Part shown: positions 1-64,000 of the stretch, in pieces
How positions within the stretch are numbered: the first letter of the stretch is position 1
Layout of the letters: each line of letters opens with the position of its first letter
Origin: an uncultured virus (IMG/VR IMGVR_UViG_3300033141_001794)
Lineage: Duplodnaviria; Heunggongvirae; Uroviricota; Caudoviricetes
Strand: one strand, 5' to 3'
IMG/VR virus record: IMGVR_UViG_3300033141_001794
DNA length: 64,000 nucleotides
Translations under genes and position numbers: made by a program
Notes under the pieces: model-generated
Seen by the model: the letters and a program-made list of their open reading frames with translations, nothing else
Databases searched by the model: none
What the model was told of the DNA's origin: nothing

Positions 1-162
1 TTCAAACACCAGAGGACCAAGATGATGATCATTCTTGAAGAGAACAAAAAGTTCAAGCGGAGAAACAAGGACCTTCTGGACGAACTAAACGTGAAGGATC
101 TTAAATACGAAGAGTTAAAGCAGAAGTACGATAAGATTGTGAAGGTAACTACTGGTGGATAG
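1..162 (+). CDS. 3' end of a coiled-coil hypothetical protein (partial)
   Basis: Frame 1 is open from base 1 to TAG at 160-162 (FKHQRTKMMIILEENKKFKRR...VTTGG*) and overlaps the next start. Confidence 0.55.
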   Translation, partial: FKHQRTKMMIILEENKKFKRRNKDLLDELNVKDLKYEELKQKYDKIVKVTTGG

Positions 163-562
163 AGTATTTCCCGGGACCTGTCATAACGGACAGATAATGG
201 TTGATCCTGCGGTTAAAAGTGATTGGCAGATGAATCTTGCTATCCTCCAGGATGAAGAGTGCGAATTCATAGCCAGGAAGAAGAAGAAGAAAAAGAGCAA
301 TAAGCAGAATCGATATTACCGTGGAGTAGTAGTTCCTTATGTTGCCAAGGCCATGGGTGAGACTGATGATAGGGCCCACGGATACCTTCAGCTGGAATTC
401 TTTGTGTATGAGGACGATCAGGGTCGCAAGTACATCAGAAGCACCAGGCTTGAAGACTGGGAAACTATTGAATGGGAAGAGAAAATGTCAGAGATCCGAC
501 AGTGGGCTTCAGAGTTTTTAAATATGTTTTTGCCAAAACCTAATGAAGTGGACTTTTATTAA
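155..562 (+). CDS. NinB/YbcN-like recombination protein
   Basis: S-x-x-QNRYY-x-GVV motif, ST-x-L...E(W)...I..WA-x-E...LP-x-P C-terminus; 135 aa, typical of the NinB family. Confidence 0.7.
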   Translation: MDRVFPGTCHNGQIMVDPAVKSDWQMNLAILQDEECEFIARKKKKKKSNKQNRYYRGVVVPYVAKAMGETDDRAHGYLQLEFFVYEDDQGRKYIRSTRLEDWETIEWEEKMSEIRQWASEFLNMFLPKPNEVDFY

Positions 563-581
563 CCTTTTTAAAGGAGTGTGT

Positions 582-1328
582 ATGAAACACTACATAAACC
601 AAACAAAGCAATATAATCTATTCTCTTATGATAGGGGGAACAGGCCTTTAAATATTGCTAAACATAGAAAACTTCTTGAGTCAATGAAGAAGTATGGTTT
701 TATTACTTCCTATCCGCTGACAGTGCATAAAAAGAACGGGAGTTTTATAATTAAAGATGGTCAACACCGTCATGCTATTGCAGCCATGCTGGAGCTGCCT
801 GTTTATTATGTAGAGATTGAGCAGAACATAAACATACCGGAGATTAATTCTACCGCGGTAACATGGAGCTTGCAAACTTATATAGACTCTTTTGCACAAA
901 GAGGGTTTAGACATTATTTAGACGTTATTGAGTTTCGTAAGAAATATAAAATACCACTTAATATTTCCGTGTCTTTGTTAGCTGGTAAAAGAGACACTAA
1001 AACTGTGGGAGAAAGTATCAAATCCGGCAAGTTTAAGGTAACAAACTATAGAGGCGCTCACAGGGTCGCGCTGGTAATAGCCAGATTGCGAAGGGTTTAT
1101 CCAAAAGCCAACTCAAGGGCATTTGTATACGCAATCGTGGCAATATACAAAGTAAAAGGTGTTGACATGGACAGATTGATAACCAGTATTGAGAAGCACC
1201 CCGACAGGCTGTTTCCTTATGGAACCACAGAGGCTGTTGTACAAATGCTCGAAGGAATATATAATTTTGGGAGAAGAAACTTATATCCCCTGGTTATAAA
1301 TGTAAAAAACGCAGCTAAGAAAAAATAG
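582..1328 (+). CDS. ParB/Srx N-terminal domain protein
   Basis: NRPLN...LLESMKKYG...P...IKDGQHR motif; AAGGAG SD before ATG 582. Confidence 0.7.
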   Translation: MKHYINQTKQYNLFSYDRGNRPLNIAKHRKLLESMKKYGFITSYPLTVHKKNGSFIIKDGQHRHAIAAMLELPVYYVEIEQNINIPEINSTAVTWSLQTYIDSFAQRGFRHYLDVIEFRKKYKIPLNISVSLLAGKRDTKTVGESIKSGKFKVTNYRGAHRVALVIARLRRVYPKANSRAFVYAIVAIYKVKGVDMDRLITSIEKHPDRLFPYGTTEAVVQMLEGIYNFGRRNLYPLVINVKNAAKKK

Positions 1329-1340
1329 TTCAGAAAAACC

Positions 1341-1370
1341 TTGTCAAATGAAAACATTTTATTATATTAT
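1341..1370 (+). promoter_or_regulatory. Putative sigma70-type promoter upstream of terS
   Basis: TTGTCA (1341) followed by TATATT at 16 nt or TATTAT at 18 nt spacing in an AT-rich intergenic gap. Confidence 0.5.
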
Positions 1371-1483
1371 TATTAATGAGAAGTGGTGTGTGGTATTATC
1401 TTGGAGTGGATCCATATCAGCGCCCGGGTCCGCTCCCTTAAAATTAAGTCATACAATGACAAAACTAAACTATCTAACCAGAA

Positions 1484-1520
1484 GCGAGCCTGTAGGTATA
1501 CTGTCTCGCATTTTTTGTTT
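1484..1520 (+). terminator. Weak terminator-like hairpin in the terS leader
   Basis: GCGAG...CTCGC followed by ATTTTTTGTTT. Confidence 0.35.
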
Positions 1521-1522
1521 AT

Positions 1523-2134
1523 ATGCCTAAAAAGAAACTCACAAAGAACGAACTACTCTTTTGCTATGAGTATATTGCCAACAAGTTTAATGGTACCCAG
1601 GCATATCTTAATACATATAAGATTAAAAGCAAAAATGCTGCAGGGGTAGAAGCGTGTAAACTCCTAAGAAAGCCTAATGTTAAGCGTAAAGTCAACGAGT
1701 TACTCAAAAAGAAGATCAAAGAGATTGAGCCTACTGCTGAGAATGTCATTAAAGAACTTGCTATTTTAGCATTTCAGCGGGGGGAGGATTTTGCTGAGTT
1801 TGATGGGGATGAGGTAGACTTTAAATCATTCAAAGAAATGGGTTCTGCTACTGCCTGCATTAAAGAGATTGAGACAACTACCCGCTTTGTACCCACCACA
1901 GACGATGATGGCAAAAAGACATTTGAGCGTGAACAGAAAATCAAGATGAAAATGCACGACAAGAAGGGTAGTCTCGAATTACTTGGTAAAACACATAAAC
2001 TATTTACTGATAAAATTGAGCATTCAGGAGAATTGAATGAACAGCATGATTCTCAGGCGAACGATGCCTATCACAAGCGGCTGGATGAAATTGAAAATCG
2101 GATAGACGATATCGATGGAAAAGAAAAAGACTGA
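1523..2134 (+). CDS. terS: Terminase small subunit
   Basis: LT...F..EY....NGTQAY...Y...A.V.A.KLL..P.V motif and DK.GSLELLGK..KLFTDKIEHSG (Terminase_2-like); immediately upstream of terL. Confidence 0.9.
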   Translation: MPKKKLTKNELLFCYEYIANKFNGTQAYLNTYKIKSKNAAGVEACKLLRKPNVKRKVNELLKKKIKEIEPTAENVIKELAILAFQRGEDFAEFDGDEVDFKSFKEMGSATACIKEIETTTRFVPTTDDDGKKTFEREQKIKMKMHDKKGSLELLGKTHKLFTDKIEHSGELNEQHDSQANDAYHKRLDEIENRIDDIDGKEKD

Positions 2135-4226
2135 GCCACTTTTAACGGCTGACGCCATAAATCACTATTATTACCATGCTAAAGAGTTTGTGCATGATAA
2201 CATCATAGTCCCTGCCCGTAAGTTAATTCCTGACTTAGCAATGACACCGGACCAGGAGTATCTGCTTGATCAAATATCAGTAGAACCGAAAGTCTCTATT
2301 GAATCAGGCCATGGTACCGGTAAGAGTACAACCTTCTCATGGATAGCTCTATGGTTTCTCACTACCAGGCACAACACGCTCGGACATTTAACAAAGATAC
2401 CGGTAGTCGCTCCCACATTTCACCAGTTATACGATGTACTTTGGCCCGAGTTCAAGAGGTGGATCCCACTTTCCAGATTAAGACCACTCTATGAAACCCG
2501 TACAGATGAAATATTTGTAAAAGGACATAAGGACAATTCATTCATTCGCGCCAGGTCCCCGAAAGAGCCGGACAACATGCAGGGTTTTCATGCAAAGTAT
2601 CTGTTATGGATTATTGATGAAGCCTTTGGAATTACAAATGAATTAGTATGGGAAGTAATCGAGGGATCTCTTACTGAAGAGGACAATAAGATTGTTATAG
2701 GTGGGCAGCATACTGCTATTGTTGGATACTGTCACGACACATTCAATCGAGATAAAGAGTTTTGGAGTAATCTCCGCTTTAACTCTGAGAAGAGCCCCAT
2801 TGCATCAAAGGCGTATTGTGATAGAATAGCGAAGAAATACGGTAAGGGCTCAGATATCTATAGAGTGCGTGTTCTGGGTCAGTCTCCGAAGGGTAATCCT
2901 GAATCATTTATACAGCTCGTTGATGTTGAGGCAGCAAAAGCCCGAGAAGTTCAGGGATCCGGGAGGTTGACGCTGGCCTGTGACTGTGCGAGGTTCGGTG
3001 ACGATCTGACTGTAGTAACCGCTAAACATGGCAATAAGGTTTATCCCCAGGAAGTACTGGAACGTAGTGACACTGACCAGACTGTTAATTTAATCCTGGA
3101 CGTGTTGAGGAAGTACAGAAAGAAAACAGGTGTTCAATCCACTGTTGATATCAGGGTAGATGTAACTGGAGGATATGGCGCTGGAGTTGTGGACGCTCTG
3201 AATAAGAACATTATTGACAATATCCGTGTGGTCCCGGTAAACTTCAGTAGTGCTGGTGATGAAGAGTATGCTGATATCATATCGAGAATGTGGGGAGAGC
3301 TCAGGGACCAGATTCAATATCTTGACTTGCCTGATTGTGACTTCCTCACCGAAGAGCTGGCAGCTCGCAGATTTAAAGTTGATAAGAACCTGAAGATACG
3401 GATTGAAGCGAAAGCGGATTATAAAAAGGAGTTCACCAACTCTCCCGACAGAGCAGATAGTTTAATTATGTGCTGCATGGAGAAGTCAGAGCGTCAACAG
3501 GTATGGAAGATTTACACTTCCACTAATCCAGACTTACACAGAAGGTTTAAAATCAATTGGGATAAGGTTGTACCCGAAGAGGCTTTTATTTATGTGGTTC
3601 TAATCGGCCAAGTTGATCAAACGATATACGGGAACTTCTTCTTCTGGGGCAGGAAGACTAAAACATTGCGCGTGTATGATGAGCTTGTATACACCAATCC
3701 CATAGCAGAAGAGATAGGATATGATATCAGGACCCGGGTAGGCTGTGCTGTGATCCCGAGAAACAATGAACTCTATATCAGGAAGATACTGGGTAATCCG
3801 GATCTCTTCAAAGGTGGCAAGGATATTGTATACCAGCTGAGAAAGAAAGCAAAGATCAGAGTTAAGAAGAGTCTTAGTTATAACGAAGCCGGCTCAATCA
3901 TCCAGGTTAATAACATGATGGCACAGAAAAGAGTGGTAGTACACACAGATTGCATAGAGACAGACAGGCAATACCGGGACTGGACCGTAGAGAAGCGCCA
4001 GAGTTCCCATCTTACAATGCCTCAAGCAGTGAAAGGCTTTCCCCTCTGCAGGGCTTTATGTGTTGTAATTTCAGTCCTTAAAGAAGAGGGAGAGCTTAAG
4101 AAGAAGCGCGAACTCAAACCCTATACCCGACAGAAGAAGCGAATCAGGGACACACTCTATCGAGGAAAGCAACCATTTATATCGACAAAGAAAAAAAAGA
4201 ATGAGTATGAATATCTTACAAAGTAA
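2115..4226 (+). CDS. terL: Terminase large subunit with ~240-aa C-terminal extension
   Basis: Walker A SGHGTGKS, Walker B WIIDEA, RNase-H nuclease CDCARFGDD ... SPDRADSL. Confidence 0.93.
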   Translation: MEKKKTEPLLTADAINHYYYHAKEFVHDNIIVPARKLIPDLAMTPDQEYLLDQISVEPKVSIESGHGTGKSTTFSWIALWFLTTRHNTLGHLTKIPVVAPTFHQLYDVLWPEFKRWIPLSRLRPLYETRTDEIFVKGHKDNSFIRARSPKEPDNMQGFHAKYLLWIIDEAFGITNELVWEVIEGSLTEEDNKIVIGGQHTAIVGYCHDTFNRDKEFWSNLRFNSEKSPIASKAYCDRIAKKYGKGSDIYRVRVLGQSPKGNPESFIQLVDVEAAKAREVQGSGRLTLACDCARFGDDLTVVTAKHGNKVYPQEVLERSDTDQTVNLILDVLRKYRKKTGVQSTVDIRVDVTGGYGAGVVDALNKNIIDNIRVVPVNFSSAGDEEYADIISRMWGELRDQIQYLDLPDCDFLTEELAARRFKVDKNLKIRIEAKADYKKEFTNSPDRADSLIMCCMEKSERQQVWKIYTSTNPDLHRRFKINWDKVVPEEAFIYVVLIGQVDQTIYGNFFFWGRKTKTLRVYDELVYTNPIAEEIGYDIRTRVGCAVIPRNNELYIRKILGNPDLFKGGKDIVYQLRKKAKIRVKKSLSYNEAGSIIQVNNMMAQKRVVVHTDCIETDRQYRDWTVEKRQSSHLTMPQAVKGFPLCRALCVVISVLKEEGELKKKRELKPYTRQKKRIRDTLYRGKQPFISTKKKKNEYEYLTK

Positions 4227-4235
4227 GGAACTATT

Positions 4236-4973
4236 ATGAAATGCCCCCGCTGTTTAGGAGAGAAGAAGCTCCGCAAGTTAAATATAATGGATGCAAGACA
4301 GGAATGGTTTGACTGTCCTGACTGTAATGGAACGGGCTTAAAGCTATCTTCACCGGACTCTTCCCAGGTCTATGTAAATGAGATTCCAGGGATATACACA
4401 GTATTTTCATGGGTTGAGACAGTGAACGGAAAGAAGAGGACCAGGGCCTGGATAAAGACAATCATTACACCGGTCAAACCTGTTGATGATAACAAGAACA
4501 ACATATACCGGACTATAATCAGAATGGTATCTGAGTATATGCGTAGTAAGGGCATTCTCAAAGGCGCTCCTAACCTCATGGGATTTATAGACTGGGTACA
4601 GACTAAAATGGATCCACCTAAGAACTCAGTAATAAAGCCTTATTTTGTCGTATTCATCCTGGATATGGAGACAAAGAAAAAGTATCGAGGCAAGGGCTAC
4701 ATGGATAACATACTTAATCGTCTTAAAGAGTTTATGAGTGGTACGGTAAAGTTCATGCTTACCGATTACCGCGAAAGCTCCACAGAGGGCAGAGCATATT
4801 TAATGAAGCGAGGATTTGTTCACAATAAACCTAATGGTCAATTAATCTGGAGGAGAGATGCAGGACAGCCTGGGAAACCGGATGAAGAAAAACCGCAGGG
4901 AGATAGTGGTAGTGGGGACGTGCAGCCAGGAGAAACTAAACCTGGACTGGGACGTTCTGGAAAGAGCGTTTGA
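4236..4973 (+). CDS. Zn-finger (CxxCxG x2) plus GNAT acetyltransferase-like protein
   Basis: CPRCLG...CPDCNGTG; GNAT motif A-like ILDMETKKKYRGKGYMDNIL and ...YLMKRGF. Confidence 0.6.
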   Translation: MKCPRCLGEKKLRKLNIMDARQEWFDCPDCNGTGLKLSSPDSSQVYVNEIPGIYTVFSWVETVNGKKRTRAWIKTIITPVKPVDDNKNNIYRTIIRMVSEYMRSKGILKGAPNLMGFIDWVQTKMDPPKNSVIKPYFVVFILDMETKKKYRGKGYMDNILNRLKEFMSGTVKFMLTDYRESSTEGRAYLMKRGFVHNKPNGQLIWRRDAGQPGKPDEEKPQGDSGSGDVQPGETKPGLGRSGKSV

Positions 4974-5166
4974 CACTCTATTACACCTGGCTCCTGCCGC
5001 ACTTCGGAGCCCTCCTGGTTTTGTAGATAGTATCTATGAGCAGAAAAGAGCTATTAAGAGATTCGTAGAGCTTGAACTGAGAATTGAAGACATGATCATA
5101 AAAAAGGAAATAGAAGCACTTGGAACAGAAAACACAGACACCACCGTATCAGATAACGAAGGATAG
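4858..5166 (+). CDS. Hypothetical protein
   Basis: GGAGGAG SD before ATG 4858; overlaps the low-complexity tail of the upstream gene. Confidence 0.55.
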   Translation: MQDSLGNRMKKNRREIVVVGTCSQEKLNLDWDVLERAFDTLLHLAPAALRSPPGFVDSIYEQKRAIKRFVELELRIEDMIIKKEIEALGTENTDTTVSDNEG

Positions 5167-5371
5167 TTTTAAAAGCCAGAGGCAGCTGTGGCTCGAAGAG
5201 GTAGATCGTGGGAAAATTAAGCATACGTATAATGGTCATACAATGAGAAGGGTCAGATATCCCTTAAAGGGTATGAAATACGATCAACAATGTATAAAGT
5301 GCGGCGCTCGGATATACTGGGACAGCCCAAAGGGTAAGCGGTGTCTCGGGTGCTGGGAGTTGTTGAATTGA
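5120..5371 (+). CDS. Small Zn-ribbon protein
   Basis: CIKCG...CLGC; fills the gap and is coupled to the next gene. Confidence 0.55.
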   Translation: MEQKTQTPPYQITKDSFKSQRQLWLEEVDRGKIKHTYNGHTMRRVRYPLKGMKYDQQCIKCGARIYWDSPKGKRCLGCWELLN

Positions 5372-6123
5372 AAGACCTTCTCATATACACTGCCGCTTCC
5401 GGTCATTACCGGGACTATGAACAGCTTTGGTGCTATTCCGCGAGAAAAGCATATCCGGAGTATAGTGTTGAATGTGCTATTCATGTTGAGAACGATAAGA
5501 TTCCTCATTATGCAGCATGTCACCGACTACTTGAAGAGCTGTGTATAAATCATAAATACGTTTATATCTCTGACGTAGACATGATGATACTGCGCGAGGA
5601 CCCCACTCTTCTGGACTTTCACCTTGCAGAGATGGAGAAAGATAAATTATGCTATTCTAACTCTCCACGGACCACAGAGCCACAGGGCCCCCAGAGATTA
5701 ACAGGCCTGCACTTCGCAACAAAGCTATGGTATACCAGGACCGCAGAGGCCAGAAGAAACTACATTCATATGCTCAATAATGGGGAGTTGGGCCAGCATA
5801 AGTTTGACGATGAACTCATTTTAATGAAGGTATGTAAGGATTCAGGCCTTGAAATACCGAAAGCGCGGCCCTTGGTTCGCCGCCATCATGGAATTCATGT
5901 AGGAACAATCAGAGCTTATTCCTACAAACGACACTCCCGCAATACCCTGTCCCAGCAATTGAAAATGAGAATCACAATTGAACAGGCGAGACAATGGCTG
6001 TCCTACTATGACGATCCTATCTTCCAGGCCATTGTTCAGAAGGTGAGTAGAAGGAATCGAATCATTAAACTTGAACTTGAGAAGCTGTTTAGTTTCTGTA
6101 AAAGGTGGGTTAAGAGTGGATGA
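5368..6123 (+). CDS. Putative GT-A fold glycosyltransferase
   Basis: YVYISDVDMMIL (DxD), ...DDELIL, HGIH; TTG start overlapping the upstream stop. Confidence 0.55.
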   Translation: MKDLLIYTAASGHYRDYEQLWCYSARKAYPEYSVECAIHVENDKIPHYAACHRLLEELCINHKYVYISDVDMMILREDPTLLDFHLAEMEKDKLCYSNSPRTTEPQGPQRLTGLHFATKLWYTRTAEARRNYIHMLNNGELGQHKFDDELILMKVCKDSGLEIPKARPLVRRHHGIHVGTIRAYSYKRHSRNTLSQQLKMRITIEQARQWLSYYDDPIFQAIVQKVSRRNRIIKLELEKLFSFCKRWVKSG

Positions 6124-6379
6124 TATAAAGCGTTATTCTTTTGGCTGGGATATTATACATAAAGAAATTGTTGTCAAGCAAACACAAAAGGGTGATTATA
6201 TTAGGCATGAGGATTATAATGAAGAGAAACTGATACGTAGTAATGGAAAAAATAGAATAAGAACCAAGATGGAATATCTGTATGATTTAATAGATAAGCA
6301 TAGTAAAATAGCTGACGATGTTAAAGTACACATGCGCACCAAACTTGATGAAATTGGAAATAGTGTTATTTATTTATAA
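6116..6379 (+). CDS. Hypothetical protein
   Basis: ORF fills the operon gap; GTG start overlaps the upstream gene end. Confidence 0.45.
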   Translation: MDDIKRYSFGWDIIHKEIVVKQTQKGDYIRHEDYNEEKLIRSNGKNRIRTKMEYLYDLIDKHSKIADDVKVHMRTKLDEIGNSVIYL

Positions 6380-6392
6380 GGAAAATATATTT

Positions 6393-7043
6393 ATGGTTAA
6401 TTTTCAAATTATTTCATGTGGTTGGAAGTGCGAGGATACTATCAAGCGCTGTATTGAATCAGTTGAGGCACAGACTTATAAGGAATGGGACCACGATTAT
6501 GTAGTTGATGAAGATGATAAGGGAAGATTTGGGAAGATGAAGAACTTCTATTATTTAGCTCACTCAGCAAAACCGGACAACATTATCTGTGATTTGGACC
6601 TTGACGACACTATTCCCCCCGATGCTCTTGAAACAGTAGCCCGGGTATACGAGGAGCATCCTGAAACTCTTCTCACCCATGGCAGCTATAGAATGGAATC
6701 AGGTAAGCCAGCACGTTTCAATGGTCCTTATCAGGATGAGAAGTTCAGGGCTGCACCATGGCGCGGTACTCATTTCAAAACCTTCAAGGCTTCTCTCTTC
6801 CACAGGATAAAGATAAACGATTTCAAAGGCCCTCCTGATGGGAACTGGTTAATGTCCGGTGCTGATATGGCTTTTATGCTCCCAATGTTAGAAATGGCAG
6901 GCCTTGACCGTATCAAGTATATTTCAAAGGAAATTTACGTCTATAACGATCTTTCACCACTCAACGACCATAAGACTGCCCCTGCTCTTCAGAAACGGGT
7001 TGAGAAGTATTTAAGAAATAAAAAGCCGTACAGGAGGATATAA
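6393..7043 (+). CDS. Glycosyltransferase family 2
   Basis: II.CGWKCEDTIKRCIESVEAQTYKEW N-terminus, DLDLDD motif, D-MAF..P, YVYN. Confidence 0.85.
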   Translation: MVNFQIISCGWKCEDTIKRCIESVEAQTYKEWDHDYVVDEDDKGRFGKMKNFYYLAHSAKPDNIICDLDLDDTIPPDALETVARVYEEHPETLLTHGSYRMESGKPARFNGPYQDEKFRAAPWRGTHFKTFKASLFHRIKINDFKGPPDGNWLMSGADMAFMLPMLEMAGLDRIKYISKEIYVYNDLSPLNDHKTAPALQKRVEKYLRNKKPYRRI

Positions 7044-7277
7044 ATGTCAGCAAGTAAATTTAATGATGATGAAAGGATTAGTCCAGTGTGGGCGTGTGAC
7101 AAGTGCGCTGTTGGCCCATGCATAGTTGCAACAGCCGAAGGGTTTCAAGATAAAAACGGAGAGGAAATTTTTAAACCTAATAATAATTGTCCTCTTGGTT
7201 CAGAGAGTATAAATTATGCAGATTTTGTTAAAGTTGAAACCCATGATTTAATATTGGTTCCAAAGAAAGAAAAATAA
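7044..7277 (+). CDS. Small Cys-rich hypothetical protein
   Basis: CDKC...PC...CP; GGAGG SD; abuts the upstream stop. Confidence 0.55.
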   Translation: MSASKFNDDERISPVWACDKCAVGPCIVATAEGFQDKNGEEIFKPNNNCPLGSESINYADFVKVETHDLILVPKKEK

Positions 7278-7299
7278 ATGTCAGTAACAATCAAATGGA
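7268..7299 (+). repeat. 32-bp direct repeat, copy 1 (copy 2 at 7658-7689)
   Basis: AGAAAAATAAATGTCAGTAACAATCAAATGGA occurs twice, 390 bp apart. Confidence 0.9.
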
Positions 7300-7403
7300 C
7301 TGGTGGCAGGACAGGCAACGACCTATTTGAATATGTTGACGGTGATGATCTTAAGCCAAATATGAAGACTGGTGCAGGAGTTCCTCGCAATGATAGATCC
7401 TGA
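7278..7403 (+). pseudogene. Truncated 5' duplicate of the GT11 fucosyltransferase gene
   Basis: MSVTIKWTGGRTGNDLFEY.. vs MSVTIKWNGRTGNQLFSY at 7668; stops after 41 aa. Confidence 0.65.
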
Positions 7404-7503
7404 ATTAAAAGACATTCTTCTGGGAATCTGGAGCACTTTAAAGATTCTATTGTATGCAGTAACAGCTTATCTTTTTGCATTTATGGGGATATTTTTATGT
7501 TAG
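7390..7503 (+). CDS. Small membrane peptide (37 aa)
   Basis: MIDPELKDILLGIWSTLKILLYAVTAYLFAFMGIFLC; AGGAG upstream. Confidence 0.4.
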   Translation: MIDPELKDILLGIWSTLKILLYAVTAYLFAFMGIFLC

Positions 7504-7667
7504 GATTTAAAAATAGTACGATTGGAATGGCAATTTTTGGTGCGTGGATAGCGGTTATGTTTCACATTTATGACATAGAAGTATTTACTGTTAAAGGAAT
7601 GGTTTGTGTGATTATTACTGTAATCCTTTGTGTTGTATACGGTTCAATAAGAAGGGTAGAAAAATAA
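7497..7667 (+). CDS. Small two-TM membrane protein (56 aa)
   Basis: MLGFKNSTIGMAIFGAWIAVMF...MVCVIITVILCVVYGSIRRVEK; TAA abuts ATG 7668. Confidence 0.5.
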   Translation: MLGFKNSTIGMAIFGAWIAVMFHIYDIEVFTVKGMVCVIITVILCVVYGSIRRVEK

Positions 7668-7689
7668 ATGTCAGTAACAATCAAATGGA
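7658..7689 (+). repeat. 32-bp direct repeat, copy 2
   Basis: Identical to 7268-7299. Confidence 0.9.
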
Positions 7690-8426
7690 ATGGTAGAACG
7701 GGGAATCAACTATTCTCTTATTGCTTTGCTCGGGTATTGGCAGCTAAAAACAATTTAAGGCTTGTTACCGAATGGCCTCACCAGGACTTTATAGAGACTA
7801 CTCCCCACGAAGCAGGGGAAGAACATGACGAGCCTGTTGTTACTATCAAAGACCTCTATTGGAATGATCATGACAGGGACTGGCTAAACCAGGATTTTAA
7901 AAGAAAGCGTGTTTATGTTGATGGCTTTTTCCAGAATCCTAAATATTATGACCCGAACAAACAACTTGTTAAATCATTTTTTAATTTACCAGAGATTAAT
8001 AAGCGACCTTCAAATGAGATAGTTCTACATTGGAGGCTTTCAGATTACTACCAGGTAGGGCCCGGAAAACAAGGAAGTGTAATTCGAGCCGATTGGTATG
8101 CACATGTCCTTATGCACAAAATAAGATTTAACCCCAAAATCAACAAGCTATTCATAGTTACGGATGATCCAAGCGATAGAATATTACACAAATTACAGAG
8201 ATTTCATCCCACAATAGTATCAGAAAACCCGAAACATGATTTTAATTTTATAAGAGAATTTGATACTATTATTTGTGGCAACTCAACATTTTCATGGATG
8301 GCAGCATTTTTGTCTGATGCCTCAAAGATATTTACCTTCTCGAAATGGATAAATGAGCCCCACAGGTATATTATAAGACTTGCATTAATGCGGGGTGCTA
8401 CTCCGGTACAAGGGAACTGGGTATGA
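7668..8426 (+). CDS. Alpha-1,2-fucosyltransferase-like (GT11)
   Basis: GRTGNQLF, GFFQ, HWRLSDY (HxRxxDY) and NSTFSWMAAFL, the hallmark GT11 motifs. Confidence 0.88.
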   Translation: MSVTIKWNGRTGNQLFSYCFARVLAAKNNLRLVTEWPHQDFIETTPHEAGEEHDEPVVTIKDLYWNDHDRDWLNQDFKRKRVYVDGFFQNPKYYDPNKQLVKSFFNLPEINKRPSNEIVLHWRLSDYYQVGPGKQGSVIRADWYAHVLMHKIRFNPKINKLFIVTDDPSDRILHKLQRFHPTIVSENPKHDFNFIREFDTIICGNSTFSWMAAFLSDASKIFTFSKWINEPHRYIIRLALMRGATPVQGNWV

Positions 8427-9202
8427 TTTACGACATATTCCTAACAGCATGTTACAAAGACTATCAAAAGATACCTTTTGTATTGAAGGCAATCTTTGAG
8501 AACCTGAAGGGCTTTCAAAACGTGTACCTCTGCACTCCTAAGAAATATGATGGCCCCGAACTTAACTATCCAATTCACTACAGGTTAGATTTGAAAGTTT
8601 TAAAATTTACTCCTCATAAATGGAGATACCGGAAAAATTGGATAGCACAACAGTTTATAAAGCTCTTTCAGAATGAGACAGAGAATGACTATTACTTTGT
8701 TCTGGATTGTGATACTGTTATCAATAAGCCATTACAGTTATTTGAAAATGAAAACCCTATCTGGAGGTATTTTACTGCTCCCCAACACAATCCTCCTTAT
8801 TATAAGTTTAATCAGATAATGTTTGGTGATGCTTTTGATTGTAGTCATACCTGGCTGGCTGACATGGGGCTTTATTCTAAAAAGATGATAGCTAAAATGC
8901 TCTCACAGTATAATTATACAGTGGAATCTTTTATAAATAAAACATATAAAGTCATCAGCAAAAACCAATATCCATCCGAAGCAGATATTTATATGGGATA
9001 TATTAATAAATATCATCCAGGATTCTACATTGTAAAAATGCTTAATAACAAATGTGATGCCATTGAGGGCAAAAACCCATTTGCAGACCTGTGGACAAAA
9101 GACATGATAGAGGCGCATCTTAAGAAAATGAAAAATACTGACCATGAAACAGTGGCTGTCCATTCGTGGATTGACACTTCACATAATACATGGGGGAGAT
9201 AA
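8423..9202 (+). CDS. GT-A fold glycosyltransferase-like protein (DUF6492-like)
   Basis: W..QQFIKL, YFVLDCDTVINKP (DxD), SE..IY. Confidence 0.6.
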   Translation: MIYDIFLTACYKDYQKIPFVLKAIFENLKGFQNVYLCTPKKYDGPELNYPIHYRLDLKVLKFTPHKWRYRKNWIAQQFIKLFQNETENDYYFVLDCDTVINKPLQLFENENPIWRYFTAPQHNPPYYKFNQIMFGDAFDCSHTWLADMGLYSKKMIAKMLSQYNYTVESFINKTYKVISKNQYPSEADIYMGYINKYHPGFYIVKMLNNKCDAIEGKNPFADLWTKDMIEAHLKKMKNTDHETVAVHSWIDTSHNTWGR

Positions 9203-9655
9203 GTGGAAGAATACAGAGTAAATCGTAAGAAGTCAATGGTAATTGATTTTGACCTTGATCGATCTCCTGTGGTTAAAATCTCTTACATAGAGAATCTTGA
9301 TAGAGATGTGATTGAGGATATGGGAATACTCTGTGAAGCTATCATTGTATTAATCAAAGCCGCTCCCACAGTAGGGGGAAAGCCTGATTATGAGTGTATG
9401 GCATCCTGTATCAAGCATCTTAATGAGGGGTTTATAGATGGGGATACTTATGGTGAGGGAGTTAAAGACCATAAACCCAAAAGCACATTTATGGCTTTTG
9501 TTCAGGATCTCAATATTGTTATCAATCGATACCAGAGCCAAGGCCTTTCCGGTGCTGAGATAGTAGGAGGCCTTGAAATATTAAAGCTCGATGTTTATAA
9601 GCTGTTGCAGAAGATAGCGAGCAGACAAAACCCTAATGGAGAGGAGTTGTTATGA
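9203..9655 (+). CDS. Hypothetical protein
   Basis: 150-aa ORF tightly packed in the operon. Confidence 0.6.
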   Translation: MEEYRVNRKKSMVIDFDLDRSPVVKISYIENLDRDVIEDMGILCEAIIVLIKAAPTVGGKPDYECMASCIKHLNEGFIDGDTYGEGVKDHKPKSTFMAFVQDLNIVINRYQSQGLSGAEIVGGLEILKLDVYKLLQKIASRQNPNGEELL

Positions 9656-10260
9656 GTTGGTCTCCGTATGATCGGGATGCGCCTACAGCGCACATCAAAG
9701 AAGCGCTCAGATTATTTAAAGAAAGAGGTGGAAAAACAATCGTTGAACTTGGAACGGCAAGAATGAGAATAAATCATCCTTTAGAAGAAAGTCACCATGA
9801 CTGCTGTAAGGACGGTCATGCGCTCCTACACTTTGCACAGTCTGGGGCACATGTATATTCTTGCGATGTAGATCCTTCTGCCGTTCAAATAGCAAAGGAA
9901 ATGGTAGCCAGTTACCCCAAAACAAGAGTATTGTTAAAAGATGGCCACAGATTCTTAAAAAACTTCGGGGTAGCCATTGATCTCTTAAGTCTTGATGCGT
10001 GGGATGTGGACCATCCGCAGTGTGCCTACGCGCATTTAAAGGCATATCGTATAGCAAAGAAGGCGCTCAACAAATCGGCCAATCCATTGGTTTTAATAGA
10101 TGACACGGATGTGGCTATGGTAGATGGAAAGCTTACTCCTGTTGATCCCGGTCCTGAATATCGCAGTACTGGCAAGGGTGAACTGGTCGTTCCGGAAATG
10201 ATCAAGGACGATTGGAAGGTATTAATGACAGGTCGCTGTACTCTTTTGACGAGGAAGTAA
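9652..10260 (+). CDS. Class I SAM-dependent methyltransferase (Methyltransf_24-like)
   Basis: TIVELGT, YSCDVD, IDLLSLDA, VLIDD. Confidence 0.8.
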   Translation: MSWSPYDRDAPTAHIKEALRLFKERGGKTIVELGTARMRINHPLEESHHDCCKDGHALLHFAQSGAHVYSCDVDPSAVQIAKEMVASYPKTRVLLKDGHRFLKNFGVAIDLLSLDAWDVDHPQCAYAHLKAYRIAKKALNKSANPLVLIDDTDVAMVDGKLTPVDPGPEYRSTGKGELVVPEMIKDDWKVLMTGRCTLLTRK

Positions 10261-11300
10261 TGGGGGAGAATGTATTTCATTGGTGGAGTTGTGGGAGAAA
10301 GCGGAAATATGAGACTAAAAAATCAGCAAAGCTCAGTTATAAGAAACGGAAAGGACTCAGGCTCAATGCGTATTTATGTAAGTTCTGCGGGTGCTGGCAT
10401 GTTGGACATAAGCGGAGGGAAGAAACTATGAATTTGGTAATGGTCCACATTGGGGATAACCTGCCTCCATATTTTTGGGATACGTGCGAACAGGTGAGAA
10501 GGTTCTCGGGCTGCAAGATTCATGTTGTAATACCGGGAAACTGCTTAAACCAGAACGCCATACAGAGAATAGGTGTTACTGCCACAGGTTGGGAAGAGCT
10601 TGCTAAGGATGAAATATACCAGAACTTTGAGAAGAAGTGCTATCTTCACGACTTTTGGAAGGTTACAATGGGCCGGCTGTACATATTGGAAATACTCATA
10701 AGGAGAAGACAGTTGAAGCATGTAGTTCATATTGAGAATGATGTATTGATATACCATGACCCGAATAACCTGATAAATGAATTCAAGAAAGTAGGAAAGA
10801 ACTCGGTCTTGCTTACTCCGGTTGGTGATGATTACGCCAGCGCAGCCTATTTGTATGTAAAAAATCATCATCCCATAGCAAACATGAACAGGGTAATGCT
10901 GGAAACGCTGGTTAAAGGAAAAGCCCTTTCACAAAAGCTCTTTGGCACTCCGGATCCTACAGAAATGATGATAATCGCACACCTTTGGAAGAGATACGAT
11001 AATCTTATTGCCTACTTTCCAGTATTCACCGAAGGGAAGGGGAGTGTGAACCTTCAGGCATTTAACAGTATCTTCGATGGGGCAAGCCTTGGCCAGTACG
11101 TTGGAGGGACTAATGCAGATCCACCAGGCTGGACAGGACAGCATCACTGGGCCGGGAAGAGACTGGCGCTTGGTAAGCATAGGGTTGAGTTCCGGAACAT
11201 AAGCCATGGCCGGAGGGTACCGTATCTCTTTGGAGGGAATAAAGAATACCGGATTAATAATCTGCACATTCACAGTAAAAAAGTGAAGGAGTTTATGTAG
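10260..11300 (+). CDS. Glycosyltransferase-like protein with in-frame N-terminal Zn-finger (likely second start at 10428)
   Basis: HIENDVLIY, IFDGASLGQYVGG and NLHIHSK motifs of viral GT-like proteins; N-terminal C..K..Y.T...A...AY.C..CG.WH.GH. Confidence 0.6.
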   Translation: MGENVFHWWSCGRKRKYETKKSAKLSYKKRKGLRLNAYLCKFCGCWHVGHKRREETMNLVMVHIGDNLPPYFWDTCEQVRRFSGCKIHVVIPGNCLNQNAIQRIGVTATGWEELAKDEIYQNFEKKCYLHDFWKVTMGRLYILEILIRRRQLKHVVHIENDVLIYHDPNNLINEFKKVGKNSVLLTPVGDDYASAAYLYVKNHHPIANMNRVMLETLVKGKALSQKLFGTPDPTEMMIIAHLWKRYDNLIAYFPVFTEGKGSVNLQAFNSIFDGASLGQYVGGTNADPPGWTGQHHWAGKRLALGKHRVEFRNISHGRRVPYLFGGNKEYRINNLHIHSKKVKEFM

Positions 11301-12164
11301 ATGAACCTCATAACCGGAAACAACTTTAAGGACCTGTGCGACATTGAGTGCCTTGGCTCTTCTGTGTCTGCTATGAGTGGCAAGCAGAACCCGAGCGCTG
11401 CGGAAGCCCTTGACCAATACATGAACATGTTCACCGAGGGCCACAATCTTAAAAAAGCTCTATGGCACTGTTCCAAAATGGCACAGAACAAGTTTATAGT
11501 AATCTCCCACAACTCTGACGCAAATATCCTGGACCATCCAGGAAGAGATTTTGATTTCCATTATGTAGAGGCAGAGATCCCGAACAACGTAAAAATGATA
11601 TATGCACAAAACTTAGACGTTCTGAGTTCGCGGATAAGGCCTCTACCTATTGGAGTTGAGAATTGGAAGTGGCACAAAGGCACGAAGTATGCTGAACTTA
11701 AAGCATTAATGGAGCAGGATCACCCGAGGGACAAATGGTTATACGTGAATCACGCCATTGAGACAAACCACGCAGAGAGATACGAGCCGTACATGCTTTT
11801 CGACCGGAAAGACTGGGCTACAACGAAAGGGAAGGTGTCATACCTGGAGTATCTTACTGACCTGAAGCAGCATAAGTTCAGGATATGCCCCTTCGGGAAC
11901 GGATTCGACACTCATTCAATCTGGGAAACTTTGTATATGGGCTGCATACCAATAGTGAAACGGGCTGTATTTACTGAGATGTTTAGCCGAATAATAATAC
12001 CATTCATCGTTGTTAATGATTGGAAAGAGATAAATCTTGAGATACTTAAAGAAAGCGATTACAGCGGAAGGGTTCAGACAAAACTTATGTGGCACAACAA
12101 AAACAATCCTCTTGACTTCTCCTTCTGGCAGGAAGTAATTGCTGGGAAGGTGGAGATATCGTGA
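11301..12164 (+). CDS. Exostosin-like (GT47) glycosyltransferase
   Basis: KFRICPFGNGFDTHSIWETLYMGCIPIV; HNSD, YAQN, PLPIG. Confidence 0.85.
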   Translation: MNLITGNNFKDLCDIECLGSSVSAMSGKQNPSAAEALDQYMNMFTEGHNLKKALWHCSKMAQNKFIVISHNSDANILDHPGRDFDFHYVEAEIPNNVKMIYAQNLDVLSSRIRPLPIGVENWKWHKGTKYAELKALMEQDHPRDKWLYVNHAIETNHAERYEPYMLFDRKDWATTKGKVSYLEYLTDLKQHKFRICPFGNGFDTHSIWETLYMGCIPIVKRAVFTEMFSRIIIPFIVVNDWKEINLEILKESDYSGRVQTKLMWHNKNNPLDFSFWQEVIAGKVEIS

Positions 12165-12862
12165 GAATCAAAACCACTGGCATGAAGAGATCAGGACACC
12201 ATGGAGTAATGTATTGGATAACTGCCAATATGGATATGAACACATTCCTTATTGAACCACCTGGAATATGTGTAATGGAGAAGCGCAACTATCCGAAGGA
12301 GGCGATAAGGACCGGGTTTAAAGAGAACCTTTGTATCTTCAACCGGGAAGAGATTCATAATAACAATATCAAGGAATATGAAAGTGTCTTTGCCGGCAAG
12401 CCTCATAAGAAGGTTATTACAATGCGATTTGCACCAAACCTATTTGCTTCCAGGCTGGCATTAGAAAAGAAAGTGCCGAATTCCTTGTTCGGGAAAGGAA
12501 TGAACAAACGAGCCTTTGAGATATACGAGTGGCAGATTGATAAGATTAAGAAGGACTATTTTGATGTTGTTGTTTTGTATGAAGAATTTATGGCAGTTTG
12601 GTCCTATCGCACAATGGTTGGAGAGGCGCTGGGTTTAAATAGCAATTCTATGTTTTACTTTAATCAAACCTCTAAGGACGGTGATGGCAGTAGCTTTGAT
12701 GGTTTGGCTAAGAACCCAAGCGAAATGAATGTTACCGAAAGATACAAACGACTATCACAAGAAGAAGCGCAGGTAATAATAAAGCGTAAAAAAATCATGA
12801 AATACAATAAAAAGAATTTCCCAGGATATTACTGTAGATTTATGGAGTATTTTAACTTATGA
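12161..12862 (+). CDS. Sulfotransferase-like protein
   Basis: GMKRSGHH (5'-PSB-like loop), R-x-x-x-N-x-x-AS (3'-PB-like), VLYEEF. Confidence 0.6.
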   Translation: MRIKTTGMKRSGHHGVMYWITANMDMNTFLIEPPGICVMEKRNYPKEAIRTGFKENLCIFNREEIHNNNIKEYESVFAGKPHKKVITMRFAPNLFASRLALEKKVPNSLFGKGMNKRAFEIYEWQIDKIKKDYFDVVVLYEEFMAVWSYRTMVGEALGLNSNSMFYFNQTSKDGDGSSFDGLAKNPSEMNVTERYKRLSQEEAQVIIKRKKIMKYNKKNFPGYYCRFMEYFNL

Positions 12863-13533
12863 AATTCTTACACGAAAACAGACTCAAGCTCCTGCACAAG
12901 CAGATAAGAAGTGTATTCACCCCAGAATATTACAACCGGTATATTGACGTGAGATTGGACAACCATGTTGATCGGTTTGAGTGGAGAAGGAAGGATTTTG
13001 CCAGATTAATGTCGTTGTTGGAGTTTGAGAGAGCGTATACAGGCGTTGGTTTTAATAAACTCTTAACATTCAATGGGGAAAACGATCCAGAGGTCAAGCT
13101 CATCAATTGTGACCTGTGGTTCGATGCCGCATACAAAGAGGGTCACGATTTGCATTGCCTTGAACTGAATTACAACAACTATGACTTCGTAATGATGAAC
13201 CAGACCATAGAACATTTGTACAATCCCCTCTTGGCACTCGAAAATATCTACGACCACATGGCAGAGGATGGAGTCTTATACATGAACTTCCCAGTAAACA
13301 ACATTCCTCACGATCAACCATTGAACTTCTATACTGGTTTTACCTTAATGGGAGTAGCAGCCCTTCTCCTTCAGGCAGGCTTTGAAATCACAGCGGCTGG
13401 CGAGTGGGGAAACCGTGAATATCTCAGAGTAATGATGGAAAACAGGACCTGGCCGACCTATGACGATTTAACCCAGCACTCCTTAAATGAAACCTGTTGT
13501 CCTGTAATCGGCTGGATATGGGGGCAGAAGTGA
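12859..13533 (+). CDS. Methyltransferase-like protein (Methyltransf_11-type, degenerate motif I)
   Basis: YDFVMMNQTIEHLYNPLLALENIYDHMAEDGVLYMNFP. Confidence 0.7.
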   Translation: MKFLHENRLKLLHKQIRSVFTPEYYNRYIDVRLDNHVDRFEWRRKDFARLMSLLEFERAYTGVGFNKLLTFNGENDPEVKLINCDLWFDAAYKEGHDLHCLELNYNNYDFVMMNQTIEHLYNPLLALENIYDHMAEDGVLYMNFPVNNIPHDQPLNFYTGFTLMGVAALLLQAGFEITAAGEWGNREYLRVMMENRTWPTYDDLTQHSLNETCCPVIGWIWGQK

Positions 13534-14186
13534 AAACGTCTGTATTGATACCCTGTATTCCGGAGCATTTTGTTTATCTGGATAGGGTAATCTATGCTTA
13601 TCTTAATAGCACCACCATGCCAAGCGACATTGTTGTAGTGTTAAGCCGAGCCGGTGAAGTGCCTATGCAGTATCGAAAAATGTTTAAGTCACAATTTCCC
13701 ATGGTTCAAATGGTTGAAAAGGTAGAACTGTTATATACTGGAGCTGCTTGCCGGGAGGGAGAGCAATATTGTAAAGCGGAGGTTATTATCATACAGGCTG
13801 CTGACGATATCCCTCACCCGCGCAGAGTAGAGATAGTTGAGGATTTCTTTGAGCGCTACGATATTGTATCTTTGAATCACAGCTTCATTGGCAGCACTCA
13901 ACAGGGATATAAACCTTCAGAGGAACCGATAGAGGATATCAAAGTAGTTCAACCTCACACCCTCTATGACTACCACGAAGAGAAACCTGATGAACCATAC
14001 GGAAAGATAAGCGGTTTTGCAGTGGCAGCTGGTACAATCTGTTATCGCAGGGATCTGGTAGGAAAGTTTGAATGGTCAAATGCTCGCAGAGGCCAGGACA
14101 ACATAACCTGTAAGCGAATACTGAAGAAGTTTAAGAAGTCAATTTGTATTTCGGCTCCTATTTACTATTATCTGATAAGGGATTAA
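13530..14186 (+). CDS. Glycosyltransferase family 2
   Basis: SVLIPC, IIIQAADDIPHPRRVE, GQD, YYY. Confidence 0.75.
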   Translation: MKTSVLIPCIPEHFVYLDRVIYAYLNSTTMPSDIVVVLSRAGEVPMQYRKMFKSQFPMVQMVEKVELLYTGAACREGEQYCKAEVIIIQAADDIPHPRRVEIVEDFFERYDIVSLNHSFIGSTQQGYKPSEEPIEDIKVVQPHTLYDYHEEKPDEPYGKISGFAVAAGTICYRRDLVGKFEWSNARRGQDNITCKRILKKFKKSICISAPIYYYLIRD

Positions 14187-14215
14187 AAAAAGCACAGAAA
14201 AAGCATAAGGAAATT

Positions 14216-15073
14216 ATGAACTACTTAATAGTTAGCTGTAGCACCTATGACATGGCCGGTCGCGCAATGATCCAGGGAGCCATTAACGGAATCTCTCAAT
14301 TCGACAAACACGCACACTTCTGTTGCCTTGAACAGCCTGTACACCATAACGATTGGATAGGATGGTACCGGGAGCCGGAGCAGAACGAAGAGGCCTTTCA
14401 ATGGGCTGATTGTATACTGGATATAGCAGGCCTGCACACGAACCAGGGGAACAAATATACCTGGATGGAGTTGAGGCAGAAGTACAACAAGCCCTATGTC
14501 TTCATGTCACAGAGCTATAAAACTGTGGATCCTGTCCTGTTCACCAATACGAAAGTGGTCGCTCGAGGGAAAAGGACAGCTGCGTTTCTTAGGGATCACA
14601 AAATAATAGAGACTGCTATTGCTCCGGACCTGAGTTTTCTTATTGAGCCTGAATCATATCATACTTATTACAAATATAAAGGGCTTAGAAGAGTGTTTTG
14701 TACTCACATTATCAAAGAAATTGCCCCTATGTATGAATTGTGTGAATTTGCTAAAGATGTACAAATAATTGAGAAAATGCCGCAAGGTAAAATAATTTGG
14801 GAACCAGCTCTCCCAATCACCTCTTTCCATGGTACCCCTGAACAGCATTTTGGAGTAGTGGCAGAGGCTGAAGAAATCCACACGGCTCGTTACCAAATCG
14901 CCTGTGCAGCTATCCTGGCAGGGAAAAAACCTATTATCTACAGCACCGGGGATCCTCAGTACGACACAAAGTACCTTGATCTCATGGACTATTACGGAAA
15001 GCCTCCTGATGAATTACAGGCAGAGGCGTTAATCAGTTGTCAAATAGCTGCAAAAGCGGCAATGGGGGAATAA
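14216..15073 (+). CDS. Polysaccharide pyruvyltransferase-like protein
   Basis: SQS, VARG..T, APDLSFL, HTARYQ..CAAILAGKKP pattern. Confidence 0.65.
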   Translation: MNYLIVSCSTYDMAGRAMIQGAINGISQFDKHAHFCCLEQPVHHNDWIGWYREPEQNEEAFQWADCILDIAGLHTNQGNKYTWMELRQKYNKPYVFMSQSYKTVDPVLFTNTKVVARGKRTAAFLRDHKIIETAIAPDLSFLIEPESYHTYYKYKGLRRVFCTHIIKEIAPMYELCEFAKDVQIIEKMPQGKIIWEPALPITSFHGTPEQHFGVVAEAEEIHTARYQIACAAILAGKKPIIYSTGDPQYDTKYLDLMDYYGKPPDELQAEALISCQIAAKAAMGE

Positions 15074-15531
15074 TGGATTTCCATTTAAGTTTAAGCAATA
15101 CTCTAATCAATCGGAAGAGTTGTAGAGACTTTGACCCTGATAAGAGAATAGACCAGGTTCAGATTGATTTACTTGATTGGGCATCATGCAGGGCTCCTTA
15201 TGCTTCTGGTGGTCCAAGGAGAAAGCCCATATTTGTGACTAACTTTGCAACCAAAGAAAGGCTAATGGGTGCCTGCATGGGCCAGAAGTATGTTAGAGAT
15301 TGCAGCTTGGTCTGTGTTTTCTGCGGAACGGATCCCGGGACCAGGTTAAGGCAAGGCTTCTCAAAGTTTGTATTCGACTGTTCAACAGCGTGTATGTGTG
15401 TGGACCTTATGGCAGTATCTCTCGGTTTTGGAACATGTTGGATAGGCAACTTTATTCCGGATAGAGTGGCTAAGATACTCGGCACCGATCTCCGGCCAAC
15501 AATCATTTTATTAGTGGGGTATAGGATATGA
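15073..15531 (+). CDS. Nitroreductase-family flavoprotein
   Basis: NRKSCRDF, RAPYASG, LMAVSLGFGTCWIG, ILLVGY. Confidence 0.85.
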   Translation: MDFHLSLSNTLINRKSCRDFDPDKRIDQVQIDLLDWASCRAPYASGGPRRKPIFVTNFATKERLMGACMGQKYVRDCSLVCVFCGTDPGTRLRQGFSKFVFDCSTACMCVDLMAVSLGFGTCWIGNFIPDRVAKILGTDLRPTIILLVGYRI

Positions 15532-16304
15532 AAGAACTCGGACTATCTATTAAGACAACCTCTGTATGCCAGCGCCAGTGCAAGAACTGTACTGTAAAAA
15601 GTTGGATGAAAGCTAATCCTGATTTCCACACCTCTTTTGAACAGATTGAGAACTTAATTAAATATTCAAAGATGTCAGGATATCACTTTGAGTACATCTT
15701 GCTATCTGGCGGGGAGCCGCTTTGCTGGTCAAATGTTCATGAAGGAACAAGGTTGCTTTATGAAAGTGGAATCTGCAGCAGGCTTGTTCTTTTAACAAAT
15801 GGGCTTGCAATCACCACGCACACATTAGGTATACTCCAGAGCATTATTAGTCGCGTTCACGAATTCCGTATATCCCGGTATCACGACAATGCAGAGAATA
15901 TCCGACTGGCGCAGGAGTATTTCGGGGAGCTGAAGAACAGTTACGGCAACAATGTCTTAAATGTAGTTGACAGACAAGAACACATGATACCTCCGGACAA
16001 ACCGGTACCGGACAGCCTTCCTGCAGAGTGTGGGTGTAAGGCTTATGCTATGGTGGGGGATGTTATTGATTACTGTGGACCCGCGAGGACAATAGCACAT
16101 AAATTGGGTTGGGCTATGATAAAAGCGGCTAAAATTGATAAGCCAAATTTCCTGGATGATTTTGGCAAACTTATGATAAGAGATATTTGCATTTCCAACG
16201 AAGAAGGGCAAGACGATGAATCAATTCTTCATAAATCAAATTACTGTAATATGTGCATCTCCAATACCAAGGTAGCCCGAACTCTTAAGAAGGAGCAGGC
16301 GTGA
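15528..16304 (+). CDS. Radical SAM enzyme
   Basis: CQRQCKNC (CxxxCxxC), SGGEP, TNG, extra C-terminal Cys cluster. Confidence 0.88.
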   Translation: MKELGLSIKTTSVCQRQCKNCTVKSWMKANPDFHTSFEQIENLIKYSKMSGYHFEYILLSGGEPLCWSNVHEGTRLLYESGICSRLVLLTNGLAITTHTLGILQSIISRVHEFRISRYHDNAENIRLAQEYFGELKNSYGNNVLNVVDRQEHMIPPDKPVPDSLPAECGCKAYAMVGDVIDYCGPARTIAHKLGWAMIKAAKIDKPNFLDDFGKLMIRDICISNEEGQDDESILHKSNYCNMCISNTKVARTLKKEQA

Positions 16305-16864
16305 GCAATGGGTTGTATGAAGATGGGTATAACGAAGGGAGTAAGATGGATGAAATAGAAACAGCAAGACTTAAGCAGCTGGAGCGATGCGTTCCGGATA
16401 TATGGGAATACAACGACGTTCTGTATATAGGCGCTGGGGAATACAGGCACCACTTCTTTATACCATTAAAGGTAATGCATTGTATTGTAACAGTAGCTGA
16501 AATAATCCCAGAAAACTGTGATTGGATCAGAGAAAACCACAAATGGATTGATGGTGTTTGGAATGGAGATATAAGAGATTTTATAACCGAAGAACCTCCT
16601 AAGTTTTATTACAACTCAATAATCTGGTCCCATGGAGTAGAAACCCTTCCCAAGAGCGCAGGACCTGAAATCATAAAGAAGCTGGAAGGTCTGGTCAAGA
16701 ATGGAGTGATAGTTCACATGACACCCTTCGGAGCAGCTGGCGGGACCGGGAACGTATCTGTATGGCACAGGGGGGACTTTGAAAAGCTGGGGTATCAAAC
16801 CGATTGCTTGGGGAATAAGGATGAGCGCAATAATAACCTTTTAGCGTGGAAGTACATAAAATGA
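16301..16864 (+). CDS. SAM-dependent methyltransferase
   Basis: VLYIGAG, VAEI, GDIR, IIWSHGVE. Confidence 0.75.
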   Translation: MSNGLYEDGYNEGSKMDEIETARLKQLERCVPDIWEYNDVLYIGAGEYRHHFFIPLKVMHCIVTVAEIIPENCDWIRENHKWIDGVWNGDIRDFITEEPPKFYYNSIIWSHGVETLPKSAGPEIIKKLEGLVKNGVIVHMTPFGAAGGTGNVSVWHRGDFEKLGYQTDCLGNKDERNNNLLAWKYIK

Positions 16865-17607
16865 GCTGGATAAAAAGAAACAGTAAAACAGAGTACCTGG
16901 AATTTGTAGGGAGTATTGAAGCCAAGATAACGACTGTTCCATATGCTCCCCAGGAGAAGAGGGCGCTGTGGATACGCCATGACGTTGATAAAAGCCTGGA
17001 CCATGCCCTGAGACTGGCTGAATACGAGTATAGGAACAATATTCAATCAACTTACTTCCTCCTACATACAAACGATTACTTTGATTACAGCCAGGATTTC
17101 GCAGAGAAGATAACTCTTCTGGTGGGATACGGGCATAAGATAGGGTTTCACAATGATGTGCTGGGCGCTCTCCACATACATGGAGATCACAGACTTTCAG
17201 ATATTCACATCAAAAAGCCTCTTAACTTCCTTCGCAAGTATGCCGGCGTAGTGGTCGGCACTTCCTGCCATGGCTATGTTGAATGTTACAATCGGAAGTA
17301 TTTCAATTACCAAGTATGGAGCGAATACGATTCTGAAAAGAACGAGGGTTTTGATATCCGCTGGCCTCAATTCTCATTAAAGGAGTTTGGACTTGAATAC
17401 GAAAGTTACTTCCTTCCCTACACCCATTACTATTCAGACAGCGGGGGGAATGATATCGGTTATGTGGTTGATGGTCAGAAGCCTTTTGAAAGAGCAGCCC
17501 TTCTCTCGGATAAAAACATTAAACAAGCGGTTATAATGGATTTTAACAAAGCCGAAGAAGGGCTGTTCCAATTACTTACACATCCGTGTTGGTGGGAGGA
17601 AGTATGA
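16861..17607 (+). CDS. Polysaccharide deacetylase-like protein
   Basis: IRHDVD, STYFL, IGFH, HG, YYSDS, QLLTHP.WW. Confidence 0.75.
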   Translation: MSWIKRNSKTEYLEFVGSIEAKITTVPYAPQEKRALWIRHDVDKSLDHALRLAEYEYRNNIQSTYFLLHTNDYFDYSQDFAEKITLLVGYGHKIGFHNDVLGALHIHGDHRLSDIHIKKPLNFLRKYAGVVVGTSCHGYVECYNRKYFNYQVWSEYDSEKNEGFDIRWPQFSLKEFGLEYESYFLPYTHYYSDSGGNDIGYVVDGQKPFERAALLSDKNIKQAVIMDFNKAEEGLFQLLTHPCWWEEV

Positions 17608-17930
17608 TATTTCTCTTATTCGTTGCTTTTATTATTGGAGTTTTGGTAGGTATTGGAATTACCTATGGGGACGAGCTGTATATCAAATGGCGACAAAGGG
17701 TATATGCAAGAAAATGGTTGCGCTCTCAGTGGACACCTGAAGAAATAGAGATGATGAAGAAACAGGACAAGCCGGCTCCAGAATTTAATATGATACAAGA
17801 AGAGTGTCAAAAAACAGCAGAAGATATAAAAGAATTTTGGGAAAATCAGAAAAAATACTTCAAAGATTGGTATGAGTTTTCAACAATTTGGGGGAAAAAT
17901 GAAAACAGTAGCCCTGATAGCAAGTCATAA
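17604..17930 (+). CDS. Single-pass membrane protein
   Basis: N-terminal hydrophobic helix IFLLFVAFIIGVLVGIGI. Confidence 0.55.
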   Translation: MIFLLFVAFIIGVLVGIGITYGDELYIKWRQRVYARKWLRSQWTPEEIEMMKKQDKPAPEFNMIQEECQKTAEDIKEFWENQKKYFKDWYEFSTIWGKNENSSPDSKS

Positions 17931-18657
17931 CAGAGATTTAATCCTCAGAGACTGCATTGAATGTCTAAAGCCCCAGGTAGATGATATTGTCCTTGTCGGA
18001 AGTTCAGAGTGGGTCGATGGTACTCAGGGCTGTGACGTAGAGAAGAAGGTAGCCCGGGAGATGGATCTCATTTACGTGGACCATACGAATAAGATACTGG
18101 GCCGGAAGTGGCAGGCCGGCTTGAACAGATGCAGGGAGCTTGATCCGGATGCGGTCCTGATCTGTGGTAGTGATGATCTGTTGAGGCACGACTGGGTAGA
18201 AACGGTGTCTAATAAAAAGATGTGTGATGAAACACCCTATGATTTAACAGGAGTAAACTTCTGGTATGTCTACAATCCCATTGTTGACCAGTTGGTATTA
18301 TTAAGCTATAGGGCGATTCGCAATGATCCTATTGGGGCAGGAAGGATATTTCGTAAAAGAATATTAGATTTCGCAGACTGGCAAATATTTCCAACAGAAG
18401 GAGGGATTGGTTGTGACAGGTATTCTTACAGCATAGTAAGGCGATACGATGGAAGCGTCCATCATTATGTAAATGAAGCAAAATTACTATGCGTTAAAGG
18501 CGATTGGATAATGTTAGATACCTGGGAACAGCTATTAGCAGCTGAAAGTCTTGAAGTGTTTCATTGTCCCGATAGCAAAGATGATTTTCTAAAAGAGAAT
18601 TTCCCCCTCATAGACTTCGACAAATACAGGAGGAAGCATGGAGCCTTTAAATCTTAA
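17899..18657 (+). CDS. Glycosyltransferase family 2-like protein
   Basis: ALIASHNR, N..LG.KW.AG, LICGSDDLL, GAGR. Confidence 0.7.
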   Translation: MKTVALIASHNRDLILRDCIECLKPQVDDIVLVGSSEWVDGTQGCDVEKKVAREMDLIYVDHTNKILGRKWQAGLNRCRELDPDAVLICGSDDLLRHDWVETVSNKKMCDETPYDLTGVNFWYVYNPIVDQLVLLSYRAIRNDPIGAGRIFRKRILDFADWQIFPTEGGIGCDRYSYSIVRRYDGSVHHYVNEAKLLCVKGDWIMLDTWEQLLAAESLEVFHCPDSKDDFLKENFPLIDFDKYRRKHGAFKS

Positions 18658-19318
18658 AAGAATCTATGTTTTAACTTATGATCGACCTCACAGAAAGACT
18701 CAGGATCTACTGTTCCGATTGAAGGCTCATGGGTACAGCGATGTTATTGTTCTTATGCAAGAGTGGGTAAACAGAAAAACGCACACACCTCTTATTACTA
18801 TGCGGCCTCAAAGACCTCTTCAAATTTCAATGAAAGATTTTTGTAAAAGATTAGATATGGGTTGTGCTGACATATATTATCCTAAAGTAGAATGTGCTTT
18901 AATGCTCATAGGAGGGGCTAATATACTTCCTAAAGAAATGACAGACAAATATAAAATTATCAATGCACATCCAGGAATACTACCTAAATGTCGAGGACTG
19001 GACAGTGTTAAATGGGCTATTTATAATGGAAACGAGGTTGGCGTTACTACTCATATAATTAACGAAGAGATAGATTCTGGTGAACTAATAGACCAACGGA
19101 TAATTGATATTGAATATACAGACTCTTTCCATGGGATATGTAACAAAGTATATGAGGCCGAGCTGGAAATGCTCGTTGAGGCAGTGGATAATTGTAAAAA
19201 CACAACAGATATTTTCAACGGAACCTATAAGCCTTCCCGCAGAATGCCTCACAAACAGGAAGCGCAACTCTTTGACAAGTTTAATTCCAGGAGAATAAAT
19301 GGAATTTCTAAACCTTAA
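18638..19318 (+). CDS. Formyltransferase (N10-formyl-THF dependent)
   Basis: IINAHPGILPKCRG...WAI...GVTTH.I...IDSG. Confidence 0.9.
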   Translation: MEPLNLKRIYVLTYDRPHRKTQDLLFRLKAHGYSDVIVLMQEWVNRKTHTPLITMRPQRPLQISMKDFCKRLDMGCADIYYPKVECALMLIGGANILPKEMTDKYKIINAHPGILPKCRGLDSVKWAIYNGNEVGVTTHIINEEIDSGELIDQRIIDIEYTDSFHGICNKVYEAELEMLVEAVDNCKNTTDIFNGTYKPSRRMPHKQEAQLFDKFNSRRINGISKP

Positions 19319-20288
19319 AAGAATTTATGAGAAGAACAAGAAGCTGATTGACAAGTATACGAGCCATGTAATTCAATCAGGCCGGTACATCAACGGTGAG
19401 TATGTGAAGGAGTTGGAGCTTCAATTAAGCAAAAGAGTAGGTTTTGAATGTGTTACCTGTGCGAGTGGGACTGATGCTCTTAATCTTGCCATTGCAGAAA
19501 CTGGTTTAGCAGGTAAACGGGTTGCTGTTCCTTCGTTTGGATTTCAAGCAGCCGAAGAGATGGTAATGCTTAACGGTGGTACTCCAGTACATGTTGATGT
19601 AAAACATTACAATATGGATCCTGAATTAATTCCAGATGATATTGATGGCGTTATCGCTATGGAGTTATTTGGAACTTCCTGCGAGCATTTTGATATAAGA
19701 AGGAGAATAGGAGACAAGCCTTTCATTATTGACGTTGCCCAGAATTTTGGTGGCAGTATGGAGGAAAGAATGTGTGATGCTGATATCATAACAACCTCTT
19801 TCTTTCCCTCAAAGCTGCTCGGGTGTTTCGGTGATGGTGGCGCGGTGTTTACGAAAAGAAAATCAGATAGAATGAGAGCATATAAAGACCATGGCCGAGC
19901 AAAGGATGATAAAAGCAGGAGATTGATGCTGAGAGGAGTTAATTCCAGGCTGGATGAAATTCAGGCAGCAGTCCTTCTTGCAAGGCTCGAAACATTTGAC
20001 AATGAGAGGGCTATGCGTACTGAGGTTGCGGATGCAACGATTGAGGTTCATGTTGATTCCGCTTCTGGGTATTGTATAAACATGATGTCAGACAACAGGA
20101 AGGTTGATATTAAGTTTTTTAATGATCGCGGCATACCCACAAAGATTTATTATCCCACTCCTCTTTATCCGCACATAAACGCCCTGTACCTTTCCGAACA
20201 CATCTTCCAGCTACCAGTTGACCCTTATTTCACAGTCGGAGAAGTTGAAACCTTAAAGGAGGCCCTTAATGATTTTGCAAATAGGTAA
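19299..20288 (+). CDS. DegT/DnrJ/EryC1/StrS PLP sugar aminotransferase
   Basis: ASGTDAL, IDVAQ, SFFPSKLLGCFGDGG (catalytic Lys), NSRLDEIQAA. Confidence 0.92.
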   Translation: MEFLNLKRIYEKNKKLIDKYTSHVIQSGRYINGEYVKELELQLSKRVGFECVTCASGTDALNLAIAETGLAGKRVAVPSFGFQAAEEMVMLNGGTPVHVDVKHYNMDPELIPDDIDGVIAMELFGTSCEHFDIRRRIGDKPFIIDVAQNFGGSMEERMCDADIITTSFFPSKLLGCFGDGGAVFTKRKSDRMRAYKDHGRAKDDKSRRLMLRGVNSRLDEIQAAVLLARLETFDNERAMRTEVADATIEVHVDSASGYCINMMSDNRKVDIKFFNDRGIPTKIYYPTPLYPHINALYLSEHIFQLPVDPYFTVGEVETLKEALNDFANR

Positions 20289-21048
20289 CGGTAAGTGGGG
20301 GAAGAACCACCAGAGGATGATGCTTGTACATAATATCGAGCATTATGCTATTGATATTGAACAAGACTACATGGCTGCAATTAGTGAATATTCCCCTAAT
20401 GCTGTTATTATCACAACAAATTCAGTTAATCATTTTCCCATAGCAGCCGATTGTATGGCAGCTGGGATACCGGTGTTTTGCGAAAAGCCTGTATGTGTAA
20501 AACCTAATCAGGTTCAGGAGTTGAAATATTACAGAGATCAGAAACCTATCTTCATGTCCGGACACCAGCTATGCTTTGACCCTGATCTTCAAGGGATAAA
20601 AGGCCATGGAGTTAATTATATCAATTCACAGCGTACTGGTGCCATTCCCCGAGATGAAGGCGCAATTCTTTCCCTGGCTGTTCATGATGTTGCTGTGGCT
20701 CAGTATCTTTTTGATGCTTATAGGTTTGAAATAGAACATGTTTCCGGCAACCTTCACAATGCAAAGATTGTACTCAGGTATGGGAAATCAATTGTCGAAA
20801 TCCTGGTTCAATCATTTGCCAATATTAAATTAAGATATATGACATTGGTATATTGTGGAGACTTAAAAAAGGTTGTTTATCCTGATCATTGGTATAGAAC
20901 CGATCTTCTGGAAGCTGAACTATTGTACTTCTTTAAATGTGTTGCTGAAAAGAAGCAACCCGATATCAACAGCCTGGACCGCACAATCATAGTAATGGAA
21001 ACCATATTCAAGATAATGGAGGAGTTAGATGGGTCTAAAACCGTGTAA
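20269..21048 (+). CDS. Gfo/Idh/MocA-family oxidoreductase
   Basis: IGNGKWGKNH, CEKP, LAVHD. Confidence 0.88.
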   Translation: MILQIGNGKWGKNHQRMMLVHNIEHYAIDIEQDYMAAISEYSPNAVIITTNSVNHFPIAADCMAAGIPVFCEKPVCVKPNQVQELKYYRDQKPIFMSGHQLCFDPDLQGIKGHGVNYINSQRTGAIPRDEGAILSLAVHDVAVAQYLFDAYRFEIEHVSGNLHNAKIVLRYGKSIVEILVQSFANIKLRYMTLVYCGDLKKVVYPDHWYRTDLLEAELLYFFKCVAEKKQPDINSLDRTIIVMETIFKIMEELDGSKTV

Positions 21049-21805
21049 GCAGTTAGAAAAAACGCTCCAGAAAATCCACTGGGTATTCGGACAAACCCGC
21101 GTTCATTACTGGGTTCACTTCGGGGCCTTAATAGGAATAGCTAAAAAAGATGGTGTGATACCTGATGGTGACATTGATGTGTGCTGCTATTATGAAAATT
21201 CAGACATGTGGCGACATATAAGACGAAAATTTGAGGGCCAGGAATATGTAATGTCAAAGGCCATGTTGAATGATGTAGACCGGGACAGGGTAATGTACAT
21301 GGGCTTTAATCCTAAAGAGAAGCAGACCAGAGAGCAGTATGCGAGTGAAAAGTTTTTCCCTCATATATGCGTCAGCTTCTGGTATCTCCATAAGGGAATA
21401 CGGTATTATTGCCATGATCAGCACCATGAGGTAAGCGGGGAAGACGTTCCAAAGGGAGGCTATTTCTTCAAAGGATTTGATAATCAATACATTGAAGACA
21501 TTTCCCTGTTTAAAAGGATAGAATGGCCTGGTATACCGGGAAACATTAAGGTAAACGCTCCCATGCTCCCCTGTTTAGAACAGATGTATCCCTGTTATAT
21601 TTACAATCAGCAGCGTTATATGGTACAGAATCATGAGGTACAGGAAGACAAATTAAGAGATACCTGTAGAACCGGTGCAACTTCAAGATATCAGGTCAGA
21701 GTTAAGTCAATGGCTGACTGGAACAATGAAAACCACGTCAGGCAGCAATTAGAGGAAAGCGAGCGTAACTGGAGGGTAAAGCTAAAGTTGATGAAAAAAA
21801 CCTAA
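21029..21805 (+). CDS. LicD-family nucleotidyl/phosphotransferase
   Basis: YW..FGALIG...GVIP-DGDIDV. Confidence 0.75.
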   Translation: MGLKPCKQLEKTLQKIHWVFGQTRVHYWVHFGALIGIAKKDGVIPDGDIDVCCYYENSDMWRHIRRKFEGQEYVMSKAMLNDVDRDRVMYMGFNPKEKQTREQYASEKFFPHICVSFWYLHKGIRYYCHDQHHEVSGEDVPKGGYFFKGFDNQYIEDISLFKRIEWPGIPGNIKVNAPMLPCLEQMYPCYIYNQQRYMVQNHEVQEDKLRDTCRTGATSRYQVRVKSMADWNNENHVRQQLEESERNWRVKLKLMKKT

Positions 21806-21851
21806 AAACCTAACTGGTTAAAGTAATTTGTTAGGTAATTGATATAAAGTG

Positions 21852-21880
21852 TTGACAATCACTATCTTTTGATATATAAT
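21852..21880 (+). promoter_or_regulatory. Consensus sigma70 promoter upstream of the head operon
   Basis: TTGACA-17 nt-TATAAT (21852-57 / 21875-80). Confidence 0.88.
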
Positions 21881-21962
21881 ACTAATAGGCATTGGGACTT
21901 CTTCTGTAAAAGGAAAGAGTGTTTCAATGCCTATATTCTTTTTTGCGAAAAATCCTAATGCC

Positions 21963-21995
21963 AAGGTCTTAATCCGAAAGGGTTAGGGCCTTTTA
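21963..21995 (+). terminator. GAAA-tetraloop hairpin with short U-tract in the head-operon leader
   Basis: AAGGTCTTAATCC-GAAA-GGGTTAGGGCCTT (13 bp including G-U pairs) then TT. Confidence 0.55.
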
Positions 21996-22001
21996 TGCTT
22001 T

Positions 22002-22277
22002 ATGCCAACAATCAAATGTCTTAATGAGCGAATAGAACGGGGTGAAAAGGTAACATGTGATTCATGGCTTGGCGAACTAACACCTGGCGTTCTGGAGTTT
22101 TTAAAGAACAATCCAAATGAAAAGGCTATATACAGATGCCGTTATTGTCCTCCGAATCAGCGTTGGATCGTAATATACTATTTAAACGGGCTTGTATGGA
22201 GAGCCTTATCAAGCATAGAGAATGAACAAGAAGATGTTAAATTTAATCGAATTTATAATATAGAACAAATAGGATAG
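22002..22277 (+). CDS. Hypothetical Cys-containing protein
   Basis: 91-aa ORF first after the promoter; C...C...CRYC. Confidence 0.55.
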   Translation: MPTIKCLNERIERGEKVTCDSWLGELTPGVLEFLKNNPNEKAIYRCRYCPPNQRWIVIYYLNGLVWRALSSIENEQEDVKFNRIYNIEQIG

Positions 22278-22286
22278 GAGCATGCT

Positions 22287-22574
22287 ATGACCACCACATA
22301 TATACCAAAAGACATTACAGCAACCATGTCACCGAACAAACAGAAGGTAGCTTCGGCAATGTCGCTATCTCCTCATGAGAAAAAGGAGGGGCGTGTTGAT
22401 TTTTCTATCGTTGTCGAGGAGAGGGTGATAGATAATATCAAAAAGCTGTGTTTCAAATGCGCCCATTACAGTTCCAGTCTTGGGGGCGATAGCAAAGAAG
22501 AGCTTACCAGTGTGAGTGCTTTTAAGAAAATAGTCAATGATAAAATTGATTATATTGCGAAGGAACTGGGTTAA
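22287..22574 (+). CDS. Hypothetical protein
   Basis: AGGAG SD; TAATG coupling to portal. Confidence 0.6.
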   Translation: MTTTYIPKDITATMSPNKQKVASAMSLSPHEKKEGRVDFSIVVEERVIDNIKKLCFKCAHYSSSLGGDSKEELTSVSAFKKIVNDKIDYIAKELG

Positions 22575-24646
22575 TGCAGCAGATAGGAAAGCTATACACC
22601 AAGGTTGCCGGTGAAAGAAATCCGACACTGGCAGCTCGCAGTAACTTTATTACTCGCCAATTTGATCGGTATGAGGAGTATTGGCAGTCTGATATAGAGC
22701 GGGTTATCAGGAATGCCCGTATGTACTGGCATGTAAACTTTGGTCAATGGCCTCAATTTGTAGTTGATAAACTCCGCGATGAAGGGCGCAGGCCACCTAC
22801 CTTTCCTATAATTCCCGATAAAATCGAAACCTTGATAGGATCCTTTCTTGCAAATGGGTTTGATATGAAATATGAGCCGATGGACGGTAAAATCGACTCT
22901 CTCACCCTGAAGCTCCAGGACATGTATTTCAGTGATAAGTACAACATGGACTGGGATTCCTCAGACATTGAATCTCTTTTGGATGGGTTTATCTGCGTAG
23001 GTTACGAGCGCATGACCGTTAATAACAAGGTGGACGATTTCGGGAACCTGGCCTTTGAGGTCCCTAACCCGCGCCATTTATATCTTGATCCTGGTTGGAA
23101 AACGATGTATACCAGGGACCTGCTTAATTATATGGTATACGACATTAAAACCGCTACTCAGATAATAGACACCTATCCTAATTCAAGTCAGAAGCTGAAG
23201 GACCTGGCAGAACGGGAAAAGCTCGAAGGTATTGATTACGGTTACAATTATGGTGGAGCCCCCAGATACCGGACTGTTGATGAGAAGTGGAGTTCAGGTC
23301 ATAAGGTAATAGAGATTCACTGGGTAGAGAAAACAGATAGATGGTGGGAATATGACAAGAAAAATCGCTGTTTCTTCCCCGATACTGGTTTTGCTCCGCA
23401 TAGCAAAGAGGACCGGCAGGCAAAGATTCAATATATTCAAATGATGAAGATAGGCCCTGATGATATCACAAAAATGAAGCAGGAAAAGCGCACCAAATAC
23501 ATTGAGGCTATTTGTCCCACTATTGATAATGAACTGTTCCTCACCTCCGGAAAAGACATTATCCAGACCGAAAACTGCAATCTCTATTGTAAGGGCATAC
23601 GATTTAAAGGTCAGTGGCAGGGAATTGTAGACAGGCTCTACGATCTTCAGATAGGTGTTAATAAGGGTGAAATGAACATCCAGGACATCCAGCAAAGGAC
23701 AGCAAAGGGCGCGTTTCTTCTGGACAGAGCTCTTGCAGGGGGGGATCCAGAACTTGAACAGCAAATTGAAGAGGCATGGAACGATCCGGCTGCGAGGATA
23801 TGGGTAGACGAAGGATCTACAGAGCAGCTGGCCAAGGGTGGCATAATTCCACTTCCAACAGCAACCGCAGACGCTTCGCACTTTAGACAGACCGAGCGCT
23901 ATTATGACCTGGCAGACAGGTTCTCCAAGGTGCCTGCAGCACAGGACGCACGAACCGAGGGAAGCAAGGAAAGCGGCAAGCTCTATGGAATGAAGTATGA
24001 GGCTGGCCTTGTCGGTATGAAGTACCTGTCCAAGGGTTATGAAACCAATAAGCGTGATAAAGCCGAGGCTTATTTGCTTCAGGCTAAAATTACTTATGCG
24101 GGAGTACCGCGAACCTTTGGAAAAGCGGATACTAAAGATGTTTTTTCCATTAATCAGCCTGCTACCAATACTCTAAATGGAAAAAAGGTTACGCTGGATG
24201 ATATTTCCAAGATGCCGAGAATGAAAGTGGTTATAACTCCTTCCCGGGCGGGCGTGAATGTTCGCACAGAAAATCGCAGACAGTATATGGAATATGCTGA
24301 AACGCTTGTGGATCCTGCAGACAGACTGTTGAGAATCATATTTACCGTTTCGGCTGCAGAGACTGGTGAGTTCAGCGATGAAACCAAGGAAGAGATTCGT
24401 CATGCTGGAGAATTGCTAAAAAAGGAAGCGAGTCTGGTAACTGCCGGTAATATTGTAGAAGCACAAAATAGATTGACCGGAGCCGAAATGATGGCTAAGG
24501 AAGCACAGGCCCAGAGTGGTGGTGCTGCTCCTGGTCCTCAGCAAGAAGCTCCTCCCCCTCAGCAAATGACTGAAGCAGAACCTACTGAGGAAGTTATGGC
24601 CGAGGGAACTGATATGGAAACTCAAAACCTTTCACAAATGCAATAG
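22574..24646 (+). CDS. Portal protein (P22-like podoviral)
   Basis: 690 aa; GQW...L..EGRRPPT.P.I..KI..LIG, G.V..L.D.Q...NK, ESG motif, Q/P-rich tail; upstream of scaffold and capsid. Confidence 0.85.
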   Translation: MQQIGKLYTKVAGERNPTLAARSNFITRQFDRYEEYWQSDIERVIRNARMYWHVNFGQWPQFVVDKLRDEGRRPPTFPIIPDKIETLIGSFLANGFDMKYEPMDGKIDSLTLKLQDMYFSDKYNMDWDSSDIESLLDGFICVGYERMTVNNKVDDFGNLAFEVPNPRHLYLDPGWKTMYTRDLLNYMVYDIKTATQIIDTYPNSSQKLKDLAEREKLEGIDYGYNYGGAPRYRTVDEKWSSGHKVIEIHWVEKTDRWWEYDKKNRCFFPDTGFAPHSKEDRQAKIQYIQMMKIGPDDITKMKQEKRTKYIEAICPTIDNELFLTSGKDIIQTENCNLYCKGIRFKGQWQGIVDRLYDLQIGVNKGEMNIQDIQQRTAKGAFLLDRALAGGDPELEQQIEEAWNDPAARIWVDEGSTEQLAKGGIIPLPTATADASHFRQTERYYDLADRFSKVPAAQDARTEGSKESGKLYGMKYEAGLVGMKYLSKGYETNKRDKAEAYLLQAKITYAGVPRTFGKADTKDVFSINQPATNTLNGKKVTLDDISKMPRMKVVITPSRAGVNVRTENRRQYMEYAETLVDPADRLLRIIFTVSAAETGEFSDETKEEIRHAGELLKKEASLVTAGNIVEAQNRLTGAEMMAKEAQAQSGGAAPGPQQEAPPPQQMTEAEPTEEVMAEGTDMETQNLSQMQ

Positions 24647-24654
24647 GAGGTATT

Positions 24655-24924
24655 ATGAACGATGGTTTAGCCGGAGGAAATCCGAAATCAAGCGGCAATA
24701 AGGTGAATGCCGGCGCAAAGCACAAGTGTATGGAGAACGCAAAGATACCTGCGACCATACCGAGCGACTCTCCCCCCAGCACAATGCAGGGGCAATCTTC
24801 TGGTAAAGTACAGCATGGCAGAAGTGGAGCGAAGAACAAAACTGAGAATATGAGTTCGATGCCCACCAACAGCGGCGCGAGTGGTTTTCGCGGCGAAGGT
24901 GGATCGAAAGTCAAATATTCGTAA
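24655..24924 (+). CDS. Small G/S/K-rich disordered protein
   Basis: AGGAGG SD; between portal and scaffold. Confidence 0.6.
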   Translation: MNDGLAGGNPKSSGNKVNAGAKHKCMENAKIPATIPSDSPPSTMQGQSSGKVQHGRSGAKNKTENMSSMPTNSGASGFRGEGGSKVKYS

Positions 24925-24953
24925 ACAATTTTTTTTTATAACGGAGTAACCTT

Positions 24954-26351
24954 ATGACAATCAAAGTCAATTACGAAGAGATGAAAGGGCTCAACGGCGG
25001 GGAAATCGCTGCGAAGCTCAAAGAAAGCGGTATAGGCGCAGAGCTTACTACCGAGGAAAAGCAAGAACTAATAGATTTTTCCCAAATGGACGATACCAGG
25101 CAGGATGAATTTATAGCAAGCAGGAATGAAGATGGAGATCCTTCTCCAGGTCCAGATGATGGTACTCCTCCGGCAGAACCAGCGCCCTTGGAAGAACCAC
25201 CATCCCCGCCAATAGAAGGCGAACCGGAACCAGAGCCAGTGCCTGCTGAACCTTCGGCCCCAGCTGAACCAGCTCCAGTCGAGGAACCACCTAAAGACGG
25301 CAACACGGAATTGTTACAGACGCTCGCTGCTAAAGATGAAGAACTCTCTAAACACAGAAGGAGCGCCCGGGAAGCTGGCAGCAAGAACAAGGAATATGAA
25401 AAACAACTTGCTGAAGCTCAGGCCAAAATAAAGGAATTTGAGGAGTCGAAGGTTGTACCTCCTACTCCACCACCGGAAAGACCAAAAAGGCCAAAGGCAG
25501 ATGATTATGACGAAGGTGTTTATGATCCCGGTTATACGAAAGCTACGGCCCAGTATGATACGAATTTTGATAAATACCAGGATGATCTGACCGAATATCA
25601 CAAGTCGAATGAACCGGAACATGTTAGGAGTTTGCGGAAGGAAATCGAAGACCTTAAAGCGCAAACTGAAACCGTATTCACCCAGGTTCAGGAAGATCAG
25701 CAAAAAACAATTAAACAAAGGGTAACTCAGGAATGGGATGCTATGTGGGATAAGGCTGGAGAGATTCAAGATACTCTGGACCTTAAAACCTCAATAGATT
25801 ACAGAACTATAAACAAATACGCTCACATGACTAAAAACCCTGTGGACGCTAATGGAAACCCTGTTTACAGTGAAGCTGAGGTTGTAGAGGCTGGTAAGTT
25901 TATAACAGCCCTCCCCCCTGCAGACATTGAGAGTTATAAGAAAGTTACTCCTATTCTTGTTGAGCTTTATAATTGTGATAGTGGAATACCTAAAAAGCGG
26001 CATGGCAATATGGCAGACAATTTTGTAATACAGTCAGCTATAGAAACCAATAAGCTGGGTATTGATCCGGTAAAGGTGGATAAGTTTACGGAGGAGCAAC
26101 GAGTAGACGCACTCGCAAAAAAACAACATGAAGACGAAAAATCAGTAAGAGCTACGCCTGTTAGTAAAATAGGTGGGAACGATAAGCCTTTGGGCCATGA
26201 GAATCTTGTTGATGAGAAGGCTCAGAAACTCTCAGAAATGAGTAAAACGGCCAGGAGAAACATTGGTATACTCAAAAAAGGCAATCCTGCTTATGATCCG
26301 AAGTTCGAGGAAGAGTATTTAAAGCTCAAAGCCGAACTGACAATACAATAG
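24954..26351 (+). CDS. Capsid scaffolding protein
   Basis: Acidic P/E-rich region plus coiled coil, directly upstream of the capsid gene. Confidence 0.7.
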   Translation: MTIKVNYEEMKGLNGGEIAAKLKESGIGAELTTEEKQELIDFSQMDDTRQDEFIASRNEDGDPSPGPDDGTPPAEPAPLEEPPSPPIEGEPEPEPVPAEPSAPAEPAPVEEPPKDGNTELLQTLAAKDEELSKHRRSAREAGSKNKEYEKQLAEAQAKIKEFEESKVVPPTPPPERPKRPKADDYDEGVYDPGYTKATAQYDTNFDKYQDDLTEYHKSNEPEHVRSLRKEIEDLKAQTETVFTQVQEDQQKTIKQRVTQEWDAMWDKAGEIQDTLDLKTSIDYRTINKYAHMTKNPVDANGNPVYSEAEVVEAGKFITALPPADIESYKKVTPILVELYNCDSGIPKKRHGNMADNFVIQSAIETNKLGIDPVKVDKFTEEQRVDALAKKQHEDEKSVRATPVSKIGGNDKPLGHENLVDEKAQKLSEMSKTARRNIGILKKGNPAYDPKFEEEYLKLKAELTIQ

Positions 26352-26379
26352 GCTACCTCTTAAGAGAGGAAACTTAACC

Positions 26380-27648
26380 ATGATTAATCAACCCGCAGTC
26401 CTTGATCCGGCACTGCAGATCGAACTCTTTTTAACGGATGTGCAGAAGGAAGCACTTCCAGAGGAAATATTCGATCATCTTGGAGCCGATTATATTTATG
26501 CAGTTGGTGAAGATGCACCGGAATTGCCAAATGCTATTTATCTTAGGCTGGATGCTAAAGTCAATGATGGGCGCTTTGTAAAAGTGCCTTTAATCAAAGA
26601 GCTTAGCGAGGAACCTACGGAGGGCTCACTGGGCGACCAGAGGCTCAACGAGGAAGACAGAATTATGAAGCATTTCCGTATGGAATATACGGATGTGTCT
26701 CATGCGACCACCAATCAGAAGTATGGTATTGAAGCTATCACAAAGCAGCCTTACCGCATGTTTGAGGACAGGGCGAGAGCCTTGGGTCGTTATTTTAAGC
26801 AGTTGATTGGAAGATACCGCAGACAGGCGTTGCTTGAACAGCATAGCAACAACCTGGGCGAAGCTCCTCATTTCTTAGCAGATGCGTGGAGCCCGAACTG
26901 GTATATTCCAGCCATAACCAATGCCAACCAACCAGGCTATGACACCAGCTATGCCAACTTTACCAACAATATCGTAACTGCGCTTTTACTGGCAGGGACC
27001 GGTACTAATGCAGCTGGTACTGTTGTTTTCTTTGAACGGTTGGAAGAGTGGGCAAGAACTGAAGCATTCATTAATCCGATTGATTTCGGCGATGGCAGCG
27101 ATGGATTTGTATTTCTTATTCCTACGCCGACAGCCAGATGGATGAAAAACCCGACTGCAGGTTTTCCAGTGTTAGGTCCTATCTGGAGAGATGCACAGGC
27201 TTTCAGTAAAGAAATTCGTTTCATGTATCCAGGGTTGTTAGGACAGCTGGGTGGAATCCGTTTTGTTGAGGATCCCCGGTATCCGACTCTTACTCTTGGT
27301 GGATCTGCTTCCGGCTCAGTGGCTGGACAGGCAGCTTATACTCTGACAGCACAGTACAGAGGAATGGGCCGCGCCGATGATGGCTCCAGCGATCCGAGAG
27401 ACAAGAGTGCCAATGCTCGCCTTGTAGGTTTCCTTCTGGGAAAAGCTGCACTGGTAGAGTGGATGGCAGAACCCTATCACTGGGAATGGGAATATGAACA
27501 ATATGACAAGTTTTTCGGGTCTGGGATATTCTGCAGTAACGGAATCAAACAGCCTATATATGATCTCTCAACAGAGACAAATATAAGCTGGCAGCAGGAC
27601 AGTTCGATTGTTGTGCCTTTTGCACAGCCGCCCGATCTTGCAAGTTAA
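26380..27648 (+). CDS. Major capsid protein
   Basis: 422 aa after scaffold; G.LGGIRFVE and ..FLLGKAAL..E..Y....G patterns of N4-gp56/DUF4043-like MCPs; followed by a strong terminator. Confidence 0.82.
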   Translation: MINQPAVLDPALQIELFLTDVQKEALPEEIFDHLGADYIYAVGEDAPELPNAIYLRLDAKVNDGRFVKVPLIKELSEEPTEGSLGDQRLNEEDRIMKHFRMEYTDVSHATTNQKYGIEAITKQPYRMFEDRARALGRYFKQLIGRYRRQALLEQHSNNLGEAPHFLADAWSPNWYIPAITNANQPGYDTSYANFTNNIVTALLLAGTGTNAAGTVVFFERLEEWARTEAFINPIDFGDGSDGFVFLIPTPTARWMKNPTAGFPVLGPIWRDAQAFSKEIRFMYPGLLGQLGGIRFVEDPRYPTLTLGGSASGSVAGQAAYTLTAQYRGMGRADDGSSDPRDKSANARLVGFLLGKAALVEWMAEPYHWEWEYEQYDKFFGSGIFCSNGIKQPIYDLSTETNISWQQDSSIVVPFAQPPDLAS

Positions 27649-27661
27649 ACAATAAACGTAA

Positions 27662-27685
27662 AGGAGGCCTTCGGGCCTCCTCTTA
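27662..27685 (+). terminator. Intrinsic terminator-like hairpin after MCP
   Basis: AGGAGGCC-TTCG-GGCCTCCT, then CTT (short U-tract). Confidence 0.75.
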
Positions 27686-27711
27686 ATGTCAAAAAAGACA
27701 GGAGTAATAAG

Positions 27712-28629
27712 ATGGCTATCAGAGTCAAGGGTGCAAATCGTAAATTTACTTCCGAGGAAATCCTGAAAAGGTGTATCGGAATGAAAGATAAGTACGGGAA
27801 TCCTTTTGAAATCATAAATCTGGACTGGAATCCTGCTAAGTTTTGTGGGCATGCTACTAAAACCAAAGGAGATTTTGATGATGTAATGCTTATCCGGACC
27901 AAAAGAGGAACGGCTATTACATATCGAACTCCAGGAAGTCTTGAATTTCTGAAAGATGGTTTTACCGGTTTCTATAGTGCCATGGTCGCAAGGACTGACA
28001 AAAACTTGTATATACTGGGTTCAATGTATTATGACAAATTATGGACCATACGGGAGCCCCATATAGACAAAATTGTGAAGGTAATAGCGGACAAAATTGA
28101 CGAGGGAAACAAGCTTGTTGAGCAGACTCATACTGTTGTTGTGTATGAAGAGCAGCCCAATGGTACGCAAAAGCGTGTTGAAAAAAGAGTAAAAGAAACT
28201 CTTTATGAAGTTCACAAGCGCAGGCGCGAAGGCCATTTCAAAGGACCGCGCGGAGCAGGAGATATTAGCAGGCCTCTTGAAATGAATCTTCACCAGGAAC
28301 AAATGACAGATAAAAAGGAAGCTGAACTCAATGTAAAGATTATGGATATTGAAAAGAGGGAAGCACTTTTAAAGGACAGAGAAGCAGCGTTAAGCATCCC
28401 TGCTCCTATTGAGGATAATATCAATGAACCTGTCAACGATTTGTACACCCGAGAGGACCTTCTTTCAAAGAAGTTTATACCTGTGTCTAAGCTGAAGAAG
28501 TTGGCAAAAGACGAATTTGGTATTGATAACGCTCATTCCTTACACAGGGATGTTGTTGTGGATAAAATTCTTGAAACACAGGCAAAACGCGAGGCAGAAC
28601 TCGAACCAGAAGAATCGGTGGTAGGCTAA
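27712..28629 (+). CDS. Hypothetical head-region protein with C-terminal Rho_N/HeH-like motif
   Basis: C-terminal ..LKKLAKDEFGI..AHSL.RD.VVDKILE. Confidence 0.6.
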   Translation: MAIRVKGANRKFTSEEILKRCIGMKDKYGNPFEIINLDWNPAKFCGHATKTKGDFDDVMLIRTKRGTAITYRTPGSLEFLKDGFTGFYSAMVARTDKNLYILGSMYYDKLWTIREPHIDKIVKVIADKIDEGNKLVEQTHTVVVYEEQPNGTQKRVEKRVKETLYEVHKRRREGHFKGPRGAGDISRPLEMNLHQEQMTDKKEAELNVKIMDIEKREALLKDREAALSIPAPIEDNINEPVNDLYTREDLLSKKFIPVSKLKKLAKDEFGIDNAHSLHRDVVVDKILETQAKREAELEPEESVVG

Positions 28630-29303
28630 TGCCAAGTACGAGCTATAATGTTACAATGATAGAATCTGCGGTCAAGAATTATTCTCGGCCGCAGATTCTT
28701 GATGTATTGGATGAAGTGCAGAAAATTGTACTCGGAACTAATCTGATGCAGTTTGCTGCACTAAATCCAGCAACCGGAATGCCTCCTTACCTGGCAACTA
28801 TAGCAGGCCAGAGGCAGTATAATTGTCCTGATAATTGCAGGGAGACAGCGGCAATATTCGTTGAGACTCCACAAAACGAGTATTCTCCATCTCCGAACAG
28901 GGCTCTTTATACCCAGTATACTTTTGATACTCCCGGGTATTGGAAGGCACCAGTGAGATCAACTAACAGATTGCTCGATACGCTGGCGACAGTAACATTT
29001 ATAGACGATCCTGGAACCACTACTGACCAGTTTTTCCACTATTATTTTATAACAACAGTGAGTTTAACCAGTGAAGACATACAGTTGGTAGTGCCGGAAG
29101 AAGTGCATTATTTACTCAGAAAAGGCGTGATAGCCCTGTTAAGCAGTGAGAATTACGGTGAGACTGGTTTTGATGATAGTGTTATAGAAAGAATCGGTCG
29201 GAAAATCAGAAGTAAGATGAACAAGGGGACACAAGCCAGGTCTGAGCGCACTCCAATACAACAGTCGCAAAGAGATGGTGGATTTCCTTATGACTATTAT
29301 TGA
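28629..29303 (+). CDS. Head-tail adaptor (tail tubular A / P22 gp4-like)
   Basis: 224 aa; position; G...Y..P.N and VPEE.HYLL..G motifs. Confidence 0.6.
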   Translation: MPSTSYNVTMIESAVKNYSRPQILDVLDEVQKIVLGTNLMQFAALNPATGMPPYLATIAGQRQYNCPDNCRETAAIFVETPQNEYSPSPNRALYTQYTFDTPGYWKAPVRSTNRLLDTLATVTFIDDPGTTTDQFFHYYFITTVSLTSEDIQLVVPEEVHYLLRKGVIALLSSENYGETGFDDSVIERIGRKIRSKMNKGTQARSERTPIQQSQRDGGFPYDYY

Positions 29304-29309
29304 TAACTT

Positions 29310-31514
29310 ATGTCTACAAAACAGGTTAAAACACCAGCTGACAGAGGGCAGAGTGAAAGACCTAAGCTCTTCGCTCAGTCTGAATTTCTTGGAAATGTTA
29401 AGGGACTTCCCCTTTCCGAGATTGGTGATACTAATGTCTATCGCCATGTTAATTTTATAGGCTTTGGAAAGAGAAGCCAGGGCAGACCAGGTACCAGAAG
29501 AGTTTCAAAAGCGGTTATACCTGACGAAGGACCATTCATAGCTTCAGCACTTACCGATCTACTGACAATCAACGGTCCCACTGAAGGACACCACTTTCTT
29601 GATGGTGACAAAATCAAGGTTTCCACTACCGGAACGCTACCGGAGCCGCTCATTCCCGGTGTTACTTATTACGTTATTTATGTAAATGATGTTGATATCC
29701 AGCTCGCTACAACTTATCAAAATGCTATTGATGGCGTATTGATCGACATTACAACAGCAGGTATAGGAGCAACTCATTATATCAGGTATGCGGCTGATAT
29801 CGGAGCAGTACTGGACCACCATAAAGAGGAAAGGGTTGTAAAACTCTATGGCAGACGAGCATACGTAGCCCAGAGAAACCTTGAAAGTTATGAACAAGTA
29901 ATCAACATGGAATCGACTGTGCCGACAGGTATAGGTCGAATGATTGAAAACGATAGCAATGTCACACTCGCGGCAGGTCCGATATTCAGGATTGTGCTTG
30001 ATGGTGATTTTTATTATATGTACAGGCTGAATGCCTCTGTTCCTCAGATTATAATAACAGATATTAATGAAACAGCCGGAATACTCGAACATGGATATCG
30101 ATACTATTATTCCTGCGCGAGAATCGAAGGGACTGGAAATCGCAATAGAGTTACTGCAGATGCTTTGCTTGTGCTGGAAACCGGGACCTGTAAAGACGAG
30201 AACCAGGAGCAACAGTTTGGAGAGGTGTTTTTCGCCAATGCTATCGGTATTGATTTAACGCAGGACCATGTTATCGGGACCCTCACCCTTCCAATTGCCA
30301 ATCAAAGCATATCCCACTTTCCATTATATAGGACAAAGAACATAGGCACGAATACCGGAGGGGAAGGAAACAATAAAGCTTATTTCGTATATGCAGATGA
30401 TGTGCCGGTATGCAAGGCCTTTAATATTACTGTGATCGGGAATATTGCGACAATTGTAGCTGGCCAGAATGAATTTGTACAGGGAGATGTGGGCTGTACT
30501 CTCAGAACTGATGATGCAGGAACCAGGACCGGAGTAATCGATACTTACACGGATCCTAACAATGTTATTCTGGTTGGTGGTCATACGTTGCTTGCTGCAG
30601 AAGAAGTTGCAATAGGTGGTGGCAGGGTAATGACAGCATCACAGACAGGCGTATTGATTACCCGCACTGCTCATAATACATTTGTTGCAGCTGACGAGGG
30701 AAGGCCATACTACTGGGGGAATGGTGAGATAAGCGTAATAAGACGCTGGATAGATGCGAATAACGTAGAGGCAGCAACTCCTAATGCTATCGCAGCAATG
30801 GCAGGGACCATACAGTTAAACGCGGGAACCAGGGCTTTTTACCGGGAATGGAATGACACCATTCCTGACGATGGGGACGCAATTGGAGAAATAGGACTTC
30901 AGGAAAGAATTCTTTCACAACAGGATTTATACATACCTCTTTTTAACTATCGGCCTATCCCGTTATCTGACATTGTTATTACTTCTGACGGGTTTTCAAT
31001 ATTCGCTGTGCGTGATAACGTGGATTATTGGTATTCAAATATCGGTGCCAAGGATTACAGCGAAGGACAATACCGGATTGAGCAGCAATTTGGCAAGCTT
31101 ATAGATCCTGTCAGAGAGATAAAGGTAATGCCTGGAATGGCTATCTTCATAACTCCGACACGGACTTATAATCTTAATCTGAATGTTCCCATTAACAATG
31201 TCGGTGAAGAAAGCGTAGGGGAATACATACAGAAACTGACCGAGCCTGCAGAGGTTGATGGTGATATCGGAGTAATACACTGGCAGACCATCCGGAGGGT
31301 AAACGCTTCCTTATTTATAGCAGTTACGAGCGAGCCGGCAGTACGATTGTTTAACGGCCAGAGCTGGGGTGAAGTGAATCTTGCAATAGAGCAGAATGGT
31401 GATGAAGCCGTAATGGTGGATCTCAATAAAATGGATTCATATTATAACTTGATAGCATGGTTCTCTTATCTCGGAGGATATAAAATACGGGCTTCCAAGT
31501 GGGAGGAGGCGTAA
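29310..31514 (+). CDS. Tail nozzle / DNA-stabilisation protein, N-terminal part (P22 gp10-like)
   Basis: F.G...G......N...G...GRPG start; beta-rich; G.IG..H..TI near the end; inserted H.F.DGD...LP..L...YYV...LA..IDIT domain. Confidence 0.6.
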   Translation: MSTKQVKTPADRGQSERPKLFAQSEFLGNVKGLPLSEIGDTNVYRHVNFIGFGKRSQGRPGTRRVSKAVIPDEGPFIASALTDLLTINGPTEGHHFLDGDKIKVSTTGTLPEPLIPGVTYYVIYVNDVDIQLATTYQNAIDGVLIDITTAGIGATHYIRYAADIGAVLDHHKEERVVKLYGRRAYVAQRNLESYEQVINMESTVPTGIGRMIENDSNVTLAAGPIFRIVLDGDFYYMYRLNASVPQIIITDINETAGILEHGYRYYYSCARIEGTGNRNRVTADALLVLETGTCKDENQEQQFGEVFFANAIGIDLTQDHVIGTLTLPIANQSISHFPLYRTKNIGTNTGGEGNNKAYFVYADDVPVCKAFNITVIGNIATIVAGQNEFVQGDVGCTLRTDDAGTRTGVIDTYTDPNNVILVGGHTLLAAEEVAIGGGRVMTASQTGVLITRTAHNTFVAADEGRPYYWGNGEISVIRRWIDANNVEAATPNAIAAMAGTIQLNAGTRAFYREWNDTIPDDGDAIGEIGLQERILSQQDLYIPLFNYRPIPLSDIVITSDGFSIFAVRDNVDYWYSNIGAKDYSEGQYRIEQQFGKLIDPVREIKVMPGMAIFITPTRTYNLNLNVPINNVGEESVGEYIQKLTEPAEVDGDIGVIHWQTIRRVNASLFIAVTSEPAVRLFNGQSWGEVNLAIEQNGDEAVMVDLNKMDSYYNLIAWFSYLGGYKIRASKWEEA

Positions 31515-32599
31515 TGCCGAGTTTTACAGTAGGACCAGTAGCGGGTGATTATGCGGATTGGGCGGCAGTAATTACTTATTTGGCTACAGTTGATCCCCTT
31601 GCCGATGATTACTACTTTACCCAGACTGAAGACTGTGCGGTAAATAATAACTGGCCTAATCAAGCTGTGGCTGGAAACAGGGTTGATTTTAATGGTCACA
31701 CGGTACATTTTTTAACTGCAAATTCTCCGAATGGCGATCCTACCACTGGTCTTATTACTTATTTGACAGGTGCAAATGGTATGGTTGATATACTTGTAGA
31801 AAACGCTACTGTGAACGATCATTTTCTAATGGATGGTTTGTACTTCAGACAAACCGCAGTCAATAATGTCCAGTTGGTAAGGGTTTCTACTTGGGATGGT
31901 GCTGCCGGAATAACAATGGATATTAGAGATGTTCTGGTTAGAGGATTTGTTGTAGGTGTTGCTATCGGACTATCATTAGGAAGCAGAGCTTCTTATCTTA
32001 ATTGCAGCAATTGTAATGTGTGGAGAGTACATGAGGCCTTTTATTTCTTTGATAATTTTGGTGGTATTCTTGTATACCCTGGCAGGAAAGTTGTTGAAGA
32101 ATGTACAGCATCACAACACAGTCAGCGAGGATTTAGATTTGGTGCTTTTGGCTCAGAAGAAATGATCGTTAGAAACATTGTTGCCATGGATGGAGCCGGG
32201 GGTGGTGGGGGAAATTTTGACATTGAAGGCAATGTAATGGGAATAAACTGTAATCTGTTTAATTGTGCAGATTCAGACGGAACAGCGCTGGGAACAGACA
32301 TTGTTCACAATATAGTAAAAGCAAATGAATTTGAGAGCCTACTTGATACCAATGCTGATTTTATGAATCTGAAGAAGGGGAGCGTTGCAGCTGATTTTAG
32401 CAGGGAACCTGCTGGGAATGTAAGTGTTAATCAGAGTATAAAATTTACTCCTACTGTTGTCTTAACACCGGGAGCAGCGACTTTGGCTGATACTGGAATG
32501 GCACCTACTATTCAGAGTGTAGATATTAAAGGACTTCCGATTCCTGACAAGAACGGTGATTATCCAATTGGAGCTCACGTAACGGAGTATGAAACTTAA
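31514..32599 (+). CDS. Beta-helix (pectin-lyase-like) tail protein
   Basis: TVGP..GDY..W..A N-terminus; C-terminal DF.L..GS...D.G...D..G......IGA. Confidence 0.6.
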   Translation: MPSFTVGPVAGDYADWAAVITYLATVDPLADDYYFTQTEDCAVNNNWPNQAVAGNRVDFNGHTVHFLTANSPNGDPTTGLITYLTGANGMVDILVENATVNDHFLMDGLYFRQTAVNNVQLVRVSTWDGAAGITMDIRDVLVRGFVVGVAIGLSLGSRASYLNCSNCNVWRVHEAFYFFDNFGGILVYPGRKVVEECTASQHSQRGFRFGAFGSEEMIVRNIVAMDGAGGGGGNFDIEGNVMGINCNLFNCADSDGTALGTDIVHNIVKANEFESLLDTNADFMNLKKGSVAADFSREPAGNVSVNQSIKFTPTVVLTPGAATLADTGMAPTIQSVDIKGLPIPDKNGDYPIGAHVTEYET

Positions 32600-34146
32600 T
32601 GGCCTTTTTAGTAACGACATACCTGTGGGATTTTGGAGATGGCTACACCTCTATTGAGGAAGTGCCTGACCACGAGTATTTCAGAGCAGGGATTTATATT
32701 GTTACGCTTATAGTATGGACTGATGTGGGGAGCGTCAGCGTTGCTCATACCGTTACTGTACTCGAACCTTCTACCAGGAATATTGAAGAGTTTTGCATGA
32801 GATACGCGGTCGAGCCTGCACAAGGGAGAGGCTGGTCTGAATGTTCCGGTGAAGACTGGGTAAGCCCGAAAGATGATTATGGAATTCTTCTTATGATCGA
32901 TGATAACGATACTCCGAGAATGCTCATTGAAGATCAGAACGATGATTTCAGCTGGGAAGATGCTACATTTGACAGAGTTGAATTCCAGAAGTCTTCATTT
33001 GTAGATAAGTATTATGAGGAGGATTTGAGGAATGCTGACTGGAGATGGATACTTTCAGGGCTTGGCACGAATGAATATTACCTTGATAAGCCCGATGGAG
33101 GGGATCCTTACATTGAGCGCCCCAAAGAAATGACAATAGGAGGCCTGCCCTCTCCAGAAGGAACTGTTATTACATTACAGCCAGGGTTCTGGGGCTGGGG
33201 CGATAGTGATCTACTGGGATATAACACTATTTATGTGAGACTTCCTGATAATACTGACCCAGATACAAAGGGCGGGGATTATGTACATGGGTTTTTCTGG
33301 ACTGAGATACTGTGTGAAGAGTGGGAGAAAGAACTGGTTGCAGATCCGAATAAGCAGGAGGATGAGCTTGAACTCGTGGAGCATCATTATTTTACAAGGC
33401 CACAGGATCCCGAGAATAAAGGGAATTCTAACTATGACGATAACGGATACCGGGAAGCACAGCAGTTTGATCTGGAAGTATACATTGATGGTACTCTGAC
33501 CAGCCCTTTTGCAACAGTGGAGGAAATCCCAGTTAATGGTGATATAACCTTTTCCGGAAAAAAGATAGAGTGTCGGCGAGCGCTCCATGTATTTAAGACC
33601 GCTGCTTCTGAGGTCCAGGTAGCAGGCCTGAATCATTACGGAATAGCAAAGCCAAGGCAGGGAACCAGGGATGAAAGAAGCAGTAGAGACACGGCTGTTG
33701 AACTTGCACTGGCTGCACCATTTTACTGGATAAGCAGAAATGCTGTGAAGCCTTTATTGGAAAGAGTTGGTGGATCCAGTTTAACCGGAGATGTGACAGC
33801 GGTTGCCGGTCCTGATGGTTTCAGTTCAAGCGCATTGCAGATTAACGCAAACCTGACACTGGGTAACGGAGCGTTAGGGGCTGAATATACTGTTGTCTAT
33901 TTTGGCCTTGTGGCTTCTCTTCCGAATATCGGAGCCATTCCTGCAGCAACAGCATTTGGAGATGCTTTTAACGGATGGCGAGTGTACTTTGTGAATAACA
34001 TTAATTTACCCGCCGCACTGGTGATAACACCGGGAACGCTATTTGATTTAAGAATATATCAAGGAGATTTAACGGAATATCTTACGGACCTGTACAATGA
34101 TGTGAGATACAATAATGAACCGAAACAACTACTGCCGAGTTACTAA
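32599..34146 (+). CDS. Tail protein with N-terminal half-PKD domain; probable C-terminal part of the nozzle
   Basis: YLWDFGDG.TS....P.H.Y...G.Y.VTL.V; then CMRYAV...GWSE. Confidence 0.65.
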   Translation: MAFLVTTYLWDFGDGYTSIEEVPDHEYFRAGIYIVTLIVWTDVGSVSVAHTVTVLEPSTRNIEEFCMRYAVEPAQGRGWSECSGEDWVSPKDDYGILLMIDDNDTPRMLIEDQNDDFSWEDATFDRVEFQKSSFVDKYYEEDLRNADWRWILSGLGTNEYYLDKPDGGDPYIERPKEMTIGGLPSPEGTVITLQPGFWGWGDSDLLGYNTIYVRLPDNTDPDTKGGDYVHGFFWTEILCEEWEKELVADPNKQEDELELVEHHYFTRPQDPENKGNSNYDDNGYREAQQFDLEVYIDGTLTSPFATVEEIPVNGDITFSGKKIECRRALHVFKTAASEVQVAGLNHYGIAKPRQGTRDERSSRDTAVELALAAPFYWISRNAVKPLLERVGGSSLTGDVTAVAGPDGFSSSALQINANLTLGNGALGAEYTVVYFGLVASLPNIGAIPAATAFGDAFNGWRVYFVNNINLPAALVITPGTLFDLRIYQGDLTEYLTDLYNDVRYNNEPKQLLPSY

Positions 34147-34364
34147 TGCCAGGACGCAGATCAAGCTATAAGCCGTTAAACCCGACAGGGAAGAACTTTG
34201 AGAAAACGACACAGGACAATGTTGATAGGATTTTTCAGATTTTAAATAGATTGGAATACAGACAAGATCAGTTAGAGAATCAATATAACAACCTATTAAT
34301 AATCATAGGTACTTTATCTGATGAAGCAAGGGTGATGGCCTTAATGATGATGGATGATGATTAA
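34146..34364 (+). CDS. Small coiled-coil virion protein
   Basis: TAATG-coupled chain of tail genes. Confidence 0.55.
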   Translation: MPGRRSSYKPLNPTGKNFEKTTQDNVDRIFQILNRLEYRQDQLENQYNNLLIIIGTLSDEARVMALMMMDDD

Positions 34365-34699
34365 TGAGCATAAGCGAACATATATACAATGGCGAACTAC
34401 CGAATGTACTGACTACTCTTTACAAGGTCCCGGCCGGTCCTGCGAGAATAAGTATACGATATATTACACTGGTCAACAGGAGCCCTGCTTCTTATTTAAG
34501 ATGGTGGTTATATCTGGTCCCTTCCGGTGGAACTGCTGATAACAGCAATATTCTTATACCGGGAACAGATCAATACAGAGCAAAGCCTGGAATGGGGCTG
34601 GATTACAATACGTGGAAAGTGCTTCATCCTGCTTATACAATACAGGGTAGGTGTGATGGATCCGGAACAATATTCATTGATGGCGCGAGGGAAGCATAA
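34364..34699 (+). CDS. Small beta-rich tail protein
   Basis: TTLYKVPAG...I..ITLVN...YLVPSGGTA..SN.LI. Confidence 0.6.
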   Translation: MSISEHIYNGELPNVLTTLYKVPAGPARISIRYITLVNRSPASYLRWWLYLVPSGGTADNSNILIPGTDQYRAKPGMGLDYNTWKVLHPAYTIQGRCDGSGTIFIDGAREA

Positions 34700-34896
34700 T
34701 GAGTTTAGTGCATATTCCTGTAGACGAAGATGATGTAACTGTTGTTTCTCCAGGTGGTACAGCCCAAAGCTGGGTATATGCGCCTGCTCTTGAAGACTAT
34801 TTAAAAGAAATATTGAACGAATTAAAAATAATGAACATACATAATGCAAAGATAACTGAAGAACAAATTAACGAGGAGGACATAGATGAGGATTAA
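34699..34896 (+). CDS. Small virion protein
   Basis: LKEIL.ELK..N.H...IT.E motif; coupled. Confidence 0.55.
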   Translation: MSLVHIPVDEDDVTVVSPGGTAQSWVYAPALEDYLKEILNELKIMNIHNAKITEEQINEEDIDED

Positions 34897-35464
34897 AAGC
34901 GGTATGGGTGATGGGTTTGAAGCTGGAGTAAATTTAGAAAACCGATTGATGACTTCAGGTATAGCTGCTTCAGTCGAACATCATGTCAATCACCATGACA
35001 AAGAAGCGTATAATGTTTTGTTTGCAGTTAATCCGGATGGTGCCGGGGATTGTTTCTTTTACCTCTTGAACGATAGTAATAAGAATATGGATATTACTCT
35101 TGAAGGGCTGTGGATTCAAACCAGTGCTGCGGAGGAAATTTATACGATGATTGCTCAAGCTGGCCCCGCTGTTCTGACAAACGGTATCGCACTTGCCCCG
35201 CAGAATTTAAACGCTGGAAGCGGGAATGTTGCCGATGTTACCTGTTATGGAGAACTGGCTGATGGTGGCGTTGATATTACTGGTTTAATCGGTGGCAGAG
35301 AAGTGCAACGACTTTGGCTTACAAATGCAGTAACGGAGCTTTTTAACTTTGAGCAGGATATTATTATTCCTCCTAATCAGAGTTTCAGCATGTATTGTGT
35401 TGGTGGTGACACGCTTTTACGTGGAACCCTTGTTTTTAATTTTCATAATGAAGTGTTAGGATAA
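34886..35464 (+). CDS. Tail/virion protein
   Basis: I.SG.G.G..A.V...NRL start, P.NLNAGSGN.A, IIIPPN. Confidence 0.6.
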   Translation: MRIKSGMGDGFEAGVNLENRLMTSGIAASVEHHVNHHDKEAYNVLFAVNPDGAGDCFFYLLNDSNKNMDITLEGLWIQTSAAEEIYTMIAQAGPAVLTNGIALAPQNLNAGSGNVADVTCYGELADGGVDITGLIGGREVQRLWLTNAVTELFNFEQDIIIPPNQSFSMYCVGGDTLLRGTLVFNFHNEVLG

Positions 35465-35467
35465 AAA

Positions 35468-36583
35468 TTGATAACAACCCGCATAGGCAATCCTGGCAAT
35501 GGATTAGAAGCCAGCATTATAAAGCCGAGCCATGAAAAGACCGGTTTTAACGTGCTGACTCGTCCTGCCAAGGTGTATGAAAATCAGGTTAAGTTTTTCG
35601 TTAATGGTGATAATGGCGCGGACATGGCTATCGATGCCGATGTTCTTGTGGTGAGCGAATGGATACATGATGGTATTGACAATCCTTATTGGGTTGCAGC
35701 AGCTTTAAGTGGTGTTTGGGTGTTTAATAGTGCGCTTGAAAACCATACACCGGCAGGAGCGCTGTGCATAAGTGCGATAGATACTGTAAGTGGAGATACT
35801 GCCCAGATTGTAAGGGGAGCCGGACTTCTCGCGCTTGCCGATCCAATAACTTCCCTTGGGGTGTGGGTGTGGATAGTTTCCTGGAGTTCCGCTTCAGGCT
35901 TGAAGCAGATTCTTTTTCGGGGCTGGGATACCGGTGCTGCAGTACAGGTTGGGACCGATGTTAATCTGGCTGACTATATTGACACGACAGTTACTGGAGC
36001 GTGGCAGCATGCAATTGTTCCATTGGTTGACATGAACCTTCAGGAATTAAGCATTGATGCTGTTCATATTCAAACTGTTACTTTAAGCGGCCCTGTGCCT
36101 GATTATTACATTGATGATGTTCAGGTGTTAGAGGGCAGTCCTATTGAATACACTATTGAGCCTGATGCGGATACTTGGCTTCATGTTGATGGAATAAATG
36201 TCACATTAGTAGATGCTTATACCGGAATCGTAGCAGATGGAACAATGCCAGACATCCCCTATAACGCTTTTCTCGGTGTTGCCGCTGTTGACAATGGTAT
36301 TCTTTACCAGCGTTTTAATAATGGTGAAGTGGACTTTTCAACGACAATAAGACAGTTGTTTGATTATATAAGACTTCCAGGTTTTGAATTAGTTGGATCC
36401 GGAAGTGATGGTACGAATACCTGGGTAAAGTTGCGGGTAAAGGTAACAGAACCCTTGATATTGAGAGCTGAAAATAACGACATATTAAAAATAAGCCTTT
36501 CTGATGATTTTAGCGGACTGTTAGAGTTACAAATGTCAGCCGGTTGTCGGAAAGAAACAAGACAAGGAGATTTGTATGAATAA
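35468..36583 (+). CDS. Tail/virion protein with CBM-like jelly-roll insert
   Basis: GAWQHAIVPL.DM...I.A..I....YYIDDVQV. Confidence 0.55.
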   Translation: MITTRIGNPGNGLEASIIKPSHEKTGFNVLTRPAKVYENQVKFFVNGDNGADMAIDADVLVVSEWIHDGIDNPYWVAAALSGVWVFNSALENHTPAGALCISAIDTVSGDTAQIVRGAGLLALADPITSLGVWVWIVSWSSASGLKQILFRGWDTGAAVQVGTDVNLADYIDTTVTGAWQHAIVPLVDMNLQELSIDAVHIQTVTLSGPVPDYYIDDVQVLEGSPIEYTIEPDADTWLHVDGINVTLVDAYTGIVADGTMPDIPYNAFLGVAAVDNGILYQRFNNGEVDFSTTIRQLFDYIRLPGFELVGSGSDGTNTWVKLRVKVTEPLILRAENNDILKISLSDDFSGLLELQMSAGCRKETRQGDLYE

Positions 36584-37013
36584 CGTCCAGAGATTACAGC
36601 AACCACCTTATATGCACAACACAAGCCAGAAAGGGCCCGATATAGCCCAAACCGGTGATGATACTCCGGGAGATTCACAGAAGAGTATCCAGAGATTTGA
36701 GAGGGAAATAAGGCTTGTGCATGACGGAACCTGGCATCTTCACGAACATATTTATGAAGACCGCACTTATTCTGAAATAATACCAGGTGGCTGGTACGAT
36801 CCTCTATTCCGCGTAAGAGCTTTTAAGTTAATCCATGGCACAACTAACCTTTTTGCGGTTTTTGTTTATGATACTCCGTGGAGTAGAGGTGTTGTAAGTC
36901 CGTGGGCTTGCGGTATTCCAATACCAGGCCAAATAACGAGAATTTGGACAGGAGATGCGAATAATACTCAGGGGAGTTTGTTAGAACCGTTTATGATTTC
37001 TTTACTGGGATAG
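36576..37013 (+). CDS. Hypothetical virion protein
   Basis: AAGGAG SD; located in the structural operon. Confidence 0.55.
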   Translation: MNNVQRLQQPPYMHNTSQKGPDIAQTGDDTPGDSQKSIQRFEREIRLVHDGTWHLHEHIYEDRTYSEIIPGGWYDPLFRVRAFKLIHGTTNLFAVFVYDTPWSRGVVSPWACGIPIPGQITRIWTGDANNTQGSLLEPFMISLLG

Positions 37014-37022
37014 GGAGACATT

Positions 37023-39740
37023 ATGCCAAACGAATGGTGGAAAAGTCCGGAATTGGCTTCTATTTATAATCCTGTGGGAGAGGTCGCGGCACAAGAACAG
37101 CCAATGCCTGCCCAAACAATGCCTATGCCTTCAAAGGATGGTTATACGGGAGCCGGTGCTGATGGTGTGACTCAACCAGCTATGCGAGTACCAGAAGCTG
37201 GAAACGGGAACTATGACGCTCATGAGGGCGAATTTGTTCTTAATGCCAATGCAACCCAGCATATCGGTGCCGATGTGTTGACCGAAATGCAGAAAAATGC
37301 TGAATCAGGCAATCTTGATTTGAACAAAATACGTTCAGCACTTAATTTGGATCCGAAGCAGGGCTATCAATCTGGTGGGCTAACTATGCCCGTACAGCCG
37401 AATGGAGGGGGAGGACGTACAGGGACAGCTGCGCCTGCGAGACAGCCAAATGCTAAACAACCAGACAGACAAGCAACAAGCCCGACTCCAGGAGGACCTG
37501 ACTGGCTTCACATTCTTAAGAAGAATCCCAGTATAGGTGGTCCCGATCAACAGAACCTTGATCCTATTAATCCCGATACAATAATTGATCCAAATGTAGG
37601 ACCGGATGAGCAGGGCTTACCTAACATCAACAAAGATTTACCGATAGTTAATCCTGATACCATTGGACCACAGGAAAAGACAATACCTGACATTATACCT
37701 GATAACATAGGACCCGATGAACAAATACCGGATGATTTGGGCTTTATTAAGAAAGACTCACAAGGGATTGATGGCGGGAAAATAAAACCTCTTCCGAAAC
37801 CTCCTCCTGATTTAACTGAAGAACAGAAACAGGACTGGATCCCGAAACCTCCGGACCCTGACACCGTTCCTACTGATGAAGAGATTACTTCTGATGATAT
37901 CATGGACTACTTGAATGGTATTATGGATGGTTCTCACCCTTACTTCCAGACAATTAAAGACTTGGTTGCACAGGATCTCGGTGGAGCAGGAGCAGCGACT
38001 ACCGCAGCACTGAAACAACAGGGAGCAATGGCCGGAATGTCTGCAGACCAGATAGCCTCAATGGGTATGACCCGGGCGAGGGATATCGAAAGTACTACTT
38101 CACAGGCACTTGGAAAGCTTGCAGCCGGACAGATGGAAATGGGTATGCAGGCCGCGAAGGACCTTTGGGGTATGAACATGGAACAGCAACAGTTTGACTT
38201 TGCGAAAGAAAAGTATGGAGATCAAGAGGGAATGTTAATTGCTCAAATGATAGGAGCCGGCGCAAGCTACGACATGATTAAGAAGAAATTCCCTGACATT
38301 ACCCTTGATGACTATAATTCCATGAAGAACTTTTCAAACATGGGCTGGCAACAGGAAATGTTCAAGGAACAAATGGATTGGGCCAAAGAGAAATGGGGAG
38401 ATGAACAGGGCATGCAGATAGGCAACCTTGTTAATCAGGGTTGGAGCCTTAAGCAGTTGCAGGACAAATTTCCTGATCTTGACATTACCCAGGCCGACTA
38501 TGACTCTATGGTTGAAAAGAGCCCCATGGGATTCCAGAAAGACCAGTGGGAGTACAACAAGAAAGTGGATGCTTTTAATCAGCTTCTCGCGCAAGGTGGA
38601 GCTGATAACCTTAACGCTGCCTCTGATTTGTATAATGAAATGTTCGGTACAGATATCGACTTTAGTAATGCGCTTACTGAGGAAAACCTGGAGAAATTCA
38701 ACACATCTTATGATTACATGAACCAGGCTATTGCAAGTGGAAAGAGTTTTGAGGATTGGATGGCTACTGCTAAAGCGGATGGGACATTTGACAATCTTAA
38801 CATGACCGAAACCGATATCAAGTCAATGTATCAGAGCATGCAGTTACAGAGCAATCCAGTATGGCAGGCTTCCGAGCAATTAAAGCTGATGGTTGAAAAA
38901 GGCCTTATCAGTGAAGATTATTACGAAGAAACCATGGCTATACTTATGAAGGGGATCCAGGGAGGAATAACCGTAAGCGATGCGTATCAGGTGCTTGATA
39001 AAAACGGTGATGAGGTAGGCAACTTCAAGACACAGCAAGAAGCTGATGATTTTATAGCTGACCATCCTGAATATGAGGGGGCTAAGGTGAATGTTCTTGA
39101 AAACAGCTGGTTTGATTTTGGTGGTGATTCCGGTCCAGATCCTGACCCTGACGATCCTGACGTTATTTCTGATACTGACTGGGATAAGATGGATGATACT
39201 AAGAAGAATGAGCATTTCTTAGAGAACATTCCGGCTCAATTTTTAGAAGAGTGGGATACGAAAGAGGGTTATACCAAGTGGGTTAATGCGGGAATGCCCC
39301 AAAATTGGGACGCATACCAAAAATATCTTGATGACAACACAGGAGATTTTACCAAAACGCAGCAGGACAAATACGGTAAAGATGGTTGGGGAGAGACTCT
39401 TCCTGACACTAATATCCAGAAAGACAAAATAGAATCAGCCAGAGAAAAGTTTATTGCTGGTGGCGAAGGCATAGTATCTATGGGGAAAGATGACTGGAAA
39501 GATTTTAGGTGGGATAGTTTTGTAACAGATTCACAATTTAAAAGTGGGAATGTTATTTCAATTGAAGGCCAGAATCCTATGGTAATTGTGTCAGACCTGA
39601 CTCAAATGGGACCAGAGGCTAATTTTATTGTAGCCTACGATCTTGTAACGGGCGAGAAAATACTTATTGGCAGAGATTCTGGTGGCGGGATAAAAACAGG
39701 TGGTCAACCAAGTGACTATTACGATCCCGATGAGGGCTAA
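37023..39740 (+). CDS. Internal virion / DNA ejection protein
   Basis: 905 aa; HEGEFVLNANAT motif, P/D-rich repeats, A/G/Q/M-rich helical region. Confidence 0.6.
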   Translation: MPNEWWKSPELASIYNPVGEVAAQEQPMPAQTMPMPSKDGYTGAGADGVTQPAMRVPEAGNGNYDAHEGEFVLNANATQHIGADVLTEMQKNAESGNLDLNKIRSALNLDPKQGYQSGGLTMPVQPNGGGGRTGTAAPARQPNAKQPDRQATSPTPGGPDWLHILKKNPSIGGPDQQNLDPINPDTIIDPNVGPDEQGLPNINKDLPIVNPDTIGPQEKTIPDIIPDNIGPDEQIPDDLGFIKKDSQGIDGGKIKPLPKPPPDLTEEQKQDWIPKPPDPDTVPTDEEITSDDIMDYLNGIMDGSHPYFQTIKDLVAQDLGGAGAATTAALKQQGAMAGMSADQIASMGMTRARDIESTTSQALGKLAAGQMEMGMQAAKDLWGMNMEQQQFDFAKEKYGDQEGMLIAQMIGAGASYDMIKKKFPDITLDDYNSMKNFSNMGWQQEMFKEQMDWAKEKWGDEQGMQIGNLVNQGWSLKQLQDKFPDLDITQADYDSMVEKSPMGFQKDQWEYNKKVDAFNQLLAQGGADNLNAASDLYNEMFGTDIDFSNALTEENLEKFNTSYDYMNQAIASGKSFEDWMATAKADGTFDNLNMTETDIKSMYQSMQLQSNPVWQASEQLKLMVEKGLISEDYYEETMAILMKGIQGGITVSDAYQVLDKNGDEVGNFKTQQEADDFIADHPEYEGAKVNVLENSWFDFGGDSGPDPDPDDPDVISDTDWDKMDDTKKNEHFLENIPAQFLEEWDTKEGYTKWVNAGMPQNWDAYQKYLDDNTGDFTKTQQDKYGKDGWGETLPDTNIQKDKIESAREKFIAGGEGIVSMGKDDWKDFRWDSFVTDSQFKSGNVISIEGQNPMVIVSDLTQMGPEANFIVAYDLVTGEKILIGRDSGGGIKTGGQPSDYYDPDEG

Positions 39741-39760
39741 CACAAATAAAGGAAGAAATT

Positions 39761-40138
39761 ATGGCAGTAATAACTGCGGCAGTAGCTACTATAATTGGTT
39801 CTATCCTTGCAGCTGGTACAGCAATTACCGGAGCAGCAATAGATTCCAAGAATGTAGATGAAGCCAATCGAATCGGTTTGCAGACGTATAACCAGGAGAG
39901 AGCCGACAAGCTTAAGAACGAAGAATACCAGAAGTCTATTAATCGGTGGGAAATGCGTCAGCGTGGAAAAGAATTTAAGCAGGGCATTGTAGAGTTTAAG
40001 CAGGGTGTGAAGGAGCGAAAAGCAGCTAAAGAGTTCGGACAGGGACAAACTGCTATGCAGAATACTCTTGGCCTTGTTAATCAAAATGCCCAACTGCGTG
40101 ATCTTTTTCTTAAAACTTCCATGAGGAGGGCCGCATAA
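39761..40138 (+). CDS. Internal virion protein (small ejection/pilot protein)
   Basis: Hydrophobic A/G/I-rich N-terminus plus basic coiled coil, typical of podoviral pilot proteins. Confidence 0.55.
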   Translation: MAVITAAVATIIGSILAAGTAITGAAIDSKNVDEANRIGLQTYNQERADKLKNEEYQKSINRWEMRQRGKEFKQGIVEFKQGVKERKAAKEFGQGQTAMQNTLGLVNQNAQLRDLFLKTSMRRAA

Positions 40139-41418
40139 TGCCTTTTAAACCAATTGTTAAAAGAACGGGTGCTTATGTTGCGAAAATAGGTTCTGATATC
40201 GGAAAGACTATCTCCGATCTTCCTGCAAAGATAGCAGCTGATAAGAAATCAAAGGTTGATGAAGAGCAACGAACAGCTTATCTCAAAGCGGTAAAAGAAG
40301 ATAGTTCGTTGTTGGATATATCACAGAAATCCTTAAAGAAAACGTATGCGGAGTATGTTAAACCTCTTGTAGACAAGGGAGTAATAAGCCAAGAGGAAAT
40401 GAATGCAAACCTGAAATCTTTTCCCATAGCAAGAGAGACTGATAAGTTAAATGACGTTTCTCTTGATAATTACAGAAAGAATTTAGGAAAGAAGTTTAAT
40501 GAGCTGATGGTTGATGCCCAGAATCGTTCAAAGAAGTATACGACTGACAAAACAATAAGCGGTGAAATGGCTCCTAAAACTCAGGTGAAAGCAGGGGCTC
40601 CGGTAGAAGACCCGCAGAGCATGAAGACTATGCCTATGCAAGGTGGCCCGGGACAGGAGCAGGGAGCTATTACTGAAACCGACATCACAGAAAGACCAGC
40701 TGAATGGGAAACTACTCAAGAAGCCCCGAAAACCCAGCAAGAGCTTATGGCGAATGTGGCGAAAGCAGACGCTTCAATTACCGGGAAAGAGGTTGAGGCC
40801 TCTACTGCCTATGGTTCTCTTCAATCCCAGGAACATCTTGATAAGATGGCTGCACAGGAGGCAAAGACAGCGAAGAAGGCTGATATGGACGAACTTGACC
40901 GACTGTATAAAATGTCTCAAATTAACTATAACAATGTAAAGGCTGGCAAGGTGCCAGAGGATATTGAACGGGCAAAAGAACATAGTGATGTTTCGTTTGA
41001 AAGACTTGTTAATGGTCTTGAAAAAAACATTGACGATATCGATGGTGAGCTTGAAGAAGATGAGGGAAAACTTAAAACAGCGCGTGAAGGGAAGCAATCA
41101 ATAAAAGGTGGTGTAGAAGTAGACTATGATGCTGTTAAAGGGGCCAAGGCAATAGTACGCAAAAAGAAAGAACAAATAACTGAGATTAAAAACAGAATTA
41201 ATAAGTTGAAAAGGGAGAGGGAAGAAGGAGAAACTGGCAAAGGCGAGAAAGTTACTTATAAAAAAACTCCTCCCGCTAAGAAACTATCTCCAAGGGGAAG
41301 AGGTACTTCAGCAGACGAGGAAGCTCTTAGAAAAGCTGAGGAAGCATTGAAGTTGAATCCCAAAGATTCTGTTTGGTTAGCTGTCCGGAAAAAAGCCTTA
41401 AGGAAACTGGGGCGTTGA
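40138..41418 (+). CDS. Internal virion protein (coiled coil)
   Basis: K/E-rich, 426 aa; coupled to the giant gene. Confidence 0.55.
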   Translation: MPFKPIVKRTGAYVAKIGSDIGKTISDLPAKIAADKKSKVDEEQRTAYLKAVKEDSSLLDISQKSLKKTYAEYVKPLVDKGVISQEEMNANLKSFPIARETDKLNDVSLDNYRKNLGKKFNELMVDAQNRSKKYTTDKTISGEMAPKTQVKAGAPVEDPQSMKTMPMQGGPGQEQGAITETDITERPAEWETTQEAPKTQQELMANVAKADASITGKEVEASTAYGSLQSQEHLDKMAAQEAKTAKKADMDELDRLYKMSQINYNNVKAGKVPEDIERAKEHSDVSFERLVNGLEKNIDDIDGELEEDEGKLKTAREGKQSIKGGVEVDYDAVKGAKAIVRKKKEQITEIKNRINKLKREREEGETGKGEKVTYKKTPPAKKLSPRGRGTSADEEALRKAEEALKLNPKDSVWLAVRKKALRKLGR

Positions 41419-44400
41419 TGCCTTTTGATCCACTGACTTACCTTGAAGAAGAAGAGGTAGAGCTTGAACAGCCTACCACTCCAGAGCCTATAGTAATCCC
41501 ACCACAGACAGAAGTTGAACCCTTTGACCCGTTGGCTTATCTTGAAGAAGAAGAGGTTGTAGAGCCGGTAGAAGAGGTTGCTGTTGAGGAAGCTCCCCCT
41601 TATGAACCATGGAAAGAATATGATCCGATTACTAAATACGCCCCCCCTCCTGTAGATGAAGAGATTGCAGAGCTTGAAGCAACCATGCCGGGGATAAGCA
41701 CTGCTCCCCCAGTACCCTTTCCTGAAGTAACACCTTCTATTGAGCAGCCAATAGCACAACCAGAACCAATTGCAAGCACCTTGGCCGTTGAACCTGATTA
41801 TGCAGAAACAGAGAGGTTAATAGCAGCTGGTCCTGAAGCTGGAGATGTGACAACCCCATTTAAAGCGTTGGCAGTAGGAACCGGCGATATTGCACAGGCG
41901 AATGCTTATGCGGCTGACTTCCTCACCAGGAAGAGAGCAGAGAACTTAAAAGAAGAAGGGTTTAAGGGGCTAAAGTCTGGTTACAAAGCTGCAGTAAGAG
42001 ATAGAGCTGGAAGAATTGTTGAACCTGAGAAAAAAGATTTTGGTGGCAAAGCAGAAATCCCAGACAATCGACTAAAATCAATCGGCACTAAATTAGACAA
42101 CATGATCAGTGAAGACTGGAAAAAGGAAGTGCATGAGGTAGCTGGCCGTGATATCTCCATGAAGAACTTTGAAAAGGACCCGCTGGCTTTTATGAACACG
42201 GTCTTTACCCTGGCAGCTAACACAGCTCCTCTTATTGCTGAACAAGCAGTATTGAGTAAGTTTGGTAATATTGCTATGCCTGGTTTTGGAATGGTGACTG
42301 GTGGGGCTGGAATGATGGCCGTTGAAACCGGTAACTTTCTGCAACAGGCTGAGATGATGGAACAGGGCCTGAACGATAAGCAAAAAAAGGAGTGGCAGAA
42401 TGTAGTTGATAAATACGCCCCTCTTTATGGCATGTCTTCCGGACTTGTGGAATACTCCGGTAATGCTGTAGGTGTGCTTGGTGCGGTTAAAGCTATCGGT
42501 AAGAAGTTAGTTGCGAAACAATTGCTTGAAAGAGTTGCTGGTGTTGTCGGCGAAGGACTGGAAGAGTTAGGCCAGGAAGCATTGATGAATCGCTTTATGG
42601 GAAAAGCCATAGAGGATATGAAGGCCAAAGATAAAAACTTTGCTCCTGACTGGAAACCTGGCAAGCTCGGTGATGCTTTTAAAGTTGGTCTGGTAGTTAG
42701 TCTTGTTCATTCCGGTGGAGTTGGGCTGGTCCAGAAGATCGTTGAACCAAAAGAAGCAGCTCCCCCTCCAATTAGCCTTAAGCCATTACCTGAAGAAAAG
42801 AAAGTATTCAAGGACATTAAAGCGCAATGGCCGGAAATGACAGAAGAAGAGCAGGACAATGCTTTGCCGGCATTTACTGAGGACCAGAAGAAAGAGCTGC
42901 TCGATATTGGTCTTAGCCAACAGCTTGATGATGTGAACGCAGAAACGATGAAAGATTTCAAGATACAATCACTAATATCTGGTTTTAATGAGCTGACCGA
43001 GAAAGAGCAAGACGAAGCGCTGGAGGGTTTAACTGAAGAGCAGAAAGCAAAGTTGCTGGACATTGGCTTTGACGCACAGGCTGAAATAGATAAAAGGAAA
43101 GAGTTTGACCCAGAGGCCTATCTTGCAGAGGAAGATGAGCCCGAAGCTCCTGACCTGGTTAAACGAGCGCAGGAAGCTATTACCGCAGATATACAGGAAA
43201 TAACTGGTGTTGATGCTACAGATGCTGTGCCAAAGATTGAACGCAGACAGGGACCCAGGACCACTCTTAAAGACCTTGAATCAGCATACAGAAAAGAGCT
43301 TCCAGGTTTCTCTGATGAACAGTATAAACAAATGTCAGCTATCCATGACAGAAGTGATTTAACCGATGTGCAGGGGAAGGCTTCTTATAATACTGGTGTT
43401 GAAGCTATTCGAGCAAATCCGAGGGAGGATTACGTATTAATTGAAGGATCCACGGATCTTGACAAATTTAAACTTATCAATGATAACAAAGGTCATAGCT
43501 ACGGAAATGATTATTTAGTGGTAGCTCACAACGGACTTGCAGAGATCGCTGATGAAGGTGGAATAGAATACCATCATTTAAGTGGTGATGAGGGGGGAAT
43601 GTACGCATACGTCCCTAAATCAGAGGTTTCCAAGGTGGTTGACACAGTAAAGAAGATGCGAGGCTTTATAAACAATATGCAGATTAAGGCACCTAATAAC
43701 AAGCTCGTTAAGGGTGGCATTTCAATAGGTATATCTGTAGAAGGATTCGATAAAGCTGATGAGCTTTTGGGAACTGCAAAAACTAAATTGGGAAGAAATT
43801 CGATTTATGTAGACGATATAATAAAAAAAGATTATAATATAGATGAGGACATAGGGACCGATTATTCGGCAGAATATGAGAAAAATGGTTTCATCTCAAC
43901 CAGGGAGAAAAAAGATGACACACAGCCTCCCGATACGGGCAAAACCAAGGAAGTCGAAGGAATTGCTCCTGGTGAACGGAAAACCGGTGACAGAACACAA
44001 AGGCGTACCGTTGGAAAAGTTGACCAGGGCAAGCAAGAAGCTAAACCTACAGAAGTAAAAAAACCGGCAGAACCTGAGACAAAATTTGGACCGGCAGTAA
44101 CCAGCGCACTGGGACAGGTAGCTACAGAACAGCTGGATTTTGACCTGGACTCTATCGAAAGGAGAATCGAAAAGGGTAAAGAAATAACCCGAGAGGATCT
44201 GGAAGGTACTACCCTGTATAATATCAAGAACCTCCCAGAGTTTAACGCAATAGTAAAACGATTTGAAGACAGCCCAGCCGAAGCTGCAGCATTTATCAGA
44301 AAGCAGATGGAGCCGGGAGAGAAGGAGGTAAAGAAAAAGGAACCGGAGAAAAAGCCAGAAGGAGTTGTTCCTCAAAAGGCAACAAAGGAGCAACAGCGAG

Positions 44401-47400
44401 AAGTTCTTGATAAAGCAGTTGTAGGCACAGGCGAGTTTAATATAGGCGAGGTGTATACTCAGGAAATAGGCCTTGAAGAACTTCCGGAAAGACCAGTATT
44501 AATAACCAAAAAGAATGAAGATGGCAGCGTTGAGGGTTATTATGTGGGAAGTGGTTCTCTTACTGAAATAAAGGTTGGAATAGGACCCGCAGCATTAATA
44601 CCGGCCAAATTTGAAGACCCTGGCAAAGAGTTGAATGTTCCTGCTTATGATCAGAAAACATTAAAGCAATATGTCCAGAAGGTGTTTAAACCTGAAGAAG
44701 CAAAGGCACCGGAAAAGAAACAGATACCAGTTAAAGAAGAAAAACCCACAGACGAATTCGCACCAGCTGAACTAATGAAGGAGAGGGATAAGCAGGCGAC
44801 TGAGATAAAGGAAAAAACAAAAGCAGAGAAGAAAAAGGAAGAGGTTAAGGGACATTTAAAAAGCGCACTTGACAAGTTTAAGGAAATTAATGATATCTTT
44901 GGAGAGGCAGGCGCACTCTCAGGAAAAGAGATTGATGAAACAACATACAGTAAAATTAAACCGTTATTACAGGAAGCGTTAAATGATATATTAAAGGCAG
45001 GTAAGGCTGCAGCTGAATTTGTAACACTTGCAATTGAAAATCTGACACCGGCAGCGAGGCCTTATTTTGAGAGATTCGTAACTAAGGATATGCAGAAGGA
45101 GGTAGAAGTTGAGCCAATTAGCATTGACGATACAAAACCATTGGAAGGAGTACAAGCCGAAGGCGTACTCCCAAGCCCTGAAGCAGTACGGAAAGAGCCT
45201 GAAAAAGTTCTTCGAGGACCTGGCGAGCCAAGCGAGGGTGTACAACGTGGACGTAAGGGACCAGCAGATGAAGAACGGCCACAACCACCTACAGGCGAAG
45301 ATGATAGCAGACGAGATGATGTTAAAAGACAAGGTACTGACAGCGCCGGAGAAGGGCTTCGAGGGCGGGGACTGGCCGAAGGATTAGTTTCTGACTATCA
45401 GATTACTCCTGAAGATGTAAAGTATTATGAAGAAGCTGGCAAATGGGCCAAGTTTGACCAGAATGTAAAAGTAATAAATCTTCTTAAGAGGCTGCAGAAA
45501 GAGGACCGGCAGGCCACAAAAGAAGAACAGGGCATACTTTCTAAATATGTCGGTTGGGGCCAGTTTCCCGATGCTTTCAATGTTGATCAATGGACAGACA
45601 ACAAGGCGCTGAAAGCCAGAAGGAAGAGATTACAAAACCTTCTTACCGAAGAAGAATACAAAGCGGCGCGAGGGTCCACACTTAACGCGCACTATACAGC
45701 ACCGGTCATTGTTGAAAAGATGTATGACGCTATCAAGCAAATGGGCTTTGATGGTGGCTTTGTGCTTGATCCTGCCTTTGGTGGAACTGGCATGTTTACC
45801 GGTGTTATGCCTGCTCAAATGAAAGCCAAGTCAAATATTACCGGAATTGAGCTGGATCCTATCAGCGCACAGATCGCAAAGCAGCTGTACCCACAGAGCG
45901 ATATCCGACAGGAGGGTTTTGAAGAGGCGAAGCTTGCTGACAACTCCTATGATCTTGCAATATCCAATGTTCCCTTTGGCGCTTACTCTGTATATGACAA
46001 GAAATATGCTAAAGAGAATTACTTTATACATGATTACTTCTTTGCAAAGTCTCTTGATAAGGTGCGGCCAGGTGGATTAGTTGCGTTTGTAACGAGTGCC
46101 GGTACCATGAATTCTACAAGATCGAAAAACCTCAGAGAGATGTTGAGTAAGAAAGCTAACTTCCTGGGAGCCATCCGATTACCTGGTGATGCTTTCAAAA
46201 GAATTGCCGGTACTGAAGTAACTACTGACATTATCTTCCTGCAGAAGCTTCCCGAAGGAGGACAGCCCACACATGCAGGAGACTGGCTTATTAGTAAGGA
46301 TACTGGAGTTAATAGCCCTGTCAGTGGTAAGCCATTAATGATAAATGAATATTTTGTAAACAACCCTGAAATGATGCTGGGGAAGGTTGTTGATGACAAG
46401 CTTCATCCTGGAAGGGCTGCACTTAAATCTACTGGTGATATTGAGCAGGGCTTAAAAAATGCTATCAGAAAATTACCGAAAGACGTAGTTACTGAAGCTG
46501 GCCGGGGAGTGAGCAATAGAGTGACTCCCTCAGAAACTATCTTCGCTCCTGATGATGTGAAACCAGGTGCTTTCACTATAAAAGATGGGGTATTATACAG
46601 TAATGAGGATGGCAAGCTTGTAAAGTCTGAAAAGGGGGGAGCCGCAGCAAAACGCATAAAAGGCCTTATCGGAATACGAGACATTGAGCGCGTTCTTAGA
46701 AAGGAAGAGCTGGCAGGAACTGACGAGGGGGCAGACAAGGCTCGGAAAAAGCTTAACACTGTTTATGACAAGTTTGTAAAATCTCATGGTTATATAAATG
46801 ACAGACCAAACGCTTTGGCTTTTAATGATGATCCTGATTATAACAGGCTCGTTGCTCTTGAAGTAGAGTATGATGCTTCGGTCCGCGAGAGAGGCAAGCT
46901 GATTAAAAAGGCTTCTGCAAAGAAAGCCGATATCTTCACTCAAAGAGTTATACCCAGACATGAAGAGGTTGAGTCTGCAAATTCCGCTAAAGACGCTCTC
47001 CTGCACTCTTTAAATGAATACGGCCGTGTTAATATTAATTACATGGCTGACATTTACGACAAAACTACTGAAGAAGTTTTAGATGAGCTGCAGGGTATTA
47101 TTTATAATAACCCTGATACCGGACAGTGGGAAACAAAAGAAGATTATCTTTCTGGAAATGTACGACAGAAGCTTGAACAGGCTGAATTTGCAGCAAAAGA
47201 CAATCCCTCAATGTATGAAGAGAACGTGCGGGAGTTGAAAAAGATACAGCCTGAAGATATTGCACCAACAGAGATATCTGCCAGAATGGGAGCTAACTGG
47301 ATCCCGAAAAATTATATAAAAGATTTTGTCAGTATTATAACAGATGCGGAATCGCAATATATCAGGGTATCCTATTCTGATAAGCTTGCAAGCTGGGATG

Positions 47401-50400
47401 TTGGTATGGAACGCTGGGCTTCAACCAACTACGCGAAGATGAATGAGGTGTACGGGACCCAGGATAGGTCGGCGCTTGTTCTTATTAATGATCTTCTCAA
47501 TTTTAGAACTCCCACCATAAGAAGAAAAGAGGGGGACGCTTCCGTTGTAGACAAGGAAGCTACAATGGCAGCTCGGGAGAAGCAGAAAAAGATCAAAGAG
47601 GAGTTTGGTGAGTGGCTGTGGTCAGATAGCGAGAGAGCCGACAAGTTGGTCCGAACTTATAACGATCAGTTTAATAATACAACCTTTCCTACTTATGATG
47701 GATCTCATCTTGCCTTGCCAGGAATAGCAGATTACCTGGAGGGGAAGCCTTTTGAACTCAGGCCGCACCAGAAAGATGCTGTCTGGAGGATTGTAAAAAC
47801 CGGGAACACTCTTCTGGCTCATGAGGTTGGAGCTGGCAAAACATTTGTTATGAGCGCTGCGGTTATGGAATTGAAGCGCCTTGGCATTGCACAGAAGCCT
47901 CTTATTGTAGTTCCTAACCACATGATGAAGCAATTGCCACGGGAATTTTTAAGCATATACCCAAATGCTAACTTACTGGTATCGACAAAAACAGACCTAA
48001 ACAAGAAGAACCGTAACCGGTTTATGAGCAAGATCGCAATGGGTAACTGGGATGGTGTTATCGTTCCTATGAGCAGTTTTGGCCTTCTTCCCATGAGTAA
48101 GAAAAGCCAAGCAGATTATATCGCCAGGGAGATAGACGATCTTGAAATAGCTATTCGACAAATGAAAGAGGAAGAGGGCGGGGGAAGGGATAATAAGCTC
48201 ATCAAGCAAATAGAGGGTATGCGTAAAAGAATGGCCGAGAAATACCAGGCATTGCTTGATAACCCGAAAGATGATACTGTTACCTTTGAAGAGCTTGGTA
48301 TTGATTTTATGATGGTAGATGAGGCCCACAACTTTAAAAACCTTTTCTTTGCAACAAAGCAGGGGCGCATTGCAGGAGTATCAAACACAGCATCCAAAAG
48401 AGCAAGTGATCTGTTTATGAAAACCAGGTACTTGAATAAGCTCAGACCCGGGCGAAACCTTGTTTTCTCCACAGGCACACCGATTGATAATACTATTGCA
48501 GAGATGTACACTATGCAGCGCTATCTCCAAATGGAATCTTTGGAACAGACAGGCCTAACCCATTTTGACGCATGGACGAGCATGTTTGCAGAGCCTGTTA
48601 CTGGCTGGGAGCTTTCCCCTGATGGAAAGCGAATGAGGGAACATACCAGAATGAGAAGCTTTGTAAACCTCTTCCAGTTAAACCAGATGTTCAGGGAGGT
48701 TGCTGATGTTAAGGTTCAGAAGGATCTGAACTTAAAAGTACCGAAACAGAAAACCGGTGGACCACAGATAGTTGCAGCAAAAGCTTCTGAACATTTAAAG
48801 GTGTATGTTGATTCTATTATAGCGCGTATGGAGAACATGCCTCCGGATCCCCGCGAGGACAATTTTCTTAAAGCTACGAATGATGGGCGCAAGGCAGCGC
48901 TGGATATGAGGCTGATTGATCCGCACCTTCCAGATAACCCTGACAGCAAGATTAATAAAGCCATTGAAAACATATTTGATATTTGGAAAAAGACCAAAGC
49001 TGATAAGTCTACTCAGATTGTATTCTGTGATCTGTCCACTCCTTCCAAAGAGAGAAGGAAGCTCAAAGAAGAGCTGGAAGAACGAGTGAAACAGGCAGAG
49101 GCAGAAGGACGCGAGCCAGATGTAACACAAGATGAGTGGCTTTCTCTTCAATCGAACTTCTCGGTATATGACGATGTAAGAGAAAAGCTTATTGAAATGG
49201 GTGTTCCCGAGAAAGAAATTGCTTTTATCCATGACTATAACTCTGATGAGAAAAAGGCCAGCCTGTTTAAAAAGGTGAACGATGGCGATATCAGGGTGGT
49301 AATGGGATCTACTGCGAAAATGGGCGAAGGCACCAATATGCAGGAACGGGCTTATGCTCTTCATCATTTGGATGCACCATGGAAACCAGGATCTATTAAG
49401 CAGCGCGATGGTCGTATTATCCGACAGGGTAACACCAATGAGGAAGTAGAGACTTTCCGGTATGTGACCGAGCAGAGCTTTGATGCTTATTTGTGGCAGA
49501 TTCTTGAAAACAAGGCACTTATGATAGAACAGGTGCTTACCGATCCGACCAAGCAAAGGGTTGATGATGTTAGCATGGTGGCTCTTTCTGCAGCACAGGC
49601 AAAGGCAGCGGCAAGCGGGAATCCCCTTCAGATGGAAAAGGTCAAGGTTGATTCTGATGTGTCGAGACTTCAGGCTATGAAGAAGTATCATGACAGGGAC
49701 CAATTCAGATATAAACGTGAAGCTAAAGAGCTACCGGACCGGATTGCCATTAAAAAGAAGAAGGTTGCTGGTGTTGAAAAGGACCTGAAGAAGAGAACAG
49801 ACACTCTTAAGGGTGATAAATTCAAAGCCATTATTGATGAAATAGAATATGATAAGCGTAGTGCTGCGGATTTGGCAATGGAAAAAATTGTCAAGAAGAG
49901 GCCTGGTCCCCAAGATGCACTTGGAAACATTGGTGGTTTTGATTTTACTATGAGATTTGATAAGCTTGACCCTACTTTGTTTGAATTTATTGTTAAAGGT
50001 GAAAATGATTACCCGACAGGATTTACAAAGACAGCTGCAGGAGGGTTGTCGAGAATGGTAAATGTTGTTTCCGGTTTAGAGGACCAGATTAAGACAGAGG
50101 AAAAAGGTATATCCAAGCTGGAAAGGGAACTTAATACCGTTAAAGAACAGGTTGGAAAGCCGTTTGATAAAGAGGAAGAGCTTACAAAGCTCGTTAAGCG
50201 CCAGGAGGAAGTCTTTAAGGAAATCCAGAACGAGGGACAGGAAGACACTGTTGAGGAAATTCTTGATGAAATGGGCGTTACTGACGTTGAAACCAAAGAG
50301 CCTGCAGTAGATGATACCGATGTAGGAATTAATGTTGAGGACTATAACTTCGACAAGAAAACTTACACTACTCCCCAGTGGGAAAAGAAGTATTATGGTA

Positions 50401-53400
50401 AGTATAAGGGTAATGATTTTGTAACCGATGGCACTCTTTTTTATCGGGACTACTGGGGCCTTACAGAGGCGTTCAAAGAAAGCGGGGAAGGCACAGAACT
50501 AACTCCAGAGAATCTTGAAAAGGCTATTCCGGAGCCTGTTGATAGAGAAGCGAAGCCTTTAAAGGTATATGCGCTTGATAAGAAGATAGACGCAGTTTTG
50601 TTTTATGATGGTGAAGCTTACAGGTCTATCGACAAAAAACTATATAATACTATCCGTTTGCAATTCCCAGGCGCTACTTTTAAATTTGGACCAGAAGAAC
50701 GCTCTCCAATTAGCTTTTATCGCGACGATGTGTTTGAGGGCGTAGTAATGCCCATACTCCCAAACGAAAACACTCGTGCCGTTATCAAAAACCTTGAATC
50801 AGACAAAGGTACCGGAGGCAAACAGCTCTATAGCATGACCGAGAGTGAGGCCCGGGACAAGAAGCCAAAGACTCTTCCTGAAGAAACGGTCACTGATATA
50901 GTTAAATCCATGGGATCGCCAGAAGCTACCCGTAACCAGCTCTTAACCGAAGCTAACGCTAAAGAGGGGGAAAAGTTTTTAACGCGGTGGGAGCGTATCT
51001 ATCAAGGCGCAAAAGACGCTACAGTATCAATCCGGAAGGTCCAGAAGATATTTGAAAAGGAATTGGGCGTAAAGGTAACTCCCATCAATGATATTGAATA
51101 TGCCATTGATAGAGTGCGGGGATCCGGTGGAACTGCTAAACAGTTTGTTGCTGATTGGCTCTCTCCTATATTTGAAGAGATAAGGAAATCCACAAAAGAG
51201 GTAAGGCTGCACCGAAAGGCTGGGCAAATTGGAAAGATATCAAGGAACCTGGAACAATACCTGATAGCCAAGCGCCAGGTGTGGTTGTATGAGAACAAGC
51301 CGAAGTATGACGATGTTGGATATACGCAGGAATGGAGCCAGGGTGTTATCGATGATGTTGAAAGCGGAAAAACTCCGGATGCGGCATTGATACAGGCCAG
51401 TGCTAATAAGATATGGAACTATTCTGTTAAGCTGAAGGGTATTAAAAAATCATTTGGCATTATAGATGAAGAGTTTGAAAAGATGTTGAGAGAGCCTTAT
51501 TACGTTCCATTCTTCAGGGATGTTGAGAAAAAGGTTGTCCCGGGGATCCGTGGGGAGAAGTTTACTGCAATGTCGAAGGGCATTAAAAGGATTAAGGGCT
51601 CGAAATCAGGCAGGAATATCAGGAATGTCTTTGCTAATCTTATTACCATTACCAATGAAACTCTGGTAAATGCAGCACGAAACGAGGTTTTTAACGGTAT
51701 TATTAAAATGTCAGAGGAGTCTACTGAGATAGGCGAACTTATTAAAAAGCTTCCTCCGCGCTGGAAGGTAGCCGGGACCATAGAGCATAGACATGAAATC
51801 GATAAGTTTCTCTCTCCTGAATTGAGTAAGATTATTGAAGAGCTGGGCGCGAAAGAGGGCGTTAAAATAAAGATGGGGAAATATACCGGCTCTTTTAGCA
51901 GCGAGAATAAAGAAGTAATGACCATGTTCGGAGCGACTGAATCTACCAAAGCGCATGAATTAGGACATTTGATTGATCAGGATGTTATTCGTCTGCAGGA
52001 TATGGTCCGGAAATATCCCAAAGAAATGGTAGCGGTTGGATCCACCAGGTATGAAGGAGGGGAAGCAACCCAGTCTTATATAAGATATGTGCATAAGAAC
52101 GAAGAGCTTGTTGCAGAATTCGTGTCTATGTACATTACTGACCGGACCAGGCTTGCAGAACTGGCGCCAGATGCTATAAGAGACTTTGAGGGTAGGATCC
52201 AGAAGCATAAGACGCTGAAGAAATTGATAAAGCTTTACCCGAGCAGGCGCAAAGCAATTGAGAAGATTACAGAAAAGAACTGGATTCTTGATACTTCCAT
52301 ACCCAGTGACGAGGACGTTATAAGCGGTTTTGTTGGTGGAAAGATGGAGCATTACAGGGTGCCGGCTGAACTTGCAAGTGCAGTTAAGAACCTTCATCCT
52401 GAACAGATCCCCATAGCGCTGCGAGTACTGACAATCCCTACTTCTATATTAAGAAAGGGCGCGGTCCAGTTTAATGTTGACTTCTTTATTCCCAACTCCC
52501 TTAGAGATCAGATCGGTGCAACATTTACAAGAAAGTTTTATCCTGTAGTCGATTATCTCGCAGGCCTGAAGCATTACATAGCACAGGACGAGGTATACAA
52601 GCAATATCTGAGAATGGGTGGTGCAATGGATTCTCCTGAATCCGGTGTTGTACAATTACAGAGAAGCGCAAAGGAGCTGATCTACGGATCCAAGCGCGGT
52701 GAATTCTTTGACCCTCATTACTGGAAAGAAACTGGTTTAATGCGGAAAACGCTGGATATAACGAGTTATTTTGCAAAGGCACCATTCAGGGCGATTGCTA
52801 AACTTGGAGAAGCTTCAGAGCAGGCTACAAGACTCGGTGTATTTGAGAGAGGGTTGAAAAGCGGGGAAAATGTTATGGCTGCAATTCATTCGGGCAGACA
52901 GGCTTCTTTAGAGTTCCAGCGGTTTGGAACACATGGGCGCGTACCTAATCAGATAGTTCCTTTTATAAATGTTGCGCTCGAGGGAGTGGATCGGGCGATC
53001 CGTTCGGCCTATGGGAACCCGAAACGGTTTGCCATGGCAGCATTTACCTATGGTATTGCCCCGACAATTGCACTTACTATATGGAATACTACTGGTGATG
53101 ATGAAGACGAATATAAGAATGTCAGTGACAGGGACAAAGAAAATAATTACATTATAATGAGGCACGATGGTACCGGCCGTTATTGGAAAATACCGAAGTC
53201 CCATATAGTCAGAATGATAGCGAACCCTTTTCAATTAGCGTGGGAACGGTCTATAGGTACTTCAATGGGTAGCTGGCACGATCCGGCAAGTACTGTCTGG
53301 AGAGCTGCGAGCCCGATTGATGGACTGGGCGCTATTGTTCCAACAGGCTTGAAGCTGCTCATTGAACCTATTGCGAATTATGACTTCTATTGGCGACAGA

Positions 53401-53963
53401 CTATTGAATCACACAACATGAGGGCAATAGGACAACCAGGCTTAAGAGCTGAAAAAGGTACTTCTGAAACTCTGAAGAAGATCGGAAAGGCGCTGAACAT
53501 ATCTCCTATAATGATGCAGCATGAGATTAATACATTGTTTTCAGGCTTGGGAAGACACACGCTGTTTGCAGTAGACTGGGCGCTGGGAAAGACCGGGATA
53601 CAGCCAGAGACAGAAATAACAGAAAACCGAATACCGGTCCTGCGAAGATTCTTAGGGAAAGCAGAGGATTGGAAGGGTGAGGCTTCCCGGGCTGTACGTG
53701 ATATCAACAAGGCAGTATCAGCAATAGATAGAATGTCTGTTAAGGGCCTGATGAAGTACAATAAGTACAAACCGGTCGAAGCGTTAAAGGTATATAGAGA
53801 AAACAAGGCAATGAAGGTGAAGTTGCTCAGAAGAAAGATTGAACTGTTGAAAGCAACGAGAATTACCCAGGACCTCTATGATGAAATTCTGGCAGAAATA
53901 CAGAAGGCGCAGGAAAAGAGTGCGAAGGCTGAAGATGTTGTAATTAAAGCTATGGAGGAGTAA
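41418..53963 (+). CDS. Giant (~4,180 aa) DarB-like polyvalent protein: GGDEF-like, N6-adenine MTase, SNF2 helicase, clamp-like domain, HExxH, LPD38-like C-terminus
   Basis: DLDKFKLINDNKGHSYGN...SGDEG (~43340-43800); DPAFGGTG, GIELD, SNVPFG (~45770-45980); AHEVGAGKT, DEAH, TGTP, HHLDAPW.P..I.QR.GR..RQGN (~47820-49440); HELGH (~51954); ATG 41418 overlaps the upstream TGA. Confidence 0.88.
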   Translation: MPFDPLTYLEEEEVELEQPTTPEPIVIPPQTEVEPFDPLAYLEEEEVVEPVEEVAVEEAPPYEPWKEYDPITKYAPPPVDEEIAELEATMPGISTAPPVPFPEVTPSIEQPIAQPEPIASTLAVEPDYAETERLIAAGPEAGDVTTPFKALAVGTGDIAQANAYAADFLTRKRAENLKEEGFKGLKSGYKAAVRDRAGRIVEPEKKDFGGKAEIPDNRLKSIGTKLDNMISEDWKKEVHEVAGRDISMKNFEKDPLAFMNTVFTLAANTAPLIAEQAVLSKFGNIAMPGFGMVTGGAGMMAVETGNFLQQAEMMEQGLNDKQKKEWQNVVDKYAPLYGMSSGLVEYSGNAVGVLGAVKAIGKKLVAKQLLERVAGVVGEGLEELGQEALMNRFMGKAIEDMKAKDKNFAPDWKPGKLGDAFKVGLVVSLVHSGGVGLVQKIVEPKEAAPPPISLKPLPEEKKVFKDIKAQWPEMTEEEQDNALPAFTEDQKKELLDIGLSQQLDDVNAETMKDFKIQSLISGFNELTEKEQDEALEGLTEEQKAKLLDIGFDAQAEIDKRKEFDPEAYLAEEDEPEAPDLVKRAQEAITADIQEITGVDATDAVPKIERRQGPRTTLKDLESAYRKELPGFSDEQYKQMSAIHDRSDLTDVQGKASYNTGVEAIRANPREDYVLIEGSTDLDKFKLINDNKGHSYGNDYLVVAHNGLAEIADEGGIEYHHLSGDEGGMYAYVPKSEVSKVVDTVKKMRGFINNMQIKAPNNKLVKGGISIGISVEGFDKADELLGTAKTKLGRNSIYVDDIIKKDYNIDEDIGTDYSAEYEKNGFISTREKKDDTQPPDTGKTKEVEGIAPGERKTGDRTQRRTVGKVDQGKQEAKPTEVKKPAEPETKFGPAVTSALGQVATEQLDFDLDSIERRIEKGKEITREDLEGTTLYNIKNLPEFNAIVKRFEDSPAEAAAFIRKQMEPGEKEVKKKEPEKKPEGVVPQKATKEQQREVLDKAVVGTGEFNIGEVYTQEIGLEELPERPVLITKKNEDGSVEGYYVGSGSLTEIKVGIGPAALIPAKFEDPGKELNVPAYDQKTLKQYVQKVFKPEEAKAPEKKQIPVKEEKPTDEFAPAELMKERDKQATEIKEKTKAEKKKEEVKGHLKSALDKFKEINDIFGEAGALSGKEIDETTYSKIKPLLQEALNDILKAGKAAAEFVTLAIENLTPAARPYFERFVTKDMQKEVEVEPISIDDTKPLEGVQAEGVLPSPEAVRKEPEKVLRGPGEPSEGVQRGRKGPADEERPQPPTGEDDSRRDDVKRQGTDSAGEGLRGRGLAEGLVSDYQITPEDVKYYEEAGKWAKFDQNVKVINLLKRLQKEDRQATKEEQGILSKYVGWGQFPDAFNVDQWTDNKALKARRKRLQNLLTEEEYKAARGSTLNAHYTAPVIVEKMYDAIKQMGFDGGFVLDPAFGGTGMFTGVMPAQMKAKSNITGIELDPISAQIAKQLYPQSDIRQEGFEEAKLADNSYDLAISNVPFGAYSVYDKKYAKENYFIHDYFFAKSLDKVRPGGLVAFVTSAGTMNSTRSKNLREMLSKKANFLGAIRLPGDAFKRIAGTEVTTDIIFLQKLPEGGQPTHAGDWLISKDTGVNSPVSGKPLMINEYFVNNPEMMLGKVVDDKLHPGRAALKSTGDIEQGLKNAIRKLPKDVVTEAGRGVSNRVTPSETIFAPDDVKPGAFTIKDGVLYSNEDGKLVKSEKGGAAAKRIKGLIGIRDIERVLRKEELAGTDEGADKARKKLNTVYDKFVKSHGYINDRPNALAFNDDPDYNRLVALEVEYDASVRERGKLIKKASAKKADIFTQRVIPRHEEVESANSAKDALLHSLNEYGRVNINYMADIYDKTTEEVLDELQGIIYNNPDTGQWETKEDYLSGNVRQKLEQAEFAAKDNPSMYEENVRELKKIQPEDIAPTEISARMGANWIPKNYIKDFVSIITDAESQYIRVSYSDKLASWDVGMERWASTNYAKMNEVYGTQDRSALVLINDLLNFRTPTIRRKEGDASVVDKEATMAAREKQKKIKEEFGEWLWSDSERADKLVRTYNDQFNNTTFPTYDGSHLALPGIADYLEGKPFELRPHQKDAVWRIVKTGNTLLAHEVGAGKTFVMSAAVMELKRLGIAQKPLIVVPNHMMKQLPREFLSIYPNANLLVSTKTDLNKKNRNRFMSKIAMGNWDGVIVPMSSFGLLPMSKKSQADYIAREIDDLEIAIRQMKEEEGGGRDNKLIKQIEGMRKRMAEKYQALLDNPKDDTVTFEELGIDFMMVDEAHNFKNLFFATKQGRIAGVSNTASKRASDLFMKTRYLNKLRPGRNLVFSTGTPIDNTIAEMYTMQRYLQMESLEQTGLTHFDAWTSMFAEPVTGWELSPDGKRMREHTRMRSFVNLFQLNQMFREVADVKVQKDLNLKVPKQKTGGPQIVAAKASEHLKVYVDSIIARMENMPPDPREDNFLKATNDGRKAALDMRLIDPHLPDNPDSKINKAIENIFDIWKKTKADKSTQIVFCDLSTPSKERRKLKEELEERVKQAEAEGREPDVTQDEWLSLQSNFSVYDDVREKLIEMGVPEKEIAFIHDYNSDEKKASLFKKVNDGDIRVVMGSTAKMGEGTNMQERAYALHHLDAPWKPGSIKQRDGRIIRQGNTNEEVETFRYVTEQSFDAYLWQILENKALMIEQVLTDPTKQRVDDVSMVALSAAQAKAAASGNPLQMEKVKVDSDVSRLQAMKKYHDRDQFRYKREAKELPDRIAIKKKKVAGVEKDLKKRTDTLKGDKFKAIIDEIEYDKRSAADLAMEKIVKKRPGPQDALGNIGGFDFTMRFDKLDPTLFEFIVKGENDYPTGFTKTAAGGLSRMVNVVSGLEDQIKTEEKGISKLERELNTVKEQVGKPFDKEEELTKLVKRQEEVFKEIQNEGQEDTVEEILDEMGVTDVETKEPAVDDTDVGINVEDYNFDKKTYTTPQWEKKYYGKYKGNDFVTDGTLFYRDYWGLTEAFKESGEGTELTPENLEKAIPEPVDREAKPLKVYALDKKIDAVLFYDGEAYRSIDKKLYNTIRLQFPGATFKFGPEERSPISFYRDDVFEGVVMPILPNENTRAVIKNLESDKGTGGKQLYSMTESEARDKKPKTLPEETVTDIVKSMGSPEATRNQLLTEANAKEGEKFLTRWERIYQGAKDATVSIRKVQKIFEKELGVKVTPINDIEYAIDRVRGSGGTAKQFVADWLSPIFEEIRKSTKEVRLHRKAGQIGKISRNLEQYLIAKRQVWLYENKPKYDDVGYTQEWSQGVIDDVESGKTPDAALIQASANKIWNYSVKLKGIKKSFGIIDEEFEKMLREPYYVPFFRDVEKKVVPGIRGEKFTAMSKGIKRIKGSKSGRNIRNVFANLITITNETLVNAARNEVFNGIIKMSEESTEIGELIKKLPPRWKVAGTIEHRHEIDKFLSPELSKIIEELGAKEGVKIKMGKYTGSFSSENKEVMTMFGATESTKAHELGHLIDQDVIRLQDMVRKYPKEMVAVGSTRYEGGEATQSYIRYVHKNEELVAEFVSMYITDRTRLAELAPDAIRDFEGRIQKHKTLKKLIKLYPSRRKAIEKITEKNWILDTSIPSDEDVISGFVGGKMEHYRVPAELASAVKNLHPEQIPIALRVLTIPTSILRKGAVQFNVDFFIPNSLRDQIGATFTRKFYPVVDYLAGLKHYIAQDEVYKQYLRMGGAMDSPESGVVQLQRSAKELIYGSKRGEFFDPHYWKETGLMRKTLDITSYFAKAPFRAIAKLGEASEQATRLGVFERGLKSGENVMAAIHSGRQASLEFQRFGTHGRVPNQIVPFINVALEGVDRAIRSAYGNPKRFAMAAFTYGIAPTIALTIWNTTGDDEDEYKNVSDRDKENNYIIMRHDGTGRYWKIPKSHIVRMIANPFQLAWERSIGTSMGSWHDPASTVWRAASPIDGLGAIVPTGLKLLIEPIANYDFYWRQTIESHNMRAIGQPGLRAEKGTSETLKKIGKALNISPIMMQHEINTLFSGLGRHTLFAVDWALGKTGIQPETEITENRIPVLRRFLGKAEDWKGEASRAVRDINKAVSAIDRMSVKGLMKYNKYKPVEALKVYRENKAMKVKLLRRKIELLKATRITQDLYDEILAEIQKAQEKSAKAEDVVIKAMEE
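43810..43838 (+). promoter_or_regulatory. Internal sigma70-like promoter embedded in the giant gene
   Basis: TAGACG-17 nt-TATAAT in an AT-rich patch (encodes VDDIIKKDYN). Confidence 0.5.
43915..44058 (+). CDS. Candidate overprinted small basic protein (47 aa), alternative frame
   Basis: AGGGAG SD plus ATG 43915 downstream of the internal promoter; the host frame here is a disordered linker. Confidence 0.4.
   Translation: MTHSLPIRAKPRKSKELLLVNGKPVTEHKGVPLEKLTRASKKLNLQK
45109..45387 (+). CDS. Overprinted TnpV-like protein (92 aa) nested in the giant gene
   Basis: AAGGAGGT SD 5 nt before TTG; HWKEYKPKAYSQ.L..G..L..F.D.A.QA...Q.M...A.E resembles TnpV; the host frame is a low-complexity linker. 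Confidence 0.6.
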   Translation: MSQLALTIQNHWKEYKPKAYSQALKQYGKSLKKFFEDLASQARVYNVDVRDQQMKNGHNHLQAKMIADEMMLKDKVLTAPEKGFEGGDWPKD

Positions 53964-53965
53964 GC

Positions 53966-54220
53966 GTGAAGAAACCAAAGATTAACTATCAGTTTTTGAC
54001 TTTAATGTTAAGCATTGTAGGATCCCTGGTATATGGCACTATGCGTTTTGCAAAGCTGGAAGAGAGGGAGTTGCAGCACTACGAAAGCCAGTGTGAAAAG
54101 AATATAGTTTATATCGAAAGTATTCAAAACCTGACGTGTGCTGTAAAATGCCTTACTACTACTACAGACAGTCTCAGGTATGAAATTAAGTTTATCAATT
54201 TTAGGAATGGATTGGAATAA
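53966..54220 (+). CDS. Single-TM protein with coiled coil (holin-like?)
   Basis: Basic N-terminus, TM FLTLMLSIVGSLVYG; GGAGG SD. Confidence 0.45.
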   Translation: MKKPKINYQFLTLMLSIVGSLVYGTMRFAKLEERELQHYESQCEKNIVYIESIQNLTCAVKCLTTTTDSLRYEIKFINFRNGLE

Positions 54221-54462
54221 TGTCAGATGAAATACTCGATTTAAAAGACCAGACACCAGAAGCGCAGGCGATAGAGCCTTATACTACTAAATTAATGGAT
54301 TTATTAGATCAGCGAAAGGTAATGTGGGATAAGCAGCCAGATTCAGAAGAAAAGAAGAAGTGGTTAATATCCAGGCGAGATCCCATTCTCGATATTGCTG
54401 AAACTATAGGCACTTATATATATAACGAATTTCCGGAGATCATAGATGGTTTACGTAAATAA
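54220..54462 (+). CDS. Hypothetical protein
   Basis: TAATG-coupled ORF. Confidence 0.55.
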   Translation: MSDEILDLKDQTPEAQAIEPYTTKLMDLLDQRKVMWDKQPDSEEKKKWLISRRDPILDIAETIGTYIYNEFPEIIDGLRK

Positions 54463-54796
54463 AAATTTTAGCAGGGGCAAGATAAAAAAGATAACTCCGG
54501 AAAAGGGTGATCAATTTTACCGGTGTAACTTCTCCCAATTGAAAGTAACAGAGATATTTAAGGGAATTAAGAATCTTGATTTCGAGGCCTGTAATCTTAT
54601 GAATTGTATTCTTCCTGCTGGTACGAAGCCTCCAAAAGACTGTTTAATTGTTCGAAAGAGCATGTGCAGTCACATTCATCCTGATGTAAGGCCTCTCTGT
54701 CCCGTAAATTGCCAACATGTAATTGATACTTATACTATTAAAATCGACAATAAGCAGGCTAACAAATCCTATAAATATGAAGACAAGGTGATATAA
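54446..54796 (+). CDS. Cys-rich protein with short beta-solenoid-like motifs
   Basis: F.RCNFSQ, F.ACNLMNC, CSH.HP..C..NC.H. Confidence 0.55.
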   Translation: MVYVNKNFSRGKIKKITPEKGDQFYRCNFSQLKVTEIFKGIKNLDFEACNLMNCILPAGTKPPKDCLIVRKSMCSHIHPDVRPLCPVNCQHVIDTYTIKIDNKQANKSYKYEDKVI

Positions 54797-55803
54797 TGCC
54801 CGACAGATATTACAAATCAACCGGAAGTAACACGGCCCCCTATGATACGTGGGTCAAGGCTGCAACGGCTGCACAGACAATAATTGATCTTGCAGTAGCA
54901 GGTGACACAAACCATTATTCGGGTACAATTAATGCAATATTAGATGTTGATACGAACTCTGGTGCAATAGGGAGTTGGATAAAACACATAGGACATAATA
55001 ATGATGCGGCCCCTGTTTTAGATGGTACAAGAGTGTTGGTTGATGGCGCTGGTGTACGTGCTAATTGTATTGGCGCCTGTGATAAAAATTATCATTGGTG
55101 GGAAAATTTTGAGTTTACAAGGGCTACAGGTGATGGTGTTAATTTAGTTGACGCTCCAGATCCTCAAAACTGGGTATTTAAGAATTGTATTTCTCACACA
55201 AACGGTGCTGATGGTTGGGGTGGCGATGGGGGTGCGGGTACTATTTATTATATACGATGTAAAGCATATAACAACACAGCAAGAGGTTGGGACAGGGCAA
55301 CCAAAAACGCCAGAGTAATATTGTGTGCTTGTTATGGTAATGGTACGGCAGGGCTTTATGAGGGTAATGGTGGGACACTTGTGCTGAACAGTTTATTTTA
55401 CGACAACGGAGATGTTGCACAGAATTGTTATATTAATGTTAATGCTGAAGTGATAAACAATGTGTTTGATGGTACTAACCAAGCAAATTCAACGGGACTG
55501 CTAACAAAGCAGGATGGTGGGGTTGTGATGTTTAACAGGTTTACAAACTGCACCATAGGATTAGATGCTGACTTGGAATTTAAAATAGTGGGGTATAACT
55601 ATTTCCATGACAACACCGCAGATACGGCAAATGCAGTAAACTTAGAATTGTTGTTAAATGATCTTGGATTGGATACTAATGAGTATGATGTTGATGTTGA
55701 CGATGGGTATAATAATGCCGCTACAGCAGATTATAACTTAAAAGATTCACGCACTTATAATGGTAATGGTGATGATACTGTTGACCTTGGGGTTGGAGTA
55801 TAA
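54796..55803 (+). CDS. Right-handed beta-helix tailspike-like protein
   Basis: PYDTW.KAA N-terminus; repeated C..Y.N...G / N..F..N units; DYNL. Confidence 0.7.
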   Translation: MPDRYYKSTGSNTAPYDTWVKAATAAQTIIDLAVAGDTNHYSGTINAILDVDTNSGAIGSWIKHIGHNNDAAPVLDGTRVLVDGAGVRANCIGACDKNYHWWENFEFTRATGDGVNLVDAPDPQNWVFKNCISHTNGADGWGGDGGAGTIYYIRCKAYNNTARGWDRATKNARVILCACYGNGTAGLYEGNGGTLVLNSLFYDNGDVAQNCYINVNAEVINNVFDGTNQANSTGLLTKQDGGVVMFNRFTNCTIGLDADLEFKIVGYNYFHDNTADTANAVNLELLLNDLGLDTNEYDVDVDDGYNNAATADYNLKDSRTYNGNGDDTVDLGVGV

Positions 55804-56051
55804 TGGCACAGACAGGTTCAGTAAAACGAGTTATTACATCGGGAATACCTACAATACTTGAAACGGGTAGTGTAAAGTTTCAGATTTGCGCGGGTATTCC
55901 AAGTGCGTGGACAGCCGCAGGACCAGGCCCCGAGCCTCCAACTCCTCCCAGCGAAACCCTGAGAGTAGTCAAAAGCTCTATATCTACTTCCATAGGCCTC
56001 TCTCTTTCTGCTTTTATAATGATGATGATAATCTTAATGGTGATGGTGTAA
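55803..56051 (+). CDS. Small protein with tandem repeat and hydrophobic C-terminus
   Basis: TGSVK...GIP twice; Pro linker; LSAFIMMMIILMVMV. Confidence 0.45.
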   Translation: MAQTGSVKRVITSGIPTILETGSVKFQICAGIPSAWTAAGPGPEPPTPPSETLRVVKSSISTSIGLSLSAFIMMMIILMVMV

Positions 56052-56052
56052 T

Positions 56053-57684
56053 ATGGCAGCAGATTTAATATGTATTGGCGGTGACAGTATTAGGATGGGT
56101 TATGATAATAGGGTGGAGGCTTTAATGCCTGCAACTACTTTTTTTTATAACCCTGCTAATGATCAAGACATGCTGACGTTGTATGGTCATTTAGACACTT
56201 ATTTGGCTTATATGCCAACCATTTTTCATCTTAACGCTACATATCACGATGCGGTAGGAGGAACTACTGATGGGCAGTATGAAGCTCGATTGAGAGATGT
56301 CCTTGATAAGTTACTGTCTGTTTATAGGTTGACAATTGTTTGGGCGCTTGGAACACCTGTTGATAATCCGGTTGACGATGCAAGGGTTGTTGAATTAAAC
56401 ACAATAGCTACAAATGTTATAAATTCATACGGAAACGACAGGATATCTATAAACGATTTGTATCAATTTTCGGTTGATAACGGGTTGGTGCGTCATGATG
56501 GCGTCCATTTTATAGCAGCCGATTATCAGCAAATTGCTATTGAAGTTCAAGGGGTTTTGACCCCATTATTAAGGAGTGGAAGTATGCCTTTACGATATGG
56601 TAATTCAAGGTTTTATAGAACCATCCAGGTTAAACCTGCTAATGTGTATGTTAATGATACGAATGTGCCAGTGTGTCTTTCTGAAGCTGATACTGTCAAT
56701 GTGCCTGCTGGAGCATATAGAAATGATGGGGGCGATATTGTTGTAACTGATGCAAACGGTGATCTTATACCAAGAGAAATTGCAACCTTCAATCAAGGTG
56801 CTGCTACTATGCAATTATGGTATCGTGATCCTGTGCAAAACGTAGCCACAGGTGGCACAGAACTATATCTTCAGTGGGGCGGCTCTGACGTAAATGAAGC
56901 TAATAATCCAGTTACTTGGTTTAATAATTTTGGTGGTGCTGCTCATTGCCAACCGAGCATTCACTGTGAAGAAACTGCTGCAAATTTAACAGACAGTAGC
57001 GAGGTTTATACTGCTGCCGATGCTAATATGGTGTATAACCAAGCAGGGCAAATAGATGGTGCAGCAGGTTTTAACGGAACAAATTCCTTAAACTCTTGGG
57101 GAGATGTTACTGCTTTAAATGGAGTGGTACGATTTACACATCAATACTGGATAAGAATAGTCGATATAACGGCAGCGGATATTACAGCACGAAAACGGGC
57201 AAATAACACCAGAAGATACCTTGTTTATAATACAGGTGGTTCAATGCGTGTGTATGTATGTAATGGTGCCGCCTCTTATGGGCATTTTGCTTTGGCTGGA
57301 AAGATTGCTAATAATACATGGGCGCTTGTTACCATAGTATATGATGGTTCACTCGCAGGGGATGCAAACAGGTTGAAAATATATGTAGGCACTACTCAAA
57401 TGGTGCTTGCTTTTGTCAATGCCATACCCGCAACTGCCGGGAACATGGCTGCCATTGCCTTTGAAATGGGAGACAATGGAGGCATAAGCTCACTTGATGG
57501 ACGGATAGATGAGAACAGAATTATAGCCGGCGCACTATCATTAAATCAAATAAGAGGCCAATATGACAACCAGAACGAGTTCGGTGCAAACGGGACTGTT
57601 AATGTCGGTGAAATAGTGTCGTTTCAGACAAACAGAATAATCCAATCTCACATGGGACTGACTCAAAACGCAATGTCTTTGTAA
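56053..57684 (+). CDS. SGNH/GDSL esterase + DUF2341-like + LamG tail protein
   Basis: GDSI, N..HD, DGVHF; DI..TD.NG..IP.EI..F......LW...P; LamG W..VT..YDG...KIYV...G.IDE.RI. Confidence 0.8.
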   Translation: MAADLICIGGDSIRMGYDNRVEALMPATTFFYNPANDQDMLTLYGHLDTYLAYMPTIFHLNATYHDAVGGTTDGQYEARLRDVLDKLLSVYRLTIVWALGTPVDNPVDDARVVELNTIATNVINSYGNDRISINDLYQFSVDNGLVRHDGVHFIAADYQQIAIEVQGVLTPLLRSGSMPLRYGNSRFYRTIQVKPANVYVNDTNVPVCLSEADTVNVPAGAYRNDGGDIVVTDANGDLIPREIATFNQGAATMQLWYRDPVQNVATGGTELYLQWGGSDVNEANNPVTWFNNFGGAAHCQPSIHCEETAANLTDSSEVYTAADANMVYNQAGQIDGAAGFNGTNSLNSWGDVTALNGVVRFTHQYWIRIVDITAADITARKRANNTRRYLVYNTGGSMRVYVCNGAASYGHFALAGKIANNTWALVTIVYDGSLAGDANRLKIYVGTTQMVLAFVNAIPATAGNMAAIAFEMGDNGGISSLDGRIDENRIIAGALSLNQIRGQYDNQNEFGANGTVNVGEIVSFQTNRIIQSHMGLTQNAMSL

Positions 57685-57711
57685 ATATATATATTACCTC
57701 TTATATAGCTT

Positions 57712-57741
57712 AAAGCTCTTCAGAAACGGAGAGCTTTTTTA
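57712..57741 (+). terminator. Intrinsic terminator ending the late operon
   Basis: AAAGCTCTTC-loop-GGAGAGCTTT then TTTT. Confidence 0.8.
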
Positions 57742-57754
57742 TTTGAGATTTAGC

Positions 57755-57783
57755 TTGACTTTCCATTAACATTGTAGTAACTT
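57755..57783 (+). promoter_or_regulatory. Putative early promoter
   Basis: TTGACT-17 nt-TAACTT right after the terminator. Confidence 0.55.
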
Positions 57784-57827
57784 ATAAGAGAAAGGAATAA
57801 CTAAACCATTTATCAAAGGATAAACTC

Positions 57828-57995
57828 ATGTTGAAGATTCCCGAAGACCAAAAGGCAACAAAGCCAATATTGGTTACAAAGATCCAGCATAAGCAGATCT
57901 GGAAGCTCGCAAAGAAGAGAAATCAGAAGATTACAGAACTTATAGATAGCTGGCTGGGCTACGATGAATTGAAGGAAGAGCTTAATGCGTCTTAA
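57828..57995 (+). CDS. Small ribbon-helix-helix-like DNA-binding protein (55 aa; not in the ORF track)
   Basis: AAAGGA SD; KPILVTKIQHKQIWKLAKKRNQKITELIDSWL fits a beta-helix-helix RHH pattern. Confidence 0.55.
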   Translation: MLKIPEDQKATKPILVTKIQHKQIWKLAKKRNQKITELIDSWLGYDELKEELNAS

Positions 57996-58068
57996 CCCAT
58001 CAGAGAACAGAAAGCGTGTCCAGCGCTTATTGAGAGATATAAAAAAGGTTCGATCTGATGAAAAACAT

Positions 58069-58176
58069 GAGCCGGAAGGTAGCGCAGCGGAGCGCAAGGG
58101 CTTTCCCTGGTTTGGGAGTATCTTGCTCGTTCAAATCGAGGCAAGAGGGCCTGTCCGTAGCTTTCCGGCTCTTTTT
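58069..58176 (+). ncRNA. Structured RNA candidate with a tRNA-type T-loop
   Basis: 12-bp closing stem GAGCCGGAAGGT/GCTTTCCGGCTC then U5; inner TCTTGCTCG-TTCAAAT-CGAGGCAAGA hairpin; TAGCGCAGCGGAGCGC is D-arm-like. Confidence 0.5.
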
Positions 58177-58200
58177 AATTAACCCTATCAAGGAGTTGTT

Positions 58201-58389
58201 ATGGAAACAGTAAGATTAATAGTTTGTTCAAATGTTAGCGGAGAAGAAGAGACAATGACATTTACAGACGATTTTGAAGTAAGTTCTGAAGATTATTGCT
58301 CGTCCGGTCAAACAGTAGATATTGACAAAAAAATTGAAATGGATGTTCCTTCAGGCTTTCCAATGAATCATACTTTTGTAAGGAATTAA
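58201..58389 (+). CDS. Small acidic hypothetical protein
   Basis: AAGGAG SD. Confidence 0.55.
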   Translation: METVRLIVCSNVSGEEETMTFTDDFEVSSEDYCSSGQTVDIDKKIEMDVPSGFPMNHTFVRN

Positions 58390-58470
58390 TTGAAACGCAG
58401 CGCAGACCTCTTAGCAATAGCGATAGTATTGGGATTGATAGCACTTACCCTCATTATCATTTATTTATAA
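58390..58470 (+). CDS. 26-aa membrane peptide
   Basis: TTG start abutting the previous stop; LLAIAIVLGLIALTLIIIYL. Confidence 0.35.
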   Translation: MKRSADLLAIAIVLGLIALTLIIIYL

Positions 58471-58480
58471 AGGAGATCAC

Positions 58481-58711
58481 ATGGCAGACTCGTTAGGCAT
58501 TACACTCAAGAAGGAACTGTTAATCGACATGGCCAAAGCTCGCAGCGGGGAGATATTGCCCTGCACAGCTCGGAAGACTTTAGACAATTGTTTCACAACC
58601 AGTCCAGAAGGCGTTTTATTTCTTTGGTATGTTGAAGCGGAATCCAAAACCACTCGCCTTATAAGCGAGAATACTGATATTAACGAGTATTTAACAAAGG
58701 AGGCACAATGA
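58481..58711 (+). CDS. Hypothetical protein
   Basis: AAGGAG SD. Confidence 0.6.
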   Translation: MADSLGITLKKELLIDMAKARSGEILPCTARKTLDNCFTTSPEGVLFLWYVEAESKTTRLISENTDINEYLTKEAQ

Positions 58712-59451
58712 TGAAAAAAGACCTGGTTCCTCAGAACGAGCAGGCACCAGTAACCGCAGTTAATTCACCAGCTGACATAATGCAGTTAGCTATGAACAAG
58801 GACCTTGATCTGGACCGCATTGAGAAGATGCTTGAACTCCAGACCAAGTATGAAGAGCGTGAGGCAAAGAAGGCCTATACACAGGCCATGGCTAACTTTA
58901 AAGCCAATCCTCCGGAAATATCCAAGGATAAGAATGTCCAATATCAAACTTCAAAGGGACAGACAAATTATAGCCATGCTACCCTTGGGAATGTAACCCA
59001 GAAGATTAACCAAGCTCTTGCCGGTCACGATCTTTCTGCAGGGTGGAAAACAGAGCAGGATAAGGATAATATCACAATTACCTGTACAATAACTCATGCT
59101 CTTGGACATAGCGAAAGCACTTCCCTGTCGGCTGGTGCTGACACTTCTGGAGGGAAAAACAGTATCCAGGCCGTAGGGTCCACAATCACATATCTGGAAA
59201 GATATACTCTTCTTGCCCTCACCGGTCTTGCTACCCATGATCAGGACGATGATGGCCGGGGAAGTGAAGGTGAAGGCCTTGTTTATATCACAGACAATCA
59301 GAAGTCTACTATTGTGGATATGATTGCAGACACTTCGGCCAATGAAGCAAGGTTCTTAAAATATCTCGGTGCAGAATCGATTGATACTATTCCGGCCACA
59401 TTTTATAACAGGGCTATTAAGGCATTGGAAGTTAAAAAGGAGCAGGCATGA
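58708..59451 (+). CDS. erf: ERF-family single-strand annealing protein
   Basis: Y.HATL, H..GHSE, QAVGSTITYLERYTL..L.G.A..D.DDDG. Confidence 0.9.
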   Translation: MMKKDLVPQNEQAPVTAVNSPADIMQLAMNKDLDLDRIEKMLELQTKYEEREAKKAYTQAMANFKANPPEISKDKNVQYQTSKGQTNYSHATLGNVTQKINQALAGHDLSAGWKTEQDKDNITITCTITHALGHSESTSLSAGADTSGGKNSIQAVGSTITYLERYTLLALTGLATHDQDDDGRGSEGEGLVYITDNQKSTIVDMIADTSANEARFLKYLGAESIDTIPATFYNRAIKALEVKKEQA

Positions 59452-60053
59452 TAATCGTAGAAGGAATTAAGCAAAACAGTCTGGAATGGTACGCTCTTAA
59501 GCTCGGCATTCCCAGTGCTTCCAGCTTTGACAAGATAATTACAACCAAGGGAGTTGTATCAAAGACGCGAGCGAAGTATCTGTATAAACTGGCTGGCGAG
59601 GTTGTAACTGGTGAGCGTGAGGAGGGATATAACAATTCCAATATGGATCGAGGCCATGAGCGCGAAGAAGAGTCCAGAAATGCCTATGAGCTCATTAAAG
59701 ATGTTGAGGTGGAACAGGTAGGCTTTGTCTATTTTGATGAAAAGAAAGACATTGGCTGTTCTCCTGATGGCCTTGTGGGTGAAGATGGAGGATTCGAGAC
59801 AAAGGACGCTCTTCCTCATGTTCATCTTGATCGATTAGAGAATGGCTGGTCAGAGTCACAGCATTTTCAGCAGGTCCAGGGAAGTCTTTATGTTACTGGC
59901 CGGAAGTGGTGGGACCTTGTAAGTTATTCCAGAGGGTTCAAGCCTTTAATCATCAGGTTTGAACGTGACGAGGAGTTTATTAAGAAGTTAGCTGTTGAAC
60001 TCCGCTTATTCAATAACAACTTAAAAGATGTCGTTAAAAAGTATTCTGTATAG
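59448..60053 (+). CDS. YqaJ / lambda-exonuclease family nuclease
   Basis: Q.S.EW...R/K.G..SAS, M.RG.E.E, GCSPDGLV, E.K, QVQG.L.V. Confidence 0.9.
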   Translation: MIIVEGIKQNSLEWYALKLGIPSASSFDKIITTKGVVSKTRAKYLYKLAGEVVTGEREEGYNNSNMDRGHEREEESRNAYELIKDVEVEQVGFVYFDEKKDIGCSPDGLVGEDGGFETKDALPHVHLDRLENGWSESQHFQQVQGSLYVTGRKWWDLVSYSRGFKPLIIRFERDEEFIKKLAVELRLFNNNLKDVVKKYSV

Positions 60054-60061
60054 GAGATATT

Positions 60062-60892
60062 ATGGAAACCACTGAACTCATGACTATTAACCAGGAGAAC
60101 GCTCTTGAAGTATTTACCGGAGACAAGCTGCCGGAATATTTAAAAGCTATTAAGGAAGATGCTTTAAACTTTGTTGCAGATCCTGATACTGCTACTGGGA
60201 GAAAGCAGATAGCATCAAAAGCCCACTCTATTGCAAAAGAGAAGGTCCGTATAGATAATATTGGCAAGGTCCTGGTGGCTGACTGGAAAGCAAAGAGTTA
60301 TATGGTTGATGAAGCCAGGAAGAAGACCCGGGATTTTATGGACGATGTTAAAAAGGAGGTTCGCCTGCCATTGACCGAGTATGAGGATGCTAAGAAAGCG
60401 GTAGAAGAAGCAGAGCGCCAAGCTATCAAGAAGGAGATGGAATGGGAAGAGGCCCTGGTTGAAGATGATTTCTTTAACCGGAAAAAGGAGGTTGAGCGCA
60501 AAGAGGCTGAGTTGAAAGCCCAGGAAGAAGAGCGTCTTGCTAAAGAGAAGGCTCTCCAGGCAGAGATTGATCAGAAGAACCGTGAAGAGAGGATAAAACT
60601 GGAAGCCAAAGAGAAAGCGGAACGCGAAGCAGCTGATAAGATTGAGGCACTAAAGCAGGTCCAGCGTGACAAGGTAGCAAAGGAACTCGCTGAGAAAGAG
60701 CGCATTGAGGAAGAGAAGCGGGAGGCCCAGAGACTTGCTGATCGGAAAGCTGCTAACCTGAATCACCAGCGGAAGATCAACCGGGAAGCGCTCGAGGGCT
60801 TTGTTGACCATGGCCTTACAGAAGAGCTTGCTAAAAACATCATTACCCTGATAGCCAAGGGTGAAATCAAACACATTTCTATTAAGTATTAA
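60062..60892 (+). CDS. Conserved phage coiled-coil protein of recombination modules
   Basis: GRKQIAS.A..IA..K..ID..GK.LV; VR.PLTEYE; IAKG.I.H.SI.Y. Confidence 0.7.
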   Translation: METTELMTINQENALEVFTGDKLPEYLKAIKEDALNFVADPDTATGRKQIASKAHSIAKEKVRIDNIGKVLVADWKAKSYMVDEARKKTRDFMDDVKKEVRLPLTEYEDAKKAVEEAERQAIKKEMEWEEALVEDDFFNRKKEVERKEAELKAQEEERLAKEKALQAEIDQKNREERIKLEAKEKAEREAADKIEALKQVQRDKVAKELAEKERIEEEKREAQRLADRKAANLNHQRKINREALEGFVDHGLTEELAKNIITLIAKGEIKHISIKY

Positions 60893-60895
60893 AGG

Positions 60896-61120
60896 ATGGG
60901 TGATATGGGAGACATGGCAGATTTGATGTTAGATGGTACAATGTGTTCGGTATGCGGAGTGTATCTGGGTAGTGACGCTGACTACCCTCAAATGTGTGCA
61001 GATTGCGAAAAAGAAGAGAAGGAGGCTCGCGCAGAGGACCAACACGATGAAACCAGGAAGCCTGCTAACCTGACATGGAACAGAGAAACCGGAAAGTATG
61101 AGTCTGCAAATGCCAAATAG
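60896..61120 (+). CDS. Small Zn-binding protein
   Basis: MGDMAD.MLDG..C..CG.Y......P..C..C. Confidence 0.65.
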   Translation: MGDMGDMADLMLDGTMCSVCGVYLGSDADYPQMCADCEKEEKEARAEDQHDETRKPANLTWNRETGKYESANAK

Positions 61121-61364
61121 AACCCTGTATCCCTGCACCTGTAACGGCTTTGAGAATAATCCTTATTGCGTCTTCCATTATTCAAAGGAAACCAGAATAA
61201 GAATATCACCAGTGATTCAGGGATTAAAAGATCAATATCAATTTAATCACCAGGAAGCTTATGAGAGAGGTGTTGAATTAATTTGTAACGAATTGAAACA
61301 GGAAGAAAAAGAACGTAAGCTATTGATAGAAAGAAAGTACTATAATTCACTTAAAGTTGCTTAA
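61098..61364 (+). CDS. Hypothetical protein
   Basis: CTC...PYC..H; overlaps the upstream gene. Confidence 0.5.
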   Translation: MSLQMPNRTLYPCTCNGFENNPYCVFHYSKETRIRISPVIQGLKDQYQFNHQEAYERGVELICNELKQEEKERKLLIERKYYNSLKVA

Positions 61365-61442
61365 AAAGAATGTGAGTGCGTATAGCGACTTGTTGTATGA
61401 CATTATGAGAATCTTTAAATTGTAAAAAGGAGGTTTTGCTAT

Positions 61443-61751
61443 ATGGAATACCAAATAGTAGTTGAAAGTGACCCGTTTAGAATGGCAGAGTGCGTAAATG
61501 ATATGTGTAAAGATGGGTGGATGCCGGTAGGTTCGCACCACGTTGCTTTTGAGCCTGGTCAAATATGGTATTACTCACAAGCGGTAGTCCGCAAAACTCC
61601 TAACACTAAGGAAGCTTTACAAAACGACACACAACAACTACAGGCTAAAATTGCCGATTGTGCATTGGTGATTGAAAATAGTGAAAAGGGGCTTGGAAGT
61701 ATCACGAAAGGTGCAATTGCACACAGGCTTCGGCAACTATCAGCCGTGTAG
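61443..61751 (+). CDS. Cassette 1 ORF, DUF1737-like N-terminus
   Basis: YQIV......L..VN.....GW.P.G......YSQAVVR; AAGGAGG SD. Confidence 0.7.
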   Translation: MEYQIVVESDPFRMAECVNDMCKDGWMPVGSHHVAFEPGQIWYYSQAVVRKTPNTKEALQNDTQQLQAKIADCALVIENSEKGLGSITKGAIAHRLRQLSAV

Positions 61752-61762
61752 GAACGTTGTCG
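61629..61762 (+). repeat. attC-like site A
   Basis: CAAC-aa-CTACA-GGCT-aaaa-TTGCCGA...TCGGCAA-ctatc-AGCC-g-TGTAG-gaac-GTTG. Confidence 0.75.
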
Positions 61763-61826
61763 ATCAATCCCGCTGGGGTTGGGCAGCACGATTTTAATTG
61801 TAGTTTAACGAATTGGAGGCTAAATT

Positions 61827-62123
61827 ATGGGAGTATCGGGTAAAAGTGTAAAGAAGTTTTCAGAAGGAAATTTAGCTATTACAAATGGCGTTCATTTAGA
61901 CAGCGACTATAAACATGTTTTTTTTGACATAACTGAATGTGATGATAAGAAGGTTAAGCTAAAAAGTCACTGGAATAGTACTGAGTTTAATTGTGTAATA
62001 GAAACTGATACTTTTGGCGAACATACAACAATTAAACAGACTTCTGAGGTAGAAAAATTTCTTTTTCATATAAAGTCAAAAAAATTTAAGGTAAGACCGA
62101 TGAAAGGTGACAGGATTGGATAA
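61827..62123 (+). CDS. Cassette 2 ORF, hypothetical
   Basis: GGAGG SD, 98 aa. Confidence 0.65.
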   Translation: MGVSGKSVKKFSEGNLAITNGVHLDSDYKHVFFDITECDDKKVKLKSHWNSTEFNCVIETDTFGEHTTIKQTSEVEKFLFHIKSKKFKVRPMKGDRIG

Positions 62124-62268
62124 CAATTCGTTAAAGGAAAAAGCAAATTGAACGTCACAATGGAAAAAATAACCAGCGGGCACGCGGATGTTAAACACCG
62201 CTTTAATCGACAACGCCCTCTTACAAACCGATTGAGAGCTTGTCTAATGTCCACTCCAGCCGGACAGC

Positions 62269-62343
62269 CGACAACAATCTTAGGGGAAAATATCAGGACG
62301 AAAAGAAGCCCTGACACGTTCCCCCGTAAGAGGGCGTTGCAGG
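62269..62343 (+). repeat. attC-like site B
   Basis: CAAC-aa-TCTTA-GGGGAA-aata-TCAGG...CCTGA-cacg-TTCCCC-g-TAAGA-gggc-GTTG. Confidence 0.78.
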
Positions 62344-62403
62344 AAATTAAACCGCTAAGAGCATAATTGTAGTTTGGCTCATTAGCAGAAAAGGATTGTA
62401 AAA

Positions 62404-62712
62404 ATGGAAATTGATTACGGAAATGGAAAAACTAAATATGGGCCTGGTGTGCAAATAGAATTAAGCGGCGGCGAGGTGGCAATTGCAATAGACACATATT
62501 TAACAGCACACAATGTATATATATCCGGCCCCAGAACTATTACAGTAAACAATGAGCTGTGTAAAATTGGGAGTGTCTATGTTGATCCATCTGGGTTTGC
62601 AATTGCTAATGGTATAAAATATAGTGGTAGAGGTTCAAGCCTTCGCCAAAAGAGAATTAAGGAAAACGCGGTTGAACATCCTGCAACACCGAAAGGCCAA
62701 AATGACAAGTAA
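62404..62712 (+). CDS. Cassette 3 ORF, hypothetical
   Basis: AAAGGA SD; YG.G.T.YGPGV.I.L.G.EVA.AI..YL.AH. Confidence 0.7.
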   Translation: MEIDYGNGKTKYGPGVQIELSGGEVAIAIDTYLTAHNVYISGPRTITVNNELCKIGSVYVDPSGFAIANGIKYSGRGSSLRQKRIKENAVEHPATPKGQNDK

Positions 62713-62739
62713 CTTCGGCCATTCCGGGAACGTTGTCGG
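62681..62739 (+). repeat. attC-like site C (short, more degenerate)
   Basis: CAAC-ac-CGAAAGGCC-aaaa...GGCCATTCCG-ggaac-GTTG. Confidence 0.6.
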
Positions 62740-62783
62740 AAATACCGAATCGATTGTAAATTGGGTGATAAACGGAGGTTAAA

Positions 62784-63059
62784 ATGCAATTTTTAGACAA
62801 GTTGGGGTGGCCTGTTGAAAGAGTAAAGGGCAGGCCGGTGTTAAATTTTTTGCGGTTGTTAATTCACACCCGTAAAATTAAGCGGGGCAAGTTTGTTTAC
62901 AAGCAGGAACCATCACCCAATGTAACTTGTGGAAATTCGGAACATACCGACAACAAGACACAGCCTAAAACTTCGGCTTTTGGTGATGCGGTTCGTAAAC
63001 ATGCCGAAAAAGAAGGAATTGATTTGGATGTTAAGCCTAAACAAATTTACGGTGGGTAG
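62784..63059 (+). CDS. Cassette 4 ORF, hypothetical
   Basis: GGAGG SD, 91 aa. Confidence 0.6.
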   Translation: MQFLDKLGWPVERVKGRPVLNFLRLLIHTRKIKRGKFVYKQEPSPNVTCGNSEHTDNKTQPKTSAFGDAVRKHAEKEGIDLDVKPKQIYGG

Positions 63060-63091
63060 CCTTCGCATCAGGCGTGTGCAAGACGTTGGAG
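62948..63091 (+). repeat. attC-like site D
   Basis: CAAC-aaga-CACA-GCCT-aaaa...c-AGGC-g-TGTG-caagac-GTTG. Confidence 0.65.
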
Positions 63092-63121
63092 TAAATTTTT
63101 TCTTTTGAGATTGGAGTTTTT

Positions 63122-63358
63122 ATGCGTGATAATGATATTGAAAGGTTAGACTATCACCTTAGTCGTAAAGAGTTTAAATCGCTCCGTTTTGTGTGGGATC
63201 GCATAAAAAAGGCTTTAAGCGGAAGCGAAAAAACTCCCACCAACAACGACAGCCCAAAATTGCATTGTCCTAAGTGTGGCGCAACCGACAATATAGCACA
63301 ATCGACAGAGGGGCATAAGTATCATTGTTTTAGGTGTGATAATTACTGGAAAAAATAA
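63122..63358 (+). CDS. Cassette 5 ORF with C-terminal Zn ribbon
   Basis: CPKCG...CFRC; GGAG SD. Confidence 0.65.
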   Translation: MRDNDIERLDYHLSRKEFKSLRFVWDRIKKALSGSEKTPTNNDSPKLHCPKCGATDNIAQSTEGHKYHCFRCDNYWKK

Positions 63359-63389
63359 TGCAACTGTCGGGCGTGTCTTGACGTTGTGA
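63238..63389 (+). repeat. attC-like site E
   Basis: CAAC-aac-GACA-GCCC-aaaa-TTGCATT...AATGCAA-ctgtc-GGGC-g-TGTC-ttgac-GTTG. Confidence 0.78.
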
Positions 63390-63422
63390 CGAAATTAATC
63401 CTTTAGAATATTGGAGTTGCGA

Positions 63423-63674
63423 ATGAAATTAAAAGAAGCTATGAAAACAATCGGGAGTTTGGTATCTGGTTGCGGTTATTCAAAGGATGTTGATGCGTAT
63501 AATGTCATTCGCAAAGCATTAGAGGAAGCGGATGAACTGTCGCACAACACCGCCAGGGATGCCATCGCTTTCGTTGAACAGGTAAAAGGGTGTAGTAAGC
63601 GGGTGGCCGGTTCGAACAAAGTATTAGTTGCATTAATCAATCAGGCTGCGGTCATAGCGCAACGGCACCCATAG
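63423..63674 (+). CDS. Cassette 6 ORF, hypothetical
   Basis: GGAG SD before ATG 63423. Confidence 0.6.
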   Translation: MKLKEAMKTIGSLVSGCGYSKDVDAYNVIRKALEEADELSHNTARDAIAFVEQVKGCSKRVAGSNKVLVALINQAAVIAQRHP

Positions 63675-63689
63675 CGTAATCCGTTGTTT
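63542..63689 (+). repeat. attC-like site F
   Basis: CAAC-ac-CGC-ca-GGG-a-TGCC...GGCA-CCC-ata-GCG-taatcc-GTTG. Confidence 0.6.
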
Positions 63690-63733
63690 TCAATTAACCG
63701 CCGATTATAGGTCGGCAGAAAGAAAGGTAACAG

Positions 63734-64000
63734 ATGGATGATAAACAAACGTTAGTGGAGTCCGGCAAGCAGTTGACGGCAACTTTGCCAAATGATACGA
63801 TGCGTATTATGAGCATTGCTATTGAAACCTTAGCCGTGGCAAGGGATAATTTAAAGAAACGTCTTGGCAACTGTAATGTTTCACAAATGGTTGCAGAAAG
63901 TGACGATAGATATTCTGCGATATTAACAGAACCTAATGGTAAAAAACATTTCTGGAAAAAGGACGGTTCTTATGATGGTAACGATAAGGAGTGCTCTGAC
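63734..64000 (+). CDS. Cassette 7 ORF (partial, runs off the window)
   Basis: GAAAGG SD, ATG 63734, open to the end (MDDKQTLVESGK...). Confidence 0.55.
   Translation, partial: MDDKQTLVESGKQLTATLPNDTMRIMSIAIETLAVARDNLKKRLGNCNVSQMVAESDDRYSAILTEPNGKKHFWKKDGSYDGNDKECSD

Follow-up and report, generated by a model that had tools for sequence, protein, structure and literature searches.

A TnpV-like gene very probably encoded in frame +1 inside the giant DarB-like methyltransferase-helicase gene of an uncultured phage

A giant gene for a polyvalent protein, carried by an uncultured phage of the Caudoviricetes, encloses a second open reading frame (ORF) of 92 codons on the same strand, which raises the question of whether these bases encode two proteins or one. 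The window, by which we mean the whole 64,000-nucleotide stretch of DNA analysed, is identified as phage by its terminase, portal, and Erf genes. The host gene (41373..53963, + strand) is an ORF of 4,196 codons opening with TTG 41373, with the start itself probably lying at ATG 41418, since the database copy of the giant protein (P0009, 100% identical) has 4,181 aa. Its product matches PHROG 10089 ‘DarB-like antirestriction’ (E=0) and contains the Pfam domains GGDEF, Eco57I/MTase, SNF2/ResIII, Helicase_C, and LPD38, with the occurrence of several effector domains (MTase, SNF2 helicase, and LPD) in one phage polypeptide marking it as polyvalent. On the comparative sequence evidence presented here, positions 45109-45387 are very probably a real protein-coding gene, read in frame +1 inside this giant DarB-like methyltransferase-helicase gene.

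The nested TnpV-like ORF (45109..45387, + strand, frame +1 of 41373..53963) runs from a TTG start for 92 codons to a TAG stop at 45385-45387. Five nucleotides (AGAAG) separate its start from the Shine-Dalgarno sequence AAGGAGGT (45096..45103, + strand), which the main frame reads as K-E-V, and the claim of an initial sequence-only reading, that a near-perfect Shine-Dalgarno sequence and a TTG open an alternative-frame ORF of 92 residues, is upheld. A TAG of the alternative frame at 45103..45105 (+ strand) bounds the ORF upstream, leaving TTG 45109 as the sole start which retains the conserved N-terminus. In the main frame, the dual-coding stretch (45108..45386, + strand, residues 1246-1338) is a low-complexity linker, flanked by two conserved regions. 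A helical domain (44886..45092, + strand, ~residues 1172-1240), delimited by alignment with P0010, P0011, P0013, and P0029, ends just 5' of the overlap, and an N6-adenine methyltransferase module (45387..46166, + strand), with Pfam MTase matches at residues 1471-1598, starts at residue 1339. The linker is composed of 78.5% G/E/R/P/D/S/K/Q/T and 16% hydrophobic residues, bearing out the description of the main frame over this span as G/E/R/P-rich filler, and the low-complexity sequence of homologues varies in length here. The alternative-frame product contains 53% and 30% of the same two classes, comparable to the whole giant protein (57% and 30%). No promoter-like sites were found on the + strand at 44500-45600, and blastn of the region returned short MTase pieces only.

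One explanation for such an ORF is chance, with a T-poor, purine-rich linker yielding a stop-free +1 frame and the codons for K-E-V happening to spell a Shine-Dalgarno sequence. The ORF sits in the longest +1 stretch of the giant gene, at 93 codons (runners-up of 85, 76, and 69), and when the codons of the giant gene are resampled synonymously, the longest +1 stretch averages 96 ± 19 codons, with P(>=93) = 0.49. The resampled longest stretch falls most often in this very part of the gene (227 of 1,000 resamplings), and T content is 14% in the stretch versus 23% over the giant gene. Taken alone, the length of the nested ORF is at chance level, and the openness of the +1 frame is weak evidence by itself, as a hydrophilic linker without T at codon position 2 is naturally free of +1 stops. 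The same explanation draws on the giant gene holding two copies of AAGGAGGT, and on an SD-core profile in which SD-like cores are enriched across the whole region without specificity for the start. Codon usage argues against chance, with the +1 frame scoring +0.123 bits/codon over the stretch (main frame +0.162), compared with an average of -0.65 bits/codon for the +1 frame elsewhere in the giant gene, where none of 411 windows reaches +0.123. The codon usage of the +1 frame, together with its conservation across genomes, exceeds chance.

This conservation was followed in 80 loci from IMG/VR whose giant genes are homologous at ~40% identity, and which were obtained by an alignment-based scan, a scan of viral contigs with the single protein having given no matches. 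A profile found a related ORF at the matching position in 74 of these 80 distant loci, in frame +1 in all 74, with no profile match in the remaining six. The MTase frame is free of stops to the 5' end of the flank in 75 of the 80 loci and open for 180-516 codons in the other five, whilst 200 nt 5' of the MTase anchor the median length of the open stretch is 108.5 codons in frame +1 and 21 in frame +2. Searching the viral loci by tblastn with the window peptide gave 16 weak matches, 15 of them in frame +1, with 13 of these 15 lying 281-353 nt from the anchor (326 nt in the window) and two at 431 and 452 nt; tblastn with the nested ORF found no match among the phages of GenBank. The identities of the TnpV-like and MTase sequences also co-vary (Spearman 0.40), with none of 300 permutations reaching as high a value. 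Five weak matches from the representative library (E 4e-6 to 1e-3), all to repeat proteins, were rejected as repeat-driven.

The differences between relatives were sorted by codon position in 12 non-overlapping pairs, taken from outside the window's own lineage, with position 1 of the main frame being the wobble position of the alternative frame. In the overlap, 48/28/24% of differences fall at main-frame positions 1/2/3, compared with 18/12/70% in the downstream MTase region (chi-square p 3e-39), and 11 of the 12 pairs are more alike in the alternative frame than in the main frame (pooled identity 0.82 versus 0.72). Substitutions that track the alternative-frame wobble position point to purifying selection on the nested frame in these relatives, and speak against a chance ORF. 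The alternative frame in homologous giant genes, where stops in close relatives had been named as the sign of a spurious ORF, is conserved and uninterrupted, with a wobble periodicity of its own. When the window's TnpV-like codons were resampled synonymously, 0 of 500 resamplings preserved an open main frame, the mean being 9.7 stops versus none observed, and the main frame is open in 42 of 42 observed loci (median P of 0.002 under resampling). As the main frame, too, is thereby held free of stops, the locus appears to represent true dual coding, with a disordered linker read from the bases that encode a TnpV-like protein.

The linker itself carries faint motifs which resemble shadows of the TnpV-like codons, with L-E-G in the main frame lying over H-W-K-E in the alternative one. 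The presence of these codons beneath it may explain why the linker 5' of the methyltransferase looks to be of low complexity yet contains such motifs.

Assignment of the product to the TnpV family proceeds through its homologues. The window ORF gives no row at E<=10 against Pfam TnpV (PF14198), where the gathering score is 27 bits, and searches of Pfam and PHROGs with the nested ORF alone yielded only sub-threshold noise. Among 41 positional homologues in the same frame, 22 match PF14198 at E<=0.001 and eight score at least 27 bits, with a best score of 56.9 bits. A profile of these 41 homologues, built without the window and with its rows selected in part by eye (of 64 candidate ORFs, 23 were dropped because they were near-duplicates, had wrongly chosen starts, or were dissimilar in sequence), finds the window ORF at E 6.7e-9, with the next best of 1,046 six-frame ORFs at 1.7. 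The homology of the window ORF to PF14198-matching proteins is at the profile level, with identities to relatives of 14-31%; the nearly invariant residues P17, L31, and A63 are kept, and at 92 aa the protein falls short of the full-length TnpV architecture (~111 model positions, ~116-123 aa). The nearest cluster in the ESM Atlas is a ‘TnpV protein family protein’ (score 0.87), taken as a lead only. As the homologues match PF14198 and their profile finds the window ORF, the product is best described as a divergent TnpV-like protein, with membership at the profile level. The resemblance to TnpV first proposed from the pattern HWKEYKP..Y was thus a true lead, confirmed for the homologues and their profile, though the window ORF itself has no PF14198 match. 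Both this family relationship and the recovery of the window ORF by a profile that excludes it weigh against chance, which we consider exceedingly improbable. The proposal of a real nested gene is supported instead, in so far as sequence comparison can speak to it, by the conservation of frame +1, the profile match, the wobble pattern, and the maintenance of an open main frame.

If the nested frame is translated, two routes to its product can be envisaged. Ribosomes would initiate on the giant-gene mRNA at TTG 45109, directed by AAGGAGGT five bases upstream, or ribosomes reading the giant ORF would undergo a +1 frameshift, joining ~1,245 N-terminal residues to a TnpV-like end domain, with no separate protein made. 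An internal Shine-Dalgarno sequence close to the shift site stimulates +1 frameshifting in prfB, and the TnpV-like part of phage PBC5 is the in-frame C-terminus of an upstream ORF, orf33, an arrangement which makes another expression mode conceivable. The PBC5 record is old, however, and a one-base sequencing error would produce an identical picture. In the window, the TAG at 45103-45105, just before TTG 45109, leaves almost no room for a shift 5' of the conserved block. Across 109 unique loci, an alternative-frame ATG lies 5' of the conserved block in 72, compared with 6 and 13 for the other two frames, and AGGAGG followed 3-11 nt on by an alternative-frame start occurs there 21 times, versus 3.2 expected for the motif alone. 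Furthermore, nested ORFs of Verrucomicrobiota and Acidobacteriota loci have just ~20-40 host codons upstream, and TnpV genes also exist as free-standing genes without an MTase-helicase neighbour, 5 of 18 copies in five genomes being nested. Frameshifting therefore seems improbable here, and we infer that the nested ORF is translated by independent initiation.

The arrangement extends beyond viral contigs, with 43 of 45 profile matches in bacterial genome contigs lying in frame +1, and 41 of the 42 matches 5' of the anchor falling within the open stretch of the MTase frame; 27 of 72 anchored bacterial loci gave no match within the flank examined. A TnpV-like ORF is present in seven of the eight cultured phages tested (VvAW1, PEp14, Itty13, SopranoGao, Bcep22, Gervaise, and PBC5), P1 being the one without. 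With a typical member as the query, tblastn gave no match in plasmids and one weak match in phages. The nested gene is dispensable in some lineages. The records of Bcep22, PEp14, VvAW1, SopranoGao, and Gervaise annotate the giant CDS alone, whilst that of Itty13 places CDSs on the opposite strand. The expectation that standard gene callers would miss the nested ORF holds for these five phage records and for the window product, which is represented in protein clusters by P0003 alone, but not for Clostridia, where NCBI lists nested products under the name ‘TnpV protein’ (among them WP_243421142.1 and WP_027642640.1) and an NCBI giant protein covers the corresponding linker. Canonical nested copies are, to this extent, already named.

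With the family real elsewhere, the divergent window copy could be a relic, no longer translated or functional. Its TTG start, the lack of a match to the Pfam TnpV model, its low identity to relatives, and the absence of the gene from some lineages would all suit such a history. Against this stand the intact frame, a perfect 8-base Shine-Dalgarno sequence at 5 nt, gene-like codon usage, retention of the three nearly invariant residues, and a confident fold prediction, with AlphaFold2 (42-row alignment) giving a pLDDT of 86.2, a pTM of 0.72, and helices at residues 3-15, 17-55, and 60-76. Foldseek with the model returned nothing at E<=0.001 from PDB and BFVD, the best viral row being Q8W6J4_2 (E 0.17). 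Frame and start are also retained in P0003, the sole relative in a collection of 5.8 billion protein clusters, which is 87% identical over 70 residues. After residue 68, P0003 continues into a CHASE8 sensor domain on a contig of 562 bases and is probably a chimeric assembly; its use as a close relative was restricted to the first 70 residues. We regard decay of the window copy as highly unlikely.

In the reading we favour, a functional nested gene, the product would be a TnpV-family protein of 92 residues and three helices, divergent from PF14198, with the main-frame reading of the same bases giving an unstructured G/E/R/P-rich linker that joins the methyltransferase module to the helical domain before it. 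Stops would be kept out of both frames, and the amino-acid sequence under selection in the stretch would be mainly that of the small protein. As to origin, we infer an autonomous TnpV gene that was later read through in its -1 frame by fused polyvalent ORFs, as the linker tolerates nearly any stop-free hydrophilic sequence. For TnpV, a passage in PMC3158075 postulates a role in excision from likeness to lambda Xis, and one in PMC12084326 suggests a role in the transfer of mobilizable elements. Our guess is that the TnpV-like protein is a small accessory factor, without enzymatic activity, of a mobile-DNA entry/establishment module, co-made with the injected giant protein. Direct action on the methyltransferase-helicase, as a partner or regulator, is less likely than not. 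Complex prediction of the TnpV-like protein and MTase residues 1339-1800 scored 0.01, which speaks neither for nor against such a contact. A bolder and similarly tentative view is that TnpV and the linkers of injected giant polyvalent proteins form an ancient, obligatory dual-coded unit, in which TnpV acts as a dedicated escort, packaging/transfer adaptor, or regulator; the single phase (+1) retained by phages and by conjugative elements from several bacterial phyla would then reflect a requirement for the same mRNA, time, and place.

With these results, a gene that had been overlooked would be added to this phage, as well as to Bcep22, PEp14, VvAW1, SopranoGao, Itty13, and Gervaise. The dual-coding region, with both genes on one strand, appears to be deeply conserved in prokaryotic mobile elements, with position and phase held at ~40% identity of the host protein. 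Few comparable deeply conserved cases of dual coding exist, and the present one is testable. The uncharacterised TnpV family is placed beside anti-restriction polyvalent proteins, which suggests experiments; were the obligatory dual-coded unit to prove true, TnpV, an orphan for 30 years, would gain a functional context for the first time, and the ‘filler’ linkers of giant proteins would have been shaped by a hidden gene. In the literature covered on TnpV/PF14198, polyvalent-protein overlaps, and phage overprinting, which excludes most subscription journals, the arrangement is undescribed, and the main text of Iyer et al. 2017 contains none of the terms ‘TnpV’, ‘overlapping’, or ‘alternative frame’.

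The locus can be compared with several known systems. As in P1 DarB, the host gene product combines an N6-adenine methyltransferase with a helicase, and matches P1 darB weakly; P1 darB differs in opening directly with the methyltransferase, and lacks a TnpV-like ORF over the 6.5 kb covered. The TnpV of Tn4451/Tn4453 (PF14198), likewise a small helical protein of mobile elements, shares its family with the window protein at the profile level, and with the window family the motif W/L-x-E-x-x-P-x-x-Y..L...G.L...L...A.E. Alignments of the phage-type relatives to the TnpV model begin at positions 11-31 of 111, the N-terminal part being absent, and the window copy lies inside another gene, TnpV of Tn4451 being a gene in its own right. 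A further parallel is found in the giant ArdC-N/MTase/helicase genes of Clostridia conjugative elements, where a nested TnpV also occupies frame +1 over a low-complexity linker, with its own Shine-Dalgarno sequence and ATG. There, however, the nested gene follows an N-terminal ArdC-N-like domain, 900-3,000 nt 5' of the MTase, and encodes a full-length protein of 116-118 aa with a strong Pfam match, while the 92-residue window copy abuts the MTase module. Lambda Rz1 within Rz, and phiX174 B within A and E within D, are the classic nested phage genes, each lying wholly within another gene on the same strand, in a shifted frame and with its own ribosome-binding site; the ORF described here is likewise enclosed and shifted, with a putative ribosome-binding site of its own. 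The present locus differs from these in that its host frame reads as a disordered linker within a protein of ~4,200 residues, that free-standing members of the nested gene's family exist, and that phages have the arrangement in common with bacterial contigs labelled Verrucomicrobiota, Acidobacteriota, Clostridia, and others.

Nested in frame +1 of the giant gene is a probable second cistron with a Shine-Dalgarno (SD) sequence and a candidate start codon of its own, which would encode a conserved TnpV-like protein predicted to form three helices, the main frame here being a linker. This nested ORF (45109-45387, + strand) opens with TTG at 45109 and ends after 92 codons at TAG (45385-45387), with the SD AAGGAGGT (45096-45103, +) followed by AGAAG and the TTG, and an alternative-frame TAG (45103-45105, +) forming its upstream boundary. 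Across it the main frame (residues 1246-1338) is 78.5% G/E/R/P/D/S/K/Q/T and 16% hydrophobic, and the nested product has an ordinary composition, its 30% hydrophobic residues equalling the share in the entire giant protein; sequence and composition agree exactly with the SD, TTG, 92-codon ORF, and filler-like main frame described in the sequence-only reading. In the main frame AAGGAGGT encodes K-E-V, and the giant gene has two copies of it. An AlphaFold2 model of the nested product (42-row alignment; pLDDT 86.2, pTM 0.72) places helices at residues 3-15, 17-55, and 60-76 ahead of a disordered tail, however this is given little weight, as helical hairpins are readily predicted with confidence.

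The giant gene (41373-53963, +) is the largest ORF of the window, which is part of a phage, with small and large terminase (large, 2115-4223, +), portal (22574-24643, +), and Erf-type and exonuclease recombination genes all on the + strand. Its 4,196-residue polyvalent product contains GGDEF, N6-adenine methyltransferase, SNF2/ResIII helicase, and LPD38 domains (Pfam), with the diguanylate cyclase-like GGDEF domain at 43452-43790 (residues 694-806), and matches PHROG 10089 'DarB-like antirestriction'. Although listed from TTG 41373, the ORF probably starts at ATG 41418, since the database copy of the protein has 4,181 residues; this ATG overlaps the final base of the preceding ORF's stop (ORF 40138-41418), which would fit translational coupling. 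Between the large terminase and portal, ~15 + strand genes (7668-21802) with weak PHROG matches to glycosyltransferase, nitroreductase, radical SAM, formyltransferase, and aminotransferase look like a sugar or nucleotide-modification cluster in an unusual location.

The bare nested ORF does not exceed chance. No other +1 stretch of the giant gene is as long (runners-up 85, 76, and 69 codons), but under synonymous codon resampling of the gene the longest such stretch averages 96 +/- 19 codons (P(>=93) = 0.49), with the T-poor segment that holds the nested ORF the likeliest site; in a hydrophilic linker +1-frame stops are few because the codons with T at position 2 that create them are scarce. 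Codon usage in the +1 frame does exceed chance, with a log-likelihood of +0.123 bits per codon at the nested ORF, against a mean of -0.65 across 411 other windows of the giant gene, none of which reaches this value. The second and fourth longest +1 stretches (45823-46080, 85 codons; 45613-45822, 69 codons) lie within the methyltransferase module and are probably due to chance, given that the differences between relatives in this module follow the main frame (70% at position 3).

At 39% and 33% identity, the nearest full-length homologues have a main-frame linker of low complexity and variable length, with its flanking domains aligning well. Eighty IMG/VR loci with homologous giant genes were fetched using an 11-protein alignment; searched by tblastn with the 92-residue peptide of the window, they yielded 16 weak hits, 15 of which lie in frame +1 as counted from the methyltransferase frame and share the motif x-W-x-x-x-x-P-K-x-Y. 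Thirteen of these 15 lie 281-353 nt from the anchor, a fixed position in the methyltransferase module (326 nt in the window), and two farther upstream, at 431 and 452 nt. Seventy-five of the 80 loci have no main-frame stop as far as the 2-kb flank reaches, and the other five keep this frame open for 180-516 codons; the median open stretch at the nested-ORF position is 108.5 codons in frame +1 versus 21 in +2, and most loci present an ATG 5-9 nt after AGGAGG or AAGGAGGT and an ORF of 80-110 codons. A profile of 41 of these ORFs matches 74 of the 80 loci, always in frame +1 (74/74), a count with some circularity, since 41 of the loci supplied the profile's training set. The alternative frame is conserved in homologous giant genes.

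The family alignment comprises the window's product and 41 of 64 candidate ORFs, the remaining 23 (L002, L006, L007, L010, L031, L033, L036, L037, L046, L048, L049, L051, L053, L054, L056, L063, L070, L074, and L076-L080) being omitted as near-duplicates, as having automatically picked starts that truncate the conserved block, or as dissimilar in appearance. The proposed likeness to TnpV (PF14198) is not detected by Pfam search of the window's ORF itself, but holds for its positional homologues, 22 of 41 matching at E<=0.001, eight of these reaching the 27-bit gathering score (best 56.9 bits); at E<=0.1, 25 of the 42 aligned ORFs match. Built without the window and searched against its 1,046 six-frame ORFs of at least 30 residues, the 41-homologue profile finds only 45106-45384 (E 6.7e-9; next best 1.7). 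The nearest ESM Atlas cluster, 'TnpV protein family protein' (0.87), serves as a lead only. A single genuine relative, P0003 (87% identity across 70 residues), turned up in the protein libraries. It is a called 140-residue protein on a 562-base ENA contig, matching the nested product at 87% identity in its first 68 residues and continuing as a CHASE8 periplasmic sensor domain; a chimeric assembly is probable.

Selection was examined in 12 non-overlapping related pairs (70-99% DNA identity over the nested ORF, chosen from 44), with differences tallied by main-frame codon position, position 1 being the nested frame's wobble. Within the nested ORF positions 1, 2, and 3 carry 248, 143, and 122 differences, compared with 539, 353, and 2,061 in the downstream methyltransferase region, such that position 1 takes 48% versus 18% (chi-square p 3e-39) and position 3 takes 70% downstream. 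The shift is visible in 11 of the 12 pairs, the exception having only 12 differences, and amino-acid identity is higher in the nested than in the main frame in 11 of 12 (pooled 0.82 vs 0.72). When the window's small-protein codons are resampled with the protein kept, the main frame gains a mean of 9.7 stops and none of 500 trials leaves it open; the median probability of an open main frame across 42 loci is 0.002, with all 42 observed open. These two results show selection on both frames, and on this comparative evidence the overlap is one of real dual coding. Locus pairs with more similar small proteins also tend to have more similar methyltransferase N-termini (Spearman 0.40 between the pairwise identities; reached in 0/300 permutations), with the small protein evolving faster (mean identity 23% vs 50%).

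Of 109 unique loci, 72 have an alternative-frame ATG in the span that separates the upstream stop from the conserved block, compared with 6 and 13 for the other two frames. AGGAGG with an alternative-frame start 3-11 nt downstream is observed 21 times in the same span against 3.2 expected for the motif alone. SD-like cores are enriched throughout the region, so the SD alone proves little. No + strand promoter-like site was found upstream of the nested ORF, and its translation from the giant gene's mRNA would be the simplest reading. A frameshift fusion is an unlikely alternative, suggested by Sinorhizobium phage PBC5 (AF448724.1), where the TnpV-like sequence (1660-1979) shares the frame of the upstream ORF orf33 as its C-terminus and the methyltransferase frame does not open until 1406. 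The PBC5 arrangement may reflect a true split and fusion, or else a one-base error in an old record. Q8W6J4_2 (E 0.17), which in BFVD comes closest in fold to the nested-product model, may be this PBC5 protein.

The arrangement extends to bacteria, with a scan of one genome per species returning 80 loci, 72 with the methyltransferase anchor; the profile matches 45 of the 72 (frame +1 in 43), and 41 of the 42 that precede the anchor fall within a stop-free stretch continuing into the methyltransferase module. Sixteen loci, on contigs labelled Verrucomicrobiota, Acidobacteriota, and a few other groups, are window-like, with the nested ORF 284-440 nt before the anchor and, in the 12 examined, the host ORF starting ~20-40 codons ahead of it. 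In Verrucomicrobiota and Acidobacteriota (L082-L100 and others, e.g. L083:2926-2990) a conserved M-A-x-R-R...Q-L-D-L-F-S peptide opens the methyltransferase-helicase ORFs, immediately preceding the nested gene; its Q-L-D-L-F resembles the beta-clamp-binding consensus. A further 25 loci, mostly Clostridia, carry a canonical 116-118-residue TnpV 0.9-3 kb ahead of the methyltransferase module, over a low-complexity linker that comes after an ArdC-N-like domain. Exact products are on record for four bacterial nested ORFs, three NCBI-named 'TnpV protein', with six others, phage-type included, absent from the protein collection searched; an NCBI giant protein spans the linker corresponding to a nested TnpV. 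Among 22 PF14198 matches in five bacterial genomes, 18 were scorable, with a host frame of at least 599 codons in five, 93-147 codons in three, and the remainder free-standing, indicating an autonomous gene family, some members of which are read through by giant genes. The profile also finds nested ORFs in the cultured phages VvAW1 (E 1.5e-28), Bcep22 (5e-11), Gervaise (3.5e-6), PEp14, Itty13, SopranoGao, and PBC5, and none in P1 darB. The records of VvAW1, SopranoGao, Bcep22, PEp14, and Gervaise list the giant CDS only; that of Pseudomonas phage Itty13 (MW460249.1) annotates three 'hypothetical protein' CDSs on the strand opposite that of the giant methyltransferase-helicase ORF, which is open >846 codons upstream of the anchor. 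Conserved phase, PF14198-matching relatives, and nested-frame wobble together support the real nested TnpV-like gene proposed in the sequence-only reading.

Ribosomes would initiate internally on the giant mRNA, yielding a small TnpV-like protein that may act in trans. A free-standing tnpV between modules may have been bridged upon module fusion, making the low-complexity main frame the younger; in overprinting the newer frame is usually the disordered one. TnpX alone reportedly suffices for Tn4451 transposition, which would argue against an excision role for TnpV. Such a role has been conjectured from likeness to lambda Xis (PMC3158075), and a role in mobilizable-element transfer is conjectured in PMC12084326. 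As to function, we would guess at an accessory factor within the entry/establishment machinery, co-made with the giant protein; direct partnering with the methyltransferase-helicase is less likely than not.

Same-strand nested phage genes are known, such as lambda Rz1 and phiX174 B and E. The literature searched, with incomplete open-literature coverage, holds no description of the recurrent TnpV-over-linker arrangement. Whilst TnpV itself is a known family, with canonical nested copies already named by NCBI, recurrent TnpV coding over polyvalent-protein linkers, with conserved phase, in phages and conjugative elements appears to be new.

Follow-up and report, generated by a model that had tools for sequence, protein, structure and literature searches.

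A probable integron-like array of single-gene cassettes with mirrored hairpin sites in the early region of a tailed phage

Introduction

Integrons are generally seen as bacterial systems operated by the integrase IntI. In phages of the CTX type, integration of folded single-stranded phage DNA relies on the host's Xer tyrosine recombinase, which works in trans on a hairpin formed by one strand, and a single strand exchange is then resolved by replication. Clusters of attC sites in phages have been published already; those reported by Qi et al. 2023 (PMC9892861) are few and small and were found with models trained on bacterial sites. In that account, a search with IntegronFinder and HattCI models recovered CALINs (clusters of attC sites that lack an integrase) from virulent phages in 17 of 10,705 cultured phage genomes, and five of the six phage attC sites tested were recombined by IntI1. 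A different route to exchange is described for the PeSL of T4-type phages, in which promoter-terminator motifs are exchanged by homologous recombination, as set out in PMC2839356 and PMC4122927.

The locus described here occupies the last 2.6 kb of a 64-kb phage window (the whole stretch of DNA that was analysed, 64,000 nucleotides) and consists of small genes with a hairpin at each gene's end. The locus is probably an integron-like array of single-gene cassettes, at least six of them complete, within the early (accessory) part of the genome of a tailed phage of ~66-69 kb.

Results

Layout of the array

Six imperfect hairpins (CAAC...GTTG) follow six small genes and span 61632-63686. The initial annotation had placed hairpins A to F along this stretch, and all six are found there and fold with CAAC paired to GTTG. 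A custom hairpin scan of the window (CAAC ... CGTTG, 45-175 nt apart, arm duplex of -8 kcal/mol or lower) returned exactly these six sites on the + strand, all within 2.1 kb; the remaining 61 kb gave none. When ten block-shuffled windows were put through the same scan, 2.0 scattered sites were found on average, both strands together; the site scans are energy- and motif-based and carry no E-values. The motif CGTTG-N5-AAT occurs six times in the window against 1.74 expected, and four of the six lie inside the array. If a cassette is taken to run from the TTG of one junction box through the G of the next, the array would be divided as follows.

61392..61397, no strand assigned: site 0, a lone GTTG(TA) box and seventh junction at the array head, in an attI-like position
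61393..61756, + strand: cassette 1, gene 61443-61751 (102 aa), site A 61632-61759
61757..62336, + strand: cassette 2, gene 61827-62123 (98 aa), site B 62211-62339
62337..62732, + strand: cassette 3, gene 62404-62712 (102 aa), site C 62684-62735
62733..63085, + strand: cassette 4, gene 62784-63059 (91 aa), site D 62951-63088
63086..63383, + strand: cassette 5, gene 63122-63358 (78 aa), site E 63241-63386
63384..63683, + strand: cassette 6, gene 63411-63674 (87 aa, or ATG at 63423), site F 63545-63686
63684..64000, + strand: beginning of cassette 7, small stem-loop in the leader, gene from 63734 cut by the window end

In a loose scan, no hairpin site was found ending at site 0 (GTTG 61392-61395). 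Site A joins the arms CTACAGGCT and AGCCgTGTAG at -8.9 kcal/mol. Site B is present as claimed, but the 5' arm originally given for it at 62272 proved to be only a nested alternative to a better 5' arm at 62211; with the latter, the arms CAACGCCCTCTTAC and GTAAGAGGGCGTTG form 14 bp without mismatch (-18.6 kcal/mol), the site is 129 nt long and the flank match from A to B is lifted from 3 to 5 nt, the flank tcgat of site B pairing with the bases after the GTTG of site A. The arms of site D are CACAGCCT and AGGCgTGTG and those of site E are GACAGCCC and GGGCgTGTC, the 5' box of site E having two possible readings, 63241 or 63244. Site C folds better on the - strand (-8.8 kcal/mol) than on the + strand (-5.5 kcal/mol). 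The single unpaired G that had been attributed to the + strand 3' arm of the sites is confirmed in A, in E and in the inner form of B; in C the unpaired base is an A, in F both arms have unpaired bases, and the case of D is ambiguous.

The N-terminal half of the cassette 1 protein is DUF1737-like (Pfam, E = 8.5e-5, below the curated cut-off). The loop of site E codes for a CPKC...CFRC zinc ribbon, with a weak Pfam zinc-ribbon match, and its peptide is 36.8% identical to one encoded in an array of another phage contig (L103). A 72-aa frame at 62148-62366, running through site B, is doubtful. The cassette leaders carry strong Shine-Dalgarno motifs.

Split boxes and pairing between neighbouring sites

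The bases to the right of each GTTG are complementary to those to the left of the next CAAC, as in GTTGcagga / tcctgCAAC for sites B and C and GTTGtcgg / ccgaCAAC for sites C and D. Beyond the 4-nt boxes, successive neighbours are complementary over 1, 5, 5, 4, 1 and 2 nt, compared with a mean of 0.58 nt among 36 pairs of non-neighbours and 0-1 nt between the two boxes of one site, and the pairing of ends reaches up to 9-10 nt. Given that only 2 of 720 site orderings attain the observed sum, the cross-site pairing first noticed in the initial annotation is upheld. In a distant relative (L024), GTTAggtg is followed by a cassette that ends in caccTAAC, which assigns the base after GTT to the cassette downstream. 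All six window sites and all 28 curated sites read YAAC ... GTTR. The proposal that CAAC/GTTG departs from the usual core is therefore not retained: it fits the YAAC/GTTR of the published RYYYAAC/GTTRRRY, and a related array also uses TAAC/GTTA. Of the full consensus, only the Y and R beside the triplet fit and the outer positions vary.

Exchange between close relatives

One contig (L001) is 99.3% identical to the window over 53987-61442 (BLAST) and, when aligned by eye, is identical through GTTGTA (61397) and carries other genes afterwards. Its new cassettes have the same type of site, and their flanks GTTGtaaga / tcttaCAAC pair at 9/9 positions. A second (L002) is 99.98% identical to the window as far as GTTGT (63687) and differs from 63688 onward. 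In both, gene content switches exactly after the box, at the position where changes were expected to break if the boxes are junctions. In each of these recent replacements the left breakpoint alone is visible, so that excision of a whole cassette is an inference. Comparison of the relatives places the exchange between G and TT on the sense strand, which is between CAA and C on the folding strand, as in integrons. The core of the earlier interpretation, a cassette array with this crossover whose recombinase lies beyond the window or comes from the host, holds: its own test for refutation turned out in its favour, as near-identical contigs change gene content exactly at GTTG boxes and the stems covary. 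The integron-type recombinase that it invoked is putative.

It has to be considered whether the region instead holds regulatory cassettes shuffled by homologous recombination in the manner of PeSL, such that shared modules are homology arms for the phage's own Erf annealing protein and YqaJ exonuclease, with the hairpins as by-products or regulators. The genes for these two proteins (Erf, 58708-59451; YqaJ, 59448-60053) lie just upstream of the array, and modules of ~37-45 nt beside the boxes, both leaders and pre-box modules, are common to cassettes with different genes, within L024 and between phages. The leader of cassette 7 (63681-63717) recurs with 94.6% identity in an unrelated phage contig (L116), after a GTTG box and with a different gene downstream, and 37 nt immediately before the 5' box of site C recur with 89% identity in another (L118). 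Homology between cassettes also ends at the 5' box. These features fit homologous exchange by Erf and the exonuclease, additionally or instead. Nevertheless, homologous shuffling is an unlikely explanation of the array for three reasons: first, at their breakpoint L001 and the window share just GTTGTA and no leader. Second, it predicts neither the pairing of one flank with the next nor the G·T pairs confined to the antisense strand that are described below. Third, the expected signals are absent at the sites, as no consistent promoter hexamer pair was found there, the promoter-like matches lying off the junctions, and no terminator-like site was found on the + strand between 60800 and 64000.

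Covariation, folding strand and site design

Site structure was compared across 28 sites hand-picked from the scan output of the arrays, a non-independent sample in which some sites have common ancestry. The sites' own arms pair with a mean of -10.6 kcal/mol, as against -6.0 kcal/mol for swapped arms, and none of 10000 arm-swap permutations reached the observed total; the arms covary. The antisense strand contains 57 G·T pairs and the sense strand none, and 24 of the 28 sites are more stable when folded from the antisense strand (Wilcoxon p = 5e-5). The confinement of G·T pairs to the strand antisense to the genes indicates folded bottom-strand DNA and not mRNA structure. As shown by this comparison of the strands, the antisense strand appears to be the one selected to fold, the evidence being indirect and drawn from selection on pairing.

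Hairpins that follow genes occur in the early mRNA of T7. Sites in the early transcript might accordingly be cut by RNase III, terminate or stabilise the RNA after each gene, a reading to which the presence of one hairpin per small gene in the early region and the overlap of the sites with the 3' ends of frames would conform. This is extremely unlikely, given that the wobble pairs that would serve an RNA (G·U-type, 0 sense versus 57 antisense) and the better fold both fall on the wrong strand, that a + strand T-run terminator is absent and that a search of Rfam, which has no attC model, gave nothing near the cut-off of any family (the one match, with 11.6 bits where the cut-off is 40, is at chance level). 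Furthermore, gene swaps at the boxes are left unexplained by RNA structure.

The design of the sites is lopsided. A bulge of 1-2 nt lies on the arm adjoining the crossover box, that is, on the sense-strand 3' arm, in 19 of 28 sites by our own reading of the folds, and splitting the 28 sites by bulge arm on the count of unpaired bases gives 14 / 5 / 9; the bulged base is not a conserved G. The central spacer is ~4 nt (GTTn) on the crossover side and ~1 nt opposite; in 26 of 28 sites its 3' side is the longer one. In 24 of the 28, a reading frame enters the hairpin, and the long loops are coding.

Distribution of the site family

Arrays of the same site family were found in five other phage contigs (L024, L103, L106, L116 and L118). 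Four of these (L103, L106, L116, L118) are unrelated to the window phage, and L024, from the genome G005, is a distant syntenic relative with eight cassettes and its array in the early region, as in the window. Within 1.9 Mb of loci, linked site pairs of the CAAC/GTTG family occurred only in L002 (the window lineage), L024, L103, L106 and L118; the same scan found pairs with the TAAC/GTTA core in L044, L064 and L068. Polaribacter phage P12002L has one linked site pair, in a methyltransferase region.

Searches from single features added little. The 5' arm pattern of sites D and E matched 11 stretches in IMG/VR, of which 10 were in other contigs that had no partner arm and were judged to be chance, and a generalised NAAC/GTTN scan returned mostly noise in coding DNA. 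Three high-GC loci with relatives of a neighbouring gene at 26% identity (L003, L004, L007) gave no convincing array, and a metagenome scan with the 276-aa neighbour gene gave four loci, none useful. Positions 58000-64000 had no DNA match among 50,697 phage records, and a portal search was likewise without match. A ParB-like gene used as anchor gained only 390 nt upstream of the window. As the matches of TerL and Erf are all below 60% identity and come from many host groups, no host is assigned.

Given that, according to PMC9892861, fragments of host chromosomal integrons are among the published phage CALINs, and that the window has no integrase, the array could be a passive piece of a host integron with no part in the phage's own evolution. 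This is very improbable on the present evidence: the site family occurs in the early region of two distant syntenic phages and in four unrelated phage contigs, while its 22-nt 3' arm pattern had no match among the genomes of 185,579 species, one per species, and 22 bacterial loci (Bacteroidota and Firmicutes) with a DUF1376-like neighbour gene held no arrays and no linked site pair. In addition, the genes are co-oriented with the phage genes, the leaders are phage-like, one payload is a Lar-type phage gene and the site design is unlike bacterial attC.

Search for a recombinase

No match to PF00589 was found in 61 window ORFs (Pfam), and no integrase in 67 window ORFs (PHROGs), the scans covering ORFs other than the one of 4196 aa. 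The window lacks the last 2-5 kb of the genome. At E <= 0.1, no tyrosine recombinase was found in the contigs of ten phage records that are related or carry arrays (L001, L002, L021, G005-G009 and G010-G012). Those of the site family are G005 and G006 (both 100% complete by CheckV), G007 (terminal repeats) and two fragments, G008 and G009. When the proteomes of the window, G005, G006 and G007 were compared, TerL and one small array-ORF family were all that they shared, the latter in G006-G008. A tyrosine recombinase on the L004 contig lies ~14 kb from the neighbour-gene match, was linked to no site and was rejected as a candidate.

Discussion

Proposed mechanism

In the integron-like reading, a cassette would be excised and inserted by a recombinase that acts site-specifically on the bottom strand, folded and as a single strand, and the two ends of a cassette (YAAC, and GTTR with ~5 variable bases) would pair together once it is cut out. 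Given that none was found in the window or in complete relatives, the enzyme is placed in trans and would most likely be a tyrosine recombinase that the host or a co-infecting element provides. The side of the bulge, the lopsided spacer and the frames that run into the hairpin lead us to expect a mode of recognition other than that of IntI1 or VchIntIA. The payloads are small accessory genes, and the likely benefit is a fast turnover of host-takeover or anti-defence genes; a sister contig carries a Lar-type restriction-alleviation gene among its payloads.

A further and rather doubtful possibility is that these phages have a hairpin-site cassette system of their own kind, in which a non-IntI recombinase acts in trans and both boxes are exchange points, such that the stretch between hairpins and the hairpin interior could be swapped independently and mostly in frame. 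If true, this would amount to site-specific domain shuffling of phage accessory proteins. In this scheme the stretch between hairpins would comprise the leader and the N-terminal part of the gene, whereas a C-terminal module, for example the zinc ribbon that recurs, would fill the interior of the hairpin.

The importance of the array lies in near-identical phages that differ by whole cassettes cut at the boxes and in a single site family across unrelated phages. If the integron-like reading holds, lytic-type phages keep accessory or anti-defence genes on an integron-like platform served by an enzyme from trans, and the mirrored site design would be a concrete handle for finding that enzyme. 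Models of attC trained on bacterial sites may miss such arrays.

Comparison with known systems

The array resembles a class 1 integron, as represented by the aadA1 cassette of R100, in its co-oriented single-gene cassettes and imperfect hairpins closed by AAC and GTT, and integrons more generally in the crossover between G and TT, the R box split between neighbours, the folding of the bottom strand and a head site without a hairpin. It differs in that the window array has no gene for IntI, a tyrosine recombinase with an insertion of its own. The sites themselves also differ. As read here from R100, attC_aadA1 has its extra bases on the sense-strand 5' arm and spacers of ~5 and 6 nt, and Bouvier et al. 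2009 (PMC2727003) place these extra bases on the L'' arm, away from the crossover. In the phage sites, by contrast, the bulge is on the crossover-proximal arm, the spacer is ~4 versus ~1 nt and not 5-6 on each side, the bulged base is no conserved G and frames enter the hairpin in 24 of 28 sites, with coding in the long loops. In the arm that bears the bulge and in the spacer, the phage sites depart from the features by which attC guides IntI. The array is not a classical integron; its hairpin design is mirrored.

With PeSL, as described in PMC2839356 and PMC4122927, the array shares small accessory genes, short repeated flanking motifs and modular gain, loss and replacement among close relatives. 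In contrast to PeSL, it has no promoter or terminator consensus, its arms covary, and both the flank pairing and the antisense G·T bias point to folded DNA. The CTX/Xer system differs in that a whole genome is integrated at dif, as against an array of cassettes here. With six sites in 2.1 kb and no integrase found, the window has the layout of a CALIN, defined by two or more neighbouring attC sites without a nearby intI, and is a candidate for this class; the phage CALINs described in PMC9892861 are similarly phage-borne clusters of attC-type sites that lack an integrase and lie between accessory genes. Those figured in that study have 2-3 sites, whereas the window has at least six complete cassettes, recent exchange and a non-classical site design.

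Sites and gene exchange at the GTTG boxes

Folding of the six sites at the 3' end of the window (A-F, 61632-63686) bears out the hairpins described in the initial annotation, with CAAC paired to GTTG. When the window was scanned for CAAC ... CGTTG pairs whose arm duplex reached -8 kcal/mol or better, exactly sites A-F came up on the + strand and none in the other 61 kb; in ten block-shuffled control windows, scattered sites averaged 2.0 over the two strands combined. A GTTG without a hairpin at 61392 forms the head of the array. The pairing noted between the bases 3' of each GTTG and those 5' of the next CAAC is also upheld: the neighbour runs are 1, 5, 5, 4, 1 and 2 nt, a sum reached by 2 of 720 orderings, and the run averages 0.58 nt for the 36 non-neighbour box pairs and is 0-1 nt between the own two boxes of one site. 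For site B the hairpin stands, with 62211 as a better start for its 5' arm (14 bp without mismatch). A 72-aa basic frame (62148-62366) spans site B in full, GTTG box included; it is unlikely to be a gene, and cassette 2 may therefore have a long non-coding site whose 5' arm can be placed in two alternative ways.

Two near-identical public contigs of the window's phage break where a cassette array places its gene-content changes, at a GTTG box. The initial annotation had named changes that break elsewhere than at the GTTG cores as refuting the array, and on this point the comparison favours its reading. L001 matches window 53987-61442 at 99.3%, with identity, judged by eye, up to and including cgacttGTTGTA (61397), followed by three different small genes; these new genes end in like sites, and their GTTGtaaga / tcttaCAAC pairing is 9/9. 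L002, which matches window 53439-63695 at 99.98%, departs from it from the base following the GTTGT of site F onward. For both replacements the left breakpoint can be seen but not the right one, as the sequences do not rejoin before the end of the contigs or of the window. The last cassette of L001 has no recognisable hairpin site, and directly 3' of it lies a NUMOD4, HNH and AP2 homing-endonuclease gene (8326-8871).

With the gene downstream of the L001 array as anchor, 74 phage loci were fetched. One, L024, is part of a 74,434-bp contig (G005) that is rated 100% complete and has a terminal repeat of 50 bp or more. The contig shows synteny with the window, with protein identities of 21-36%, and L024 carries eight cassettes of the window's design immediately upstream of the anchor gene. 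One of its sites ends GTTAggtg and the following cassette ends caccTAAC; the base after GTT thus moves with the downstream cassette, matching the prediction of a G|TT crossover. The last site of this array (9654-9810) ends GGGACGTAG in place of ...ACGTTG, a decayed 3' box. An arm-pattern search found the site family in four further contigs (L103, L106, L116 and L118), whose proteomes have almost nothing in common with the window or L024. In a scan of 1.9 Mb of fetched loci, linked CAAC/GTTG-family pairs occurred only in five contigs, those of the window lineage (via L002), L024, L103, L106 and L118; three IMG/VR contigs (L044, L064 and L068) had linked pairs with TAAC/GTTA cores, and the 22 bacterial loci included had none.

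The folding strand

Twenty-eight sites were hand-picked from the arrays, and are thus not a blind sample and in some cases mutually related. Own-arm pairing in these averages -10.6 kcal/mol, against -6.0 with the arms of other sites, and 0 of 10,000 arm-swap permutations reached the observed total; the arms therefore covary, where an absence of covariation had been named as evidence against the array. G·T pairs are confined to the antisense strand (57, against 0 on the sense strand), and in 24 of the 28 sites this strand is also the more stable (p = 5e-5). No terminator-like site was found on the + strand of window 60800-64000, and an Rfam search gave no match near any family's cut-off. Taken together, the confinement of G·T pairs to the antisense strand, its greater stability and the lack of terminator or Rfam matches point, at the level of sequence, to bottom-strand DNA sites like those of integrons and speak against mRNA structures.

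Mosaic cassettes and their genes

In L024, cassette pairs 2/8 and 4/6 have a common leader after GTTG and a common 30-70 nt before the 5' box, and differ in gene body and hairpin interior. Modules abutting the boxes are also common to the window and the unrelated phage contigs L118 or L116: the 37 nt leading to the 5' box of window cassette C (62654-62689) match L118 1856-1889 at 89% identity next to another gene, and the 37-nt leader after site F (63681-63717) recurs in L116 2089-2125 at 94.6% identity with a different gene behind.

A reading frame enters the 5' arm in 24 of the 28 sites and stops inside the site in 22 of these; in 16 of the 24, AAC forms a codon of the frame, a count inflated by site relatedness and by stop codons in one arm frame. 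A similar C-terminal zinc ribbon (CPxCG ... CxxC), joined to unrelated N-terminal parts, is encoded by four of the long loops, each from a different phage. The shared modules, the frames entering the arms and the recurring loop domain fit exchange also at the 5' box, homologous exchange via short modules, or both.

Long loops encoding the zinc ribbon
63241-63386, window
6780-6918, L103
8000-8134, L118
9654-9810, L024

The majority of cassette genes have no family. Window cassette 1 has a DUF1737-like domain below cut-off, an L001 cassette gene a Lar restriction-alleviation domain over cut-off, one in L024 a prepilin-type N-terminus, and one in L118 a weak radical SAM-like match below cut-off.

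Phage genome and recombinase search

Every long reading frame of the window lies on the + strand, and no close relative was found among the cultured phages searched.

Principal window genes (PHROGs and Pfam)
1523-4226, +, small and large terminase
22574-24646, +, portal
58708-59451, +, Erf annealing protein
59448-60053, +, YqaJ exonuclease

The two public contigs of this phage (9.9 and 10.4 kb) have a completeness rating of 15%, and its genome is therefore about 66-69 kb, nearly all of it inside the window. Between terminase and portal lie about 15 kb of sugar- or glycan-modifying enzyme genes (6318-21805), with several glycosyltransferases and methyltransferases, a radical SAM protein, a nitroreductase-like protein, a formyltransferase, a DegT-type aminotransferase and an oxidoreductase; G005 has a similar block. 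Downstream of the tail genes is one open frame of 4196 aa (41373-53963), with 24% identity over 347 aa to G005 56906-63889.

Among the window frames other than that of 4196 aa, PHROGs (67 ORFs) and Pfam (61 ORFs) named no integrase. At E <= 0.1, PF00589 matched neither the L001, L002 and L021 contigs nor the site-family contigs G005-G009 (G005 and G006 100% complete, G007 rated 60%, with terminal repeats); the three TAAC/GTTA-site contigs also gave no PF00589 match, and the search found the family in 14 of 14 control genomes. The early regions hold HNH, GIY-YIG, DUF1064, VRR-NUC and ParB-like nucleases, none common to all array-bearing phages compared. The recombining enzyme is suggested to act in trans, the least secure step in this interpretation.

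Comparison with integron attC sites

The initial annotation regarded CAAC/GTTG as an unusual core; this is not borne out, because it fits the YAAC/GTTR of the published consensus. The boxes of L068 are GCCTAAC / GTTAGGC, textbook attC boxes. Beyond Qi et al. 2023 (PMC9892861), whose supplementary tables lie outside the search, neither this site design nor such phage arrays were found in the full-text literature. The text of that study reports 10,705 phage genomes screened with IntegronFinder and HattCI, 17 attC clusters without integrase in phages, and recombination by IntI1 of five of six tested phage sites. An attC cluster with two methyltransferase genes is described in the literature for Polaribacter phage P12002L, where one linked site pair lies on the minus strand of a methyltransferase region (31120-32281).

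On the folding strand, the consensus of the phage sites begins 5'-flank-CAA|C, followed by GTTn; a helix of 5-7 bp, a bulge of 1-2 nt and a second helix then lead to a loop (a few to ~110 nt), and after the return arm come about one unpaired base and GTTG-flank. Mean spacer length is 4.1 nt on one side against 1.4 nt on the other, and in 26 of the 28 sites the longer spacer is that of the sense-strand 3' side. The attC of aadA1 from plasmid R100, run through the same script as a control, differs in two respects: its spacers are ~5 and 6 nt, and its two extra bases are on the arm away from the crossover, opposite to the arm that carries the bulge of the phage sites, a reading of attC_aadA1 with which the text of Bouvier et al. 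2009 (PMC2727003) agrees.
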